This document shows, one piece after another, positions 1-64,000 of a stretch of DNA of 64,000 nt. The position numbers were made by a program, and so were the translations under genes. Origin of the DNA: an uncultured Gemmatimonadaceae bacterium (GTDB taxonomy: Bacteria > Gemmatimonadota > Gemmatimonadetes > Gemmatimonadales > Gemmatimonadaceae); NCBI GenBank assembly GCA_964637355.1, contig CAZWVG010000004.1, positions 1,517-65,516 on the forward strand, written 5' to 3'. The notes under the pieces were generated by a model that was not told where the DNA came from, did no database searches, and saw only the letters and a program-made list of their open reading frames with translations. Numbering within the stretch: the stretch's first letter is position 1; the number at the start of each line of letters is the position of its first letter.

Positions 1-1426
1 CTCCGTCCCCGCAGACGCGCCACCCGCCGCGGCGATGCCCGCGTCGTCCGGCGCAGCGGGAGCCGGAGAACTTCCGGCAGCTGCAAAAGGGCGGCGCGGC
101 AAGGGCGCTGAGCCGGCGCCACCCCCACAGCTCGTCTCGATGGCCACCGACGGCGAGACGTACGGCCATCACCACAAGTTCGCCGAGATGGCGCTGGCGC
201 GCGTCTTCGAGCTCCTCCCGCCGAACGGCGCAATGGTGGAGAACTACGCCTCGTTCCTCGCGCGACACCCCGCGGCACACGACGTAGTGCTTGTCGCTCC
301 GACGGCGTGGAGCTGCGCGCACGGCGTGGAGCGTTGGCGATCGGATTGCGGCTGCCGGAGCGACGGCGGGCGCTACCCGAGCCAGGCCTGGCGCACGCCG
401 CTCCGCGACGGGCTCGCCGCGCTCGCCACGGAGCTGCACGCGATCTTCGAACGAGATGGCGGTCCGCTCATGGGCGACGTCTGGAGCACGCGTGACGCGT
501 ATGGCGCCGCCGTCGGTCGGGGAGCCGACGCGCGCCATGCCTTCGCCGTCGCATCGATGCCCCCGGGCACGCCCCCTAAGTCCCAACAGCGCCTCGCCGA
601 ATTGCTGGAAATGGAGCGCGACGCGCTGCGGATGTTCACCTCGTGCGCCTGGTTCTTCGACGACATCGGCGGAATCGAGCCGCAGCAGGTGCTCAAGTAT
701 GCGGCGCGCGCAATCGCCCTCAGCGGTGACGAGGAACGACTGGCGGCGTCGCTGCGCGAGACGTTGCGGCTGGCGGCGAGCAACGACCACGCAACGGGCA
801 CGGGAGCCGATGTCTTCGACCGGCTGCGCGCGGGCCCCGATGCCGCGGCGCGCACCGCGGCCGCCGCTGGCGCACTCGCCGCACTCGGCATCGCCCCCAA
901 TGAAGAACTTGCCGCCGCTGCGGTTGCCGCCGAGGTGCACGGCGACGAGGTCGTCGTCACCGCGCGCGATACCGGGACATCGCGCCATTTCCGCGTCTCG
1001 GTGATCGAACAGTCGGTGCACGACATCACCTGCGAAGTTGCCGCACTCGAGGAAGAGGGGGGCGAGCGCTGGCGCATCCCGCTCCACGACTTCCCCGAGC
1101 GTCCGCGCCGCGCCGTGCGTCGCGCGCTCCGTCGCGCGCTCCTCCCGCGTGTCCTCACGAGCGAGGAGTTGGAGCAGCTGGCGATGGGGGAAGTGTCTCT
1201 CCGCCAACTCGTCGGCACCGCGCTCGAACGCGCGGTCGGGCGGCTGGCGAGCGGCGATCTCGCCCACGCCCTCGCCGACGTCGAAGGGCTGCTCGACCTC
1301 TTCGAGCAGTTGGAGACCAACGTTCCCTTCGACGTACAAACCACCTTCTGGCGCGTCTGGTCCGCGTCGTCGACGGTCCAGCGCGAGTTGCTCCAGGCGC
1401 TCCGCACTCGGCTCGGCTTCGAATAG
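1..1426 (+). CDS. GH57-family glycoside hydrolase (DUF3536-type C-terminal region), 5'-truncated by the window edge
   Basis: The frame is open from base 2 to the listed Met at 35. 'ATDGETYGHHHKF' and 'FTSCAWFFDDIGGIEPQQ' resemble the GH57 core and DUF3536 region. Recognised from memory only. Confidence 0.6.
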   Translation, partial: SVPADAPPAAAMPASSGAAGAGELPAAAKGRRGKGAEPAPPPQLVSMATDGETYGHHHKFAEMALARVFELLPPNGAMVENYASFLARHPAAHDVVLVAPTAWSCAHGVERWRSDCGCRSDGGRYPSQAWRTPLRDGLAALATELHAIFERDGGPLMGDVWSTRDAYGAAVGRGADARHAFAVASMPPGTPPKSQQRLAELLEMERDALRMFTSCAWFFDDIGGIEPQQVLKYAARAIALSGDEERLAASLRETLRLAASNDHATGTGADVFDRLRAGPDAAARTAAAAGALAALGIAPNEELAAAAVAAEVHGDEVVVTARDTGTSRHFRVSVIEQSVHDITCEVAALEEEGGERWRIPLHDFPERPRRAVRRALRRALLPRVLTSEELEQLAMGEVSLRQLVGTALERAVGRLASGDLAHALADVEGLLDLFEQLETNVPFDVQTTFWRVWSASSTVQRELLQALRTRLGFE

Positions 1427-1547
1427 TTCAGGTCAGCGCACACCCGGTTGCCGGTCGCGTCGGCGGTCAGCGCCGACCGGACGCCGGCGACCATTCATGA
1501 TGAGGTCCAGCGCGTAGCGCTCGCGCCCTTCGGACCCTTCACCGGGG

Positions 1548-2438
1548 ATGACGGATACATCCTTGCGACCTCTCGCCCCTCGAACGATGGCTCCGAACGA
1601 TTCGACCTTCGCGCTCCCCGACGACGCCTGGCTCTCATCGCTCTGCAGCGCGCGCGCGACGTACCAGCTCCCCCTGCGCGCCACGCAACGCGCGGCCGAT
1701 TTCACCGAGTCGGCACTCGATCTCCTCTTTCCGCACTTCGCCAACCAGCTCGACGGCGGGCTCGCGCGCATGCGCGCCGAGGTGACGGGCTTCGCCGAGG
1801 AGTCCGCGACGCTCTTCGCCGACTTCGGGACGGCGTCGAGCGATCGAGCCGCGGCCGAACTGGTGGCTGCGCTCCCAAAGCTCCGCAGCGACCTCATGGC
1901 CGATGCGCAGTTCATCGTCGATTCGGATCCGGCGGCGATGTCGGTCGATGAGGTGATCCTTGCCTATCCCGGCTTCCTCGCCACCGCGAGCTATCGCCTT
2001 GCGCACCTCGTGCGATCGCTCGGCGTTCGGCTCCTCCCGCGCCTCATCACCGAGCACGCGCACCAGCGCACGGGAATCGACATCCATCCCGGCGCCACCA
2101 TCGGCGTCCCGTTCGCCATCGACCACGGGACGGGGATCGTGATCGGCGAGACGGCACACGTCGGCGTGCGGGTGCGCATGTACCAGGGCGTCACGTTAGG
2201 CGCGCTGTCGGTGGAGAAGGCGCTGGCGAGCGCGAAGCGACACCCCACCATCGGCGACGACGCCGTGCTCTACGCGAACGCCACCGTCCTCGGGGGACGA
2301 ACCGTCGTGGGAGCGAAGAGTGTGGTGGGAGGAAACGTCTGGCTCACCCGATCGGTGCCGGACCATACGGTCGTGTACCATCAGCCGATGCAGGAGCGGT
2401 TGAACGAGTCGCCCGAGCTCGAGGTGTTCTACCCCTGA
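1548..2438 (+). CDS. cysE: serine O-acetyltransferase (left-handed beta-helix, hexapeptide repeats)
   Basis: 'GIDIHPGATIGVPFAIDHGTGIVIGETAHVG...IGDDAVLYANATVLGG' is the typical SAT/EpsC hexapeptide core. Confidence 0.85.
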   Translation: MTDTSLRPLAPRTMAPNDSTFALPDDAWLSSLCSARATYQLPLRATQRAADFTESALDLLFPHFANQLDGGLARMRAEVTGFAEESATLFADFGTASSDRAAAELVAALPKLRSDLMADAQFIVDSDPAAMSVDEVILAYPGFLATASYRLAHLVRSLGVRLLPRLITEHAHQRTGIDIHPGATIGVPFAIDHGTGIVIGETAHVGVRVRMYQGVTLGALSVEKALASAKRHPTIGDDAVLYANATVLGGRTVVGAKSVVGGNVWLTRSVPDHTVVYHQPMQERLNESPELEVFYP

Positions 2439-2452
2439 GTCCCCCGGTCATT

Positions 2453-2499
2453 CCCTCAACACTTGATTCAATCAGATGTTGAGGGTATGATCGGGCATG
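2453..2499 (+). promoter_or_regulatory. sigma70-like promoter with an overlapping palindrome upstream of padR; probably a leaderless transcript
   Basis: TTGATT (2463-2468), 17-nt spacer, TATGAT (2486-2491), then 5 nt to the ATG at 2497. A perfect 9-bp inverted repeat, CCCTCAACA (2453-2461) / TGTTGAGGG (2477-2485), brackets the -35 and the spacer. Confidence 0.5.
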
Positions 2500-2847
2500 G
2501 CCCAACCCGAACTCGACCTCCTGCAGGGGACGCTCGACGTCCTCGTCCTCCGCGCCCTGTCGTGGGGGACGATGCACGGCTATGCCGTCGCGCGCTTCAT
2601 TCGTGAGGGTTCCGACGGGAGCTTCCGCATCCTCGACGGGGCGCTCTACACCTCGCTGCACCGCATGGAGGAGCGCGGGTGGATCTCCTCGTCGTGGGGG
2701 CTCTCCGACCGCGGGAAGCGCGCCAAGTTCTACCAACTCACCGCAGCAGGGCGCAAGGCGTTGCGCGCCGAGTCGGCGTCGTGGGAGCAGTACGTCGCCG
2801 CGGTGGCCAAGGTAATGAACGCCGCTCCCACTCCCTCGCCCACCTGA
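2497..2847 (+). CDS. PadR-family transcriptional regulator
   Basis: 'LDVLVLRALSWGTMHGYAVARFI...LYTSLHRMEERGWISS' is a winged-helix PadR signature. The gene lies directly upstream of an ADOP permease, the classic pairing. Confidence 0.9.
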   Translation: MAQPELDLLQGTLDVLVLRALSWGTMHGYAVARFIREGSDGSFRILDGALYTSLHRMEERGWISSSWGLSDRGKRAKFYQLTAAGRKALRAESASWEQYVAAVAKVMNAAPTPSPT

Positions 2848-2864
2848 CGCGCCGTCGCTGACCC

Positions 2865-5576
2865 ATGGACTCCGACTCGCGCCCTCCGTTCTGGCGTCGC
2901 TACCTGCGATTCCTGCGCCCCGACACCGACGCCGACATCGACGACGAGCTGTCGTTTCACCTGGCGGAGCGTATCGAGGCGCTGCGAGCAGACGGCGTGG
3001 ACGATCATGAAGCGCGAACGCGAGCGCTCGCCGAGTTCGGCGATGTGCGCGCCGTGCGCCAGTCGCTGCAGGTGATCGACCGCCGCATGGACCAGCGCCG
3101 TGCGCGTGGCGAGTGGCTGGCGAACGCCATCACTCGCATGCGGCACGCACTGCGCGTCCTGCTTCGTCAACCCGGATTCACCGTCCCCGCGGTGGTCACG
3201 CTCGCGCTCGGCCTCGCCTCGACCGTCGCGATCTACACCCTGCTCGACACGATCGTGTTGCGCGCGCTCCCGTTCCCCCGCGCCGACCGCCTCGTCGCGC
3301 TCTCGTCACCGATGCCCAAACTCGATGACACATGGGGGATCGCGCGGCACCAGCTCTTCTACTACAAGGAGAATGCGCGGTCGATCGAGGACATGGCACT
3401 CTACCGGCGGAACGAGGCCACGCTGACCGGCGATGGTACGACGCAGTATTCGGAGCGCGTGCGCACTGCCGTGGTGAGTGCGGGCATCTTCGACGTCCTC
3501 GGCATCGTCCCCGAGTTCGGGCGCGTGCTTACGCCGGCCGACAATCTCGAGCGCACGCCGGCGAGCGTCGTCCTCTCGCATGCACTCTGGACGCGGCGCT
3601 TCGGCGGCGATCGCACGATCGTCGGGCGCACCATCGACGTCGAGGGGCTCTCGCTGTCGGTCGTTGGGATAGCGCCGCCCACCGCGCAGTTGCCCGAGGG
3701 ACCCGTCGACCTCTGGCTCCCGGACTACGTCGATCCCGCGGCGGCAGCGCAGAACAACCATGTGCGTGCGGCTGTCGCGCTCCTGCGCCCGGGGTACACC
3801 GCCGAGTCGGCGGAGCGCGATATCGCCCCGCTCGTACCGCGCATGGAAGAGGTCTTCCCCTCGGCGTATCCGAATCACTGGATCACCAACTCCGGTTTCC
3901 GCACCGCCGTCGTGCCGCTGCGCGACGACGTGGTGGGGCGTACGGTGATGCGCACGCTCTGGATCCTGCTGGCCGGCGTGCTCTTCGTGCTCGTGGTGGC
4001 GCTGGCGAACGTCGCCAACCTCCTCCTCGTGCGCGCCGACGGGCGGCGGCGCGAGGTGCTGGTGCGATCGGCGTTAGGCGCCCGTCGTGGCGACCTGCTG
4101 GCGTTGCACGTGACCGACGCGGTGGTGGTGACGGTCGTTGCCGGACTCGTGGCCTTCGTGCTCGTCCGTCTCGCGCTCGGCGCGCTTTCGTGGCTCGCGC
4201 CGCAGGGAATCCCGCGGCTCGCCGAGCTGCACGTCGGCCCTGGAACCGCCGCGCTCATGCTGACGCTCTCGCTGGCGCTTGGGCTCGTCCTTGGCGTCCT
4301 GACCGCCCGGGCCACGCGTGGGGAACAGGATCATGCCGCGCTCCGCGATGCGTCGCGTGGGCTCACCCTCACGCGCCGACAGGTGGGCGTGCGCGGGGCG
4401 CTCGTCGTGGCGCAGGTCGCGCTCGCGGTGGTGCTGCTCGCCGGCGCCGGGTTGATGCTGCGCTCCTTCCAGAAGCTGCGCGCGGTAAACCCCGGTTTTG
4501 TGGCTGACGGGGTGACCACCATGGAAGTCGCACTCCCCTCGGCGCGCTACGACGACGTACAGCGGGTGAGTGACTTCCATGAGCAGCTGGTGGCGGCCGT
4601 GCGCGCGATCCCCGGTGTGCAGGACGCAAGCCTCGTAGAACAGCTCCCGCTTACCGGGCGATCGGGGTGCACCGGGGTCTTGACCAACCAGCCCGGTGCA
4701 ACTGGTCGCAACGAGCAGTGCGTGACCACGCTGCAGGTGGCGCCTGGCTACTTCGAGGCGATGCGCATCCCGGTGCGGGGCGCTGCGAGCACATGGGACG
4801 ACCTGCATCGCGCTTCGGCCGGTGCCGTGGTCACCAGCGCACTCGCCGAGGTGTTGTGGCCGGGGGAGAATCCGCTCGGGCGGACGATTCGCTGCTGCAG
4901 CGAAGGGAGCGGGTGGTTCAGGGTGACAGGAGTGGTCGACAAACTGTACGATGCTGGCGTCGACGCGCCACAAATGCAGGCCGTCTTCTTCCCGCTCGTT
5001 CCCGTCCCGGGCGCCGACCTGCAGTGGCTTGCACGCAATGTGAGCCTGGTGGTGCGGGCCCCGGGGCTCGCCCCGGCCGACCTCTTCCCGCTCGTGCAGC
5101 GTGAGGTGGGGCGCCTCGACCCGCAGGTCCCGGTGACCGGCGCGCGAGCGCTCGCCGATGTCGTCGCCGCGTCGATGGCCAATCGCACCTTCACGCTCTA
5201 CCTGCTCGCGGCAGCCGCGGCGATCGCCGTTCTGCTCAGCGCCGTTGGTCTCTACGCCGTGATCTCGTACGTGGTCGGCCATCGACTCGGTGAGATCGGG
5301 ATCCGGATGGCACTCGGTGCGCGGACGACGCAGGTGGCTCGGCTGGTGGTGGGGCAGTCGCTCGCGCTGGCGTTGACTGGCGTGGTCCTGGGCGTCGGCG
5401 GTGCGCTCGCGACGACGCGCGTGCTGGGGGCGCTGCTGTATCAGGTGCAACCGCGCGACCCGCTGGTGCTCGCCGCGGTCTCGGCGATGCTGGTGACAAT
5501 CGCTGTGGTGGCGAGCCTGGCGCCGACATGGCGGGCGGCGCACGTGGATCCGGCGCTGGCGCTCCGGGGAGAATAG
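2865..5576 (+). CDS. ADOP-type ABC transporter permease (MacB-like periplasmic core plus duplicated FtsX domains)
   Basis: 903 aa. The N-terminal 'ELSFHLAERIEAL...EFGDVRAV' leader and two FtsX-like TM bundles are present. The architecture is typical of acidobacterial/gemmatimonad duplicated orphan permeases. Confidence 0.85.
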   Translation: MDSDSRPPFWRRYLRFLRPDTDADIDDELSFHLAERIEALRADGVDDHEARTRALAEFGDVRAVRQSLQVIDRRMDQRRARGEWLANAITRMRHALRVLLRQPGFTVPAVVTLALGLASTVAIYTLLDTIVLRALPFPRADRLVALSSPMPKLDDTWGIARHQLFYYKENARSIEDMALYRRNEATLTGDGTTQYSERVRTAVVSAGIFDVLGIVPEFGRVLTPADNLERTPASVVLSHALWTRRFGGDRTIVGRTIDVEGLSLSVVGIAPPTAQLPEGPVDLWLPDYVDPAAAAQNNHVRAAVALLRPGYTAESAERDIAPLVPRMEEVFPSAYPNHWITNSGFRTAVVPLRDDVVGRTVMRTLWILLAGVLFVLVVALANVANLLLVRADGRRREVLVRSALGARRGDLLALHVTDAVVVTVVAGLVAFVLVRLALGALSWLAPQGIPRLAELHVGPGTAALMLTLSLALGLVLGVLTARATRGEQDHAALRDASRGLTLTRRQVGVRGALVVAQVALAVVLLAGAGLMLRSFQKLRAVNPGFVADGVTTMEVALPSARYDDVQRVSDFHEQLVAAVRAIPGVQDASLVEQLPLTGRSGCTGVLTNQPGATGRNEQCVTTLQVAPGYFEAMRIPVRGAASTWDDLHRASAGAVVTSALAEVLWPGENPLGRTIRCCSEGSGWFRVTGVVDKLYDAGVDAPQMQAVFFPLVPVPGADLQWLARNVSLVVRAPGLAPADLFPLVQREVGRLDPQVPVTGARALADVVAASMANRTFTLYLLAAAAAIAVLLSAVGLYAVISYVVGHRLGEIGIRMALGARTTQVARLVVGQSLALALTGVVLGVGGALATTRVLGALLYQVQPRDPLVLAAVSAMLVTIAVVASLAPTWRAAHVDPALALRGE

Positions 5577-5620
5577 CGGGGAAGAGGGGGCGACGGACGA
5601 GTGGTTCGACCGTGCGGCCG

Positions 5621-8326
5621 CTATTCCACCTCGGCCAGGGCGGCCGCCGAGCGAACCTCTTCGTCTCGCCCGAGGGTTTTCCACTGTTGCAACAGCGCGG
5701 CGAACTGCAGCGCCGGGACTGGGCGAGAGAAGAAATAGCCCTGGCCGAGCGCGCACCCTAACGATTGAAGCCAGGCAAGCTGTTCGCGCGATTCGATCCC
5801 CTCGGCAAGCGTGCGCATCGACAGGCTCTGGCCCATTGCGACGATTGCCCGCGTCACGCCCGCCTGCGACGTGTCTTCCCGCTCCCAGCTCACGAAGCTC
5901 TTGTCGACCTTGAGCACGTCGATGGGGAATCGTCGCAGGTAGGAGAGCGCCGAATATCCCGTGCCGAAGTCGTCGAGCGCAATGCGCACACCAAGCGCGC
6001 GCAGCGCCTGCAGTCGCTCGGCGAGTTCGCCATCGTTGGCGACGAGCACACTTTCGGTCAGCTCGATCGCCAGCACACTCCCATCGACGCCGGCGCCGGC
6101 CAGCGCCGTCGTCACGTCGTCGATCAGTCGAGCGTCGTGGAACTGTCGCGCCGACACGTTGACGGCGACCCGAAAGTGCACCGATGGGTCGGCGAGTTCG
6201 ACAAATCGGCGCGCGTCACGCATCGCGTGCTGCAGCACCACCCGTCCGATCGCGACGATCAGGTCGGTCTCTTCGGCGATGGCGATGAAGCGACCCGGGA
6301 GAACGAGCCCCCGTTCGGGATGGTTCCACCTGACGAGCGCCTCGGCGCCGGTCACCTGCCCGCTTCGCAGGTCGATCACCGGCTGATAGGCGAGCTCGAA
6401 CTCCTCGTGCTCGAGTGCGCGGCGTAACCCCGCCTCGATGTGATGCCGCTCGGCGATCTCCGCGCGCATCGTGCTCGAGAACAATTCGACGCGACTTCGT
6501 CCCGAAGCCTTCGCACCATACATCGCCACGTCGGCGTCGGTGAGCACTTCGTGCGCGTCCTGATGGTCGGCGGCCCACGCAATGCCGATGCTCGCGCGCA
6601 CGGAGACCTCGCGATCGCCCAGGCGCACCGGTGGTTGCAGCGCCTCCTGAATGCGGGCCGCGGCAGCTTCTGCTTCTTCGGGACGCTGCAGATCCTCGAG
6701 CAGGATCGCGAACTCGTCACCGCCGAGGCGCGCGACCGTGTCTTCGCTCCGCAGTGCCCCCTGGAGACGATTGGCAACCGACACGAGCAGCGCATCGCCG
6801 CGCGCATGGCCGAGCGAGTCGTTCACGATCTTGAAGTGATCGAGATCGATGAGGAGTACCGCCACCGCGCCGGCGTGCCGCTGGCGTCGAGCGAGCGCGT
6901 GCGACAAGCGATCGCCAAAGAGGCGACGATTCCCCAGTCCGGTGAGCGGATCACGAAGGGCCTGATCGATCAGCTGCACCTCGAGCGCCTTGCGCTCGGA
7001 GATGTCGCGTCCGTTCACCACCAGACCGCCGATCGACGGTTCATGGAGGAGGTTCGCACCGACCGATTCGACCCATCGCCATTCTCCGCGCGAGTCGCGC
7101 AGCCGGACGACCATCGACTCGCGCGGCGTTTCGCCGTCGAGGAGTCGCTGCATGCGCTTGCACGCTTCGGGCGCATCGTCACGGTGAATCTCCTTCGTGA
7201 TGTCGCGACCGATGAGGAGTTCGGGAGGGATGCCGAGCACGTCGAGGTGCGATGGGCTCGCGTACCGGATCGTGAAATCGCGCCCAATGATCAACAGCAT
7301 GTCCGAGCCATGGCGCACGAGCGCGGCGAGCCGGGCGTCGGATTGGGCGAGGAGGCGTTCCTTCTGGAGCGCCATCACTTCGTGCAGGGAGAGGAGCTGG
7401 CGCGCCAGCACGAGCGTCATCTGCACGCCGAGGGCAACGCTCAGCACGATGGCGGTGCGACGCTCGTCGAGCAGGACGGCCACCAGCAGCAGGGCGTAGC
7501 ACGCCACCACCAGGAAGTACGGGAGCCGCGCGACGCGCGCACGTCGCGACGGCTCCCGTGTCGGGAGGGTCGCGTGGGCGGCGCCGAAGCCGACGGCCGC
7601 CCACGAGCCGTACCACGCTGCGGCGACGAACCAGGGCGACGATTGCGTGACGCTGGATGGAAGCGCGTACCACGCGTCGCCGAAGAGTCCGAAGAGCAAG
7701 GATATGCCCAGGGCCTGCGCCCACACGGGAAGGCCTTGGGTATCGCGGCGTACCCAGAGCAACGCGAGGCCGATCAGCGTCGCCAGGTCCACGAGCGGAG
7801 AGAGAAGGAGCACCGCGTCGCGCCACTCGTGCATCGGACGAACCTCTCCCCCGGCGAAACTCACCGTCGCCACGACCAGCGTCGCCGCCGACGTGGCCAG
7901 GATGGAGGCGTCGAGGATGGTGCGCACGAGCTCCGGCCAACCGCTCGGTGCACGCCATCCGCGAAAGAGACCCACCAGCACCAACACCGCGAACAGGACG
8001 TTGCCGAGATCGGCGATTCCTGAATCGAGTGTGCGTCCAGAGAGCCAGGCGACGTACCACGCGGCGTCGTAGGCGAAGAATCCGACGATCCCGACAAGGA
8101 TCCACCCCCACGTTCCGCTAGGGTCGTACCGTCGGCGTCTCCACCAGGCGCGCACCCCCGCCGCCAGTGTGACGAGCGTGAGCAGCGACGAATGGCCATA
8201 CAACGGGTCGAACACGTCGCGGGGGAGGAGCAACGACGCGAGCGCGCCCAGGATCGCAATGGCGACGCCTGCGCGCGCCACCAGGATCCAACCCCGATCG
8301 GAGGCGTCAGCAGCTGCAACTTGCAT
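5621..8326 (-). CDS. membrane-anchored PAS-GGDEF-EAL cyclic-di-GMP turnover protein
   Basis: Multi-TM N-terminus, a PAS-like segment, 'RLGGDEFAIL' (GGDEF), and 'EALVRW...DDFGTGYS' (EAL). Confidence 0.9.
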   Translation of the reverse strand: MQVAAADASDRGWILVARAGVAIAILGALASLLLPRDVFDPLYGHSSLLTLVTLAAGVRAWWRRRRYDPSGTWGWILVGIVGFFAYDAAWYVAWLSGRTLDSGIADLGNVLFAVLVLVGLFRGWRAPSGWPELVRTILDASILATSAATLVVATVSFAGGEVRPMHEWRDAVLLLSPLVDLATLIGLALLWVRRDTQGLPVWAQALGISLLFGLFGDAWYALPSSVTQSSPWFVAAAWYGSWAAVGFGAAHATLPTREPSRRARVARLPYFLVVACYALLLVAVLLDERRTAIVLSVALGVQMTLVLARQLLSLHEVMALQKERLLAQSDARLAALVRHGSDMLLIIGRDFTIRYASPSHLDVLGIPPELLIGRDITKEIHRDDAPEACKRMQRLLDGETPRESMVVRLRDSRGEWRWVESVGANLLHEPSIGGLVVNGRDISERKALEVQLIDQALRDPLTGLGNRRLFGDRLSHALARRQRHAGAVAVLLIDLDHFKIVNDSLGHARGDALLVSVANRLQGALRSEDTVARLGGDEFAILLEDLQRPEEAEAAAARIQEALQPPVRLGDREVSVRASIGIAWAADHQDAHEVLTDADVAMYGAKASGRSRVELFSSTMRAEIAERHHIEAGLRRALEHEEFELAYQPVIDLRSGQVTGAEALVRWNHPERGLVLPGRFIAIAEETDLIVAIGRVVLQHAMRDARRFVELADPSVHFRVAVNVSARQFHDARLIDDVTTALAGAGVDGSVLAIELTESVLVANDGELAERLQALRALGVRIALDDFGTGYSALSYLRRFPIDVLKVDKSFVSWEREDTSQAGVTRAIVAMGQSLSMRTLAEGIESREQLAWLQSLGCALGQGYFFSRPVPALQFAALLQQWKTLGRDEEVRSAAALAEVE

Positions 8327-8455
8327 GTCCTCGCGAGTATCGGCAGCGGGGATGCGTAGTCGAAGCGTCGGTTGACGATCGCCAGGAGGCTACGACTATC
8401 GGGCTGCCGACATTCGGCGCAAGTTGGCATCCCGCGTCGCCCCAACGAGGTCAGA

Positions 8456-9622
8456 ATGACCGAATCGCCCGCACCTTCGAGCCTTGATCGCCGCGCCTTC
8501 CTTGCCAGCTCCGTGGCTATTGCCGCGTCTGGGCGGGGGGCGCTCTCTCGTATCGCGCTCCCCAATCACGGCGTAGGCGCGGCCGATGCGCCAGCCGCGA
8601 GCTGGCCCGGCTACGACAAAGCCACCGTCATCGACTTCCTCTCCAGCCCCGGCTACTTCAACTACCCGCTCAACCCTCCGCTCGACGATGCGATGGTTGC
8701 GCACGCCGTGCATTCGGGAATCACCGCCTGCAACCTCACCGTCAGCAGCAGCGGTTTCGCCGACACGGTCGAGAACATCGCGCGCTGGATGACGCGTATC
8801 GAGCAGCGACCGAAGGCATTCCGGCAGGTGCGCACCGTCGCCGACATCGCCGACGCCAAGGCGACGGGGCGGCTCGGCGTGGTGCTCGGCTTTCAGGACA
8901 CGGTCCCCTTCGAGGGGCGCATCGAAAACGTCGAGATCTTCCGCAACCTTGGCGTCCGCGTCACGCAACTCACCTACAACGTGCGCAACCTCGTGGGTGA
9001 CGGCTGTCTCGAACCGGCAAACGGCGGTTTGTCGCGCTTCGGTCGCTCCGTCGTGGAACGAATGAACGAGGTGGGGATGCTGGTCGACCTGAGTCACTGC
9101 GGACAGAAGACCACCGCCGAGGGGATCGCGGTATCGAAGCTCCCGGTGTCGATCACGCATAGCGGGTGCAATGCCGTCGCGCGCCACCCGCGCTCCAAGG
9201 ACGACGCCGAATTGCGCGCGCTGTCGCAGAAGGGCGGGGTGATCGGCATCTACCTCATGCCCTTCCTCTCACCCGGGCGCGTCCCCACGCGCAACGACGT
9301 CCTCGACCACATCGAGCACGCCATCAACGTGTGCGGTGAAGACCATGTAGGTATCGGGAGCGACCTCTCCACGACGCCGATCGATGGCTCGGGGGACTAC
9401 GTGACGCGGCACCGCGAGTTCGTTGCCGGCCGCATCGCCAAGGGGATCGCCGCGCCTAACGAAGATCCCGACATCCTGTTCACCGTACCGGAGCTCAACA
9501 ACGACCGGCGCCTGGAGCTGATCGCGGAAGGGATGGCGGGGCGAGGGCATGGGAGTGCGCGGATCGCGAAGGTGATCGGGGGGAATTGGCTGCGGCTGTT
9601 TGGGGAGACGTGGGTGGCGTGA
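8456..9622 (+). CDS. membrane dipeptidase, peptidase family M19, with a Tat signal
   Basis: The internal ATG at 8456 gives 'MTESPAPSSLDRRAFLASSVAIAA' (twin-arginine signal). 'MLVDLSHCG' and 'HVGIGSD' are renal-dipeptidase-like motifs. Confidence 0.8.
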   Translation: MTESPAPSSLDRRAFLASSVAIAASGRGALSRIALPNHGVGAADAPAASWPGYDKATVIDFLSSPGYFNYPLNPPLDDAMVAHAVHSGITACNLTVSSSGFADTVENIARWMTRIEQRPKAFRQVRTVADIADAKATGRLGVVLGFQDTVPFEGRIENVEIFRNLGVRVTQLTYNVRNLVGDGCLEPANGGLSRFGRSVVERMNEVGMLVDLSHCGQKTTAEGIAVSKLPVSITHSGCNAVARHPRSKDDAELRALSQKGGVIGIYLMPFLSPGRVPTRNDVLDHIEHAINVCGEDHVGIGSDLSTTPIDGSGDYVTRHREFVAGRIAKGIAAPNEDPDILFTVPELNNDRRLELIAEGMAGRGHGSARIAKVIGGNWLRLFGETWVA

Positions 9623-9667
9623 GGGAGAAGGGAGAGCGAACGGTCTCCCGCGTGCTTCTCCGCTCAC
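9619..9667. terminator. putative bidirectional terminator hairpin between convergent genes
   Basis: GTGAGGGAGAAG (9619-9630) pairs with CTTCTCC-g-CTCAC (9655-9667), 12 bp with one bulge. There is an inner 5-bp stem. No U-tract. Confidence 0.4.
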
Positions 9668-9680
9668 GCGCCCCACGCAC

Positions 9681-10340
9681 TCACGCCGCACACTGCTGCG
9701 TCGGCACCTGGTAGTCGCACGAGCAGTGCCCCGACCGGCAGTGCATCTCCGACGCTGACTTGTGCCGCGCGCACTTCCAGCACTGCGCCACGTCGCGCTC
9801 GGTGTCCGCGAGCCCGAGGAGGCGCGATGCTTCGGCGCCACCACCGGGTCTCAGGTCCTTCACCACCGGCGTCCCCGCGTCATCGAACGAGAGCTCCGCG
9901 ACCAGCGCGAACCCCGCCTTCAGGATGCCGGCGCCCGACGCGTGGTTTTCCGGGGCATACGCGATCCAGAGGCGTTCGGACTCACTCGACTCGGCCGTGG
10001 CAATCTCCTCGAGCAACCGCGGGTAGATGCCGCGCCCGCGAAAGGCTGGGAGCGTGACGAAGTTCCACAGGTAGCGATCGCCGCGCGGGATGGAGAACTC
10101 GACCTTGAGCTCACCGATTGTCGCCGATTCCGTGGCGACCCATCCCCACGCTGCCGCCTCGCCATCGATCCACGCGACGTAGGCGCGATGTCCCTGATCG
10201 AGCCGGCGTTCGATCTCCCCAACGCTGCGTTGCTGCAAGGCGGCCATCACCTCGGCGCTGTGTTCGCGCCTCACGGCGAGCCCGCGCAGCGCGGGGAGCG
10301 ACTCGTGGGCATCGTCCCGGTGGCGAAGTGCAATCGGCAT
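9681..10340 (-). CDS. GNAT-family N-acetyltransferase with a Cys-rich C-terminal tail
   Basis: 'FVTLPAFRGRGIYPRLL' is the acetyl-CoA loop. The tail is 'CWKCARHKSASEMHCRSGHCSCDYQVPTQQC'. The start is taken at the ATG at 10340, 1 nt after the upstream stop. Confidence 0.75.
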   Translation of the reverse strand: MPIALRHRDDAHESLPALRGLAVRREHSAEVMAALQQRSVGEIERRLDQGHRAYVAWIDGEAAAWGWVATESATIGELKVEFSIPRGDRYLWNFVTLPAFRGRGIYPRLLEEIATAESSESERLWIAYAPENHASGAGILKAGFALVAELSFDDAGTPVVKDLRPGGGAEASRLLGLADTERDVAQCWKCARHKSASEMHCRSGHCSCDYQVPTQQCAA

Positions 10341-10341
10341 C

Positions 10342-11544
10342 TCAGTGACCCTCGGCGTGGGGAAAGGTGACGGGGCTCGTGATCGTGCGAAGGAAGGCGT
10401 CGAGCTGCTGCAGCTCCTTGTCCGACAGGCGCAACCGCTTGAGCTCACTGTGCCCGATGGACGCCTTTGGCGCGTTGTTGTAGTGCGTGAGCACTTCCTG
10501 CATCGAACCGAACTGCCCGCCGTGCATGAACGGGGCGCGATTGACCGCGTTGCGCAGCGATGGCGTCTTGAATGCGCCGACCAGCTCCTCCCCCTCGGTC
10601 ACGGCGAAGCGCAGCTCCGAGCACTCCTCTGGCTTGGCGTCGCTGTACGGCGAGAGGCAGTTGAACTCTCCCTTCATCGCCAGCTGCACGCCGGCGGTGC
10701 GTCCGCTGTCGTGCTGCACGCCCGAGCGCGACTGCGGCACGCCGATGTTGTGGAAGTGGTCGTCGGTGAAGCGCGGTCCGTTGTGACAGTCGGCGCAGTT
10801 GGCCTTGCCGATGAAGAGGCGCAGGCCGGCGCGCTCATCGGGCGACAAATCGTCCTGCGGTTGATGCGCGCCCCCTGCGACTTCCACCGCGACAAAGCGG
10901 TCGAAGCGACTCGGGGTGAAGGTGATCTGTCTCTCGTACGCCGCGATCGCCTTGCCGATGTTGGCGTACACGCGATTCACGTCGCTCCCGGCCTCGGGAG
11001 CAGCGCCGAAGACCTGCGCATACTCCTTGGCGTAGCGTTCGCGCACGAGCTGGGCGTACTGCGCCCGCGTTCCGCCGTGCTCGACCGCGCTCTCGAGCGG
11101 ACCGAGTGCCTGCGCCCAGTGACTGTCGGCGCGCCCGTCCCAGAATTGCCACGGACTGTACGCGGTCCCGGCGATCGGCATGGTACGACGCCCGGCAGTA
11201 CCCACGCCCTTGCCGAGGGCGATACCGTCCTGGAAGTCCTTCCCCGGCTGGTGACAGGTGGCGCAGGAGACACGCCCGTTGCCGCTCATCAACGTGTCGA
11301 AGAAGAGGCGAGCGCCAAGCCGTGCCGCGTCGGGGCGATCGGCGTAGGCGTTCGATGGATCGGCGGGGAGCGCGGGAAGCGAGGCGAGGGAGAGCGACTG
11401 GAGCATCGAGCGCTCGTCGGCGGTCCAGGGAGCGTCGGGGCGACTCCCGCCCTGCGTCGCCCAGGCTGCACTCCCGCTGTAGGCCAGCGGGAGTGCGAGG
11501 ACGAGGGCGGTTGCGGCGAGTCGGAGTGTGCGTGCGGAGGGCAT
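10342..11544 (-). CDS. di-haem cytochrome c peroxidase (CCP/MauG family)
   Basis: Two CxxCH motifs ('CATCH', 'CADCH'). The signal peptide 'MPSARTLRLAATALVLALPLA' follows from the internal ATG at 11544. Confidence 0.85.
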   Translation of the reverse strand: MPSARTLRLAATALVLALPLAYSGSAAWATQGGSRPDAPWTADERSMLQSLSLASLPALPADPSNAYADRPDAARLGARLFFDTLMSGNGRVSCATCHQPGKDFQDGIALGKGVGTAGRRTMPIAGTAYSPWQFWDGRADSHWAQALGPLESAVEHGGTRAQYAQLVRERYAKEYAQVFGAAPEAGSDVNRVYANIGKAIAAYERQITFTPSRFDRFVAVEVAGGAHQPQDDLSPDERAGLRLFIGKANCADCHNGPRFTDDHFHNIGVPQSRSGVQHDSGRTAGVQLAMKGEFNCLSPYSDAKPEECSELRFAVTEGEELVGAFKTPSLRNAVNRAPFMHGGQFGSMQEVLTHYNNAPKASIGHSELKRLRLSDKELQQLDAFLRTITSPVTFPHAEGH

Positions 11545-11552
11545 CGTCGTGC

Positions 11553-12011
11553 TCAGAGCTTGAGATTGAAGACGACGGTATCGGTCCCGGCGGCTGCGTC
11601 GACGCGGAACTTCACCACCCACCACCCGCCCATGTTGAACTTCATCCCCTCGACCAGGTGGTCGCCGCCCCCGAACTGGCGCGTGACGAGCGGCTTCGTG
11701 GGGAGCCCGTGACCATGCTGGGGCATTCCGCCCCACACGGAGATTGCAGCGGAGTCGACGGCGGTGCTGTCGACCGTTTCCACGTGCAGCGTCCAGGTGT
11801 GGAGCCTCCCTTCGGGGATCGAATCGCCAGTGGGCTTGATGGTCGCGCGGTAGAGCGCGTGCTCGCTCGTGCGCGTGCGTCCGAATTCCGACGCGGCCGG
11901 TGGCTTCATGAACATCATGCAGCCGTTGAGGAGCGTGAGCGACAGAGCGGCAAGCGAGAGTTGGAACGTCCGTGGAGCGGCGAAGCGGATGGTGCGAAGC
12001 AGGGAGCGCAT
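11553..12011 (-). CDS. FixH/YtkA-like lipoprotein
   Basis: Lipobox 'LLNGC'. 'WTLHVETVD...GGMPQHGHGLP...GGWWVVKFRV' resembles the YtkA/FixH Ig-like domain. The stop lies 8 nt before the CCP start. Confidence 0.55.
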   Translation of the reverse strand: MRSLLRTIRFAAPRTFQLSLAALSLTLLNGCMMFMKPPAASEFGRTRTSEHALYRATIKPTGDSIPEGRLHTWTLHVETVDSTAVDSAAISVWGGMPQHGHGLPTKPLVTRQFGGGDHLVEGMKFNMGGWWVVKFRVDAAAGTDTVVFNLKL

Positions 12012-12135
12012 ATGATCCTCAGGATGTGAGCGTGCGTGATGTGTGCGAGCGGTGTGTTGCGAGCAGAATGCTATCGGAGATGTGCGGGGAGGGATTGAAT
12101 GCAGCGGCTGACCTGTGCGCTGCGAGACAAACCGT

Positions 12136-12918
12136 CTACTGCGTGACGATGGAGAGGAGCGCCGTGGAGAGCGCGCGCACGGCGTCGCGCTTGCGGCCGA
12201 GCGGCTTCCCGAGCGAGAGGCGCAGGTAACGCCCGCTCGATTCGCGTGGGGCGTTGCTCACGCTGCTCTCGCCGGCACGCGTGGCCGGCGAGCCGAAGGG
12301 GCGCGAGATGCCCGCGCGTACCCCGATCGAAAACGCGCCGGTGGCACGCGTGGCGAGTCGAAGCTCGGCGGCCATGCCGATGCCGGCCAATGCGCTCGTC
12401 GACGAGAGCGACGAGCCGCGCGCCGGATCGCGTACCACATCGTCGTACGCCACGTCGTCGCGCTGCTCCATGCGAAGCGACGAGCGGCGCACGCCGATCG
12501 AGGCGAGTGACTGCACGAAGAGTCGCGGGCGGTCCACAAGCGCAATGCCGGCGTCCAGCGTCGCGCTCCCGAACGAAATGCGGTTCTTCCACGCCCCCTG
12601 CGCTGCGCGCTGCGGAAGCGCGGTCTCGCCGCTCCCGCCGATGATGAAGCGATCGAAGCGAGCATACGCCGAGACGCCGAACGTCGCCGCATCGGCCGAG
12701 AAGGCGGGGCGCTCGTGCGCCGCGAGCATCGTGTTGAGTTCGTCGAGCCCGAGGTGGGCTGTCCCCAGCTGCACGCTGACCGATCCCACCGACCAACGCG
12801 GGATGTATCGGGCGACAACGACGGAATCGGCGACTTCCTGCCCGCGAACGGTGCGGGAGGGTCCAGCGAGGCTGGCGCCGAGTGCGACCAGCGAGACGGA
12901 AAGGCGAAGCGTGATCAT
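12136..12918 (-). CDS. secreted hypothetical protein, probable outer-membrane beta-barrel
   Basis: Has a signal peptide and alternating beta-strand-like pattern, is Gly/Ser/Ala-rich, and is of beta-barrel-compatible size. Confidence 0.45.
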   Translation of the reverse strand: MITLRLSVSLVALGASLAGPSRTVRGQEVADSVVVARYIPRWSVGSVSVQLGTAHLGLDELNTMLAAHERPAFSADAATFGVSAYARFDRFIIGGSGETALPQRAAQGAWKNRISFGSATLDAGIALVDRPRLFVQSLASIGVRRSSLRMEQRDDVAYDDVVRDPARGSSLSSTSALAGIGMAAELRLATRATGAFSIGVRAGISRPFGSPATRAGESSVSNAPRESSGRYLRLSLGKPLGRKRDAVRALSTALLSIVTQ

Positions 12919-13128
12919 GATGGGGTCCGGTGTGGGTTGAGAAGTAACCGGACGATGCGCCGACGAGTTAGGGATCGCTTGAACGGAGCGGCTACCCCCG
13001 GAAAGTCAGCCCCTGCGTTCAAGTCGCCCCATCCCGGCATCGGCATCATTCACACGCGAACGGCACCTCACGCGTCCGCGAATAGCCGTCGACCTGTCGC
13101 CGACTCACTTCCATCGCCCGCACTTCCA

Positions 13129-13797
13129 ATGACCAGACGCCAACGTCTCATCGACGTGAGCCACACCGTCGAACAGGGAATGATCACCTACAAGGGGCTT
13201 CCCGCTCCCATCATCTGTGACTGGCGGAGCCGCGAGGAATCGCGGGCGATCTACGACGGCGCCGAGTTCCAGATCGGGAAGGTCGAGATGGTTGGTAACA
13301 CCGGGACGTACATCGACAGTCCCTTTCATCGTTATGCACTCGGCAAGGACCTCTCCGAGCTTCCGCTGGAGTCAGTCGCCGACCTGGAGTGCATCATCGT
13401 GCGCATCGACCCCACGGCCGGCGCATCGATTGACACCGTCCCACTCTCCCCGCACGACGTGCGCGGCAAGGCGGTCCTCTTCCACACCGGGTGGGACCGT
13501 CACTGGCGCACCGACGCCTACTTCGAGGGGCACGCCCACCTCACCGAGCGCGCCGCCGAGTGGCTAGTGAACGCGGGGGCGGCGCTGGTGGGGATCGACT
13601 CGATGAACGTCGACAGCATCGCGACCGGCGCGCGTCCGGTGCACACCGCGCTGCTCGGCGAAGAGATCCCGATCGTCGAGCACTTGTGCGGACTTGGCAG
13701 TGCGCCGACTCGCGGTGGTCGCTTCTCGGCGGTCCCCGTCAAGGTGAAGGGGTGCGGCACCTTCCCGGTGCGCGCCTACATCTCAGTTGCCGACTGA
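13129..13797 (+). CDS. cyclase-family protein (kynurenine-formamidase-like fold)
   Basis: 'LIDVSHTVEQGM...GNTGTYIDSPFH...LFHTGWD...LVGIDSMNVD'. The start is the ATG at 13129. The upstream part of the 12715 ORF is antisense to the neighbouring gene. Confidence 0.7.
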   Translation: MTRRQRLIDVSHTVEQGMITYKGLPAPIICDWRSREESRAIYDGAEFQIGKVEMVGNTGTYIDSPFHRYALGKDLSELPLESVADLECIIVRIDPTAGASIDTVPLSPHDVRGKAVLFHTGWDRHWRTDAYFEGHAHLTERAAEWLVNAGAALVGIDSMNVDSIATGARPVHTALLGEEIPIVEHLCGLGSAPTRGGRFSAVPVKVKGCGTFPVRAYISVAD

Positions 13798-14595
13798 CGC
13801 CTCGGCGCGGCGCACGTTAGGCTCGGGAAGCGACGGCGTAATGCGCATCGCCGACGGCGCGAAGGCGAAGTAGCGCACCGACGTGCGACTCAGGTGCGCG
13901 GCGTCGGCGAACCCCGCTGCGTGCGCCGCTTCGGAGAGCGTCGCCCCCTGCATGAGGAGATCCCACGTGAGGAGGAAGCGCTTCCAGAGAAGGAAGGGGC
14001 GCAATCCCATGCCCGTTTCTTCGCTGAAGACATGCCGGAAGCGACTCGGCGAAAGGCAGGCATGCGACGCGACTTCGTCGAGGGTGATCTGCCGCGCGAT
14101 GTGCTGGTTGATGTAGGCAATGGCAGTGAGGATCCGCGGATCGGTCACGACGGCGGGCTCGACTCCTTCGGCCAGCGTGCTCACCACCAGGCGGAGCATG
14201 CGGATCGACTCGTCGCGGCGTCCTGCCAGCGATTCCTCGAAGATCGCCCGCGTGATCCCGCGCAATGCCGGCGTTCCTACATCGGTGATGCCGGAACGCA
14301 GGTAGCGCTGCGCGATGGCGCGCCCCTCGCGCGTCTCCGGTTCCACGAAGATCACCGCGCCGTACGGCGAGTCGGTCACGTCGATCGAATGCGGATGGCG
14401 TGACGGGATCGCGGTGAGCGAATGCGTGCGCCACGGTTCCGTTTCGCTCGCGCGAACGCGATGCTCCCCCTCGCTCGCCACGAGGAGCTGCATCGCGTGG
14501 TGCGCATGCACGGGGATCGAGCGATCGTGGCGTCCGAGAAAGACGCACCCGCCATCCCACGCGAGAAACTGGCCGATGCCGACCTGCTTCGTCAT
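13783..14595 (-). CDS. AraC-family transcriptional regulator
   Basis: C-terminal double HTH 'ITLDEVASHACLSPSRFRHVFSEETGMGLRPFLLWKR...AAHAAGFADAAHLSR'. The 3' end overlaps the convergent cyclase gene by 15 nt. Confidence 0.85.
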   Translation of the reverse strand: MTKQVGIGQFLAWDGGCVFLGRHDRSIPVHAHHAMQLLVASEGEHRVRASETEPWRTHSLTAIPSRHPHSIDVTDSPYGAVIFVEPETREGRAIAQRYLRSGITDVGTPALRGITRAIFEESLAGRRDESIRMLRLVVSTLAEGVEPAVVTDPRILTAIAYINQHIARQITLDEVASHACLSPSRFRHVFSEETGMGLRPFLLWKRFLLTWDLLMQGATLSEAAHAAGFADAAHLSRTSVRYFAFAPSAMRITPSLPEPNVRRAEASVGN

Positions 14596-14638
14596 GGCGG
14601 CGAAGCTACCGGTGCCGGAGCGCCTTGGACAGAGGGCG

Positions 14639-15718
14639 CTACGCCGCCTCCCCCCTCGTGATGTGCCGCGCGACGAACGCGGCGTCGACACCCACTCCGC
14701 CGATCAGCGCCGACGCGATCGTGTGCTGAAAACGAAGCCCGACGAAGTAGAGCCCGGGCGCCTCGCGGACGACGCCGCGCTCCGTTCGCGGCGCCCGCCC
14801 GTCGGTCGGGAACGGAAGACGAATCCACTCGAAGTCGGGGGCGAACCCGGTCGCCCAGATCACCGTCTGCACGTCGAGGACCTTCCCGTCGGCGACAGGG
14901 GCACCGTGCTCCACCCCCGTCACCCGTCCGACTCGCTCGATGCCGGCGCGCGCGAAATCCCCCTCGGAGACTCCGACGACCGGGTCGTGCCTAACGCGGT
15001 CGCGCAGGAGTCGCCCCGCCCAGTTGTTCGACGAGAGTCGCGTGACCAGGGGCCAGAGCCACCAGTGAATGTCGCGCCCGAGGAGCCGGTTGGGGAAGTT
15101 GCGCATGCGCGCGCCGGCGAGCGTGACCGGGCGAAAGCGCGAGACCTCGAGCGCGATCCGCCCGCCGGCGTTGCCGACGCCGACCACCAGCACGCGCCCC
15201 TCGGGAAGCGCGAACGGGTTGCGGTATTCGCTCGAGTGCAGCTGCCGGATCTCGGGCGAGAGCGCTCCGGCGAGCGACGGAATGCTCGGTGTGTGGAAGG
15301 GGCCCGTCGCGACGACGACGTTGCGCGCCTCGTACGTAAGCTCCTCGGTCTCGATGCGATACCACCCGGCGAAGCGGGTGAGCGCCCTGACGCGTGTGTT
15401 GAGGCGGACCGGGAGGTCGAAGTGCTGCGCATAGCGCTCCAGGTAATCTGCCAGCTCGTCCTTGTCGGGGAGGTGCGACGAACGGGCGGGGAAAGGCAAA
15501 CCGGGGAGAGCGGTGAAGGCGGCGGAGGTGAAGACGCGGAGCGAGTCCCAGCGCTGGCGCCAGCTCTCGCCGATGCGAGGAGCCCCGTCGAGGATGAGGA
15601 AGTCGGCGTCGCGGCGTGCGAGGTGGTAGCCAACCGCCAGCCCCGCCTGGCCGGCGCCGATGACGATCGTGTCGTAGCGCTCGATGCGGGTGCGGGAGCG
15701 CGCGAGTTGGGGGAGCAT
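14639..15718 (-). CDS. FAD/NAD(P)-binding flavin-monooxygenase-like oxidoreductase
   Basis: 'YDTIVIGAGQAGLAVG' and a second 'VLVVGVGNAGGRIA' are Rossmann motifs. The start is uncertain (15718 or 15772). Confidence 0.7.
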   Translation of the reverse strand: MLPQLARSRTRIERYDTIVIGAGQAGLAVGYHLARRDADFLILDGAPRIGESWRQRWDSLRVFTSAAFTALPGLPFPARSSHLPDKDELADYLERYAQHFDLPVRLNTRVRALTRFAGWYRIETEELTYEARNVVVATGPFHTPSIPSLAGALSPEIRQLHSSEYRNPFALPEGRVLVVGVGNAGGRIALEVSRFRPVTLAGARMRNFPNRLLGRDIHWWLWPLVTRLSSNNWAGRLLRDRVRHDPVVGVSEGDFARAGIERVGRVTGVEHGAPVADGKVLDVQTVIWATGFAPDFEWIRLPFPTDGRAPRTERGVVREAPGLYFVGLRFQHTIASALIGGVGVDAAFVARHITRGEAA

Positions 15719-15971
15719 GGTACGGACTCGAAGCGTGGAGTGATGACGCCGGATCGACCGTCGCGGTGTCATCACGAGAATGCCACACCAGCGTCCAATC
15801 GTCTTGAACGCTCAGGCTGACCTGTCGTCGGCGAGCGCGGATGTCCGCGCCTCGACACCTGCGCCCCCGCGTTGCATTCTCACGCGTGACGAACCCACAT
15901 CATTCGCTTCATTCCATCACGTACCGGCTGCCAACGCCGGACCGAGGTAGCGCTACGCCGATGTTCGCCAT

Positions 15972-17222
15972 TTGCGCCCGATCGTGTGTGCGTCGGTCAG
16001 CGCGGGAGGGTTCGTGCTTTCCCTCCTGACCGGCATCCGCGTCATCGACTTCACCACCGTCGTTCTCGGTCCGTACGCCGGGCAGATGCTCGGCGACCTT
16101 GGCGCCGACGTCATCAAGGTCGAGCCGCTCGCCGGCGACGTCTTTCGCGCGGTGCGCCCAGGCCATCACGCCGAGATGGGCGCCGGCTACCTCAACCTCA
16201 ATCGCAACAAGCGATCGCTGGCGATCGACATGCGTCGCCCCGAAGGGAGGACGGTGATCGATCGGCTCGTCATGAGCGCCGACGTGGTGATCCACAACAT
16301 GCGCGCTGCATCTGCCGACCGGCTGGGGATCGGCTTCGAGCGCCTCAAGGGGATCAATCCGCGCATCGCCTACTGCTTCACCGCGGGATTCGGCGTCGGC
16401 GGGCGTGACGAGGACCTCCCCGCCTACGACGACACGATCCAGGCCCGCTCCGGCGTCGCCGCGCTCAATGCCCTCGCGACCGGGGAGCCGCGCTATCTCT
16501 CGACGATCGTCGCCGACAAGGTGGGCGGACTGCACCTGACGGTGGGAGCGCTGGCGGCGCTGGCCGCGCGCGACCGGGCCGGCGAGGCGACCTGCGTGGA
16601 AGCGCCGATGTTCGAGTCGATGGTCTCGTTCCTCATGGCCGAGCAGCTGGCGGGGCGCACCTTCGTCCCGCCGTTAGGCAGGACAGGGTACGACCGGTTG
16701 CTCTCGCCCTATCGCAAGCCGCATCGCACGGCCGATGGCTTCATCGGGATCCTCCCGTACAACACTCAGCAGTGGACGCGCTTCCTCACGCTGATCGGGC
16801 GCGACGACCTCGCGACTGACCCAAGGGTGACCGATCCGGTGGAGCGGAGCCGCAACATCGACATGCTCTACTCCATCATCGAGGAGGCGCTCCCCGCGCG
16901 CACCTCGAACGAGTGGCTCGCCCTGCTCGGCGAGCGTGACATTCCCTGCGCGCCGGTGAACTCGCTCGAGGAAGTGCTCGACGATCCACATCTGGCAGAC
17001 GTGGGGATGTTCGTCGAGATGGATCACCCGACGGAGGGGCGCGTGGTGAACGTGCGCTCCCCGTTTCGGAGCGGAGAGAGCACGGGCGACATTCCGGCCC
17101 CGCAGCTAGGCGGCGACACTCGTGCGCTTCTCACGGAGCTGGGGTACGGCACCGAGGAGATCGAGGCGCTCGTGTCGAGCAGCGTCGTGGGAACGCCGAG
17201 CGATGCGGAGGGCGCATCGTGA
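15972..17222 (+). CDS. family III CoA-transferase (CaiB/BaiF type)
   Basis: 'LTGIRVIDFTTVVLGPYAGQMLGDLGADVIKVEP' is the family signature. The true start may lie slightly downstream. Confidence 0.85.
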   Translation: MRPIVCASVSAGGFVLSLLTGIRVIDFTTVVLGPYAGQMLGDLGADVIKVEPLAGDVFRAVRPGHHAEMGAGYLNLNRNKRSLAIDMRRPEGRTVIDRLVMSADVVIHNMRAASADRLGIGFERLKGINPRIAYCFTAGFGVGGRDEDLPAYDDTIQARSGVAALNALATGEPRYLSTIVADKVGGLHLTVGALAALAARDRAGEATCVEAPMFESMVSFLMAEQLAGRTFVPPLGRTGYDRLLSPYRKPHRTADGFIGILPYNTQQWTRFLTLIGRDDLATDPRVTDPVERSRNIDMLYSIIEEALPARTSNEWLALLGERDIPCAPVNSLEEVLDDPHLADVGMFVEMDHPTEGRVVNVRSPFRSGESTGDIPAPQLGGDTRALLTELGYGTEEIEALVSSSVVGTPSDAEGAS

Positions 17223-18499
17223 GGCGGATGCGAATCGCTGCGAAGCTTCTCGTCGCGGTCTCGCTGCTGGCGGGCTGCGATGCGTCCAAGGCTCCGCCGT
17301 CAGCCGCAACGCCGGGCGACAGCGTACTCCGCGCCGACCTCCAGGCTCTCGTCGACGCGCATCAGCTCCCCGGCGCCACCGCCGTGGTCGTGCGCCACGA
17401 CAGCGTACTCGCTCGAGAGACGGTCGGTTGGCTCGACGTCGAGAAGCAGGTGCCGCTCCCCGAGGACGCGATCTTTCGCCTGTACTCGATGTCCAAGCCC
17501 ATCACCAGCGTCGCGATCATGATGCTCATGGAGCAGGGGAAGCTCTCGCTCGACGACCCCGCCGAGACGTATCTCCCCGAATTCCACGACATGCGGGTGT
17601 ATGTCTCGGGATCGGCCGACGACATGGTGACAGAACCCGTTAGGCGCCCGATCACCATTCGCGACCTGCTCACGCACAGCTCGGGAATCGTCTACCACTT
17701 CACCGGCAACACGCCAGTGCATCAGTACTACCGCAAGCACGGCGTCATACGCGACACTCCGGTCGGACGAACGCCGGAGGACGGGGCGCCGGCGCGCTCG
17801 CTCGACCAGCTCGTCGAACGCATCGGCAAGGCGCCGCTCCTGCACCAGCCTGGCCCGCCGTTTCACTACAGCTATTCCACCACGGTACTCGGCGCGATCA
17901 TCCAACGCGTGACGGGGAAGACACTCGACCAGGCACTGGAAGCGCTTCTCTTCACGCCGCTCGGCATGACCGATACCGGCTTCTTCGTCAGTGACGCGCA
18001 GCTTCCTCGCTTCACCACGCTCTACTCAGCGACCGAGTCGGGGATCGAGCCGATCGAGGCGCCAGTCACGTCGGACTATCGCGATCGTGCGCGCCTCCTC
18101 GACGGCGGTGGCGCGTTGGCGGCGACGGCGAACGACTACCTGCGCTTCGCCCGGATGCTCGCCGACGGCGGGACGCTCCACGGACGCACCTACCTCTCGG
18201 CAGCAGACGTGGACAGCATGTTCACGCCACGCGCGACGATCGAGGGGCTCGGTCCGCAGACCACCCCCTTCGGCTACGGCTTCGCCCTCGGCGACTCGGC
18301 GAGCGATGCAGCGCACCAGCTCCCGCTCGGCGGCGCGAGTTGGTCAGGCTCGGGGAACACCTACTTCTACGTCGATCCGAGACGTCACGCCGTGGCGCTC
18401 CTCATGACCCACGAGCTCACGCCTGGCGCCACCGCCCAACGCACCGCCACCTTCCGCGCGCTGCTCAACCGCGCCGCCGAGCGAATAATCGCGCACTGA
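17219..18499 (+). CDS. beta-lactamase-fold serine hydrolase, lipoprotein
   Basis: Lipobox 'LLAGC' and S-x-x-K 'SMSK'. GTGA overlap with the CoA-transferase stop (alternative ATG at 17228). Confidence 0.8.
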   Translation: MRRMRIAAKLLVAVSLLAGCDASKAPPSAATPGDSVLRADLQALVDAHQLPGATAVVVRHDSVLARETVGWLDVEKQVPLPEDAIFRLYSMSKPITSVAIMMLMEQGKLSLDDPAETYLPEFHDMRVYVSGSADDMVTEPVRRPITIRDLLTHSSGIVYHFTGNTPVHQYYRKHGVIRDTPVGRTPEDGAPARSLDQLVERIGKAPLLHQPGPPFHYSYSTTVLGAIIQRVTGKTLDQALEALLFTPLGMTDTGFFVSDAQLPRFTTLYSATESGIEPIEAPVTSDYRDRARLLDGGGALAATANDYLRFARMLADGGTLHGRTYLSAADVDSMFTPRATIEGLGPQTTPFGYGFALGDSASDAAHQLPLGGASWSGSGNTYFYVDPRRHAVALLMTHELTPGATAQRTATFRALLNRAAERIIAH

Positions 18500-18500
18500 T

Positions 18501-19790
18501 ATGCTCGCATTCGCCGGTTTGGCCACGATCGGGCTGGTATTGGCGGCGATCCTCAGCAAGCGGATGTCGCCGCTCGTGGCGCTGGCGAGCATCCCGTTCG
18601 TCGTCGCCCTCCTCCTCGGAAAGTGGGGGAGCGCGGGGAAGTTCATGCTGGATGGGATGGGGACCGTGGCGCCGATGGCCGCCATGTTCCTCTTTGCGAT
18701 CCTCTTCTTCTCGATCCTGTCGGACGCGGGACTGTTTCGACCGGTCGTCGAAGGCATCGTGCGCTTCTCGCGCGATCACCCGGCGCGGGTGGCGTTAGGC
18801 ACTGCCATCCTGACGACCATTGCCCATCTCGATGGCTCCGGGGCATCGACGTTCCTCATCGTCGTGCCGGCGCTCGTCCCGGTGTACGACCGGCTCGGAA
18901 TCGACCGTCGCATGCTCCCCTGCATCGTCGCCATGGCCGCCGGCGTCGGGAACATGCTCCCGTGGGGCGGGCCGACCATACGGGCGTCGACCGCGCTCGA
19001 GGTCCCGGTCATGGAGCTGTTCTCGCCGGTCATCCCCGTGTACGCCGTGGGGGTGGCAGCCATGCTCGGGTTGTCATGGTGGATCGGGAGCCGACACGCC
19101 GTTGCACCTGTCGGCCAGTTGCACGCTCCCGTCGCCGTCGAGCTCACCGACGACCGGGACCCCGTGCCGCTCGGTACGCGCTACTGGTTCAACGTCCTCA
19201 CCGTGGTTGCCGTGCTGGGGGTGATGGTCGCCACGCTCCTCCCGCCCGCCGCCGTCTTCCTGCTCGGGACCATCGTCGCGCTCACGGTCAACGTGCGCTC
19301 CACCGATGCGCAGCGCGACGCCATCAACCGTCACGCGCCGGCGGCGATCGCCATGGTCGCCATCCTCCTTGCTGCGGGAAGCTTCACCGGGATCATGCGC
19401 GGGACCGGGATGCTCGACGCACTCGCGCATGCGGGGGCCGAGCTGCTCCCGGGAAACGCATCACGCCATCTCCCGTTGGTGACCGGTGTACTGTCCATGC
19501 CGCTCTCCCTCTTCTTTGATCCCGACTCGTTCTACTTCGGCGTCCTCCCGGTGCTCGGCGGCATCGCGCAGCACGGCGGCGTGCCGGCCATTGAGGTCGG
19601 GCGGGCAGCGATTCTCGGGCAGATGACGACAGGGTTTCCTGTGAGCCCGATGACGCCGTCGACGTTTCTGCTGGTCGGGCTCGCCGGTGTCGAACTGGCC
19701 GATCACCAGCGCTACACCATACGGTATCTGTTCATCCTGACGCTCGTCATGGTCGTCGCCGCGGTGCTCGTCGGTGTGATCTCAGTGTAA
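18501..19790 (+). CDS. CitMHS-family citrate/carboxylate:cation symporter
   Basis: About 12 TM segments. 'HLDGSGASTFLIVVPALVPVYDRLG' and 'GNMLPWGGP' are typical of CitMHS. The start is 1 nt after the upstream stop. Confidence 0.8.
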   Translation: MLAFAGLATIGLVLAAILSKRMSPLVALASIPFVVALLLGKWGSAGKFMLDGMGTVAPMAAMFLFAILFFSILSDAGLFRPVVEGIVRFSRDHPARVALGTAILTTIAHLDGSGASTFLIVVPALVPVYDRLGIDRRMLPCIVAMAAGVGNMLPWGGPTIRASTALEVPVMELFSPVIPVYAVGVAAMLGLSWWIGSRHAVAPVGQLHAPVAVELTDDRDPVPLGTRYWFNVLTVVAVLGVMVATLLPPAAVFLLGTIVALTVNVRSTDAQRDAINRHAPAAIAMVAILLAAGSFTGIMRGTGMLDALAHAGAELLPGNASRHLPLVTGVLSMPLSLFFDPDSFYFGVLPVLGGIAQHGGVPAIEVGRAAILGQMTTGFPVSPMTPSTFLLVGLAGVELADHQRYTIRYLFILTLVMVVAAVLVGVISV

Positions 19791-20162
19791 TGACGAAGCG
19801 CTCGGTGTGACGGGCAGTCGCTCCGACGCTTTGGGATCATCCCCGAAACGGTTAGGCACAGGATCGCCGTCCATGCAGGCGAAGACGAAGTTCACGATCG
19901 GCACGATAAGCCACCATCCGGTGTGATCCGTGTCGTGCATCCGCCGAACGCCGACTGCGACGATCGGGACCATCACGGCGAGCTCATAGATCCTCGCGAG
20001 CACTCCTCCGTCTTCGCCTCTCGTCAGTCCCAGCACATCCTCCACGACCGCAATGACGATCATGATGAGCACGCTGAACAGCACGAAGTACCAATACTCC
20101 TTTCGCCGCGCGCGTCCAGTGAATGTCGCGTACGCTCGCAGCGCCTGGATGTACCACCCCAT
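19782..20162 (-). CDS. DUF805-family inner-membrane protein
   Basis: 'FTGRARRKEYWYFVLF...VRRMHDTDHTGWW' is the canonical DUF805 pattern. ATG at 20162. Confidence 0.8.
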   Translation of the reverse strand: MGWYIQALRAYATFTGRARRKEYWYFVLFSVLIMIVIAVVEDVLGLTRGEDGGVLARIYELAVMVPIVAVGVRRMHDTDHTGWWLIVPIVNFVFACMDGDPVPNRFGDDPKASERLPVTPSASSLH

Positions 20163-20665
20163 CTTCCCGCCTCCCTTCGCTCGAGCAGGTGAAAAGGACC
20201 GCTGCAGGTCCAATGATGCTGCGGCGGCATAGACCTTCTGTCAAGACGAGTCGCCCGCACGAGGACACGCTCTGGCTTGCACGCAAAGCAGTTGGAGATA
20301 CACGATGGCCGAACTTGCCACGAACATCGTCTGCAGCCGGTTCGACAGCGAAGCCGAAGCCGCCGCGCCGTACCGTTGTCCATGCAGTCGCTGACTCGGG
20401 AGCGTGACCGTTCTACGCGCCGACGCAGGCGGCGGTACGGGGAGCCGGCGCGACGTTCGCCTTCCCGGCGACGACTAAGCGCCAGGTGCCTGAGCTGCGA
20501 CCGCCAAGCCGGTAGGGGCGGCGGCGCTAGCGTTCGAGGTTCCGGCTGGTCGGCGATGGTTCGCGAGACGACGGGGTAACGCTTGATGCGCAGGTGAGCT
20601 ACGATCCGGGTATCGCGTCCGCATCGCATGATGCCTTGGCCTTCACCCTGCCCCCGTCGTCTCCC

Positions 20666-22165
20666 ATGAACGTGCGTGTCGTCACAGTGGGCGCGGTGGC
20701 GTTGCTCGGGCTGCTCGCGCCCGCCGCCCGTGCCGCACCGGCTCCCGCGCCAGTTCGCTGCGCCGAGTTAGTGCAGCTGCGCCTCCCCCATCTCGTCGTC
20801 CTCGAAGCCGTCGAGTCCCGGAGGATTCAGTTCGTTTCCAAGCCGATCCCCAACGGCGAGCCACACATCATCGAGCAGGCGGCAATGTGCCGAGTGCGCG
20901 GCGTCTCGACGCCGGTGCCGGGATCGCGTATCGGTTTCGAGCTGCAGATGCCGCTGGCTCGCGCGTGGAATCATCGCATCAGGATGTTCGGGAATGGCGG
21001 CTACTCGAGCGCCATCCCGGGTGACCGGCTGCGCGAGGCGGTGAATGGCGGCTACGCGGCGCTCGGCACCGATACCGGGCACGATGGCGACGATCCGGAA
21101 TTTGCCGTGGGGCGTCCGGAAAGCATTGATGACTGGGGACACCGCGCCGTGCATGAAAGCATCGTCGCGGCGAAGGCGCTGGTCGCGGCGTACTACGGCG
21201 AGTCCGCGCAGTGGAGCTACTTCGACGGCTGCTCCACCGGCGGGCATCAAGCGCTCATGGAGGCGCAGCGGTATCCCACGGACTTCAACGGGATCGTCGC
21301 CGGCGCCCCAGGCAACAACCGCACGCGGCTCAACGTCGGCTTCCTCTGGCAGTTCGTCGCCAATCATCGCACCGACGGCTCGCTCATCCTCGCCCCGGAG
21401 AAGCTGCACCTGCTGACCGAGGGAGTGCTGGCGACGTGCGGGTCAGCGGATGAGCGCAACCGCGGCTATCTCGACGATCCATTCGCTTGCCAGTTCGATC
21501 CAGCCATGTTGCAATGTGGCGTTGGGGGTGACAGTGCCACCTGCCTGACGAGTGATGAAGTGGCAGCGGCGCGCCGCATGTATGCTGGCGCCCGAAACCC
21601 GCGCACCGGCGAACAGCTGTATCCCCCGTGGCTTCCGGGGAGCGAATTCTACGCGCCGCCGGGCAGGCAGTTCTCGAGCTGGAGTCTGTACTGGGCCGAT
21701 CCCCTGCGTCCTGGGCAGCCAGCGCGATCCACCTTCTGGCGCTTCTGGGCATTTGGGGATGCGCGCTGGGACTGGAAGTCCTTCGACTTCGATCGCGACG
21801 TGGCGCGCCTCGCCCCGCTGGCTCGGCGTATCGACGCCAACGACCCGGATCTCACCGCGTTTCACGCTGCAGGCGGAAAGCTCATCCAGTATCATGGGCT
21901 GATCGACCCCGTCGTGAGCCCGTGGGACTCGCGAGACTACTACGATCGTGTGGTCGCTCGTGCAGGCCACGGCGTGGCGGCTTTCTATCGGTTGTATTTC
22001 CTCCCGGGCGTCGCGCATTGCGGCGGTGGCCCTGGTCTCGCGCCAACGAACCTGAACGAGGCGATCGAGGGGTGGGTCGAGCGCGGTGTGGCGCCGGCGG
22101 CGCTCGGGGTGCGGTCGGCGAATGGAGAGGAGGGGAGGGTAGGGGAGTATCGACGGGGCGACTAG
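20666..22165 (+). CDS. tannase/feruloyl-esterase-family alpha/beta hydrolase
   Basis: Signal peptide from the ATG at 20666. 'YFDGCSTGGHQALMEAQRYPTDFNGIVAGAPG' is the family nucleophile region. Confidence 0.85.
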   Translation: MNVRVVTVGAVALLGLLAPAARAAPAPAPVRCAELVQLRLPHLVVLEAVESRRIQFVSKPIPNGEPHIIEQAAMCRVRGVSTPVPGSRIGFELQMPLARAWNHRIRMFGNGGYSSAIPGDRLREAVNGGYAALGTDTGHDGDDPEFAVGRPESIDDWGHRAVHESIVAAKALVAAYYGESAQWSYFDGCSTGGHQALMEAQRYPTDFNGIVAGAPGNNRTRLNVGFLWQFVANHRTDGSLILAPEKLHLLTEGVLATCGSADERNRGYLDDPFACQFDPAMLQCGVGGDSATCLTSDEVAAARRMYAGARNPRTGEQLYPPWLPGSEFYAPPGRQFSSWSLYWADPLRPGQPARSTFWRFWAFGDARWDWKSFDFDRDVARLAPLARRIDANDPDLTAFHAAGGKLIQYHGLIDPVVSPWDSRDYYDRVVARAGHGVAAFYRLYFLPGVAHCGGGPGLAPTNLNEAIEGWVERGVAPAALGVRSANGEEGRVGEYRRGD

Positions 22166-22480
22166 GAGGCAGATCGACCGGAAGCTGAGCCGAATCGGAG
22201 GCGTGACGCCGGATCTGGCACTTGCACATCCTCCATAGTGCCACCTACTGCGCAAATGGAACTATGCGAATAGCCGCCGCGGTCATTGGGAATGATCGCC
22301 GGAGAGATTCGGGAGGCGCCCTGATCATCCGCCTCTCATCGGGGTAGCACGCGCCGACGCCTGCGAAGACTCCGCACGACGCTTCTGGCTCGTACGGCTC
22401 GTCCCTCAACCGAATGCGGGCGTCACTCGTACTTCGTCTGTAGGGATCGCACGCGCATCGCCTCCCCCAACGATTCCGCC

Positions 22481-24469
22481 ATGCGACCGTCGCCTCAGAT
22501 CGTCTCAGCGCCGCGTCCGGCACTACGTCTCCTGATCCGGAGCGCGCTCGGGCTTGTCCTCGGTCTCGCAGCGTGTAGCGGCGACCCGACCAATCCCACG
22601 GATACGACGCCCGGGGTCGACACTCCAAACTTCCAGCGCAGCATCGATCCACCCTGGATCGCCTACGCGTCGAACCTGCACGAGTTCGGCGTGGACCTCG
22701 GCGTCCGCCGATCGGGGCGCTCGGGCTACGTCCGCTCCATCGCCGACGTGCCGCCGACAGGCAGCGCGTTCGGCGCCCTCATTCAGTCCATCTCGGCGCT
22801 CGAGTATCGCGGCAAGCGACTTCGCCTCTCGGGATACGTACGCACCGACAAGGTCACCGAGCGTGGCGCGGGACTCTGGATGCGCATCGATTCGCCCACG
22901 CGCACGACCGCCTTCGACAACATGGTCGAATTCAATCGGCCGATCCTCGGGGACAACGATTGGACGCGCCAATCCGTGGTCCTCGATGTGGCCGACGACG
23001 CCATCGGTGTGACCTTCGGCCTCCTGCTTTCCGGAGGTGGAGTCGCCCGCGTCGACGACATGACGCTCGAAGTCGTCGACTCGTCGGTGCCAACGACCGG
23101 GACGGTGAATCTCGAACCCGATGGACGCGACAGCGTCGCCCAGATCGGCTACTACACGCGCCTCGGTCACGTCCCCGAAAATCTCGACTTCGAGGGCTCG
23201 ACCAGCGTCTTCGAGCTCACCTCGCAGTGGATGAAGGGTGCGACGCGCCCCTTCGACAGCGCCGAGCCCGGGACGGGGAGTGCCGATCTCACCGAGTTGG
23301 GGCGCATCATCGGGAACGCGCGCGTCGCAGCATTCGGCGAGGCGACGCACGGGTCGCGCGAGTTCTTCCGCATGAAGCACCGCGCCTTCGAATATCTGGT
23401 GGAGGAGCGTGGCTTCACGCATTTCCTCATCGAAGCCACGATGCCCGAGGCGCGGGCGCTCGACCGATATGTGACCACGGGAGTGGGCGATCCCGCGAAG
23501 CTGCTCGCGAACCTGTACTTCTGGACGTGGAACACACAGGAGGTGCTCGACCTCATCCAGTGGATGCGCACCTACAACCTGCGTGCCGGTGCGCCGCGCC
23601 TCCACTTCTACGGCATCGACATGCAGTATCCGCATGAAGCAATGGACAGCATCACGGTGATGCTGACCCGCGCCGATGCGGAGGTCGCGGCCCAGGGCGC
23701 GGAGGCCGTTGCCTGCTTCGACGGGGTGCGCGATAGCGCTCGGCACCTCGACCTGGTCCAGTACGCCGCGCTCCCCCAGCACATCCGCGACCGGTGCGCC
23801 CTCCTGCTCGCCCAGCTTGCCGACACCGTCGCCGCGCACGTGGGGAGCTGGAGCTCATCGCTCTCTTCCGACGACGCCGAATGGCTCACCCAGTACATCA
23901 CGCTCGCGCGTCAATGGGAGCGGATGGCGCGCACGAGCTACGCCGCCGGTGGCTCGCGCGAGCGCGACCGGGCGATGGCCGACAACGTGCTCTGGATCGC
24001 AGCGCGCGAACCGCAGGCGAAGCTGTTCGTGTGGGCGCACAATGCCCACGTGAGCCGGCGAGCAACGGCGATGGGACAGCATCTTGGCGACGCGCTCGGC
24101 GATGCCTACCGCAATGCGGCGTTCACCTTCGGCACTGCGCGCTTCAATGCGATCACCGCGCTGCCTAACGGTACCTATGGTGCGCTGCAGGCACACCAGG
24201 TGAGCGGCGTGGGGCCGGGGCGCCCCATCGAGTCGTACTTCCTCGCCACCGGCGAGCACCGCCTCTTTCTCGACACGCACAAGGTGTCGTCGGGGGAGAG
24301 CGGGACGTTCGTGCTCGATCGACGCCCCGTGGCGATGCGATCGATCGGCGCGGTCTTCTCCCCGGAGAATCCCAACGCGTACTTCGAGACGATCCTCCTC
24401 CCGCTCGACTACGACGCGATCATCTGGTTCGACTTCGTGAGTGAGTCGAAGCTCTTGCTGGGGAGCTAG
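22481..24469 (+). CDS. erythromycin-esterase-family protein with an N-terminal jelly-roll-like extension
   Basis: 'AAFGEATHGSREFFRMKHRAFEYLVEERGFTHFLIEA' is the Ere-family motif. There is a lipoprotein-like leader. Confidence 0.75.
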   Translation: MRPSPQIVSAPRPALRLLIRSALGLVLGLAACSGDPTNPTDTTPGVDTPNFQRSIDPPWIAYASNLHEFGVDLGVRRSGRSGYVRSIADVPPTGSAFGALIQSISALEYRGKRLRLSGYVRTDKVTERGAGLWMRIDSPTRTTAFDNMVEFNRPILGDNDWTRQSVVLDVADDAIGVTFGLLLSGGGVARVDDMTLEVVDSSVPTTGTVNLEPDGRDSVAQIGYYTRLGHVPENLDFEGSTSVFELTSQWMKGATRPFDSAEPGTGSADLTELGRIIGNARVAAFGEATHGSREFFRMKHRAFEYLVEERGFTHFLIEATMPEARALDRYVTTGVGDPAKLLANLYFWTWNTQEVLDLIQWMRTYNLRAGAPRLHFYGIDMQYPHEAMDSITVMLTRADAEVAAQGAEAVACFDGVRDSARHLDLVQYAALPQHIRDRCALLLAQLADTVAAHVGSWSSSLSSDDAEWLTQYITLARQWERMARTSYAAGGSRERDRAMADNVLWIAAREPQAKLFVWAHNAHVSRRATAMGQHLGDALGDAYRNAAFTFGTARFNAITALPNGTYGALQAHQVSGVGPGRPIESYFLATGEHRLFLDTHKVSSGESGTFVLDRRPVAMRSIGAVFSPENPNAYFETILLPLDYDAIIWFDFVSESKLLLGS

Positions 24470-24503
24470 GTGCGCGGGGCGGCTGCGCCGTCGCAGGCGG
24501 CTC

Positions 24504-25904
24504 TCACTGCTTCCGCGCCCGCTGCGTCCCCCCGTTCTGCTTGAGCGTCAGCGTCATCACGCCGTCTGAATCCCTTTCGAACGAAACCGTTGCCGGCACG
24601 ACACGCAGCGAGAACTCATGATCGTTCGACGGCCAGAGCCGGAATCGCGGCTGGTTGGTCGCCTGTACGAAGAGCTTGTCCCCCACGAGCGTGACCTCGG
24701 CCACGAACGTTGGCGCCAGCGGATACTTGCCAACGTAGGATTGCAGGACCGCGTGATCGATGTTCACCATCGGACGCGCCGAGACCGTGGGCACGGGCAT
24801 GCTGGGGTCGAGGAGCGTGAAGCCCACCACGTCGGATTGCTCGCCACCGCTGGTGAGAACGACGACGGCGTTGCGCGACGAGTTGTCGACGCCGAAGAAG
24901 GTGCGGAAGCCGCCAGTCCCACCATTGTGCCAGGTGATGCGCTTCCCGTCCTTCTCGCGCACGTGCCACCCGAGGGCTATGCGCATCCCCGGGATCGTCG
25001 TCGGGCGACGAGGTTCGATCGCCAACGCGATCGCCTTGGCGAGCGGACCCTTGCCGTCAAGGGCCGACGTGATGGCGCGGGCGAGCTTCATCATGTCGCG
25101 CGCCGAGGAACGGAGCGCACCGGCAGCGGCCAGGGTGGGGAGATCCCACGCCGGGACCGCTTCCATGTCGGCGTCATGCCCGGCCACGAAGCGCTTCGCC
25201 ATGCTCGGCGTGAGCGTGATGCGTGTATCGTACATGCCTAACGGGTTGAGGACGCGCTCGATGAGGAGCTGCTCGTACGACTTTCCGGCGCGGAGCGCGA
25301 GCGCGTGCCCTAACAATCCCATGCCGAGGTTGGAGTACTCGTATTGCGCCCCGGGATCGCGCGGGAGCGTGTACGAGGAGAGAAACTCGTACATCTGGGC
25401 GACCGTGTAGTCGGCGTACGGGTTGCTCGTGTCCTTGGGCTTCATGTTGAGCGGGAGGCGCGGGAGCCCCGAGCTCGCCGTGGCCAGGTCGAGGAGCGTG
25501 ATGACCTTCCCGTTGCGCGAGGGGACGGTGACGCTCGCCGGGAGGTACTTCGCGACCGGGTCATCGAGCGCCACCTCGCCGCGCACGACCATGTCGGCGA
25601 GGAGGATGTTGGTGAACGCCTTGGTGATCGACCCGATCTCGTAGATCGCGTCGGGATCGACGAGCGGCGTGTCGCCGAAGTTCGATCGCCCGTAGGAGAC
25701 GTAGCGCTCCTTTCCGCGCTCGAGCATCCCCACCACGATCGAGGCGGCGTAGCCATTGTCGACGCGCTCGGCCAGGCGCGCGCGAATGACGCTGTCCGGC
25801 GGAAAGTCGAACGAGGCGGCGGCGGGAGTCTGCGCGTAGCCGGCCGAGGTCGACAGCGCGATGAGGGCGAGCGTCGGGAGCGGCGCGAGGCGGAAACGGC
25901 GCAT
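24504..25904 (-). CDS. beta-lactamase-related serine hydrolase (secreted)
   Basis: S-x-x-K 'SITK' in 'YEIGSITKAFT'. Signal peptide from the ATG at 25904. The first codon of the 25937 ORF is TTG and lies inside a promoter-like repeat. Confidence 0.8.
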   Translation of the reverse strand: MRRFRLAPLPTLALIALSTSAGYAQTPAAASFDFPPDSVIRARLAERVDNGYAASIVVGMLERGKERYVSYGRSNFGDTPLVDPDAIYEIGSITKAFTNILLADMVVRGEVALDDPVAKYLPASVTVPSRNGKVITLLDLATASSGLPRLPLNMKPKDTSNPYADYTVAQMYEFLSSYTLPRDPGAQYEYSNLGMGLLGHALALRAGKSYEQLLIERVLNPLGMYDTRITLTPSMAKRFVAGHDADMEAVPAWDLPTLAAAGALRSSARDMMKLARAITSALDGKGPLAKAIALAIEPRRPTTIPGMRIALGWHVREKDGKRITWHNGGTGGFRTFFGVDNSSRNAVVVLTSGGEQSDVVGFTLLDPSMPVPTVSARPMVNIDHAVLQSYVGKYPLAPTFVAEVTLVGDKLFVQATNQPRFRLWPSNDHEFSLRVVPATVSFERDSDGVMTLTLKQNGGTQRARKQ

Positions 25905-25924
25905 GGGCGGGGAAGATGCGAGGA

Positions 25925-25936
25925 GAATTGTATACA
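25925..25936. repeat. copy 1 of the 12-nt repeat GAATTGTATACA (contains the palindrome TGTATACA)
   Basis: Exact 12/12 match to 26101-26112. AT-rich in a GC-rich divergent intergenic region. The reverse strand reads TACAAT. Confidence 0.9.
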
Positions 25937-26100
25937 AATGGAAGGTAAATGGTGGCGCGGGATTGTGCGGGCCGGCGGGGGGCTTGGCGGTGGGGAGGGA
26001 GATGGTGGAGGGACGGGAGACGGGGGACGGGAGTGCGCCTGCGGCGCGGGAGGAGGCGGAAACGCCAAGGAGGTGGCGCGCGGGGTGCTGCGCTCGAGCC

Positions 26101-26112
26101 GAATTGTATACA
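26101..26112. repeat. copy 2 of the 12-nt repeat GAATTGTATACA
   Basis: Exact direct repeat of 25925-25936, 176 bp downstream and about 100 nt upstream of the tricorn-like gene start. Confidence 0.9.
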
Positions 26113-26210
26113 GATTTGGCGATCCCCCCACGAGGACGAGCGACGGCATGCGTGCATCTGACGAGAAAGGACCTGTTGCGAACGAGAGCGGTTTTCGAGA
26201 CACGCCCGCG

Positions 26211-29492
<3,282 letters not shown>

Positions 29493-29527
29493 GCTGCATC
29501 AGAACACGCATTCTTTCGAGGAAGCTG

Positions 29528-31675
29528 ATGAAGACCCTTTCGGCCTGCCGTACTACGCTGCGCATCGTTGGTGTAGCGACTCTGCTCGTCGCCGCGCCAG
29601 CGCCCGCGCAGCAGTTCACCGTCGGCCAGGTCACGACGTTCCCATTCCCGACCGAGCTCGTGACCGCCCGCACCGGCCACCGCATGGCGTGGGTGCTTGA
29701 GGATCACGGCGCGCGAAACGTCTGGGGCGCCGAAGGCCCATCGTGGACTCCGCGCAAACTCACCACCTTCACGCAGGACGACGGACAGGACCTCACCCAG
29801 CTCACCTTCACGGCAGACGGCACCCAACTCGTCTTCGTGCGCGGCGGCAATCACGGCTCCAACTGGCCATCGCCGGGAGGGATCGAACCCAACCCCGCCA
29901 GCGGTACCAGGCGCACGCGCATCGAGATCTGGACCGTCCCGTGGAGTGGCGGCGGCGGGCGGATGCTTGCCCCCGGCGATGCGCCCGTGGTGAATCCCAA
30001 CGGCGATCGAGTGGCCTACATCGACGGCGGGCAGGTGTCAGTTGTGCCACTCGCGCCGGGTGGGAAGGGTGAATCGCTCTTCTTCGCGCGCGGTACCAGC
30101 GGCGACCTGGCGTGGTCGCCTAACGGGAAATCGCTCGCCTTCGTCTCCGAGCGTCCGGGCGGCTACGCACTGCTTGGTCTCTTCACCGGGGCAGACACGC
30201 CGGTTCGCTGGCTGGCGAGCAACACCGACAGGGTCAGTTCCCCCGTCTGGTCGCCCGACGGGAGCGAGATCGCCTTCGTCAGCCAGCCGGGGGCCGGGGG
30301 AGCGCCGGAGACGCTCCTCGAGCAGCATCCCAATCCCTGGTCGATCGAGGTCGTGAAGGTTGCAACCGGCGAGGTGCGCACCGCGTGGGCGAGCCCGCAC
30401 ACGCTACTCGGCTCGCGCCCGTACACGCAGGGAGGCACCAATCTGGCGTGGGGAGCCGGCGGGCGACTCGTCTTCGTGGCCAACCTCGACGGCTGGCCGC
30501 ATCTCTATTCGGTGGCGTCGACCGGTGGCGCTCCGCTCCTCCTCACCCCCGGAAACTTCATGGTGGAGTTTGTCACCATGTCGCCGGACCGCGGCTCGGT
30601 GGTCTACAACGCAAATGCCGGCCCCGATCCCGCGGATGACGACCGGCGGCATCTCTTTGCTGTCCCCGTCGACGCGCCGCGCCCTGTGCAGCTCACCAGG
30701 GGAACAGACCTGGAGTGGAGCCCCGCGGTCACTGGCGACGGACGGACCATCGCCCTGCTCAGCAGCGGCCCCACGCGCCCGCCGCTTCCTGCGGTTCTCC
30801 CGATCGACGGCGGCACCCCGACGCTCCTCGGCGCCGACCGCGTTCCCAAGGATTTTCCCGGCAACGCGCTCGTCGTGCCGGAGAAGGTCGTCATCCCCTC
30901 GATCGACGGCACGCCTGTCCACATGCAGCTCTTCAAGTCGGCTGCAGGACCAACCAAGCGCCCGGCCGTCGTCTACGTGCACGGCGGTCCACCGAGGCAG
31001 ATGCTGCTGGGCTTCCACTACTGGCACTACTACGCGTCGGACTATGCGGTGAACCAGTACCTGGCGAGCCGAGGATTCGTCGTCGTCTCGGTCAACTACC
31101 GCCTCGGCATCGGCTACGGCGATCATTTCATGCAGCCCGAGCATGCCGGTGCGGCCGGCGCCGCCGAGTATCAGGATGTGCTCGCGGCGCAGCAGTACCT
31201 GGCCAGTCGCCCTGATGTTGACGCGAGCCGCATCGGGATCTGGGGCGGGTCGTACGGCGGGTACCTCACCGCGCTCGCGCTCGCCCGCAACTCCAACCTC
31301 TTCGCCGCCGGCGTCGACATCCACGGCGTGCACGACTGGATCGCAGCGTACGGCGACTACTTCAAGAACCTGCAGCTCAAGTACGAGAAGCCTACCGATC
31401 TGCAGCGTGCGCTCGACGTTGCCTGGCTGTCGTCGCCGGTCGCCGACATCGGCAAGTGGCGTTCGCCGGTGCTGCTGATCCAGGGCGACGACGATCGCAA
31501 CGTGGAGGTATCGCAGACCGTGGATCTCGTGCAGCGGCTTCGGGCGGAGGGGGTCGACTTCGAGCAGCTCCTGATCCCTGACGAGATTCACGACTTCCTG
31601 CGTTATGCGACGTGGCAGGAGGTGGGGGCGGCGGTGACGGCGTATCTGGAGCGGAAGTTGGGGGTGGTGCAGTGA
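29528..31675 (+). CDS. S9-family peptidase (prolyl oligopeptidase/dipeptidyl peptidase type) with an N-terminal PD40 propeller
   Basis: Signal peptide from the ATG at 29528 (GAGGAAG 6 nt upstream). Nucleophile elbow 'GIWGGSYGGYLT'. 'QGDDDRNV...DEIHDF' gives the acid/His. Confidence 0.85.
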   Translation: MKTLSACRTTLRIVGVATLLVAAPAPAQQFTVGQVTTFPFPTELVTARTGHRMAWVLEDHGARNVWGAEGPSWTPRKLTTFTQDDGQDLTQLTFTADGTQLVFVRGGNHGSNWPSPGGIEPNPASGTRRTRIEIWTVPWSGGGGRMLAPGDAPVVNPNGDRVAYIDGGQVSVVPLAPGGKGESLFFARGTSGDLAWSPNGKSLAFVSERPGGYALLGLFTGADTPVRWLASNTDRVSSPVWSPDGSEIAFVSQPGAGGAPETLLEQHPNPWSIEVVKVATGEVRTAWASPHTLLGSRPYTQGGTNLAWGAGGRLVFVANLDGWPHLYSVASTGGAPLLLTPGNFMVEFVTMSPDRGSVVYNANAGPDPADDDRRHLFAVPVDAPRPVQLTRGTDLEWSPAVTGDGRTIALLSSGPTRPPLPAVLPIDGGTPTLLGADRVPKDFPGNALVVPEKVVIPSIDGTPVHMQLFKSAAGPTKRPAVVYVHGGPPRQMLLGFHYWHYYASDYAVNQYLASRGFVVVSVNYRLGIGYGDHFMQPEHAGAAGAAEYQDVLAAQQYLASRPDVDASRIGIWGGSYGGYLTALALARNSNLFAAGVDIHGVHDWIAAYGDYFKNLQLKYEKPTDLQRALDVAWLSSPVADIGKWRSPVLLIQGDDDRNVEVSQTVDLVQRLRAEGVDFEQLLIPDEIHDFLRYATWQEVGAAVTAYLERKLGVVQ

Positions 31676-31741
31676 GCGGCGTTCGATCATTGGGGCGGGA
31701 GTCGTAAAGGGGAGCGACGACTCGTGGCGCTGAGTAGCGGT

Positions 31742-32320
31742 CTACTCCCGGTGCACGCTGCGAAAGTACGCGGCGAGATCGATCACGAGCGGTTCGCGTT
31801 CGGCATCGGGCTGCCACACGAGCGAGTCCACTAGGTTCTCCGGTTTATCGTCGCCAGGGCGCCATCGCTCTACGAGACGAGCAGCGGGATCGACGATCCA
31901 GTACTCTGGCACCGATTCGGATTGGTAGAGCGAACGCTTCTGGTGACGATCGACGTGCGCAGTAACTGGCGAGTCGACCTCAACCGCCAGAATCAGGCGA
32001 CCCACGTCCTCGAACCGTTCGGCGCCGCGACCGTTGATCGTTGGAATCACGAAGACGTCAGGCTCCACGCTTCGACTCGGTGAAAACGTCACCTCGGCAC
32101 GGGCCATCAGGCACTCGAGTGAGCACGAGCGAGCGTACGGGTGCAGCTGAAAGATCAGGTCACCCACTGCACGCTGGTGCAGCCACGACGGTGTCGGCGT
32201 TTCGAACAGCTCCCCGTCGATGACTTCGTAGCGCCGACCCTCGTCCGGGAGCGCGCGGACTTCCTCAATCGTCCAATCGCGGCGCTCGAAATCCGGTCGC
32301 AGGGGTGACGGCATGACCAT
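31742..32320 (-). CDS. Uma2-family (DUF820) restriction-endonuclease-like protein
   Basis: 'YEVIDGEL...PSWLHQ...EPDVFVIP...LAVEVDSP...KRSLYQSESVPEYWIVDP' is the canonical Uma2 layout. Confidence 0.8.
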   Translation of the reverse strand: MVMPSPLRPDFERRDWTIEEVRALPDEGRRYEVIDGELFETPTPSWLHQRAVGDLIFQLHPYARSCSLECLMARAEVTFSPSRSVEPDVFVIPTINGRGAERFEDVGRLILAVEVDSPVTAHVDRHQKRSLYQSESVPEYWIVDPAARLVERWRPGDDKPENLVDSLVWQPDAEREPLVIDLAAYFRSVHRE

Positions 32321-32623
32321 AGCGTCCGCTCGGCGCAGTTAGGCGGGCAAGGGTGCATGCGAGCATCATGAGCCCTCCCGGGCTACGAGCCACTACCGGT
32401 TCATCGCCGAGTGTGGCGAAAACGTGCGCGCGGAACCCGCGGACTCAGCCTCGTGGACGACCCTCCGCGGAGGCACTCCTGCACGGACGCCCGCGCTTCA
32501 CTCGGAAGTCCTCGACTTCCGAGTACTTCCGGGTCGGAGCAGCAGGGCGAGGGAGGGGGAACAAGCAAGCGTCGTCGCCCCCGTCTGCTTGCCGCGAGTC
32601 GTCCGCTCGATCGATATTGGGTC

Positions 32624-32818
32624 ATGAACCCCGCGCTTGCGTACCAACTCGAGCGAATTCGCGCGATGAGCGTGGAAGAGAAGCTGCGCATTTCGCACGC
32701 GCTGTGGATCGAGGCGCGCGCGGTGCTCGCCGCGGGTGTCCGGGCGCGGTATCCGGAGTGGACGGAGGCAGAGGTCGCGGAGCGGGTGCGAGAGTTGATG
32801 CGTGACGCGCGGGACTAG
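32624..32818 (+). CDS. small hypothetical protein (64 aa), partner of the downstream nucleotidyltransferase-like gene
   Basis: An ATG at 32624 lies within the 32411 ORF. The product is helical, and its 3' end overlaps the next gene by 17 nt. Confidence 0.45.
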   Translation: MNPALAYQLERIRAMSVEEKLRISHALWIEARAVLAAGVRARYPEWTEAEVAERVRELMRDARD

Positions 32819-33377
32819 CCTCATCGGGCTCTTCATTGCGCCGCTTAACCGCGCAGGGCTGGACTATGCGGTCACCGGTGGACTGGCTGCCATAGCGTAC
32901 GGCCACCCTCGGCTAACGCTCGACGTCGACCTGGTGATTCGGCTCGGAGCTGGCGATGCATCCAGGTTCGCGGAGCTCTGGTCGCCCGAGGAGTTCTACT
33001 GTCCGCCGGTAGAAGTCGTCGAACAGGAGCGAGAGCGTTCGGAGCACGGGCACTTCAACGTGATCCATTCCGAGTCGACCATGCGCGCTGACGTCTATCT
33101 GGCGGGCGAGGATCCGCTGCAGGCATGGGCGCTCGCGGAGCACGTGACACGAACGGTAGAAGGCGAGGCGGTTCGCTTCGCGCCGATCGAATACGTCATC
33201 GTCAACAAGCTTCTCTACGCGCGCTCGGGTGGCTCCGATCGGCACTTGCGAGACGTGGCACGGATGGTCGAGGCGAGTGGAGAGTTCATTCGCGCTGACA
33301 CGCTGCGAGGATGGATCACGCGACTCAATCTCGCCGAGGAGTGGGAGCGTGCAGAGGGATTCGTAGGGAGAGAATAG
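32802..33377 (+). CDS. nucleotidyltransferase-fold protein (minimal-NTase/AbiEii-like, family uncertain)
   Basis: 'GLDYAVTGGLAAIAYGHPRLTLDVDLVI' matches the GG...G..R.T.D.D NTase core. Confidence 0.5.
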   Translation: MTRGTSLIGLFIAPLNRAGLDYAVTGGLAAIAYGHPRLTLDVDLVIRLGAGDASRFAELWSPEEFYCPPVEVVEQERERSEHGHFNVIHSESTMRADVYLAGEDPLQAWALAEHVTRTVEGEAVRFAPIEYVIVNKLLYARSGGSDRHLRDVARMVEASGEFIRADTLRGWITRLNLAEEWERAEGFVGRE

Positions 33378-33510
33378 CTGCGACGCGACGCTTCACCGAT
33401 CCATTGGGCGGCATCAAGCGCGCACTCGGAGCGTCTTTTGCACCTTGTTATAGCCAGCCTATAACAAGCGACCGCCGCGCCGCCTGTGTGATAGGCAGCC
33501 TATGATATGG

Positions 33511-34989
33511 CTACCGCGACGCCCCCTTCAGCCGATGCGCCCCCAACCCCGGCTGCTTCATGAGCCGCTCGATATCCTCGATCTCGATGGGGACGAACGC
33601 CGAGAGGTTCTCGTAGCCCGACTCCGTCATGAGGATCATGTCTTCGAGCCGCACCGAGAGGGACCCGTCGTCGAGCGTCATCTGCGGTTCGATCGTGAAG
33701 ATGTATCCCGGCTCGAGCGTGACCGTCGGGTTGCGCACGTCGTGCACTTCCATCCCCACACTGTGGCCGAGTACTGCGCGCAGGCCGGAGCCGTCCGGGT
33801 TGCGGCGGTAACGGGCGACAAAAGCATCGGCTGCCGCGCGTATCTTGGGATCGGTGAAACGGTAGTGCGCCATTATCGTGTCCATCTTCACCACCGCGCT
33901 GTCCATGATCTCGCGCCCCGTCACGTGCACGCGGATCGACGTCATCAGCGCCTGGTAGAGGCGCAGGTAGATCGTGTAGAACTCGCGCTGGCGCGGCGTG
34001 AAGCGCCCGTTGGCGGGGAAGACGCGCGTGACGTCGGTCGTGTAGTTAGCGAGATCAGGGGCCCAGTCGAACTGCACGAGGTCACCGTCGGCGAGCGTCG
34101 CGCGGTTCCTGTGGTAGTGCGAGTACGGCATGTTGCGCCCGGTGGCGATGAGCGGGAAGTACGACTCGCCGAAGGCGCCGCCGCGCTTGTAGACGTATTC
34201 GGCCGCTGCCTCGAGCTCGTACTCGCGCATCCCCGGCTCCGCGTCGCGCATTACTTCCATGATCGCCAGCCCCGCGAGGTTCGTCGCTTCGCGGATGACG
34301 GCGATCTCGCGCGGACTCTTCACCGCGCGCATCGTGTCGAGGATCGAATCGAGCGCTACAACCTGGGAGCGGGGCGCTGCGGCGCGCACGTGGGCGATGA
34401 ACACTTCCTCGCGCGACTCGCGCCCGTCCCACGGATCGATTTTGGTGGCAGCGACGTGCGCCCGCACGTCGCCTAGTGATTCGCTGCCGAGGACTTCCGG
34501 ATTGAACGTCGTGTAGATCGTGCGCCCCTCGGCGCCGATCCTGGCGAGTGCAGTGGCGAAGGAGTCGCGCGGCGCGATCGCATCGACGCCGGTGATGCGG
34601 ACCGATTCGGAGTCGACGCCCAGGTAGGGGCCGATCATCCGTTCGCGGCGCGCTGTCCGTGGTTGGAGGAAGAGCGTGGTGCGTTTGTCGCGGCCGTCGA
34701 TGATGAGGAGGGCGCGGGGTTCGACGACGCCGGTGAGGTAGAAGAACTGGTTGCTTTGGCGGAGGGGGGATTCGCCGGGGCGTTCGGGGGTGCCTTGGAG
34801 GATGGCGACGGCGGGGCCGATGGCGGAGAGGACGCGCGCTCGGCGAGCCGCGAACTCCTCGGGTGGGAAGGCGTTGGTGAAGCCTTGTTGGGCGCGTGCT
34901 GTCGCTGGTAGGAAAAGCGCGGCTGCACAGACGCATGCGAGCGTGAGTGCGATGCGTGGGACGAAGGGGCGGCGTGGCGAGCAAGACAT
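33511..34989 (-). CDS. Xaa-Pro aminopeptidase (peptidase M24B), secreted
   Basis: Signal peptide. 'VQFDWAPDLANYTTDVTRVF', 'LGHSVGMEVHD' and 'FTIEPQ' are the pita-bread metal ligand motifs. Confidence 0.85.
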   Translation of the reverse strand: MSCSPRRPFVPRIALTLACVCAAALFLPATARAQQGFTNAFPPEEFAARRARVLSAIGPAVAILQGTPERPGESPLRQSNQFFYLTGVVEPRALLIIDGRDKRTTLFLQPRTARRERMIGPYLGVDSESVRITGVDAIAPRDSFATALARIGAEGRTIYTTFNPEVLGSESLGDVRAHVAATKIDPWDGRESREEVFIAHVRAAAPRSQVVALDSILDTMRAVKSPREIAVIREATNLAGLAIMEVMRDAEPGMREYELEAAAEYVYKRGGAFGESYFPLIATGRNMPYSHYHRNRATLADGDLVQFDWAPDLANYTTDVTRVFPANGRFTPRQREFYTIYLRLYQALMTSIRVHVTGREIMDSAVVKMDTIMAHYRFTDPKIRAAADAFVARYRRNPDGSGLRAVLGHSVGMEVHDVRNPTVTLEPGYIFTIEPQMTLDDGSLSVRLEDMILMTESGYENLSAFVPIEIEDIERLMKQPGLGAHRLKGASR

Positions 34990-35218
34990 TCTCGAGGTTT
35001 CGTAGGAAGACTCTCGAAAGTACGCGCCAGCGAGATGGCGGCTAGCGCAAGGCGTTCACTCGCAGGAACGCTCCTGACATCGGGGAGAGCCAGCTTCGTC
35101 GGGCGACGGATTGCACGAGACGGCCGCGCGCGGCGCACTTGAGAACGGGTCCAAATGAACTGCCGCGACACTGTACCGGCGAGCGGCGTTAGGCTCGCCC
35201 GCCGGTGGCCAGACGTGG

Positions 35219-35860
35219 CTACTTCTTCCCGAACTCGAGTCCGACGTAGAACGACAGCACGCGATTCTGGATCTTGAAGTCCGACGAGATATCCGAGAAG
35301 CCGTGCGAATATCGCGCGCCGAGCGTGCCGCGAAGCTGCGCGAGCGGGAATCCGATACCGCCCCCGATCACGCCGCCGAAGTCCACCGAGTTGACGGAGT
35401 CGACGTCGTCATCGCAGTTGGAGTCGACGCTCACGCCGCCGCCTGATGCGCCGATCTTGCAACTGAGCTTGAGTCCAACGTAGGGACCAACGTAGGCGTG
35501 CGGCGCTACGCCGCCCTCCGTGCGGCTCTCCAACTGCAGAAGGAGCGGGACGTCGAGATACGCGAGCTTGAAGGAGACTTTCGCCGAGATGTCGCCTCCG
35601 CTGATGGAGCTCTCGGCGCCCTTCCGCGCGAAGAGCAATTCCGGCCGGAACGACACACCTCCGGACAGCGGCTTTACGACGTACGCACCGATCATGAAGG
35701 TCGTCAGTCGATCCACATCTTCCGCGTCGCTCCCACCAAACGTGGCGGAGCTGAGCCCTCCCATTACTCCGAACTTTGGCGCTCCGTCCGAGGACTGCGC
35801 GGCGAGCGGCATCGACAACGTCAAAAGCAACAGTGTCACGACCCGGTCACGTACCCGCAT
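35219..35860 (-). CDS. small outer-membrane beta-barrel protein (OmpW/OmpA-beta-barrel-like)
   Basis: Signal peptide 'MRVRDRVVTLLLLTLSMPLAAQ' from the ATG at 35860. Alternating beta pattern and terminal 'YVGLEFGKK'. Confidence 0.65.
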   Translation of the reverse strand: MRVRDRVVTLLLLTLSMPLAAQSSDGAPKFGVMGGLSSATFGGSDAEDVDRLTTFMIGAYVVKPLSGGVSFRPELLFARKGAESSISGGDISAKVSFKLAYLDVPLLLQLESRTEGGVAPHAYVGPYVGLKLSCKIGASGGGVSVDSNCDDDVDSVNSVDFGGVIGGGIGFPLAQLRGTLGARYSHGFSDISSDFKIQNRVLSFYVGLEFGKK

Positions 35861-35957
35861 GGTTCCCTCCCTTCGACACGTTGTGAGAGCGCGCGGCACC
35901 CCAGTGCTGCGCAGCATGACACTAAAGCACGTGTGTGTGTAGGGCAAGCGCGGTGGG

Positions 35958-36309
35958 TCAACCCGTGCGTATCAGGGTAGGCTGATCGGTGACGAGAGGC
36001 GGAGGCCAATCGCGCACACCCAGACAACGAAGCGAGGACTGCGCAACTGAATCCCAGCGCACGCTCCGCAAGCGTCCACATTCTCGAAGCGCTCAACGAC
36101 GCGTCCATCGATCGTTGGTACGAGAAGCACGTCGCGCTCGACGCTCAGGCTTCCGGCGAACGCCACTTCGGCGGGGGGGCGAGGCACTCGAGCGCATACT
36201 GCCTGGCATAGTGGCGCAGGACCGAGAACATCTCGACCGCAGCCCGCTCGTGCAACAACGAATGCGCGGAGTTCGCGAACAGCTGTGGAGGAAGCGTCCG
36301 CGATCGCAT
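35958..36309 (-). pseudogene. decayed Uma2-family paralogue (N-terminus missing, at least two frameshifts)
   Basis: My reverse-strand translation gives 'QLFANSAHSLLHERAAVEMFSVLRHYARQYALECL', then a frameshift at the G7 run (36173-36179). It continues 'PAEVAFAGSLSVERDVLLVPTIDGRVVERFENVD', then a second shift to 'GRLRSVRWDSV...'. This is colinear with 'ELFETPTPSWLHQRAVGDLIFQLHPYARSCSLECLMARAEVTFSPSRSVEPDVFVIPTINGRGAERFEDVGRLILAVEVDSP' of the intact Uma2 at 31742-32320. Confidence 0.7.
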
Positions 36310-37074
36310 CTATGTCGACCGTGCCAGACTTACCGCTTCGGTCACGAGCAACTCGTGCGCCTCTCGCCCCTCATGACCCCGAAACACGCGGCCACTTGCT
36401 GAACGCGGATAGAAGCTCGGATGGGACAGGGCCGCCCAAACGGACGACCCGCCTGAATGCAGCTGAACGTTAGAAAGTATCGATAACCCGCGCTCGTCGA
36501 TCTCCCGCAGTGTCGTGCGCGACGTCCACGGTTCGAGTCCGCGGCCGAGCGGCGCGACGAGCGAGGGTACCCAGGCGCCCAGCACGAGCACGAGGCGAGG
36601 CTGCTGGACTTCGAGCTGTACCCTTAGGAAGTCGCGGCACTCGGTGACAAACCGTGGGCTTAGTGAACCAGGGTATCGGCCGGTCGTTGCGGCGCCAAGA
36701 CGTAGTCCCATGTAGAAGTTGGTGAAGAAGCACGACTCGAGCGGAACTCCAGCCTCGCGGAGCATCTTGGTCAGCGATCGCCAGGTGGGTTGATTAGGCG
36801 ATTCCATTCCAAGCTCAAGTGACTTCTCGTAGCCGCGCTCAGAATGAAAGTCGTGACCGAGTACCATGACACCGCCGACGGGAAACTCTGCCAGGACGTC
36901 GGAGCGCGCTGGGTTCCAGAGGCCTAGGCCTCCCGGGAAGAATGAGGTGTACGCGATGGGCGCAGGGACTTGCAAGCATCCGTCGGGATACCCGGCAATC
37001 GCCAGGTGCGCTTGCCAAAGCCGACGCGCAGAATGCTCGGCGGCGTCGCCACTCATTGATCTGCGTTCATTCAC
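36310..37074 (-). CDS. uracil-DNA-glycosylase-superfamily protein (divergent, family unassigned)
   Basis: The UDG-fold motif order is 'GGVMVLGHDF' (motif A position), 'CFFTNFYMG', 'PRLVLVLGAWV', 'LSHPSFY' (HPS motif B). The first codon at 37074 is GTG (alternative ATG at 37056). It overlaps or abuts the HNH gene. Confidence 0.55.
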   Translation of the reverse strand: MNERRSMSGDAAEHSARRLWQAHLAIAGYPDGCLQVPAPIAYTSFFPGGLGLWNPARSDVLAEFPVGGVMVLGHDFHSERGYEKSLELGMESPNQPTWRSLTKMLREAGVPLESCFFTNFYMGLRLGAATTGRYPGSLSPRFVTECRDFLRVQLEVQQPRLVLVLGAWVPSLVAPLGRGLEPWTSRTTLREIDERGLSILSNVQLHSGGSSVWAALSHPSFYPRSASGRVFRGHEGREAHELLVTEAVSLARST

Positions 37075-38014
37075 GGGGCAGCACCAACTTCATCACGAGT
37101 TTCCGCGCCTCATCGATTGAAAGAGGCGGTGTCCGTCGGTGCAAAACGGCGTGACAGTTAGGACAGACCGGTCGCAAGTCGGCGATAGGGTCGGTACTCC
37201 GCTGTTCTGAGGTTGTGGCAAGCGGATTCAGATGATGAACATGTATGAGATCCCTCGCAATCGGACCGTATCGGGCTTCCAGGCTCACCTCGCACACGCA
37301 GCAAGTCGTACCAAAATGTGCGATGCACGCGCGTCGCGCGGCGGAGTTCCTCTCACGCGCAGACTGCACAACATCACGCACACTCCCTTCGTCGAAGGTG
37401 CTAACCACATTCGGTTCTAACTCGCTGAAGGACCCATCGCTCGCGGGCGCACTTCCTTCAAGAGCGACACGCACGTACGTCGGCTGCGGAATCGGCTTGC
37501 CGCTCAACTCGCCAAGCAGGCGGACCATGCCCGGGTGATGCGACTTGGGAGTCGCCCCGTTGATGCCCGTGGACGCCGCCACCTCCAGATGCTTAAGGTG
37601 CGCTTCCTCAATCGCTTCAAGGCTATCTGCAAGCCCAGTCGACGCCTCAATCCCAAAGACGGCATACGTTGAGTCCGGAGCGGACGCATACCCTCCCGGC
37701 GACTGTAGGTCTCCGCGAGCGTTTAGCGCGAGAGCCGACTTCCTCCCGAGCGTCGGCAAGTGAACCATCACGGCAATCAGCCCTCGCTGCAACGCGATGG
37801 CTTCCAGACGGCCGACGTTGAGTCGCAGGCGGGACGGTGACTTGGAAAGGCCCCACCTCGCCGGAGTAAGTTCATGCGCTATGCGAATCGAAGTCGCCAG
37901 TCGATCGACGGCGAGCGCACGTACGCCTTTGTCTGGCAACAGGCGCTCGAGATAGGAGAATAGTTTCTCTTCCTTCCATCTCTCGACGTAGGCTTCGGAG
38001 TAGTCGGCCGTCAT
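37067..38014 (-). CDS. HNH endonuclease with an uncharacterised ~220-aa N-terminal domain
   Basis: C-terminal 'CCVCE...DLIHVHHLNPL...VCPNCHAVLH' is an HNH/His-Me finger with a Cys4 zinc site. Confidence 0.8.
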   Translation of the reverse strand: MTADYSEAYVERWKEEKLFSYLERLLPDKGVRALAVDRLATSIRIAHELTPARWGLSKSPSRLRLNVGRLEAIALQRGLIAVMVHLPTLGRKSALALNARGDLQSPGGYASAPDSTYAVFGIEASTGLADSLEAIEEAHLKHLEVAASTGINGATPKSHHPGMVRLLGELSGKPIPQPTYVRVALEGSAPASDGSFSELEPNVVSTFDEGSVRDVVQSARERNSAARRACIAHFGTTCCVCEVSLEARYGPIARDLIHVHHLNPLATTSEQRSTDPIADLRPVCPNCHAVLHRRTPPLSIDEARKLVMKLVLPRE

Positions 38015-38125
38015 GCTTCGAACGTGGGTAATGGAGTTCGACGTCTGAACGGAGCAAGAACTTGGCGATGCGTCGGCGTGTCGACTGCTGTATGCGTGAT
38101 CATTTCCTTTCCGCGTGTAGGAAGT

Positions 38126-38833
38126 TCATTCAAAACCGGCAACAGGAAGAGCATTCAACTCTGCCCTCGCCTCGCGCCACGCGGGATAGTGCTCGCTCAA
38201 CAGCTCCACAAACCGCGCACTGTGCGTCGGTACCCTCAGGTGCACCATCTCGTGCACCACCACGTACTCCAGGAGATCCTTCGGCTTCTTCACCAGCTCG
38301 GTGTTGAGCCTGATGTGATGCGCAGCCGGGTTGCAGCTCCCCCACTTCGTCTTCATGCGCTGTAGGAAGTACCGCGACACACGAACCTTCAGGCGACTCT
38401 CCCACTTCTCGATCAGCGGTGGTACGGCGCGGTGCAGCAGCGCCTTGTGCCAGGCGTGCAGTACGGCAGCCCGTTTAGATCGATCGGCCTCCGGGCGGAC
38501 GGTAAGCGTGATGCGCCGGTGGTCGAGCGTCACGCTCGGCTGTTCGTCACGCTCGACGACCTTCAGGAGATATCGCTTTCCCCACACGTAGTGGCTCTCG
38601 CGCGTGACCAAGGCCCGCCGCGGCTCGCGCGCCTGCGCTCGGAGCTCCCTCCGGCGGGCGCGAATCCAGCCCAGCCGCGAGATCGCATACGCGCGCGCCA
38701 CTTCGAGACGCGTCGCGGTAGGCGCCACGAGAGTCACACGCCCTGTCGGCGGATGTACCGACAGGTGCACGTGTTTCACATCCTTCCGCGTCACCGCGAC
38801 CGAAATGTCGCCGAGACGGATTGTCTCGCTCAT
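38126..38833 (-). CDS. M48/DUF45 (YgjP-like, SprT-like) zinc metallopeptidase
   Basis: '[36 protein letters not shown]' contains HExxH. ATGA start/stop overlap with hsdR at 38830-38833. Confidence 0.85.
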
Positions 38834-41800
38834 TCGTATCCGCGTATCTGCTTCAGCAGCCCGAACAACGCTTTGGTCGCTGCACGATTGCGGTGGAGCA
38901 GGGGGTATAGCGCGTTGAGCACCTGAGCCTCGCGCGCCTGGTCGCCCTTCCAGCCGGCAGGGGCGCGCTCACGAAGCGCGCGGTCGATCTCTAGGGCGAG
39001 GTCGACGAGCTCGCTCTCCTCCACCGGCGGCGACTCGGCGACCTGAGTCGCGTCGCCGTCCCGCTGAGCAAGGATCTGCGGGAGATTGCGGAAGATGACC
39101 GTGGCTTCCAGACGGCCGTGCAATGCCGCCGGCACCTCGTCGTGCGCTCCCTTCGCGGCTAGTTGCCGCGCCAACCCTTCGGCCTTTCGAAGGAACGCCT
39201 CGTACGCCGCGGTATCCGCGCGGCTCTGTGCGATGAGGTCATCGAGCAGTGCGGACATCTGCTCGTAGAAGCGCGGATCGGTCAGCTGATCGCGAATGAT
39301 GGTCTTGCGGACGTTGTTGATGATCCCTTCCGCGATCGCGTTGCGAGACAGCTTTCCTGCTGCATTGAGCTTGCGAGCGATCGCGTCGTTGATCCCAGTC
39401 TCGACGATCAGCTCGACGAGCGAGAGCTCGCCGAGCGCGCCAATGTTCGTCGCCCGGTCTGCCTGGACGTACGTGTTGAGGAGGTGGCGCATGTCGGCCT
39501 CGTACGGCTTTATGTCCAGCTCCTCACCCGAGTGCTTCTTGATGGCCGAGCGGATCTCGCCGTGGAACTCGACCTCCTGAAGGAGCTGCGCCGCCTCGGC
39601 GTCGCTGAAGCCCGTCTCGGCCAGGTTCTGCGCGATCTCAGCATAGGCACGGACAAAGGTTGCAACGCCCTTGTAGTACGCGATCCTCAGCGCCTCGGTC
39701 TCGTTGAGCGCATTCGGATTGGAAGCGTCGCCGCAGAAGTAGTGGAGGAACTGCTCCACCTGCTGCGGTGGCGCCACCGGCGCGCACAGGTAGTGCAGCG
39801 CCTCGCGTGCTTCGTCGAGCTTCCGGCGTCCCTCGACGAGCCAGTCCTTCAGCTGGATGTTGTTCGGCCCTCCATTGCCCGGGTCGGTGTCGAGTTCGTC
39901 GGAGCTGTAGACGGCGATCGCTTCCTCCACTTCTCCGAACAGCTCCTTGTAGTCGACGATGTGCCCGTAATCCTTGTCGTCGCCGTCGAGCCGGTTGGTG
40001 CGACAGATGGCTTGGAACAGGTTGTGGTCGCGCAGCTCGTTGTCGAGATAGATGTACGTGCAGCTTGGCGCGTCGAAGCCAGTGAGGAGCTTGCTCACCA
40101 CGATGAGCAGCTTGAGGTTGGCCGGTTCGTGAATGAAGCGGCGCTTCGCTTCCTCCTCGTACTGCGTGGTCGTCTGACCATACTTCAGCACGTGCTGGGT
40201 ATAGGTGTCGAACTTGTAGCGCTCGTCGCTCTTGGACGACTCGCGGGAGATCGCGTTGTGGTTCGGCTCGTACGACGTGATGATCCCGCAGTACTGCCCG
40301 AAGGGCGTGTTCTGAAAGAGGCGGAAGTAGTGGCACGCGTCGTAAATCGACGGCGCCACGAGGATCGCCGTCCCGCGATCGTTGTTGAGTCGCGGCTTGA
40401 GGCTGAAGTCCTCAATGATGTCGGCGATGATGCGCTGCTTGCGCTCTCCCGCGCTCATCAGCTTCTCGAGCGTCGCCCACGTCTTGCGCACGAGCGCCTT
40501 CTGGAAGTTGTTTAGCCCCCGAGTCTTCTGTTCGAACCACGCATCGATGGCGGCTTGTGAGGTGAGCCGTTGGGGTACGTCGCGCGCCTCGTACTTGAGG
40601 TCGAGGATCACGCCGTCGGCCACCCCTTCATGGAACTTGTAGGTGTGGATGTAGGTGCCGAAGACGTCGCGCGTCATCTGCTTGTCCTTGCGCAGCAGAG
40701 GTGTCCCTGTGAAGCCGATGAAGATCGCCCCCTCCAGCCAGCGCTTCATCTGCGCGTTCATGTCGCCCCCCTGCGTGCGGTGGCATTCGTCCACGAAGAC
40801 GTAGAAGCGCCCCAATGTACGAGGCGGTTCTCCCTGCAGGTCCGAGACGTCGAACTTGTGGAGCAGCGCGCATAGCAGGCGGGGCGTGGCGCTCCCCAGC
40901 TTCTCGACGAAGTCGGCTCGGGAAGTGATCCTCGGCGACGGCGAGTCTTCCCCGATGACCCCCGCGTTCATCATCACACCCATGATCTGCTTGTCCAGCT
41001 CATCGCGATCGGTGATGATGAGCACGCGAGCCGCAGCGTCGTGTTCCAGAAGCCACTTGGCGAGGAGCACCATCAGGATGCTCTTTCCGCTCCCCTGGGT
41101 GTGCCAGATGACGCCCCCTTCTCGCTTGGCGACCCGCTCCTGTGCCGCCTTCACGGCGAAGAACTGGTGCGGGCGCGGGACCTTTTTGTGGCCGGCGTCG
41201 AACACCATGAAGTTCCGGACGAGGTCGAGCAGTCTCGCCTTGCTGCACAGCTGCGCCAGCGGTCGATCGAGCAGCGCTCCTTCCACGGGAGTCGCGGTGT
41301 TCGGCGCCTCGTCCTTCCATTGCACGAAGAACTGCTCTGGCGTGCCGGTTGTCCCGTAGCGCAGCCCCTGCGAGTCGCTCCCGGCCAGTACCAGTTGCAC
41401 GGTGCTGAAGAACTGCTTGTTGAAAATCTCTTCCTGGTTGGTGATCAGCTGCCGCACGCCGTCGGCCAGCTCCACGGAGCTGCGCTTGAGCTCCAGCACC
41501 GCGATGGCGAGCCCGTTGAGATACAGCACCACATCCGGCCGTCGCTGATACCCGCCCTTGAGCGTCACCTCTTCGGCGAGCGCGAAGTCGTTCTGCTCCG
41601 GGTGCTCCCAGTCGATCAGGTGCACCGTCTCATGTGCCTGCCCCGGTGCCACCTGCACGGGGACGCCGTAGCGCAGGAGCTGGTACGTGCGCAGGTTCGC
41701 CTGGTAGAGCGTGACGCCCGTGGAGTCAGCGGCTGTTTCGAGTTTGTGTAGCGCGCCCGAGATGTGGGCGGCGGAATACCCGCGCGCAGCGAGGTTCGCG

Positions 41801-41952
41801 CGCAGGATCCCCGCTTCGATGCCGCGGTTGTTCTCGCGTTTGCTCCAGTCGCCGAGGTAGCGGAAGCCGAGTGAGTCGGGGCGCGAATCGTTCGTGAAGA
41901 GCGCGACGACGCGGTCTTGTGTGCGACGTTCGGAGCGCGGCCTCTCACTCAT
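38830..41952 (-). CDS. hsdR: type I restriction enzyme R subunit
   Basis: N-terminal PD...ELK nuclease ('[22 protein letters not shown]'), SF2 motor '[10 protein letters not shown]' and '[10 protein letters not shown]', and a C-terminal helical domain. The ATG at 41952 overlaps the upstream TGA (ATGA). Confidence 0.95.
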
Positions 41953-43367
41953 CACAGAAGCTCCCAATGTCCGCCCTTTCGCGGGCCGACGAAGCGGAGC
42001 TTGCCGGCCTTGACTAGCTTCGCCGTGGCCCGTTCCACCGCGCTGAGCGACTTGCCCAATCTCGCGGCGACGGCCGCCAGCGTCAGTTCAGGGTCGGTCG
42101 CCAGTGCGGCGAGAATCTGTTCCGGCGTTTTCACCCGCCTGTTCACCGGCGTTTCTACCGGCGTTTCTACCGGCGTTTCTACCGGCGTTTCTACCGGCGC
42201 TATTCCGCCGCCCGCTTCCGCCTCCCTTGTACGCCTAACGACATTCGCGGCGTACGGGAAGGTGATCCACAGCCCGGATTCCTCGGTCAGGATCACGGGC
42301 GCCGGGAATCCTGCCTGTCGGCAGGCGGCGAACATGCGCTCGATCCCACGCCCCCACGCCTCGATCTCTCCGGCCCGGAAGAAAACGTTGGCGAGATCCG
42401 GATTGAACGGCTGGGAAGCGTGCTTCTTCTTCAGCTGCGCCACGGTCCATGCCGATGGCAACTGACCGGGGTTCCAGATCATGAGCTTGTCGGCGTACAC
42501 GCTGATCTGAACTGGTACGCCTGACGCGTAGTCCTTGTGGATGATTGCGTTCAGCACTGCTTCCCGAAGAGCCGCCTCGGGAACCGGCAAGGTCTCGACC
42601 CGCTGAATACCACGGTACGTGATCCCCGCCTTGAGATACTTGGTGAGCAGTAGGTCAATCGTCCCGCCCACCTGCGAGAATAGGTCGCCGTGGACCTCGT
42701 CGTGGTACAGCAGGTCGTCGTCAGTCCGGAAGTAGCCGATCTTCACGTACGCGCCGGTCACGAACTGCTCCGGCTCGGGGTGGAACGCCAGCACGGCCGC
42801 GCGCTTGAGATGCGTGCCCTCGCGCAGATGCAGCTTTTCGATCAGCCCGGTCGTCGTTTCCTTCAGGTCGGCGGCACTCATGCGCCGGCTCTGACGGGCC
42901 TTGGCTCGAAACGCCTCGATCGCAGCCTTGGACAGGGCGCGTACCGAGACACTCGGAACCGGAACACCGTCCCACGCACGCCCCTGCTTGCGCAGTAGGA
43001 ACTTGTCGAGTGCGGCCCCTTTGAGCTCCTGCTTCGTGCTCCCGCTGCGAAGATGGTACTCCCCCTTGTAGCTCACGGGGTAGGGATACGGCTCAACGCG
43101 GATCTCGATCAGGTCCTTCCCCGATGCGCGCACCAGGAGCACGTCGGCCATGATGCCGAGCACGTCGCGAATCTTGTTCGGTAGGTCGGCGAGTAGCTTC
43201 TTCGCGTCCGCCACCCCAACGGCTACTCCCTTGTCATTGCGCCCGATCACCAGCACGCCGCCCTCGGCGTTAGCGAACCCACAGAGCCAACGCAGGTACT
43301 CGTCGCGCCACGTCTCCTTCCATTCGACGTGTTGGGATTCCATGCGAGAGCGGCGCCGCTCAGGCAT
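41952..43367 (-). CDS. AlbA_2 (Schlafen-like) / HATPase_c_4 / wHTH protein
   Basis: '[11 protein letters not shown]...[17 protein letters not shown]' is the AlbA_2 N-terminus, 'LNAIIHKDY' the ATPase-like middle, and there is a C-terminal winged helix. Start at 43367 or 43343. Confidence 0.75.
42145..42200. repeat. 12-bp tandem repeat (ACCGGCGTTTCT x4 plus a partial unit) encoding (VETP)n
   Basis: Units at 42145, 42157, 42169 and 42181, then 8 nt of a fifth. It is in frame in the linker before the C-terminal wHTH of the AlbA_2 protein. Confidence 0.95.
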
Positions 43368-45324
43368 CGGCCACTTCTGCAAGCACCTCAGACTCTACAT
43401 ATCGCTTGAATGACGCGTCGTCGGTAAAGCAGCGAAAGCCTGCTTGGCTCGCAAGCGTCACGGTGGCGAGTTCCTCATTGAGGAGCACGACCACAGGCTG
43501 ACTGAGCTCTTCCTGCAGGCCGTTAGGCCAGGCAAGATCGAGGACCGCCAACTGTTCTCCGCTGTTGGAATCGGCCAACTCGAACGACATCACGCCGCGC
43601 GGTAGCCCGCACGATTCCACCCACTCATTCATCTCCTCGAGCGCTTCCTCCTCCTCTTCGCTGCTGATACCGCCGCGGACGGCGAGTGGTGTCGGAAGTG
43701 TCGCGGACGCGCCGGCGAGCCATCGTACATCACCGTGCAACAGTTCTTCCATGCGGCGATTGAGTTCGGCTGCCAACAGCACCTTGCGGGCCTCGAGGAA
43801 GTCCCGGAACCGCTCGATCTTCCAGAGCGCGGGATCATCCGGTATCCACTGCGAGGCGAGCGCACCCTTGTGCGCCGCCTCGACCTTCGGGAAGTAGTCT
43901 TCCGGGAGGCGATCGGTGATGCGCAGGTTGGTGTCCTTGGTCAGGAAGCAGAAGTTCGCGAGTGCGTTCACCTCTGCCCGCTTGTAGTTGCGCTTGTAGA
44001 GTTGAGCCTTCGGGAAGATGTGGTGTACCTCCAACCGACTCATCCTCCCCAGCAGACTCGCCTTGAGCGGGAGGCCAGTGCCCCAGTCACGCGATTCACC
44101 CATTCGCGTTAGCAGATAGAGCACCGGATAGAAGCGCGCGCCAAGGCTCCAGCCGGTAAAGTGGCCCGCTTCTGCGCGGAGGCCGCCGTGCCAGAGTCGT
44201 AGTTGTTCGAGCAGCTTGTCGAGGCCACCGTCTGCGCCCTCGAGCGCGGCAAGGTCCTGATCGATGAATGATTCCGTCGAGCCCGAGAAGCGCCCCCACA
44301 TCGCTGCCTGCACATACCAGAAGAGCAACTTGTCGCGCTCGTGCTCATTCATCGGGCCAAGCCGATTCGCCAGTCGCTGGTCGAGATAGCGCACCATCAC
44401 CGGCACGCCAAATCGTCCGAAGAAAACCTGGTCGTGGTCGAGCCCGAGCCGGCCGGCGATCAGATTCAGGCTGGTCTCGATGTGCCGCGTCGTGCGCGCG
44501 AGCGCCTCCTGTACCTCAGCCGCAGACTTCTCGTGGAGGTACAGAAACTTGGCCTCGCCGGTGAGCACAGTGTTCACCGACCGAAGCAACCAGTCGAGCG
44601 AGAAGTGGTAGTCGCTCTGCGCCCATGACTTGAGGGTGGTCTTCATCGTATCACGCCCCTCTGGCCAGTCGGCGCAGATCTTCGCGAGCGCAAGATCTCC
44701 CTTGGAGAGTTTGGTTCCCCCGCTGTTCACGCGGTTGAAGATGTCGACGACTACGTCGAGCGACTTGTCAGTCCCAGTGACCTCCTCGATGTGCAGATCC
44801 ACGTCGATGATTCCGAGCAGCCGGCTCAAGCGAGCGACGTAGTCGCCGACCTTGGCGGAGAGCTGCGGCTGCGCCGTTAGGCGCGTGACGAACAGTCCGA
44901 GTCCCGACGTACCTTGCGCCATCAGCTCCGTCACGTCGATCCAGCGCGGATCGTCCTTCATCTTCGCCGGCTGGTAGAACTCGAAGCGTTCGTCTTCCAG
45001 GTGGAAGCGAAGTCCGGTAAACGCCTTGGCGTTGCCGTCGAAGAAGCGCGGGGGCTTGCCGCGTACGACGCCGTAGAGCGACGTCATGCGCTGCTGTCCA
45101 TCGAGCAACAGCTTTACGATGCCGGCAGCCAACGGGCCGTCGCCGCGATGCGTGGCCGTCAAGGACTCGGTTGCCCACACGAGCAGTCCACCGACGGGAT
45201 GCCGGCGATAGAGCGAGTCGAAGAGTCCGCGAACCTGGTCGCGATTCCAGACGTAGCCACGCTGGAACTCGGGCAGTGCCATGTGGCCGCTGTCGATGTG
45301 GTCGAGGATGGTGGAGATCTTCAT
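43360..45324 (-). CDS. DUF262 (ParB-like NTPase) + His-Me/DUF1524-like nuclease, GmrSD/BrxU-type, with an extra ~150-aa C-terminal domain
   Basis: 'LPEFQRGYVWNRDQV', 'LLDGQQRMTSL' and later 'LEVHHIFPKAQLY...NALANFCFLTKDTN'. Confidence 0.8.
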   Translation of the reverse strand: MKISTILDHIDSGHMALPEFQRGYVWNRDQVRGLFDSLYRRHPVGGLLVWATESLTATHRGDGPLAAGIVKLLLDGQQRMTSLYGVVRGKPPRFFDGNAKAFTGLRFHLEDERFEFYQPAKMKDDPRWIDVTELMAQGTSGLGLFVTRLTAQPQLSAKVGDYVARLSRLLGIIDVDLHIEEVTGTDKSLDVVVDIFNRVNSGGTKLSKGDLALAKICADWPEGRDTMKTTLKSWAQSDYHFSLDWLLRSVNTVLTGEAKFLYLHEKSAAEVQEALARTTRHIETSLNLIAGRLGLDHDQVFFGRFGVPVMVRYLDQRLANRLGPMNEHERDKLLFWYVQAAMWGRFSGSTESFIDQDLAALEGADGGLDKLLEQLRLWHGGLRAEAGHFTGWSLGARFYPVLYLLTRMGESRDWGTGLPLKASLLGRMSRLEVHHIFPKAQLYKRNYKRAEVNALANFCFLTKDTNLRITDRLPEDYFPKVEAAHKGALASQWIPDDPALWKIERFRDFLEARKVLLAAELNRRMEELLHGDVRWLAGASATLPTPLAVRGGISSEEEEEALEEMNEWVESCGLPRGVMSFELADSNSGEQLAVLDLAWPNGLQEELSQPVVVLLNEELATVTLASQAGFRCFTDDASFKRYVESEVLAEVADA

Positions 45325-45334
45325 GGATGTCGAA

Positions 45335-46063
45335 TCATGTCGCGGTAACAGGAACCCAGATCCAACCTTCGCCCTGCGTCACCTCGTCCGGTGGTGGAAC
45401 AAGGAGCTCGCGCCGAGTATCGAAGAGGTGCGCGATCACGGCGCAGATGCGAGCGTCATCCTTATCATCGTGCCCCAGCGAGGGTTGGCCGCCGAGGACT
45501 GCGGTGACGGCCGGTGTGCTACGGCTGGCGGCGGGATACGTCTCGATCGCGCGAAACCCATCACCATCGGTCCAAATGCCGCAGCTCTCGACGTGTGGTG
45601 CGAACTTGGCCAGGACGTGCATCCCTTTCGTTGCCTGGCTTCCGATCATGTCCTTGACCGCCGACAACGGACTCTTGCCGCGCTCGAAGAGGTAGCGTTC
45701 GGTGTAGCGGAACAAGTAGCGATTCAGCCCCGACGTTTTGTGGGGCTCGACGTAGCCCTGCCGGGAGATCAGGCGCACGAACTCGATCGGGAAGCCGAGC
45801 GGTGTGTCGATCGCCATGGTGATGCGCGGCGGCACTGCGGGATAGGGCGCGCGGCACTTGGTGAAGAGTGCACGGAGCCAGTCGCTGATGCTGCGTGACG
45901 AGGCGATGCACTCACGCAGGTTGCCGCGCCAAGGTGTTCCGACGATGGCCAGACTCTCGTCGAGAATGACGATCGCATCGCGGCTCGCGCCGTTCTTGTC
46001 GCAATTCCAGCCGCCGACGTCCCAGCCGATGAAGAACGACGGTCGCTCGATCTCGTTCTTCAT
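45335..46063 (-). CDS. DUF429-like predicted RNase-H-fold nuclease
   Basis: 'FFIGWDVGGWNC' (first strand with Asp), 'AIETYPAAS', 'HDDKDDARICAVIAHLF'. The family call is from memory. ATGA overlap with the hsdS stop. Confidence 0.5.
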   Translation of the reverse strand: MKNEIERPSFFIGWDVGGWNCDKNGASRDAIVILDESLAIVGTPWRGNLRECIASSRSISDWLRALFTKCRAPYPAVPPRITMAIDTPLGFPIEFVRLISRQGYVEPHKTSGLNRYLFRYTERYLFERGKSPLSAVKDMIGSQATKGMHVLAKFAPHVESCGIWTDGDGFRAIETYPAASRSTPAVTAVLGGQPSLGHDDKDDARICAVIAHLFDTRRELLVPPPDEVTQGEGWIWVPVTAT

Positions 46064-47313
46064 ACCAGCCGAGTCTTCCCGGTGAGCAGCTCCTGCATCA
46101 TCCCCTGCTTGAGCCCGCGAGTCTTGTCGCGGCGGGCTTCGAGGGCAGCGATCTCCGCATCCATGTCCGTGAGCACCTCCGCGATCGCAACCTGCTCGGT
46201 CACCGACGGCAAACGCATCTCGACACTGGCCACGTGCGCCCGAGTCGTCGCGTACACCTTCGTCCCGGCGGCGAGTCGCCGGAGTTGAGAGGCAAACGCC
46301 GGGCAGAACTGAAGGAAGCCCTTGAAGCCATCGGCCAGCACCGACTTGTCGAATCGCGCGGCAATCGTGTGCAGTCCCGCCACGACCTCGGCGGAGCCCA
46401 CACCCTTCATCTCCACTGACTTGCTCACCCCGGCGACGTCCTCCGACGCATCCGCGATCACCAGGTCACCGTCCTGCAGACGCGCGAGGCGCGCGGCCTT
46501 CGCTTCCGGAAGGCATGGCAGCAAGCCCGGCGTCATGAAAGAGTCGCCGGCGGCGTGCACGTCACCGTAGTGGACGTCTCTGACTCTTCCCTCGGGGAGA
46601 AGCTCGGCGCGCGAGTTGACTCCATTCCGCAGAAACGTGACGTGGTCCCCCAACCGCCTCACCTCCCACTCCCCACCAAACCCCGGCAGCCGCGTCTTCC
46701 CGGTGAGCAGTTGCTGCATGGCCGCCTGCTTGAGATCGCGTTTCTTGGCGTTGAGCCGCTCCAGCCCGTCCAGCAGCGCATCCATATCGCTCAAGGCGGA
46801 GGCGATGGCGCGTTGCTCGGCGAAGGTCGGCGGAAGTGGGACCTGTATCGAACGCACCTGACTGAAGTTCAGTCCTTGTCGATTTCCTCCAGCTTGGAAG
46901 CTGTCAACTTGCCGCTGACCGCCGGATGAGAGAAGAAATTGGCAGAGGTACTGCGGATCCAAAGACTGAGCTGCTGTGCGGACGACGCACACGTGCTGAT
47001 TGACGTTGCCACCTTCGAGTCGGGCGTCGGCGACCGCGCAGCGACCGATCGAAGCACCGGTGATGTTTAGGAGGACGTCGCCACGTTGCAGCTCGGTGTC
47101 AGGGAAGGTCGCGTGCGTCGAATCGTCGATGAACGCAATGTCATCGAGCAACAAGACTCCCCACCCAACATTCTGACTTCGCACAAAAGGGCGACCCGCA
47201 TTCCTGTATACGCGTTGCCCGCCGCTCGGCGTAACCCCGCTACCAACCTTCACCGCGCGTTCGCCAATCGACTCGACTGTCCATTCTGCCGGAAGGATGC
47301 CGATGGCCGTCAT
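46060..47313 (-). CDS. hsdS: type I R-M specificity subunit with two target-recognition domains
   Basis: Central 'FAEQRAIASALSDMDALLDGLERLNAKKRDLKQAAMQQLLTGKTRLPGF' and C-terminal 'TEQVAIAEVLTDMDAEIAALEARRDKTRGLKQGMMQELLTGKTRL' conserved repeats. A 17-nt identical DNA repeat occurs at 46073 and 46694. ATG at 47313 (alternative GTG at 47337). Confidence 0.9.
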   Translation of the reverse strand: MTAIGILPAEWTVESIGERAVKVGSGVTPSGGQRVYRNAGRPFVRSQNVGWGVLLLDDIAFIDDSTHATFPDTELQRGDVLLNITGASIGRCAVADARLEGGNVNQHVCVVRTAAQSLDPQYLCQFLLSSGGQRQVDSFQAGGNRQGLNFSQVRSIQVPLPPTFAEQRAIASALSDMDALLDGLERLNAKKRDLKQAAMQQLLTGKTRLPGFGGEWEVRRLGDHVTFLRNGVNSRAELLPEGRVRDVHYGDVHAAGDSFMTPGLLPCLPEAKAARLARLQDGDLVIADASEDVAGVSKSVEMKGVGSAEVVAGLHTIAARFDKSVLADGFKGFLQFCPAFASQLRRLAAGTKVYATTRAHVASVEMRLPSVTEQVAIAEVLTDMDAEIAALEARRDKTRGLKQGMMQELLTGKTRLV

Positions 47314-47327
47314 CTTGTATCCCCGCT

Positions 47328-49748
47328 TCACCTCCACGCTGATCTCATCGACTTGAGGTGATCGTCAACCCGCACTGAATGCCCCGCCACGTTGTCGACG
47401 AGCGTTTGCAGCGGAGTCACGTATCGCTCCGCCAGCTCGCGAAGTCGACTGGTTAGTCTCTGAGACACACGATCCAGCTCCCCATTCACCTCAGCCGACA
47501 ACCGCGCCATCCACTTCTCGTCCACAACCAGCGTCTTCACCTCCCCCTCGGTCAGTGTCGGATACTTGTCATACGACAACCCGTCGAGCGCCGCCTCCAG
47601 CTCCCTCACCGCACGCTTGAGTGAGGCCTCACTCTCGGAGAGTTCCAGCCAGCGCTTCAGCACCGCCGCTTCGTCCTTCGCCTCCTTGTCGCCCTTGATC
47701 TCCTTCAACCGCGCGTTGACCTCCGCCTTGGCCACCTTGTCGAGCGCGCCGAAGTATCCCTCCTCGCCACCGTGCTCCTCCTCCATCTCGGCGAGTTCCG
47801 AGGTGAGTCCCTCCAGCGCCACCTGCATCGTCTCGACCGCCTCCTGCTCCTTCGCGAAGCACTGCGCGACGAGCAACGGCTTGGGAACCAGGTCGCACGC
47901 CCACCCCTTGTCCTTCCGCTTCCCCTTCTTGTCGGTCTCTACGATGCGCGCGGTGCGCGCCACCCAGCCGTCGGCGGCGATGAGGTAGCAGTCGTCCTGC
48001 ATCGTCTCGCCCCAGAAGTCCATCAGGTGCTGGTAGACGTCGTAGGAATCGAGCAGCGGTGCCCCCTTGAAGGCATCGAGCAGCCGCTCGGCGATGGACT
48101 CGATGAGCGTCCTGGGATGGCCCCCCTTGTCGAACGCCGTGAGCTGCAACGTGGCGTCGTGGCGCCAGCGGTCGAAGCGCTCGCGCGACAGCCGGTTGAA
48201 GGCGGCGAACTCCTCGTGCTCGAGGATGGCCTTCTTCACCTCGCCGATCGGGAGCCTGAGCTGCGAGTACCCCGGGCGTCCGGCCGACTCGAACAGCACC
48301 GCGCGCACGGACGGCAGCACTTCCCAGTAGGTGCCGAGTGCGTCAAGGTCGCGATTGGGGATCCCTCCGCGCAGGTGGCCCTCGATGTCCTGCAGGTCCT
48401 CCGGCTCGCTCGTGTCGACGTAGCGCGGGAGGTTGAGGTTGAAGTCGTTCTTCGCATCGGCGATCTCGTCCAGCGGCACCAGGCGCGCGTAGCGCGGAAC
48501 GTCTACCTGCTTGCGGAAAGTGTCGACGATGCGATGGATGTCCTGCTCGCGCAGCCGGTTCTTGTTCCCGTCCTTGATGAACCCCTTGCTCGCGTCAATC
48601 ATGAAAACGCCCTTGCGTGCCGCTGCGTTCTCCTTGTCGAGCACCAGAATGCAGGCGGGGATCCCCGTGCCGTAGAACAAGTTCGCCGGGAGCCCGATGA
48701 TTCCCTTGAGTATCCCGGAGCGCACCAGCTTCTCGCGGATCGCTGCCTCGGCGTTGCCGCGGAAGAGCACGCCGTGTGGAAGGATGCAGGCTCCTTTCCC
48801 TGCGCTCCTGAGGGAGCGGATGATGTGCAGCAGGAAGGCATAGTCTCCCTGCTTGGCCGGCGGCACTCCCCAGGCAAAGCGTTGCCATGGGTCGTTGTCA
48901 GGCGTTAGGCCAACGCTCCACGTCTTGACCGAGAACGGCGGATTGGCGACGACGTAGTCGTAGGTGCGCAGCTGCTCGCCGTCCTTGAACTTGGGCGCGG
49001 CAAGCGTGTTCCCCTGCTGGATGTTGGCCGTGGGGAAGTCGTGCAGGATCATGTTCATGCGCGCGAGACCGGCGGTGGTCACGTCCATCTCCTGCCCTTC
49101 CAGCGTGATGTGCTTTCCCGCCTGCGCGGCGACCTTGAGCAGCAGCGAGCCCGAGCCGCACGTCGGGTCGTACGCGGTCGTCGATGCCTTGGTGTTCTGC
49201 GCCGAGATACCGATCACCTGGGCGATCACGCGGCTCACCTCGGCCGGCGTGTAGAACTGCCCTTTGCTCTTGCCACTCTCGGTGGCGAAGTGGCGCATCA
49301 GATATTCGTAGGCGTCGCCGAGAATGTCGTCGTGGTCGGCGCGGTTCTGCGAGAAGTCGAGCTCCGGCTTCTCGAAGATCGCGATCAGATCCGACAGGCG
49401 ATCCACCATCGCCTTCCCTTCGCCCAGCTTGTTGGGATCGTTGAAGTCGGGAAAGTCGCTGCGCGCCAGCCGCTCGTTCGCCTCGATGAGGGGCTGGATG
49501 ACCTGCGTGTTGATCCTGTCGCCGATGTCGCTCCTTCCCTTGAGCGCCACCATGTCCGCGAAGCTCGAGCCCTTCGGGATGATGACGGGCGGCGCGAAGT
49601 CTCTGCTGTTCCCGTACTTGTCGCTGATGTACTTGATGAACAGCATGAACAGGACGTAGTCCTTGTACTGACTTGCATCCATGCCGCCGCGCAGCGCGTC
49701 ACACGACGCCCAGATGGAGGAGTAGAGATCGGACTTCTTTAGTGCCAT
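47328..49748 (-). CDS. hsdM: type I R-M N6-adenine DNA methyltransferase subunit, long form with a ~300-aa coiled-coil C-terminal extension
   Basis: HsdM N-domain 'LYSSIWASCDALRGGMDASQYKDYVLFMLFIKYISDKY', AdoMet 'AYDPTCGSGSLL', catalytic 'VVANPPFS'. Confidence 0.95.
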   Translation of the reverse strand: MALKKSDLYSSIWASCDALRGGMDASQYKDYVLFMLFIKYISDKYGNSRDFAPPVIIPKGSSFADMVALKGRSDIGDRINTQVIQPLIEANERLARSDFPDFNDPNKLGEGKAMVDRLSDLIAIFEKPELDFSQNRADHDDILGDAYEYLMRHFATESGKSKGQFYTPAEVSRVIAQVIGISAQNTKASTTAYDPTCGSGSLLLKVAAQAGKHITLEGQEMDVTTAGLARMNMILHDFPTANIQQGNTLAAPKFKDGEQLRTYDYVVANPPFSVKTWSVGLTPDNDPWQRFAWGVPPAKQGDYAFLLHIIRSLRSAGKGACILPHGVLFRGNAEAAIREKLVRSGILKGIIGLPANLFYGTGIPACILVLDKENAAARKGVFMIDASKGFIKDGNKNRLREQDIHRIVDTFRKQVDVPRYARLVPLDEIADAKNDFNLNLPRYVDTSEPEDLQDIEGHLRGGIPNRDLDALGTYWEVLPSVRAVLFESAGRPGYSQLRLPIGEVKKAILEHEEFAAFNRLSRERFDRWRHDATLQLTAFDKGGHPRTLIESIAERLLDAFKGAPLLDSYDVYQHLMDFWGETMQDDCYLIAADGWVARTARIVETDKKGKRKDKGWACDLVPKPLLVAQCFAKEQEAVETMQVALEGLTSELAEMEEEHGGEEGYFGALDKVAKAEVNARLKEIKGDKEAKDEAAVLKRWLELSESEASLKRAVRELEAALDGLSYDKYPTLTEGEVKTLVVDEKWMARLSAEVNGELDRVSQRLTSRLRELAERYVTPLQTLVDNVAGHSVRVDDHLKSMRSAWR

Positions 49749-49796
49749 TCGGTGAGTTGGGCTAAGTATTGCGTGCAGCGGGCGCCCGAATCGGGG

Positions 49797-50648
49797 TCAG
49801 GCGCTGGCTTGCGCGGCTTGCAGTTCGTTGAGTGTGCGGCCGTCCTTTGCTTTCCACGCGTCGCGTCCATTTGCACTGCGGCCGAGAATCACACCGGCGG
49901 CCGAACTTGGCGAGGGGAACACATAGTTCTGCGTGAAGACGTACCTGTCTTTTCCCGCCTTGAGTACGCCGTTCTCGGCGAGTGCAGCTCGCAGTTCGAC
50001 TATGTACGGATAACAGGACTTGACCTCGTCCAATGCGGCTTCGCTCCCTGTGAGGACGACGAAGCCCTCGGCGGTCTCGAATCCCCGTGCTGTCACGCCG
50101 CGTCCGCTCATCGAGAGTTCCGGCGCAGCGGGCGCCTGTAGCGCTACAGTCGAGAAGACGCCGAGTCCAAGGACCGGGAAGCACATCAGCGCTTCTTCGA
50201 GAAAGCCCTCAGCCTCCGCAGCGTCCGATTCGGATAGCGAGGGAAGGGCGGGGCGATTGCCGTTGTCGAGCGTGCAGCGCTTGGCTTTGTCAGCCAGGTC
50301 GACCAAGCGGGACTCGAGGAACTGAACGTGCGCCTTGTTGAGGTTCTCGTCCTTGCTGGTGAAGGCGAAGCAGGTCGTCCAGAAGTCCTTGTTCGCCGCG
50401 TGCTGCTCGAGCCGAGGGCGAATCGGATCGCCTTCTCCGACGTAGACGCGCGGTAGGCCGGACTCTTCGGGCGGGCCGACGAGGACGTAGACTCCAGTTC
50501 GCGTCATCTCCCGTCGGTGCCTCCCCTCCGGGAAGAGAGGGCGCGGTATCAGCAGCCCGGCGCCGCTCCAATTGGACTTCTCGATGATGCGGATCCCCTC
50601 GGGATCGCCGGCGGGGACGAAGATCTTGATGGTGTAGGGTCGCGGCAT
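49797..50648 (-). CDS. GIY-YIG nuclease-like protein with a DUF4357-type C-terminal domain
   Basis: 'TGVYVLVG...VYVGEGDPIRPRLEQH...' is GIY-YIG-like. C-terminal 'AEGFVVLTGSEA...' resembles DUF4357. It is the first gene of the minus-strand chain. Confidence 0.6.
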   Translation of the reverse strand: MPRPYTIKIFVPAGDPEGIRIIEKSNWSGAGLLIPRPLFPEGRHRREMTRTGVYVLVGPPEESGLPRVYVGEGDPIRPRLEQHAANKDFWTTCFAFTSKDENLNKAHVQFLESRLVDLADKAKRCTLDNGNRPALPSLSESDAAEAEGFLEEALMCFPVLGLGVFSTVALQAPAAPELSMSGRGVTARGFETAEGFVVLTGSEAALDEVKSCYPYIVELRAALAENGVLKAGKDRYVFTQNYVFPSPSSAAGVILGRSANGRDAWKAKDGRTLNELQAAQASA

Positions 50649-50982
50649 GACGATCACTCACCGCCGAAATGACAGCGGTCATCTGGGCATCGCCCGTGTG
50701 AGGCGCTCCGAGCTTGGCGCGGTTCGCGCTCGCATCGCGGCGTTGCTGTCACTTCTCCCCCACCCCCCTGTCTCCGCATCGCGCGCTCCGGTGACCAGCT
50801 CTCGGACGTCCGACCTGACCGAGCCACGATAACCACGGGTACCGACAGCGGCCAGAACCGTGGTTCCGGGGAATCGACCGAACTCCTCGGCACAAGCACC
50901 ACGCCTCTCCAGCGAACACGCTGCCGGAAGCGTGGCCGGTCGCGACGGCAAGGGAAACATCTGAGCTGGCGCAGAAACTATA

Positions 50983-51053
50983 CAGTACTTGCCATAGGAC
51001 AGTAAGTAGCACATAGTACTGTCAGTACTGCCATTAACACCTCACAGGACTGC
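50983..51053 (+). promoter_or_regulatory. array of four operator-like decamers in the AT-rich spacer upstream of 51057
   Basis: CAGTACTTGCC (50983), TAGTACTGTC (51014), CAGTACTGCC (51023), CAGGACTGCC (51044). Three contain the palindrome AGTACT. Spacings are 31, 9 and 21 bp. Confidence 0.5.
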
Positions 51054-51056
51054 CCA

Positions 51057-51632
51057 ATGGGAAAGATCTCAATCGACGTCGATCAGGAGGTGTTCGAGCA
51101 TCTGCAGGGACGCGCCACGCCGTTTGTCGACAGTCCCAACGATGTACTGCGCCGCCTTCTTCTGACGCCGCTACCCGAAGTTCCGGAGGCGTCGAGGACT
51201 CGACAGCGAGCTACCTCAGCTGAGCGACGTGCGGCGAGACACGGTGGCCCGGTGCCGGCCGACGCCTTCGTCTCGCGAGTGATTCATCAGGAGCTCGGCG
51301 AGGGCTTCAAACGCCGCCCGCCGTTCCGGATGATGTTCGAATCGAAAGACGCGCTGGCGTATTTCCAGAACTTCAACAAGGAGACGGATCATCTCTGGTA
51401 TCGGGTGACCCAGAATCCTTGGCGCGAACTCACGTCAGCGCGGAAGAAGGCATGGCTCTGCCTCAGCAACCCCGCCGAGGGTTACTGCTACGTGATCCCC
51501 GTTTCCGAAATCCAGGCGCAGGTGCAGCGCGCGCGCTGGAGCCGTCCGTATCTGGAGGTCAACATCGATCCGGCCACCTCACGCTGGACGGAACTCGATT
51601 GGCGGCTGGATCAGTATCTCGTTCGTGCCTAA
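51057..51632 (+). CDS. hypothetical protein with a SeqA-N/Arc-like ribbon-helix-helix N-terminus
   Basis: 'ISIDVDQEVFEHLQGRATPFVDSPNDVLRRLL' parallels the SeqA N-terminal pattern I.vD.e.y.yi....ges.sdiLRR.L. The C-terminal 110 aa are unassigned. Confidence 0.45.
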   Translation: MGKISIDVDQEVFEHLQGRATPFVDSPNDVLRRLLLTPLPEVPEASRTRQRATSAERRAARHGGPVPADAFVSRVIHQELGEGFKRRPPFRMMFESKDALAYFQNFNKETDHLWYRVTQNPWRELTSARKKAWLCLSNPAEGYCYVIPVSEIQAQVQRARWSRPYLEVNIDPATSRWTELDWRLDQYLVRA

Positions 51633-51717
51633 CAATAGTCTGCGAGAATTTCGGCGTCGTTGAGCGCTGACTGACTCGAGTGGCTCGCTGAGACGTCGAT
51701 CAACTTTCGACCAACTA

Positions 51718-53214
51718 ATGAACGCCAACCGCACCGAATCCATCAAAGAGCTGCTGTGCTCCGTGGCCGAGAATGATCCGACCTTCCCCACGGACGTCGA
51801 CGAGTTGGTGGAGCCTAACGCGGCGGCCGCCGAGATCGTCGGTGAAGGCGTCCGCAGCCGTGCGCGGCTAGTTTTGGACGTCGTAAACTGCATTCGTGCG
51901 AATGGCCTTCAGGCCAAGAAGCCTTCCCGTGTGCGTCTCTCAGGAGCACTTCGGCCGCTTGCCTCCAAGTCGCGCGAAACTGCGCATTTTGTTGAAGTCG
52001 TCGCCGCAATCGTCCGACATGCGCCGCAGGCACCGAGGCCGCAGCGCGTCGTTGCGACTCGCGCGGCTTCGAGTTTTCATCCGAACCGCAGGCGAGATGA
52101 CGACGGGCGAGCCGTCGGGGGCGTTCGCGCCTTCCTCTCCGTCTTCACGTTTCCAAGCGATCCGTGCTCGCTTCGCCTAGAGCCAGACGAGCACGGATTG
52201 TTCGAGACGCCGCTCGACCAGGTGCTCGCAGGCCCTTCAAACTGGTCGGCACCACGCTATGCGGAGGCGGGCGATGTGTGCTTCTTCTACTACTCGAAGC
52301 GATCACGTCAGAATGTGAAGCGCGTTCGGCGCCTTCTCGAACGCGAGGGCAGACTACACAGACGGCTTCGCCAGTTCATCGACCGCGCGGAGCTACAAGC
52401 GGAGCAGTACGCGGGACGGCTTGTTGCGTACTCCTTCGTGCTCGCGAAGGCGCACCGTGACGACAGACTCTCGAGCGAAGACTACGACTGGGGGAATCGA
52501 ATCTTGGCGCCGATGGGAAGTGTGTACGTGCTGCAGCAGTCGCTAGACCTCATGAGGTTTCGCGACACGCTGCCGTTTCCGCACGGTCAGACGATTGTTC
52601 CTTTGCAGCCGAGCGAGTTTGTACGGCTGATGGAAGCGCTGCGGTCGGAGGGGAATGACCTAGATCCACGCCTGCAACGCGCTTTGCCGGTAAGCGTGAG
52701 TCGTGAACTCATCACGTCGCAGAATTGGCGAAAGGTCGCCTGTAGCAAGGCGCATCGCTTCCTCAACGAGCAGGAAGTGCGTGGAGACTTCATCGACTAC
52801 TTCCTCGACGAGTTGCGCGATTTGCGAACCACGGTCGCGCGGGAAGTCGATTGTCGCACTGCCGGCCGCGTACTGGGTCGCGTGGACTACGTCGTACGAT
52901 TGCGGGGTCACGCTGTCCCCGTTGAGGCAAAGCTGAATGTGCGTGCTGAGCGAGATCTTCCGCGGCAGATGCGTCAGTATCTCGAAGCCGAGGAGTTCGT
53001 CGCGTGGAGGATGGGTCGTCCTGCTACTCTTCGTACGCCGTGGTCGAAGCTCGGGATCGTTGTGGATGTGGCGGGTTTGTACGTGCTCAACGAGGGTGGT
53101 TTCGTGGGTTGCACAAGTGATTCACCTGTCATTCGTCGTCTCGAAATCGGCGGTTTGAGTCGACCTGTGCTTCGAGCACGAATCGCGGGGGCGCTGCAAC
53201 TATTGGGAACCTAG
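51718..53214 (+). CDS. hypothetical 498-aa protein with a C-terminal PD-(D/E)xK nuclease motif and a possible PUA/EVE-like middle segment
   Basis: 'GRVDYVVRLRGHAVPVEAKLN' is a D...E-x-K core preceded by the acidic helix 'EQEVRGDFIDYFLDEL'. 'YAEAGDVCFFYYSKRS' resembles the GD..lfYhS strand of EVE/ASCH domains (weak). Confidence 0.45.
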   Translation: MNANRTESIKELLCSVAENDPTFPTDVDELVEPNAAAAEIVGEGVRSRARLVLDVVNCIRANGLQAKKPSRVRLSGALRPLASKSRETAHFVEVVAAIVRHAPQAPRPQRVVATRAASSFHPNRRRDDDGRAVGGVRAFLSVFTFPSDPCSLRLEPDEHGLFETPLDQVLAGPSNWSAPRYAEAGDVCFFYYSKRSRQNVKRVRRLLEREGRLHRRLRQFIDRAELQAEQYAGRLVAYSFVLAKAHRDDRLSSEDYDWGNRILAPMGSVYVLQQSLDLMRFRDTLPFPHGQTIVPLQPSEFVRLMEALRSEGNDLDPRLQRALPVSVSRELITSQNWRKVACSKAHRFLNEQEVRGDFIDYFLDELRDLRTTVAREVDCRTAGRVLGRVDYVVRLRGHAVPVEAKLNVRAERDLPRQMRQYLEAEEFVAWRMGRPATLRTPWSKLGIVVDVAGLYVLNEGGFVGCTSDSPVIRRLEIGGLSRPVLRARIAGALQLLGT

Positions 53215-53380
53215 CGCGGCAGGAGAGGGGCGCAGCGCGCGAAGTGGGCTCGGGAATGCTCCGCCATATTGGCAATTGAGCGTGTGGTTCCCCAAGCGCC
53301 GTGTTGCATCGAACGGCCAACAATCGTCCTCCCTTGCATGCGCGTCGATTCCTGTGACGCCACGGCACCCGGAGGACTCA

Positions 53381-54007
53381 ATGAAGGTGTGTCCATACTG
53401 CGCCGAAGACATCCAAGATGGCGCAATCATCTGCAAGCACTGCCGCTCTTCGCTGAAGGACTCGAATCAACGCAGCGGTGTAGCGCTGAGCTCGGCGATC
53501 TCGCCCAAAGCACCAGTTACGGTGAGGACACCGCTGGTTCTGGCCCTCGCACTGGCCGCGGTCGTCGCACTCGTTGTGATCATCGCGCGCCCCGCGCCGG
53601 ACGCTTCGCCGCCGCCCGCTGCGGTGATGACGGCGACTCCGCCGCGGCCTCCGAAAGTGTGGAATCTCGCCTCCATGTCGGACTTCGACGTAAGCGCCGG
53701 CAAGATCCTGAGTTTGGAGTGGGATGTCCCCGTCGACCAGCCGAACTGCCGCCTCACTGGACGCGTCGAGGTTACCGAGGGTGGCAGCAAAGACGTGCAG
53801 GTCTTCCTCACGTCGCGCGACGAGTTCACCAACCTCGAGAATGGGCACAACGCCAAGTCGTACCTGGCCACTGACAGAACCACGGTCGCGACGTTGGACG
53901 TGCGGGTGAATGAGCCGGGAGCGAAGGTGCTCGCGATCAGCAATGCCTTTTCGCTGCTCACGTCCAAGCACGTACAGATGCGGGATGTGAAGGCGGTCTG
54001 TACCTAA
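53381..54007 (+). CDS. zinc-ribbon / single-TM / extracytoplasmic beta-sandwich protein
   Basis: GGAGGA lies 4 nt upstream of the ATG at 53381. 'CPYCAEDIQDGAIICKHC' is followed by the TM helix 'LVLALALAAVVALVVII'. Confidence 0.6.
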   Translation: MKVCPYCAEDIQDGAIICKHCRSSLKDSNQRSGVALSSAISPKAPVTVRTPLVLALALAAVVALVVIIARPAPDASPPPAAVMTATPPRPPKVWNLASMSDFDVSAGKILSLEWDVPVDQPNCRLTGRVEVTEGGSKDVQVFLTSRDEFTNLENGHNAKSYLATDRTTVATLDVRVNEPGAKVLAISNAFSLLTSKHVQMRDVKAVCT

Positions 54008-54463
54008 CGCGGGGAACGCGCACCGTCGAGACGGCGCGCGCTCGCGTGCGATACTACCCTTGAGCGTCCTCAGGAGCTCATCCCGCACTCTGACCGCGGC
54101 GACATTCTCCGGCCTTCAGCAGGTGGCTCGGCTGCAAGGCGGAAAGCGGAGAATCGCCTTGACGGTTTAATTCAACCGCAGAAGCCGGCAACTCGTCGGA
54201 CGCGTCGATGCGACGCGAGTTTATCCGATTGCGATAAGATCGCAAAACTCGATCAAACTCACCGGCTCCCGATTCAGTCGGTTGCGGTTCGGAGCATCAC
54301 CTACCCGCCGCGCCCGGCGTGCTCAGCGCGCGCGGAGGAAGACTCGATGCCGGCTTGTGGCGCGAGCGGCAACGTCGTGGCGAGCGGATCGCACCTTCTT
54401 TTGCGAGTTCGTGTATCTCCGGGTTGCGTCCGTCAGTCCGACCAGCCCTCGCCGCCCCCGCCC

Positions 54464-55198
54464 GTGAACCTCAGAATCACGCTAGCCCTCCTAGCCCTTG
54501 CAGGCACAGATCTCCACGCCCAACTCGGCCATGGCGACGGCTTCCTCTTCCGCACCCCCACCTTCCGCCTCGCCCTCGCCGCCGGCTACGCCGCCCCCCG
54601 CGCCCAAAGCGACATCTACGACCTCCTCACCACCGAATTCACCCTCAACAAGTCCGACTTCGCCTCGGCCACCTTTAACCTCTCCGCCGGCGTCCACGTC
54701 ACCCCCCGCCTCGAAGTCGGCCTCAGCGGCTCCTGGGCCGGCCGCACCGCCGACTCCGAATCGCGCGACTTCATCGGCGAAGACAACCTCCCGGTCCTCC
54801 AGTCGACCACGCTCGACCGCACGACCATCATGGCCACCGCCCGCCTCTCCCTCCTCGAGCCGGGGCGCGCGATCGGGCGATACGCGTGGATCCCCAACCG
54901 GGTAGTCCCCTACATAGGCGGCGGGGCCGGCGCAGTCCGCTACTCGCTCCGGCAGAAGGGAGAGTTCGTCGACAAGGAGACGCTCGACATCTTCGCGGAC
55001 ACCTTCGAATCCTCCGGCTGGTCGCTCGGCGCCCTGGGGCTCGCCGGGACGGACATCTCGCTCTCCCCCCGTTTCGGGCTCACGCTCGAGGGGCGATATC
55101 TCCTGAGCCGCGCCACGATGAACGGCGACTTCAGTACGTTCAACAAGATCGACCTTTCGGGGTATGATGCCTCGCTCGGGTTGTTCGTCAGGTTCTGA
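54464..55198 (+). CDS. outer-membrane beta-barrel protein
   Basis: The GTG at 54464 gives the signal 'VNLRITLALLALAGTDLHAQ'. Alternating strands and terminal 'LGLFVRF'. Confidence 0.55.
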   Translation: MNLRITLALLALAGTDLHAQLGHGDGFLFRTPTFRLALAAGYAAPRAQSDIYDLLTTEFTLNKSDFASATFNLSAGVHVTPRLEVGLSGSWAGRTADSESRDFIGEDNLPVLQSTTLDRTTIMATARLSLLEPGRAIGRYAWIPNRVVPYIGGGAGAVRYSLRQKGEFVDKETLDIFADTFESSGWSLGALGLAGTDISLSPRFGLTLEGRYLLSRATMNGDFSTFNKIDLSGYDASLGLFVRF

Positions 55199-55212
55199 CC
55201 GGAGGTCCCCCC

Positions 55213-56370
55213 ATGTACCGATTCACTGCACGCCTCGCTTTGGTCTTGGCCGCCATGGCCTTCGCGCCGCCGGCAGGCGCACAGGGCGACAGTTCACCGT
55301 TCGCTCCGTGGATCGGCTGCTGGGACCTGGTGCCGCGCGACGGGTTCGGTGCGAGTAACGAGCGCGTCTGCGTCATCCCGACCGACAAGCCGACCGTAGT
55401 CGACCTGGTCTCTCTCGCGGGAGACAGCATCGCCTCCCGCCAGCAGCTCGACGCGACGGCCTCCAAGCGTGACGTGAAGGAGGGGGACTGCGCCGGTGTG
55501 GAGGACGTGAACGCGACGGGCGCACGCGTCTACCTGCGGACTACGATGCGCTGCAAGGAACAGAATCGCCTGGTGAACAGCGTGATGGCGATCTCGCGCG
55601 ACGGGGAGTGGCTCGACGTGCGTGGCGTGGCGTTCGGGACTAACGTCGGCGTGCGCGCCAACCGCTATCGCGAAGCCCCCGCCTCCGCTCGCCTCCCGGC
55701 CGAAGTCGCGAAGGCGCTCGAGGGGCGCCCGCGCGGGATGAACGCGGCGCGCGTGGCCGCCGCGGGCACGATGCAGCTGAGCGACGTGGAAGAAGCCTCC
55801 CGCTATCTCGAGGTAGGGGTGCTCCAAACGCTGCTCGCCGAGCGAGGGCAGGGGTTCGCACTCGACGCGAAGAACCTCGAGGCGCTCGACGAGGCGGGCG
55901 TCGACCCGCAGGTGATCGACATCATGGTGGCGCTTTCGTACCCGCAGGTCTTCGCCCTCGATCGCACGGCGCTGGGTGACGCGCCCCCCGACACGCGCGG
56001 CGAGAACTACGGTGGCGGCTATGACCGTGGAGGGTACGACCGCGGCGGGTACTACGGCGGCGGATATCCGTACGGCTACGATCCCTACGGCTACGGCTAC
56101 GGGCGCGGCAGCGGCTGGTTGTACGGACGCCGCCCCATCGTGGTGGTGGACCGCGGTTCAGGCAACACGGTCGACGAGCACGGGAAAGTCGTGAAGGGGC
56201 GCGGCTACGTCTCGCCGCGGAGTGATGGATCGTCGAGCTCCTCGGGTTCCTCGGGCTCCGCGCGTCCCAGCAGTTCGTCGGGCGGGAGTTCGTCCGGCTC
56301 GGCGGGGCGGGCGAGCTCCGGGAGCGACAAGCAGACGAGCACGGGGCGGAAGGCGAAGAAGAAGCCGTGA
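55213..56370 (+). CDS. secreted hypothetical protein with a Gly/Tyr/Arg-rich and poly-Ser low-complexity tail
   Basis: Signal peptide 'MYRFTARLALVLAAMAFAPPAGAQG'. The tail is 'GGGYDRGGYDRGGYYGGGYPYGYDPYGYGYGRGSG...SSSSSGSSGSARPSSSSGGSSSGS...KAKKKP'. Confidence 0.6.
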   Translation: MYRFTARLALVLAAMAFAPPAGAQGDSSPFAPWIGCWDLVPRDGFGASNERVCVIPTDKPTVVDLVSLAGDSIASRQQLDATASKRDVKEGDCAGVEDVNATGARVYLRTTMRCKEQNRLVNSVMAISRDGEWLDVRGVAFGTNVGVRANRYREAPASARLPAEVAKALEGRPRGMNAARVAAAGTMQLSDVEEASRYLEVGVLQTLLAERGQGFALDAKNLEALDEAGVDPQVIDIMVALSYPQVFALDRTALGDAPPDTRGENYGGGYDRGGYDRGGYYGGGYPYGYDPYGYGYGRGSGWLYGRRPIVVVDRGSGNTVDEHGKVVKGRGYVSPRSDGSSSSSGSSGSARPSSSSGGSSSGSAGRASSGSDKQTSTGRKAKKKP

Positions 56371-56417
56371 GCTGGGACCGCCCGCTCTTCACGTCATAGC
56401 GCGGCGGTCATCTGGTT

Positions 56418-57407
56418 TCAGTCGGCAAAGTCTGGTTGCATCGCCTTGACCCGCGGCGTGAAGACGCGGGAGAACAACTCGACGTGCTCTCGAAGCCACG
56501 AGAAGTACTCCGGCCAGTTCGCGCGCTCCTGCAAATCTGCGGCACGGCGTACGTAGACCTTCGCCTGTCGGCTATCCGGCGGATTGTGCCAAGTGACCGC
56601 GACGCCGAGCGCCTTGTCGATCGCGCGTCGGTCCCTCTCCAGCGACCTGAAAAAGGCCTTCGCGTCGCGATGGTTCACGACCATCTCGACGCGAAGCTCA
56701 TTGGAGTCATAGGTCTCGAGCGCCGAGTCATAGAACGACGCGATGGAGCAGATCGTGAACCCCGAACGTCCGACTGCGTGTGGCATCCAGACGCGCGGAT
56801 ACGGCTTGGCGGCGCGAATCGATGAGGCTTTCTCGAGATACTCCTTGTACGCAGTCCAGAACTCGAGCTGAAGCGACCCCTTGGCGGAGAGCGCACTGCC
56901 GCCCTTTGAACTTCGTACGCGCTTCGACCAGTCGTTCGGCTTTGAGACAATATTGAATCGCGGGGCGACGGCCGAGGATCCGATTCGCCACAGCTCGACC
57001 TGAATGCCGAAGAAGTTGAAGTCTTCACCGGTGATCTCGTTCAACCAGTCGAGCGCCGCCCGATGCTCTTCGGTGAAGCGCGCCGAGATCCAGATAATGG
57101 TCGCGGCCTGAAGGCCGGCAGCATACGTGATCAGCTGCCCGAGATGCGTATGGTCTGTGCGCTCGAGCTGATTCTCGATCAGCACCCAGTTGTCGGTCCC
57201 CGTATCCTTGCAGAGCAGGTCGGCGCGGAATGGACCTACGTCGCGCTCCTGCTCTTCGAGTACGAGCGAGAGATCCAGCGTCTCACTGAGTAGCGCCAGA
57301 TTGGACTCCTCGGCAAGCCATGACGTGAAATGCCGCGCTTCGTGCTGCCAGATGCGTCGAAGGTCGACGGGTTCGAGGCGGGCGAGGGAGGAAGGAGACG
57401 TGGGCAT
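56418..57407 (-). CDS. PD-(D/E)xK (NucS-like) nuclease + DUF4268 protein
   Basis: 'RRIWQHEARHFTSWLAE...RADLLCKD...WVLIENQLERTDHTHLGQLITYAA...HRAALDWLN', then the DUF4268-like 'LEFWTAYKEYL'. ATG at 57407. Confidence 0.6.
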   Translation of the reverse strand: MPTSPSSLARLEPVDLRRIWQHEARHFTSWLAEESNLALLSETLDLSLVLEEQERDVGPFRADLLCKDTGTDNWVLIENQLERTDHTHLGQLITYAAGLQAATIIWISARFTEEHRAALDWLNEITGEDFNFFGIQVELWRIGSSAVAPRFNIVSKPNDWSKRVRSSKGGSALSAKGSLQLEFWTAYKEYLEKASSIRAAKPYPRVWMPHAVGRSGFTICSIASFYDSALETYDSNELRVEMVVNHRDAKAFFRSLERDRRAIDKALGVAVTWHNPPDSRQAKVYVRRAADLQERANWPEYFSWLREHVELFSRVFTPRVKAMQPDFAD

Positions 57408-57751
57408 TTCGCACTCGGAACGAATAGGAAGCGCTGCGATCCCAACAATGCGCCGGAGTGCGGGCGCTTCGCCAGCGAAATGCGGTGCAACGCTCTCGCG
57501 CCCCCTATGGCAGGTGACGTGCACGCATCGTTCGAGAGGCGTGAGCGCTGATCGAGCTGCGACAGCTAGAGATCAAAAGGCATACGCCTGGTCGACAGAC
57601 TTGCGTCATAGCCAGTATCTGACGCTCGCTAGACGGGCCCTGACGCGCCTGAGACGGGCTCGACGGATCAACTCCATCGCTGGAATAGCGCTGCGGAGCA
57701 GCGGTCACGAAGCCGCGCCGCACCCACCCAATACCGCGACGGAGAATTGAC

Positions 57752-60742
57752 ATGCAACGACGATCTACGGAGTCCTCGCGCTCCATTCTCTTGCGTGCAG
57801 TAGGCTCGCTGTTGCTGCTCGTTCTGGCTGCGTGTGCAGACGAAGCGAATACGGTGGCTGGAGTATCGGCCAACTCGGCGGTGGTCGCCGGCGGCTCGTC
57901 GCTGCAGGTGGCCGCGCTTCCCGTGCTCGAGCGAGACGGAGTCACCTTCACGGTATCACCGGTGATCGAACTCCGTGACGAGCGTGGGAATCTGCTCGTG
58001 GGGACACCGGCATCGATCGAGGTCGGTCTCGCGACGGGGACGGGAAGGCTCGACGGAACACGGATCGTTGGTACCACGACAGGGCGAGCCGTCTTCGACA
58101 ACCTGCGCTTCCTCGGGACCGGCCCGGTGGTGCTGCGCTTCAATGCGAAGGGCTTCGGAGGCGTCAAGAGCGACACGTTCTACGTCGCCGCCCGGACGAT
58201 CTCTCTCGATCCGTCCAGCATGCAATTGATATCGGATTCGGCGGCGATGGCCGACGGAAGGTACGCCTTCACGGTGCAGGGAACGCCACCGACCATCGAC
58301 TCGGGAACAGTGGTGGTTCTCCCGGACATCGGGAGGGCGCGTCGCGTCCTTGCGGTGCAGTCGTCCGGCGGCGTGTTGACACTGCGCACGGGAGACGTCG
58401 GCGTCGAAGAGCTGGGGTTTGTTGGGGCGTACGCCGATTCGGTCGATCTCTCGAGCAGTAGCGCGCCGAGCAGAATCAGAAGCATCGCTGGCGTACCGTC
58501 AGCCTCCGCTGCGCCTCTGTTTCCAACTGTTAGCATCAACGGGCTCGGTCTTGGCTTCGGAAGTTCCGCGACGGCGACCGCTTCGCTGCAGATGACGTTT
58601 GCCGCGTACATGAAGCGGGCGATCGCCTTCGATAAGTTCGGTCGACTCGTTTCCGTCGACATGTCGCTCGGCGGGACCGTAACGCTGCGGGGGCAGCTGG
58701 ACGTTACAGCAACTGCCGCGACGAAGCAGTCCGTGAGTGTGCCGGTCATTCCCGCGACCGTCTGCTTTCCAGCATCAATTGGTCCGGTTGTCGGATGCCT
58801 CGCGCCGAGCGTGACGTTCAACGCCAGTTTGACGACAACGGGTGCGATGACGCGATCGGAATTGGTCACCGCTACTGGGAACCTGGCGGGCGGGATGCAC
58901 TACGACGCGCAGTCCGGCGTCACGATCACGCAAAGTGCAAGTGCTGCGCTCACCGCCTCGAAACTCGTGAGCGCGTCGGTCGATCAGACCATCCAGCTCT
59001 CTCTGACTCCCGAGATGCAGTGGCGCCTGTTTGGATTGCCAGCAGGACCGTTTGTGGCGGCGGGTCCGTTTATTCGCGTGACTGAGACCGTGAGCTCCAC
59101 GCCTCCCACATTCAGCCGGGTCTGCGATTGGGGATTGGAGCTGAAGGGTGGAGTGAAGCTGCAGCTAACACCGCTTCTGAATCTCTCGGTGTCTTCGTCC
59201 AAGAGCGCTCCTTTCGGCACCTTCAGCTGCCCGACACAAACGCCGCCGCCTCCGCCTAACGCGAGCCTCGTCGCGTACTACCCCTTCGACGGCAACGCGA
59301 ACGACGCCTCTGGCAACGGATTCGACGCGACATTCAACAACGCACAACTCGCGGCCGGCGTCTCCGGGCAGACCAACACCGCATATCACTTCAACGGCGC
59401 GAGCGAGATTCGCCTCCCCGCAACTCCAACCAACAGCTTGACTGCAGGAACCGTATCGGTGTGGGTCCGGCTGGATGACACGAACGCGCAGTACAACATC
59501 TTCGCGAAGGTGCCGTCCGCAGGTACCTATCCGATGCGCGTCCAGTTCGGCGGAGCGGCCAGCGGCGCGTACGCTCCGATCGAACGGTGGTGCTTCATCG
59601 TGAATACGCCGCCGCCAGGAGACTGCACCTCACCGGCGTACTCGTTCACGCCGACCTCCTTCCTGTACGACTTCACGAGCTGGCATCTCTACACGTTCAC
59701 GTGGACCACGTCGGGGCGGCAAATCTATCGAGATGGATTCCTCATTACCTCGATCGCGGCTGTCGCGAGCTCTCCCGCATCGGGTGAGCTTGTCCTGAGC
59801 CCGCCCTCCACATCCGGTACCGGAGTGCCGGAGCGACTCAAGGGCTCACTCGATGATCTCCGCATCTACAACTACGCGCTCTCGGCGAGTGAAGTGGCTG
59901 CGCTCTATTCGGCTCCTCCCGGTCCCGCACCCGTCAGCGGAGGACACATCGCCTTCATGAGCGTTCAGCCGTCGGGCGCGGAAGAGATCTTCGCGATGGA
60001 CCCAAGCGGCGGACAGCGGACGCAACTGACATTCCGGGGACTGCACTCCGAGAGCCCGCAGTGGTCGCCCGATGGCTCTCAAATCGCTTATCAGGGCGAT
60101 GTGACTTCGCGACAGAACTTCGAGATACACGTCATGAACGCGGACGGATCGAACGACCACGTCGTGTCGCCCGACCCGTCAGACGATGCGCAGCCATTCT
60201 GGTCTCCCGATGGCAAGCAGATCGTCTTCCAGAGCCGGCGCGCCGTCGGTGCGTGTGCAGGGCAGGGAGCGGAGTACAAGATCTACGTCATGGATGTGAA
60301 CGGGGCCAACCTCACCTGTCTCGGATTCCAGGGCGTACAGAGCGAGACGCCGAGCTTCTCGCCCGACGGTTCGAAGATCACCTACTTTGTGAACCTAGGT
60401 CCTGGACAGGCGGAGATCTGGGTCATGAACGCGAATGGCAGCAACAAGGTCAGGCTCACGTCGGGGGCGCAGGACTTCTTTCCCCGCTGGTCGCCCGACG
60501 GGACGCAGATCCTCTTCGAGCGGAATGCGGCGTCCATCTGCGTGATGTACGCCAACGGATCTGGCGTGAACTGCGTGGCGTCCGGTCGCTATCCCTCGTG
60601 GTCGCCGAGCAGTGGGCACATTGTTTTCACGAACCTGGTCGGCGGCGTCGAGCAGATATTCCGGGTCGCGAGAACGGGAGGGGCAGTCGTCCGAGTGGCG
60701 ACCACCAGTACTCGTGATCTCGAACCGGTCTGGACGCACTAG
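57752..60742 (+). CDS. large lipoprotein: Ig-like domains + LamG/concanavalin-like domain + C-terminal PD40 (TolB-like) propeller
   Basis: Lipobox 'LAAC'. 'LVAYYPFDGNANDASGNG...LDDLRIYNYALSASEV' is a LamG signature. Repeated 'SPQWSPDGSQIAY / FWSPDGKQIVF / SFSPDGSKITY / RWSPDGTQILF' blades. Confidence 0.8.
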   Translation: MQRRSTESSRSILLRAVGSLLLLVLAACADEANTVAGVSANSAVVAGGSSLQVAALPVLERDGVTFTVSPVIELRDERGNLLVGTPASIEVGLATGTGRLDGTRIVGTTTGRAVFDNLRFLGTGPVVLRFNAKGFGGVKSDTFYVAARTISLDPSSMQLISDSAAMADGRYAFTVQGTPPTIDSGTVVVLPDIGRARRVLAVQSSGGVLTLRTGDVGVEELGFVGAYADSVDLSSSSAPSRIRSIAGVPSASAAPLFPTVSINGLGLGFGSSATATASLQMTFAAYMKRAIAFDKFGRLVSVDMSLGGTVTLRGQLDVTATAATKQSVSVPVIPATVCFPASIGPVVGCLAPSVTFNASLTTTGAMTRSELVTATGNLAGGMHYDAQSGVTITQSASAALTASKLVSASVDQTIQLSLTPEMQWRLFGLPAGPFVAAGPFIRVTETVSSTPPTFSRVCDWGLELKGGVKLQLTPLLNLSVSSSKSAPFGTFSCPTQTPPPPPNASLVAYYPFDGNANDASGNGFDATFNNAQLAAGVSGQTNTAYHFNGASEIRLPATPTNSLTAGTVSVWVRLDDTNAQYNIFAKVPSAGTYPMRVQFGGAASGAYAPIERWCFIVNTPPPGDCTSPAYSFTPTSFLYDFTSWHLYTFTWTTSGRQIYRDGFLITSIAAVASSPASGELVLSPPSTSGTGVPERLKGSLDDLRIYNYALSASEVAALYSAPPGPAPVSGGHIAFMSVQPSGAEEIFAMDPSGGQRTQLTFRGLHSESPQWSPDGSQIAYQGDVTSRQNFEIHVMNADGSNDHVVSPDPSDDAQPFWSPDGKQIVFQSRRAVGACAGQGAEYKIYVMDVNGANLTCLGFQGVQSETPSFSPDGSKITYFVNLGPGQAEIWVMNANGSNKVRLTSGAQDFFPRWSPDGTQILFERNAASICVMYANGSGVNCVASGRYPSWSPSSGHIVFTNLVGGVEQIFRVARTGGAVVRVATTSTRDLEPVWTH

Positions 60743-60758
60743 ACGATGCGGAGTCGAT

Positions 60759-60786
60759 GCGCCCCATCCGATCTCGGATGGGGCGC
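60759..60786. terminator. strong GC-rich hairpin between convergent genes (putative bidirectional terminator)
   Basis: GCGCCCCATCCGA (60759-60771), tc, TCGGATGGGGCGC (60774-60786) are perfect 13-nt arms. There is no U-tract on either side. Confidence 0.55.
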
Positions 60787-60815
60787 ACGATGGCCGGCCT
60801 GACGAGGAAGTTCTG

Positions 60816-63800
60816 TTAGAAGCTCTTGGCGGCCGCCCAATCCACGTCGCGCAGGACCCCTTCGAGCACCCGCACACGTCCGACCAGCATTCGCGTGTCG
60901 ACCGAGTTGCCGCCGAGGAGAATCCGCATCTCGGCACCTGGGCGGACCGTGGCGGGCAAGATGCCCACGACCCGTCCGTCGAGCGCCAGTCCGCAACGGC
61001 CATCGGGCAAAATCTGTACGCGAACGGTGTGCCAATTCCCGGAAAGCCAGTCGTCGGTGGGCACATGCAGTAATATCCCGCGTCGAGACGTACTGAAGGT
61101 CATGCTCCCCTCTCCACTGCCGGTGCGCGACTCCTCCGGGTACCCGAAGTCGCACACGAAGGAACGGACACGAAAGTCGGGAACCGCGTTCGCTCCGGCA
61201 TTAAAGCTGAAGGGCAACGTATCGACGTCCTGCCGAATGCCGACGCCGAAGATCTGCCACTGCGCGCGCGTCACCGGAGTCGATACCTCGAGTTCGACTG
61301 CGAGACCATGGCGGCCGTCGAACGTGGGCCTCGATAGCGCCGAGCTCGAGAAGCGTCCCTCCCCGTTGTTGAAGAACGCTCGGCGACCAGTGGAAGCCTC
61401 CACCACCACAGGCAGTGGCTTGCCGAACCGCATCCAGCGATCCAACCATGACGCGCTCCACGTCTCATCGAGCCTAACAACGGCGGAATCCGTCGTGACA
61501 CGAAGACGGATGGAATCGCGCGTGACGCCGCCCACGTCCGCCCGCACGACCAGCTCCGACGACGCTCCGCGGGCGACGACGATGCCGGTGAGTGAATCGA
61601 CCGTCCCGGCAGCGGTATCTTCGAGCGACCACCGAATGCTGCCGCGAAACGGGAGCACCCGGTCGCGGCTGTCGATCAGCGAAGCGGAGAGGCGGACAGG
61701 CACACCGACAGGTGCAATACGCGTCGCGACCGTGTCGATGACGACGCGCGAGGGAGCGGCGGTCGCGGCACTCGCGAGCCACACGGCACCGAGCAATCGT
61801 CCGGCACTCTCGGGCACGCCAATTTCGCGGATGAGCGCCGGGGCCCCGAGGGGAAAGACTGCCGGCTTCGGCGGTCCGTCGGCCGTGAGGGCGCATACGC
61901 AGAAGACCCAACGTCCGTCTGAACTCACGCTGGTGAGTCCTCCGGCGTTCTCGGTGACGATGACCGACTCGCCGGTCGACCATTGCCAGACGCGAAGGCG
62001 ATTGAACCACCCTTCGGCTTCCTGCGCAACGATCTGTTCGTCGTCGATCCATCCGAGGGCGGCGAGACCAAACCCGGGAGCGCCTTCACGGCACTGCAGC
62101 TGGCGACTGGCGATGTCGATGACGCACAGCTGGTTCCGCGAGCGCCCCCAATTCGATCGCCCAGAGGCGAGATAGCGCCCGCTGGGTGACCACTTTGGCG
62201 GCCCGTCACTGGCAGGTCCGTCCGTAAGGCGGGTGACGGTGTTGTCCGCCAAGCGCACCATCGCGATATCGTAGTGGCTGAGGGTATCCCACCGAGCGGT
62301 CGAGAACGCGACGTATTCGCCGTTAGGCGATACGCTCGGTGATTCATTGTCGCCAGGTGCGGGCGCGATCGCGGTCGACACGCCCCCACGATCGTGTTGC
62401 ACGACCTCGATGTCGCCGTCTTCTCCGACGACTTCCTCGACGAACAGCGCGCTCCGACGCGGATCCCACGTGGCGGTGAAGGCATTCGTGGGCTTGAGTC
62501 TGAACGCTGCGCCCTCCCGCCACGGCGCCGACGCGAGCGGACGATACGGTGTCCAATCCTCCTCGCGTAGCGCCACTTCGCGGAATGCGCCGTTTTCCAA
62601 CGAGTCCGCGAAAATTAGCGCCAGGATGGCGTCGGGCGATGCGGGCGCAGGCTGCGCGATGGTCGCGTAGAGGAGGAGCGAGGTGGTCAAACCTCCAGCT
62701 GCAAGCGCCCCCGCCCGCCGCGCCCGCGACACCAACCCCATCCGCCACGTCAACGGCGCTCCCGACACCATCTCGGTCACATCGTCACCGCTCGCATCGG
62801 GCCCGAGCAGTTCGCGCGCCAGCTCCCGCAAACTCCGGCGATCTCCTGCAGCAAACTGTTGGCCGGCAAACTTCCTGAACAGCGCTCGGCACCGCGACCG
62901 CTCGCCACTCATCCGCAACAGCCGGCTCGCCCGCTGCGCCGACGCCTCGGTGATCGGCTCCATCTCCATCAACGCCCGCCCCACATCGGCTGCGCCCTTG
63001 TGGAAACTCTCCGGGCTCAGGAGCGACCGCACCTCCTCGAGAATCTCGTCGTGCGCCAGCGACCAATCGTCGTCCAACTGCACGACAAGCCCGCGCGCCT
63101 CGAGCGAGGCGAGTCGCCCGGCGGTGTCGGCGCTATTGGTGCCCGATGCGGCGATGAGCGCCCGCATCGGCAGCGGCGTGCCGGCGATCGCCAGGAGCGT
63201 GAGAAGCCAGCTGTCACCGCGCTCCATCCCGTCGAGCCGAGCCCGCAACACATTCCCGTTGTAGAGCGCCTCGCGCAGCTCACCCTGGCGCTCGGCGACC
63301 CAGCTCCCCCCCGCTCGCCGCAGCAGGGCGCGCTGTTCGAGCAGCTGCAACAACTCCAACGTGAGCAGCGGCGACCCCTTGGCGGCGGTGCACACCGCTT
63401 CGGCGAAGTGCTGCGCCCACTCCTCGTCAGGCAGTTCGGCGATGCTCAGGATCAACTCATCGACATTCGCGACGTCGAGCACCGGGAGCTCCACATGACG
63501 CGTGGTGCCGTGCGACATGGCCGGCACGCGCCGCGCCTCGGGTCGAGCGGTTGTCACGAGGAGGATCTTGCTGTCGGCGAGTCGCTCGATGAGCGCGGTG
63601 ATCAGCACGAGCGACGCCTCGTCCCACCAATGCAGGTCGTCGAGCAACACGGCGACGGGATGCTCGAACGAGATCGCCGTCGCGAGTTCGGCAATGGCGA
63701 CGGTGCGCGCCCGCATGACATCCTCGGGCGGGGCATGGCGCGGCGGCGCCTCGAAATAGGTGGAGAGCGACGGATTGAGCGCCACGAGGGTGCCGGCGGT

Positions 63801-64000
63801 CGCCGGGGCGATGCTCTGCTTTCCAGGGAGAGAACAAAGCCCCCCGGCAAGCTCGCTCGCGACGCCGTAGGCGATCTCGCGCGTGCCGATGGATCCGGTG
63901 GCCATCACGACCTTGCCACGCATCCCTCGAATGCGCGACGCCAGATCCCTCAGAAGTCGAGTCTTCCCGAGCCCTGCACGCGCCGAGACATGCATGTGCA
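60816..64000 (-). CDS. AAA_16-type ATPase / TM / PD40 propeller / Ig-like / LamG-like multidomain protein, 5'-truncated by the window edge
   Basis: Walker A 'ARAGLGKTRL' sits at the very first residues and the frame is open to base 64000. 'VAVLLDDLHWWDEAS' is Walker B-like, and 'SVSPNGEYVAFS' and 'KWSPSGRYLASG' are blades. Confidence 0.75.
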   Translation of the reverse strand, partial: HMHVSARAGLGKTRLLRDLASRIRGMRGKVVMATGSIGTREIAYGVASELAGGLCSLPGKQSIAPATAGTLVALNPSLSTYFEAPPRHAPPEDVMRARTVAIAELATAISFEHPVAVLLDDLHWWDEASLVLITALIERLADSKILLVTTARPEARRVPAMSHGTTRHVELPVLDVANVDELILSIAELPDEEWAQHFAEAVCTAAKGSPLLTLELLQLLEQRALLRRAGGSWVAERQGELREALYNGNVLRARLDGMERGDSWLLTLLAIAGTPLPMRALIAASGTNSADTAGRLASLEARGLVVQLDDDWSLAHDEILEEVRSLLSPESFHKGAADVGRALMEMEPITEASAQRASRLLRMSGERSRCRALFRKFAGQQFAAGDRRSLRELARELLGPDASGDDVTEMVSGAPLTWRMGLVSRARRAGALAAGGLTTSLLLYATIAQPAPASPDAILALIFADSLENGAFREVALREEDWTPYRPLASAPWREGAAFRLKPTNAFTATWDPRRSALFVEEVVGEDGDIEVVQHDRGGVSTAIAPAPGDNESPSVSPNGEYVAFSTARWDTLSHYDIAMVRLADNTVTRLTDGPASDGPPKWSPSGRYLASGRSNWGRSRNQLCVIDIASRQLQCREGAPGFGLAALGWIDDEQIVAQEAEGWFNRLRVWQWSTGESVIVTENAGGLTSVSSDGRWVFCVCALTADGPPKPAVFPLGAPALIREIGVPESAGRLLGAVWLASAATAAPSRVVIDTVATRIAPVGVPVRLSASLIDSRDRVLPFRGSIRWSLEDTAAGTVDSLTGIVVARGASSELVVRADVGGVTRDSIRLRVTTDSAVVRLDETWSASWLDRWMRFGKPLPVVVEASTGRRAFFNNGEGRFSSSALSRPTFDGRHGLAVELEVSTPVTRAQWQIFGVGIRQDVDTLPFSFNAGANAVPDFRVRSFVCDFGYPEESRTGSGEGSMTFSTSRRGILLHVPTDDWLSGNWHTVRVQILPDGRCGLALDGRVVGILPATVRPGAEMRILLGGNSVDTRMLVGRVRVLEGVLRDVDWAAAKSF

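Follow-up and report, generated by a model that had tools for sequence, protein, structure and literature searches.

Type IV restriction enzymes are usually regarded as unregulated single genes. The controller (C) proteins of type II restriction-modification (R-M) systems are small DNA binders of the Xre-type HTH class, encoded just upstream of the nuclease gene, that bind repeated boxes over their own promoter and control methyltransferase-dependent systems. Modification-dependent endonucleases with a PUA-superfamily reader include the EVE-HNH enzymes VcaM4I and TspA15I as well as predicted EVE-PD(D/E)XK proteins (Bell, Wolf and Koonin 2020; Lutz et al. 2019; PMC7641849, PMC6765204), and PMC7641849 already counts the latter among the putative type IV enzymes. 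In these enzymes one polypeptide carries the reader at its N-terminus and the nuclease at its C-terminus, joined by a helical linker; they have no methyltransferase and lie in defence islands (PMC7897488, PMC7641849, PMC6765204). A further point of comparison is SeqA, the replication sequestration protein of E. coli, which recognises a short palindrome recurring at helical-turn spacings (PMC2691817).

Here we analysed a two-gene cassette in the genome of an uncultured Gemmatimonadaceae bacterium, within a window of 64,000 nt (the whole stretch of DNA that was analysed). On balance we favour reading it as a modification-dependent (type IV-like) restriction nuclease, the product of gene 2, under a SeqA-like autoregulator, the product of gene 1, in a single-promoter operon (Table 1). 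It is most likely a known kind of anti-phage enzyme in a new form and no new kind of system.

Table 1. Features of the cassette and its upstream region, in window positions, with the basis of each assignment
Feature	Position	Strand	Basis or remark
AGTACT box 1	50984..50989		adjoins the −35-like hexamer (AGTACTTGCCA) and overlaps it
Putative sigma-70-like promoter of gene 1 (TTGCCA, 17 nt, CATAGT)	50989..51017	+	matching layout in relatives
AGTACT box 2	51015..51020		overlaps the −10-like hexamer; 31 nt from box 1
AGTACT box 3	51024..51029		9 nt from box 2; repeat family D6
Degenerate copy AGGACT	51046..51051		22 nt past box 3
Gene 1 (191 aa): SeqA_N, linker and probable restriction-endonuclease-fold domain	51057..51632	+	predicted AGTACT-box binder and autoregulator
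SeqA_N-like (ribbon-helix-helix-like) multimerisation domain, gene 1 aa 4-36	51066..51164	+	PF17206; profile match to SeqA in PDB
Variable linker, gene 1 aa 37-66	51165..51254	+	mostly low confidence; variable alignment columns
Probable PD-(D/E)xK-like fold domain without canonical triad, gene 1 aa 67-191	51255..51629	+	pLDDT ~97; Foldseek
Inter-gene spacer, 85 nt	51633..51717	+	79-86 nt across all four paired lineages
Gene 2 (498 aa): predicted modification-dependent (type IV-like) restriction endonuclease	51718..53214	+	domain composition
Helical N-domain, gene 2 aa 1-105	51718..52032	+	conserved, in the gene 1-linked clade only
Variable basic Arg/Pro/Ala-rich linker, gene 2 aa ~106-134	52033..52119	+	alignment of orthologues; model
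EVE/PUA-like modified-base reader, gene 2 aa ~135-296	52120..52605	+	W176...GD186xxFFY191 signature; Foldseek
Helical inter-domain linker, gene 2 aa 297-345	52606..52752	+	model
RecB/Cas4-type PD-(D/E)xK nuclease domain, gene 2 aa 346-498	52753..53211	+	motifs, topology and Cas4 alignment

Both open reading frames were found where an earlier note on this DNA had placed them, together with the peptides it quoted, and the start codons of both are consistent with those of their orthologues. As that note also held, the cassette runs away from the R-M genes, a DUF4357-HsdM-HsdS chain on the minus strand from which it is separated by ~400 nt (50658-51056), and its third codon positions are poorer in GC than those of the host genes (GC3 of 0.72 for gene 1 and 0.67 for gene 2 versus 0.80-0.87). 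In the window the cassette lies within a lower-GC defence island together with a type I R-M system, GmrSD, PDC-S14, PDC-S44 and PDC-S11. The window holds no tRNA, and positions 49000-55000 gave no match to a known RNA family. Gene 2 had no match in plasmid and phage collections, where gene 1 had two, both weak and both in Rhodococcus plasmids. The supposed absence from the named catalogues agrees with PADLOC-DB v2, in which no system model was matched, gene 1 had no match and gene 2 had only a weak match to Cas4. With 58 homologues of gene 1 in the protein database and 466 clusters of the gene 2 core, the module is far beyond chance.

Queried as single sequences, the proteins gave no more than sub-threshold matches in Pfam, NCBIfam, PHROGs, PADLOC or PDB, and the domains of gene 2 were recognised from models, alignments and profiles. 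The AF2 model of the core has a pLDDT above 90, and the EVE/ASCH-like reader suspected earlier was recovered at the level of fold: the top Foldseek matches in PDB were the EVE proteins 2gbs (E 2.2e-4, probability 1.0), 2p5d and 2hd9, with EVE matches ranging from 2.2e-4 to 1e-2, together with VcaM4I (6yex, an EVE-HNH type IV enzyme), ASCH, YTH and the McrB N-domain; the fold search against a viral library returned ASCH. The Pfam EVE model matched 6 of 63 family members weakly and gene 2 itself not at all; unlike the described EVE enzymes, gene 2 has an EVE domain too divergent for Pfam, and no family model.

In the nuclease domain E376, GxxD390, E403-A-K405 and Q417xxxY421 are invariant or nearly so across a 63-sequence alignment whose members are 20-56% identical to gene 2, and the conservation of D390, E403 and K405 bears out the PD-(D/E)xK core claimed for this protein. 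The modelled topology is α-β-β-β-α-β. When the gene 2 profile was aligned onto the Cas4 Pcal_0546 (4r5q), the residues of motif II, motif III and QhXXY coincided with equal spacing, so that gene 2 carries the GxxD, ExK and QhXXY of the Cas4/RecB nucleases in register with residues shown to be catalytic. Cas4, HSDR_N_2 and NucS_C HMMs matched this domain weakly. The fold search with gene 2 was dominated by its EVE domain, and the nuclease domain alone gave nothing significant in Foldseek (best PD-(D/E)XK match E 0.79, RecB exonuclease E 1.6). Gene 2 differs from VcaM4I in this half of the protein, the nuclease of VcaM4I being HNH. It is not a Cas4: it scores 12.7 bits with TIGR00372 against a cut-off of 65 (PADLOC Cas4 E 0.002), there is no CRISPR context, and the four-cysteine Fe-S cluster of Cas4 has no conserved counterpart in the gene 2 family, whose 63-sequence alignment contains no invariant or nearly invariant cysteine (C379 is nearly invariant in a 14-sequence subset only). 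That gene 2 might be a decayed fragment of an R-M enzyme, as the earlier note allowed, was ruled out, since its reading frame is intact, full-length and conserved. Of the note's two suggestions, a type IV-like or an abortive system, the first agrees with the EVE-like reader and the PD-(D/E)xK core, and we found nothing that supports the second.

The same fold matches leave room for another ligand. Since they include YTH, a reader of m6A in RNA, and ASCH, the EVE-like domain could instead sense RNA that carries a modification, or a modified nucleotide set free during infection, with the nuclease as the activated effector; a PUA-domain system triggered by m6-dAMP is reported (PMC12871103), and the TPR, SIR2 and AAA fusions found in the core family resemble sensor-effector proteins. 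We regard this as quite improbable, because the nearest match at the level of a whole enzyme, VcaM4I, is an endonuclease that depends on DNA modification, the RecB/Cas4 motifs suggest that DNA is the substrate, and reader, linker and nuclease on a single chain form the classic type IV layout (PMC6765204, PMC7641849).

Ahead of the reader lies a stretch of gene 2 that requires a different description from the one given before. Its first ~140 aa had been taken as low-complexity; aa 1-105 are in fact a conserved domain, with 30 invariant columns among four orthologues, and only aa ~106-134 are a variable linker. Weak SWIB hints were the sole matches of the N-domain, and a profile search of PDB returned nothing significant. 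We tested the idea that this domain derives from the small proteins encoded after gene 1 homologues in other loci, and rejected it. The N-domain is present in exactly those family members whose genes follow a gene 1. This 105-aa addition and a SeqA_N-type partner upstream set the clade apart from the described EVE-nucleases, neither feature being found in the available sections of PMC7897488, PMC7641849 and PMC6765204.

The remainder of gene 2 belongs to a large family, contrary to the idea of an orphan. A word-indexed search had returned 4 proteins only and missed a 46%-identical orthologue, and an exhaustive profile search was used instead; with it, the 360-aa core was found in 466 clusters at 50% identity, spanning Chloroflexota, Acidobacteriota, Planctomycetota, Gemmatimonadota and archaea. 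This core family is not covered by any model in Pfam, NCBIfam or PADLOC, and the 63 aligned members had no consistent PADLOC match; the EVE–PD(D/E)xK architecture as such is already catalogued (PMC7641849). In loci retrieved with a 14-sequence alignment as query, core-family genes often follow immediately after HsdR, a UvrD-like helicase, a BrxC-like gene, an SNF2 helicase or DruA. Fusions of the core to SIR2 and TPR add to this defence context.

Gene 1 follows the layout of SeqA: a domain for multimerisation comes first, then a flexible linker, and last a domain predicted to read DNA sequence. The claim that it begins like SeqA is upheld at the level of the family: PF17206 matched 42 of 54 members, at best with E 3.7e-8, and a profile of the family found SeqA in PDB (3fmt, E 2.3e-4), whereas the gene 1 protein itself matched PF17206 with E 0.005 and 16.5 bits, below the Pfam cut-off of 23 bits. 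The linker is modelled with a pLDDT below 50 at aa 40-48 and with a single short helix at aa 54-60. What follows can probably be assigned as well, against the earlier view. The C-domain models as a β-rich, restriction-endonuclease-like fold, and its Foldseek matches were the DREN domain of SPARDA (E 1.8e-3, probability 1.0), Hjc, RecU and MepB, all of them PD-(D/E)xK proteins, with TM scores of only 0.3-0.48. Neither Pfam nor PDB, nor NCBIfam beyond aa 57, gave a match to the SeqA C-domain for gene 1. The invariant residues of the domain are Y102, N105, P139 and N169, and the expected strands carry no conserved D...(D/E)xK triad. Gene 1 thus differs from SeqA in its C-domain, which is not SeqA_C, in its associated hexamer, which is AGTACT and not hemimethylated GATC, and in the clustering of its sites on its own promoter.

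The repeats noted before at 50983-51053 are indeed AGTACT boxes, and they are a conserved property of gene 1 loci. In the first seven loci, 2-4 copies of AGTACT were found within 100 nt upstream of every gene 1, and box 1 was the sole invariant block in an alignment of the seven upstream regions; the arrangement of a box with the −35 and a TATAGT with a further box recurs in L001, L005 and L010. The same holds for 33 of 48 metagenome loci, where AGTACT is the commonest upstream hexamer; about one third of gene 1 homologues have no exact AGTACT boxes. In box-carrying loci the density upstream is 16.7 per kb, against 0.145 per kb elsewhere, an enrichment of ~115-fold, and 39 of 45 box spacings are in helical phase (P = 3e-12), the phased short palindromes recalling the targets of SeqA. 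Where SeqA_N is fused to other C-domains, boxes occur in just 3 of 23 loci, which indicates that they track the C-domain of gene 1 and not SeqA_N. From this co-occurrence we infer that the gene 1 protein binds the AGTACT boxes of its own promoter, and its C-domain is the probable reader of the hexamer; the regulatory role claimed for gene 1 is in line with boxes that are conserved, phased and overlapping the −35 and −10. They are confined to the gene 1 promoter, and we therefore rejected the proposal that the ~400-nt region jointly controls the cassette and the R-M chain.

A palindrome identical to the ScaI recognition site (AGT^ACT), next to a C-domain of probable restriction-endonuclease fold, raises the question of whether gene 1 is itself an active ScaI-like endonuclease or nicking enzyme and the boxes its cleavage sites. 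This candidate was rejected as very improbable: none of the four invariant residues belongs to a D...(D/E)xK triad, AGTACT is not avoided in the window and is over-represented there (12 sites versus 2.9 expected), solo gene 1 copies have no accompanying methyltransferase, and relaxing the Pfam threshold to E 1 brought up no match to RE_ScaI.

By its position and its boxes gene 1 looks like a functional counterpart of the C proteins, with a different fold, mostly without a nuclease partner, and here beside a type IV-like enzyme. Most of its homologues stand alone or have unrelated small genes after them; for one such small partner, family X, comparison with a PUA-like domain gave an hhalign probability of only 7.8%. 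The two genes are not co-conserved as a pair in the way the earlier note expected: none of the 80 metagenome loci that contain gene 1 relatives (~55 full-length, the rest with the SeqA_N domain only) also had a gene 2 relative, and no gene 1 relative occurred in any of 20 loci that carry the gene 2 core and lie outside the paired clade. The pair occurs only in one small clade of four lineages. There the gene order is identical, the gene 2 orthologues are 46-63% identical, and the cassette consists of the two genes in all four, with adjacent HsdM genes that differ (24% identity). A DUF4357 neighbour is common to three of the four, so part of the synteny may reflect common descent. In the remaining context, that of L010, the pair lies beside a truncated gene remnant, with no methyltransferase adjoining it; the cassette has moved between contexts and is mobile. 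Since most homologues are unpaired, the functional link rests on four related lineages.

The two genes might then be independent fellow travellers, gene 2 being a type IV enzyme that suffices by itself and has a promoter of its own, and gene 1 an unrelated autoregulated DNA binder, nucleoid-associated or selfish. Each family is overwhelmingly unpaired, solo gene 1 copies retain the same AGTACT promoter, and the shared DUF4357 gene extends the synteny beyond the pair. Against this, order, orientation and spacer length have been retained at the protein divergence given above, the pair recurs in the different context of L010, the N-domain of gene 2 occurs always and only together with gene 1, and the spacer contains neither a promoter-like site nor a terminator. 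We consider independence unlikely. No conserved RNA structure was found in the spacers.

Order and promoter also invite comparison with type II toxin-antitoxin pairs, whose RHH antitoxins resemble gene 1 in the RHH-like N-terminus, the presumed autoregulation of the promoter and the place upstream of a potentially toxic enzyme. On such a scheme gene 1 would neutralise gene 2 and repress the operon, the N-domain found only in the paired clade could serve as the docking site, and infection would free the nuclease to degrade host and phage DNA alike; VcaM4I deprived of its EVE domain and linker is a toxic non-specific nuclease (PMC7897488). Mutual dependence is, however, not seen across the families. 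Among the examined loci of the hundreds of gene 2-core homologues no gene 1 relative was found, which is unlike an obligate toxin, and gene 1 mostly stands alone or before unrelated small genes. The C-terminus of gene 1 is a folded nuclease-like domain and not the disordered toxin-binding tail typical of antitoxins, and a modified-base reader favours direct discrimination of foreign DNA. We judge an abortive pair of this kind distinctly unlikely.

Returning to the type IV-like nuclease under a SeqA-like autoregulator, the cassette would work as follows. One autoregulated promoter would drive gene 1 and gene 2 as an operon. Gene 1 oligomers, held together by SeqA_N and joined through the flexible linker to a reading domain that appears to be a catalytically degenerate restriction-endonuclease fold, would bind AGTACT hexamers on one face of the helix and cover their own −35 and −10, and their occupancy would set the level of gene 1 and of the potentially toxic nuclease downstream. 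The EVE/PUA-like domain of gene 2 would read incoming DNA by flipping a modified base into its pocket, and the RecB/Cas4-type PD-(D/E)xK domain would cut the DNA, gene 2 presumably acting as a stand-alone enzyme that requires no methyltransferase. The helical N-domain may, speculatively, contact the gene 1 protein or auto-inhibit the nuclease. A more far-reaching version, which we put forward only tentatively, makes gene 1 the defining member of a SeqA-like class of oligomeric DNA readers, whose inert endonuclease-fold domain senses phased AGTACT, possibly including its methylation state, and which gates gene 2 through both the promoter and docking of the N-domain; in other loci this controller would serve different small cargo genes. 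If this were true, the pair would be a two-component system of a state-sensing controller and a type IV effector.

If the favoured reading is correct, a sizeable unannotated family, the 466 clusters of the gene 2 core, would join the modification-dependent restriction enzymes, a family that defence catalogues miss at present and that belongs to a group of enzymes useful as reagents for mapping DNA modification. Gene 2 itself would be a type IV enzyme under a dedicated autoregulator. To our knowledge the SeqA N-domain is known almost solely from gamma-proteobacterial replication control; it would instead be a general multimerisation module, combined with different DNA-reading domains in many phyla, and in the case of gene 1 the phased AGTACT boxes would provide a testable operator.

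Gene 1, encoding a SeqA_N-type protein, and gene 2, encoding a protein with EVE-like and PD-(D/E)xK parts, are two co-oriented ORFs separated by about 400 nt from a divergent minus-strand gene chain, confirming the layout described in the earlier note. They lie in a lower-GC island (GC 0.60-0.65 over about 31-62 kb, positions 31000-62000, versus about 0.68 elsewhere in the window) in which many defence genes are crowded together, and their third codon positions are, as had been judged by eye, less GC-biased than those of typical host genes (GC3 of 0.72 for gene 1 and 0.67 for gene 2, versus 0.80-0.87). In the window the type I R-M operon is itself interrupted by three accessory defence genes.

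Features of the window and of related loci carrying the cassette
Locus	Feature	Coordinates	Strand	Remark
Window	Uma2	31742-32320		lower-GC island
Window	UDG-like gene	36310-37074	-	divergent chain
Window	HNH	37067-38014	-	divergent chain
Window	YgjP	38126-38833	-	divergent chain
Window	HsdR	38830-41967	-	divergent chain
Window	AlbA_2/HATPase_c_4/wHTH protein	41952-43382	-	divergent chain
Window	GmrSD	43360-45324	-	divergent chain
Window	PDC-S44	45335-46063	-	divergent chain
Window	HsdS	46060-47337	-	divergent chain
Window	HsdM	47328-49748	-	divergent chain
Window	DUF4357/PDC-S14	49797-50657	-	divergent chain; beside cassette
Window	AGTACT hexamers (three)	50984, 51015, 51024		overlap TTGCCA-17-CATAGT promoter of gene 1
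Window	Gene 1	51057-51632	+	191 aa
Window	Gene 2	51718-53214	+	498 aa
Window	PDC-S11/DUF4268	56418-57524		lower-GC island
L001	DUF4357/PDC-S14	8067-8918		beside cassette
L001	Intact 197-aa gene	11864-12457		precedes MazG-like gene
L005	DUF4357/PDC-S14	129-980		beside cassette
L010	39-codon remnant of 197-aa gene	7623-7739		directly upstream of cassette

Homologues of gene 1 number 58 in the protein database and occupy more than 100 metagenome loci. The resemblance of its N-terminus to SeqA, first seen by eye, held up in profile searches, where 42 of 54 family members matched PF17206 (best E 3.7e-8) and the family profile matched E. coli SeqA structures (E 2e-4); at the level of sequence profiles this region is homologous to the SeqA N-domain. 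It is followed by a variable linker, modelled mostly at low confidence, and by a C-domain (aa 67-191, pLDDT about 97) whose fold matches, with modest TM-scores, are the DREN domain of SPARDA (E 1.8e-3), Hjc, RecU and MepB, all of them PD-(D/E)xK proteins. Since no D...(D/E)xK triad is found among its invariant residues (Y102, N105, P139 and N169) the C-domain is probably non-catalytic; the alternative is that gene 1 encodes an active ScaI-like enzyme. A full-text literature search found nothing on SeqA_N-type proteins of this kind, and the family and its operator appear undescribed.

Two kinds of variant accompany this family. Some gene 1 relatives (L059-L061, L065, L067, L069 and L070) reach about 300 aa through a C-terminal extension, which in L060, L061 and L069 includes a segment that partly repeats the beginning of the nuclease-fold domain, and no exact AGTACT box was found upstream of these variants. 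Elsewhere (L091-L114, for example L091 3787-4239 and L095 1912-2376) a SeqA_N-like domain is fused to other C-domains, the commonest being a family of about 155 aa with 'PAGTPKALEHILQV...DKYCRQL'.

Single-sequence searches with gene 2 returned sub-threshold matches alone, to Cas4 (aa 339-413; PADLOC E 0.002, TIGR00372 E 0.08) and to SWIB (aa 34-101, E 0.02). A word-indexed search found four proteins, and their profile, run exhaustively with HMMER, matched 466 representative clusters (193 with E <= 1e-30). Nearly all of these relatives are 360-390 aa long and align to positions ~130-493 only; gene 2 is therefore a conserved core of 360 aa with a clade-specific N-terminal addition. The beginning of the protein had been called low-complexity, but its first 105 residues form a conserved domain and only aa ~106-134 are a variable linker. 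No PADLOC model matches the core family.

In an AF2 model based on 63 family members, pLDDT exceeds 90 across the core and confidence is low for aa 1-130. The model's top PDB matches are EVE-domain proteins (2gbs, E 2.2e-4; 2p5d; 2hd9), followed by the EVE-HNH type IV endonuclease VcaM4I, ASCH, YTH and the McrB N-domain, and its match in a viral library is ASCH, in agreement with the EVE/ASCH-like segment proposed earlier. Pfam EVE is matched weakly by 6 of the 63 members and is the sole recurrent Pfam family besides the PD-(D/E)xK families HSDR_N_2 and NucS_C. A different reading would give this reader a non-DNA ligand.

The nuclease core suspected near the C-terminus is likewise upheld by conserved motifs, predicted topology and a profile alignment to Cas4. 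In family alignments E376, D390, E403, K405, Q417 and Y421 are invariant or nearly so, they sit on a predicted α-β-β-β-α-β core, and the family profile places GxxD-(13)-ExK-(about 13)-QxxxY onto Cas4 Pcal_0546 (4r5q), whose nuclease activity needs the equivalent residues Asp123, Glu136, Gln149 and Tyr153 (PMC4176176). Because conservation in the family does not extend to the Fe-S cysteines of Cas4, and HMM scores fall far under the cut-offs, the domain is RecB/Cas4-type and not a Cas4. Foldseek with this domain on its own gave no significant match, and the nuclease assignment therefore rests on the motifs, the topology and convergent weak matches.

The context of the core family was examined in 20 genome loci, spanning Chloroflexota, Acidobacteriota, Planctomycetota, Actinomycetota, Lentisphaerota, Myxococcota (Polyangiaceae), Firmicutes and a methanogen. 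A defence gene (among those seen are HsdR, DruA, a BrxC-like ATPase, and helicases of the UvrD-like and SNF2 kinds) often stands immediately upstream, and in one locus an integrase adjoins the core gene. Longer members carry SIR2_2, TPR, DnaJ_C or AAA (AAA/STAND-like) domains, the SIR2_2 fusions being proteins of about 1100 aa (L033 8441-11737 and L034 1256-4543). In the survey by Bell, Wolf and Koonin, 'EVE-PD(D/E)XK phosphodiesterase' proteins appear among the putative type IV restriction endonucleases (PMC7641849), PUA-nuclease fusions were the subject of a screen by Lutz et al. (PMC6765204), and the mechanism is illustrated by VcaM4I, which flips 5mC or 5hmC into its EVE pocket (PMC7897488). 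The core is a new, unannotated family with an architecture that has already been described.

The two genes form a pair only in one clade of four lineages (the window; L001/L003, from an uncultured Gemmatimonadaceae MAG; L005; L010), where 79-86 nt separate a gene 1 homologue from the gene 2 homologue that follows it; the gene 1 proteins share 69-73% identity and the gene 2 proteins 46-63%. The two-gene module of the earlier note is therefore kept within this clade but was not seen beyond it, as the 20 core loci outside the clade contain no gene 1 relative and the 80 metagenome loci in which gene 1 relatives lie contain no gene 2 relative. Mere adjacency of the two genes is one alternative to consider here; the N-domain of gene 2 (aa 1-105), present only in the four paired orthologues, is the best hint, from sequence, that the two are directly linked in function. 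Copies of gene 1 that stand alone were seen amid toxin-antitoxin genes, within a defence island and flanked by housekeeping genes, and other homologues have unrelated small proteins or a UvrD helicase 0-73 nt downstream, so that gene 1 seems to be a portable regulator whose cargo varies. A toxin-antitoxin or abortive infection pair is a further alternative for the cassette.

Two small families recur downstream of gene 1 homologues. The first, of about 130 aa, lies 16-73 nt downstream (L039 6655-7086, L047 1012-1407, L048 4372-4755) and could be a stand-alone PUA-like partner; hhalign lines up its 'P..LRRGD..LIS' with the EVE-like 'APR....GD' of gene 2, at a probability of only 7.8%. The second, unrelated and of about 127 aa, lies 0-49 nt downstream (L057 1086-1502, L058 595-978, L064 6573-6965, L068 1004-1387), and its profile weakly matches cyanovirin-N (E 0.0015).

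The cassette has moved. In L010 its neighbours are a MazG-like gene and the 39-codon remnant of another gene, which is intact downstream of the pair in L001; this remnant resembles a scar, left by insertion or rearrangement, that marks the upstream boundary. In three lineages the cassette adjoins a DUF4357 gene that is 71-95% identical, whereas the neighbouring HsdM genes share only 24% identity; it may be that DUF4357 moves together with the cassette, or that the R-M genes were exchanged. In L005 an extra 235-aa ORF (1194-1901, minus strand) between DUF4357 and gene 1 has, by eye only, a GIY-YIG-like 'GIYVW...YVGEAG' motif.

The repeats reported ahead of gene 1 resolve into three AGTACT hexamers. 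In each of the seven loci examined first, three of which lack gene 2, the 100 nt ahead of the gene 1 homologue hold 2-4 such boxes, and the sole invariant block in the alignment of these upstream regions is one box's AGTACTT core (CAGTACTT or TAGTACTT). AGTACT is also the commonest upstream hexamer in 48 further metagenome loci, where it occurs in 33 and ranks above TTGACA. Over 33 non-redundant box-carrying loci its upstream density is 16.7 per kb versus 0.145 per kb in the rest of the same loci, and 39 of 45 inter-box spacings fall at multiples of the helical turn (P = 3e-12). Boxes are present in just 3 of 23 loci whose protein joins SeqA_N to a different C-domain, and therefore track the nuclease-fold domain; the recurrent words upstream of the L091-L114 fusions are GAAGTA and AAGTAT, which suggests a different operator. 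The simplest reading of this co-occurrence would be that the C-domain reads the palindromic hexamer, that the SeqA_N domain assembles the protein into multimers along one DNA face, as in SeqA, and that the protein represses its own promoter. The window as a whole holds 12 AGTACT sites, versus 2.9 expected from shuffles (0 of 100 shuffles reached 12), and only three fall in the gene 1 promoter, others being at 17724, 25334, 28387, 31900, 32522, 33770, 40290, 56504 and 60707.

Between gene 1 and gene 2 we found no terminator, promoter-like site, known RNA or conserved structure. We lean modestly towards a mechanism in which a single promoter would drive both genes, the gene 1 protein would sit on the phased boxes across −35 and −10 and hold expression of itself and the nuclease low, and the gene 2 protein would scan DNA, flip a modified base into its EVE-like pocket and then cleave with its RecB/Cas4-type domain. 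The ScaI-like enzyme, the non-DNA ligand, mere adjacency and the toxin-antitoxin or abortive infection pair are less likely, and each conflicts with at least one observation. A type IV-like enzyme coupled to a gene 1-type regulator is a new combination, though not a new principle, and the cassette makes a sound candidate for a defence system, one that can be tested and whose operator is clearly predicted.
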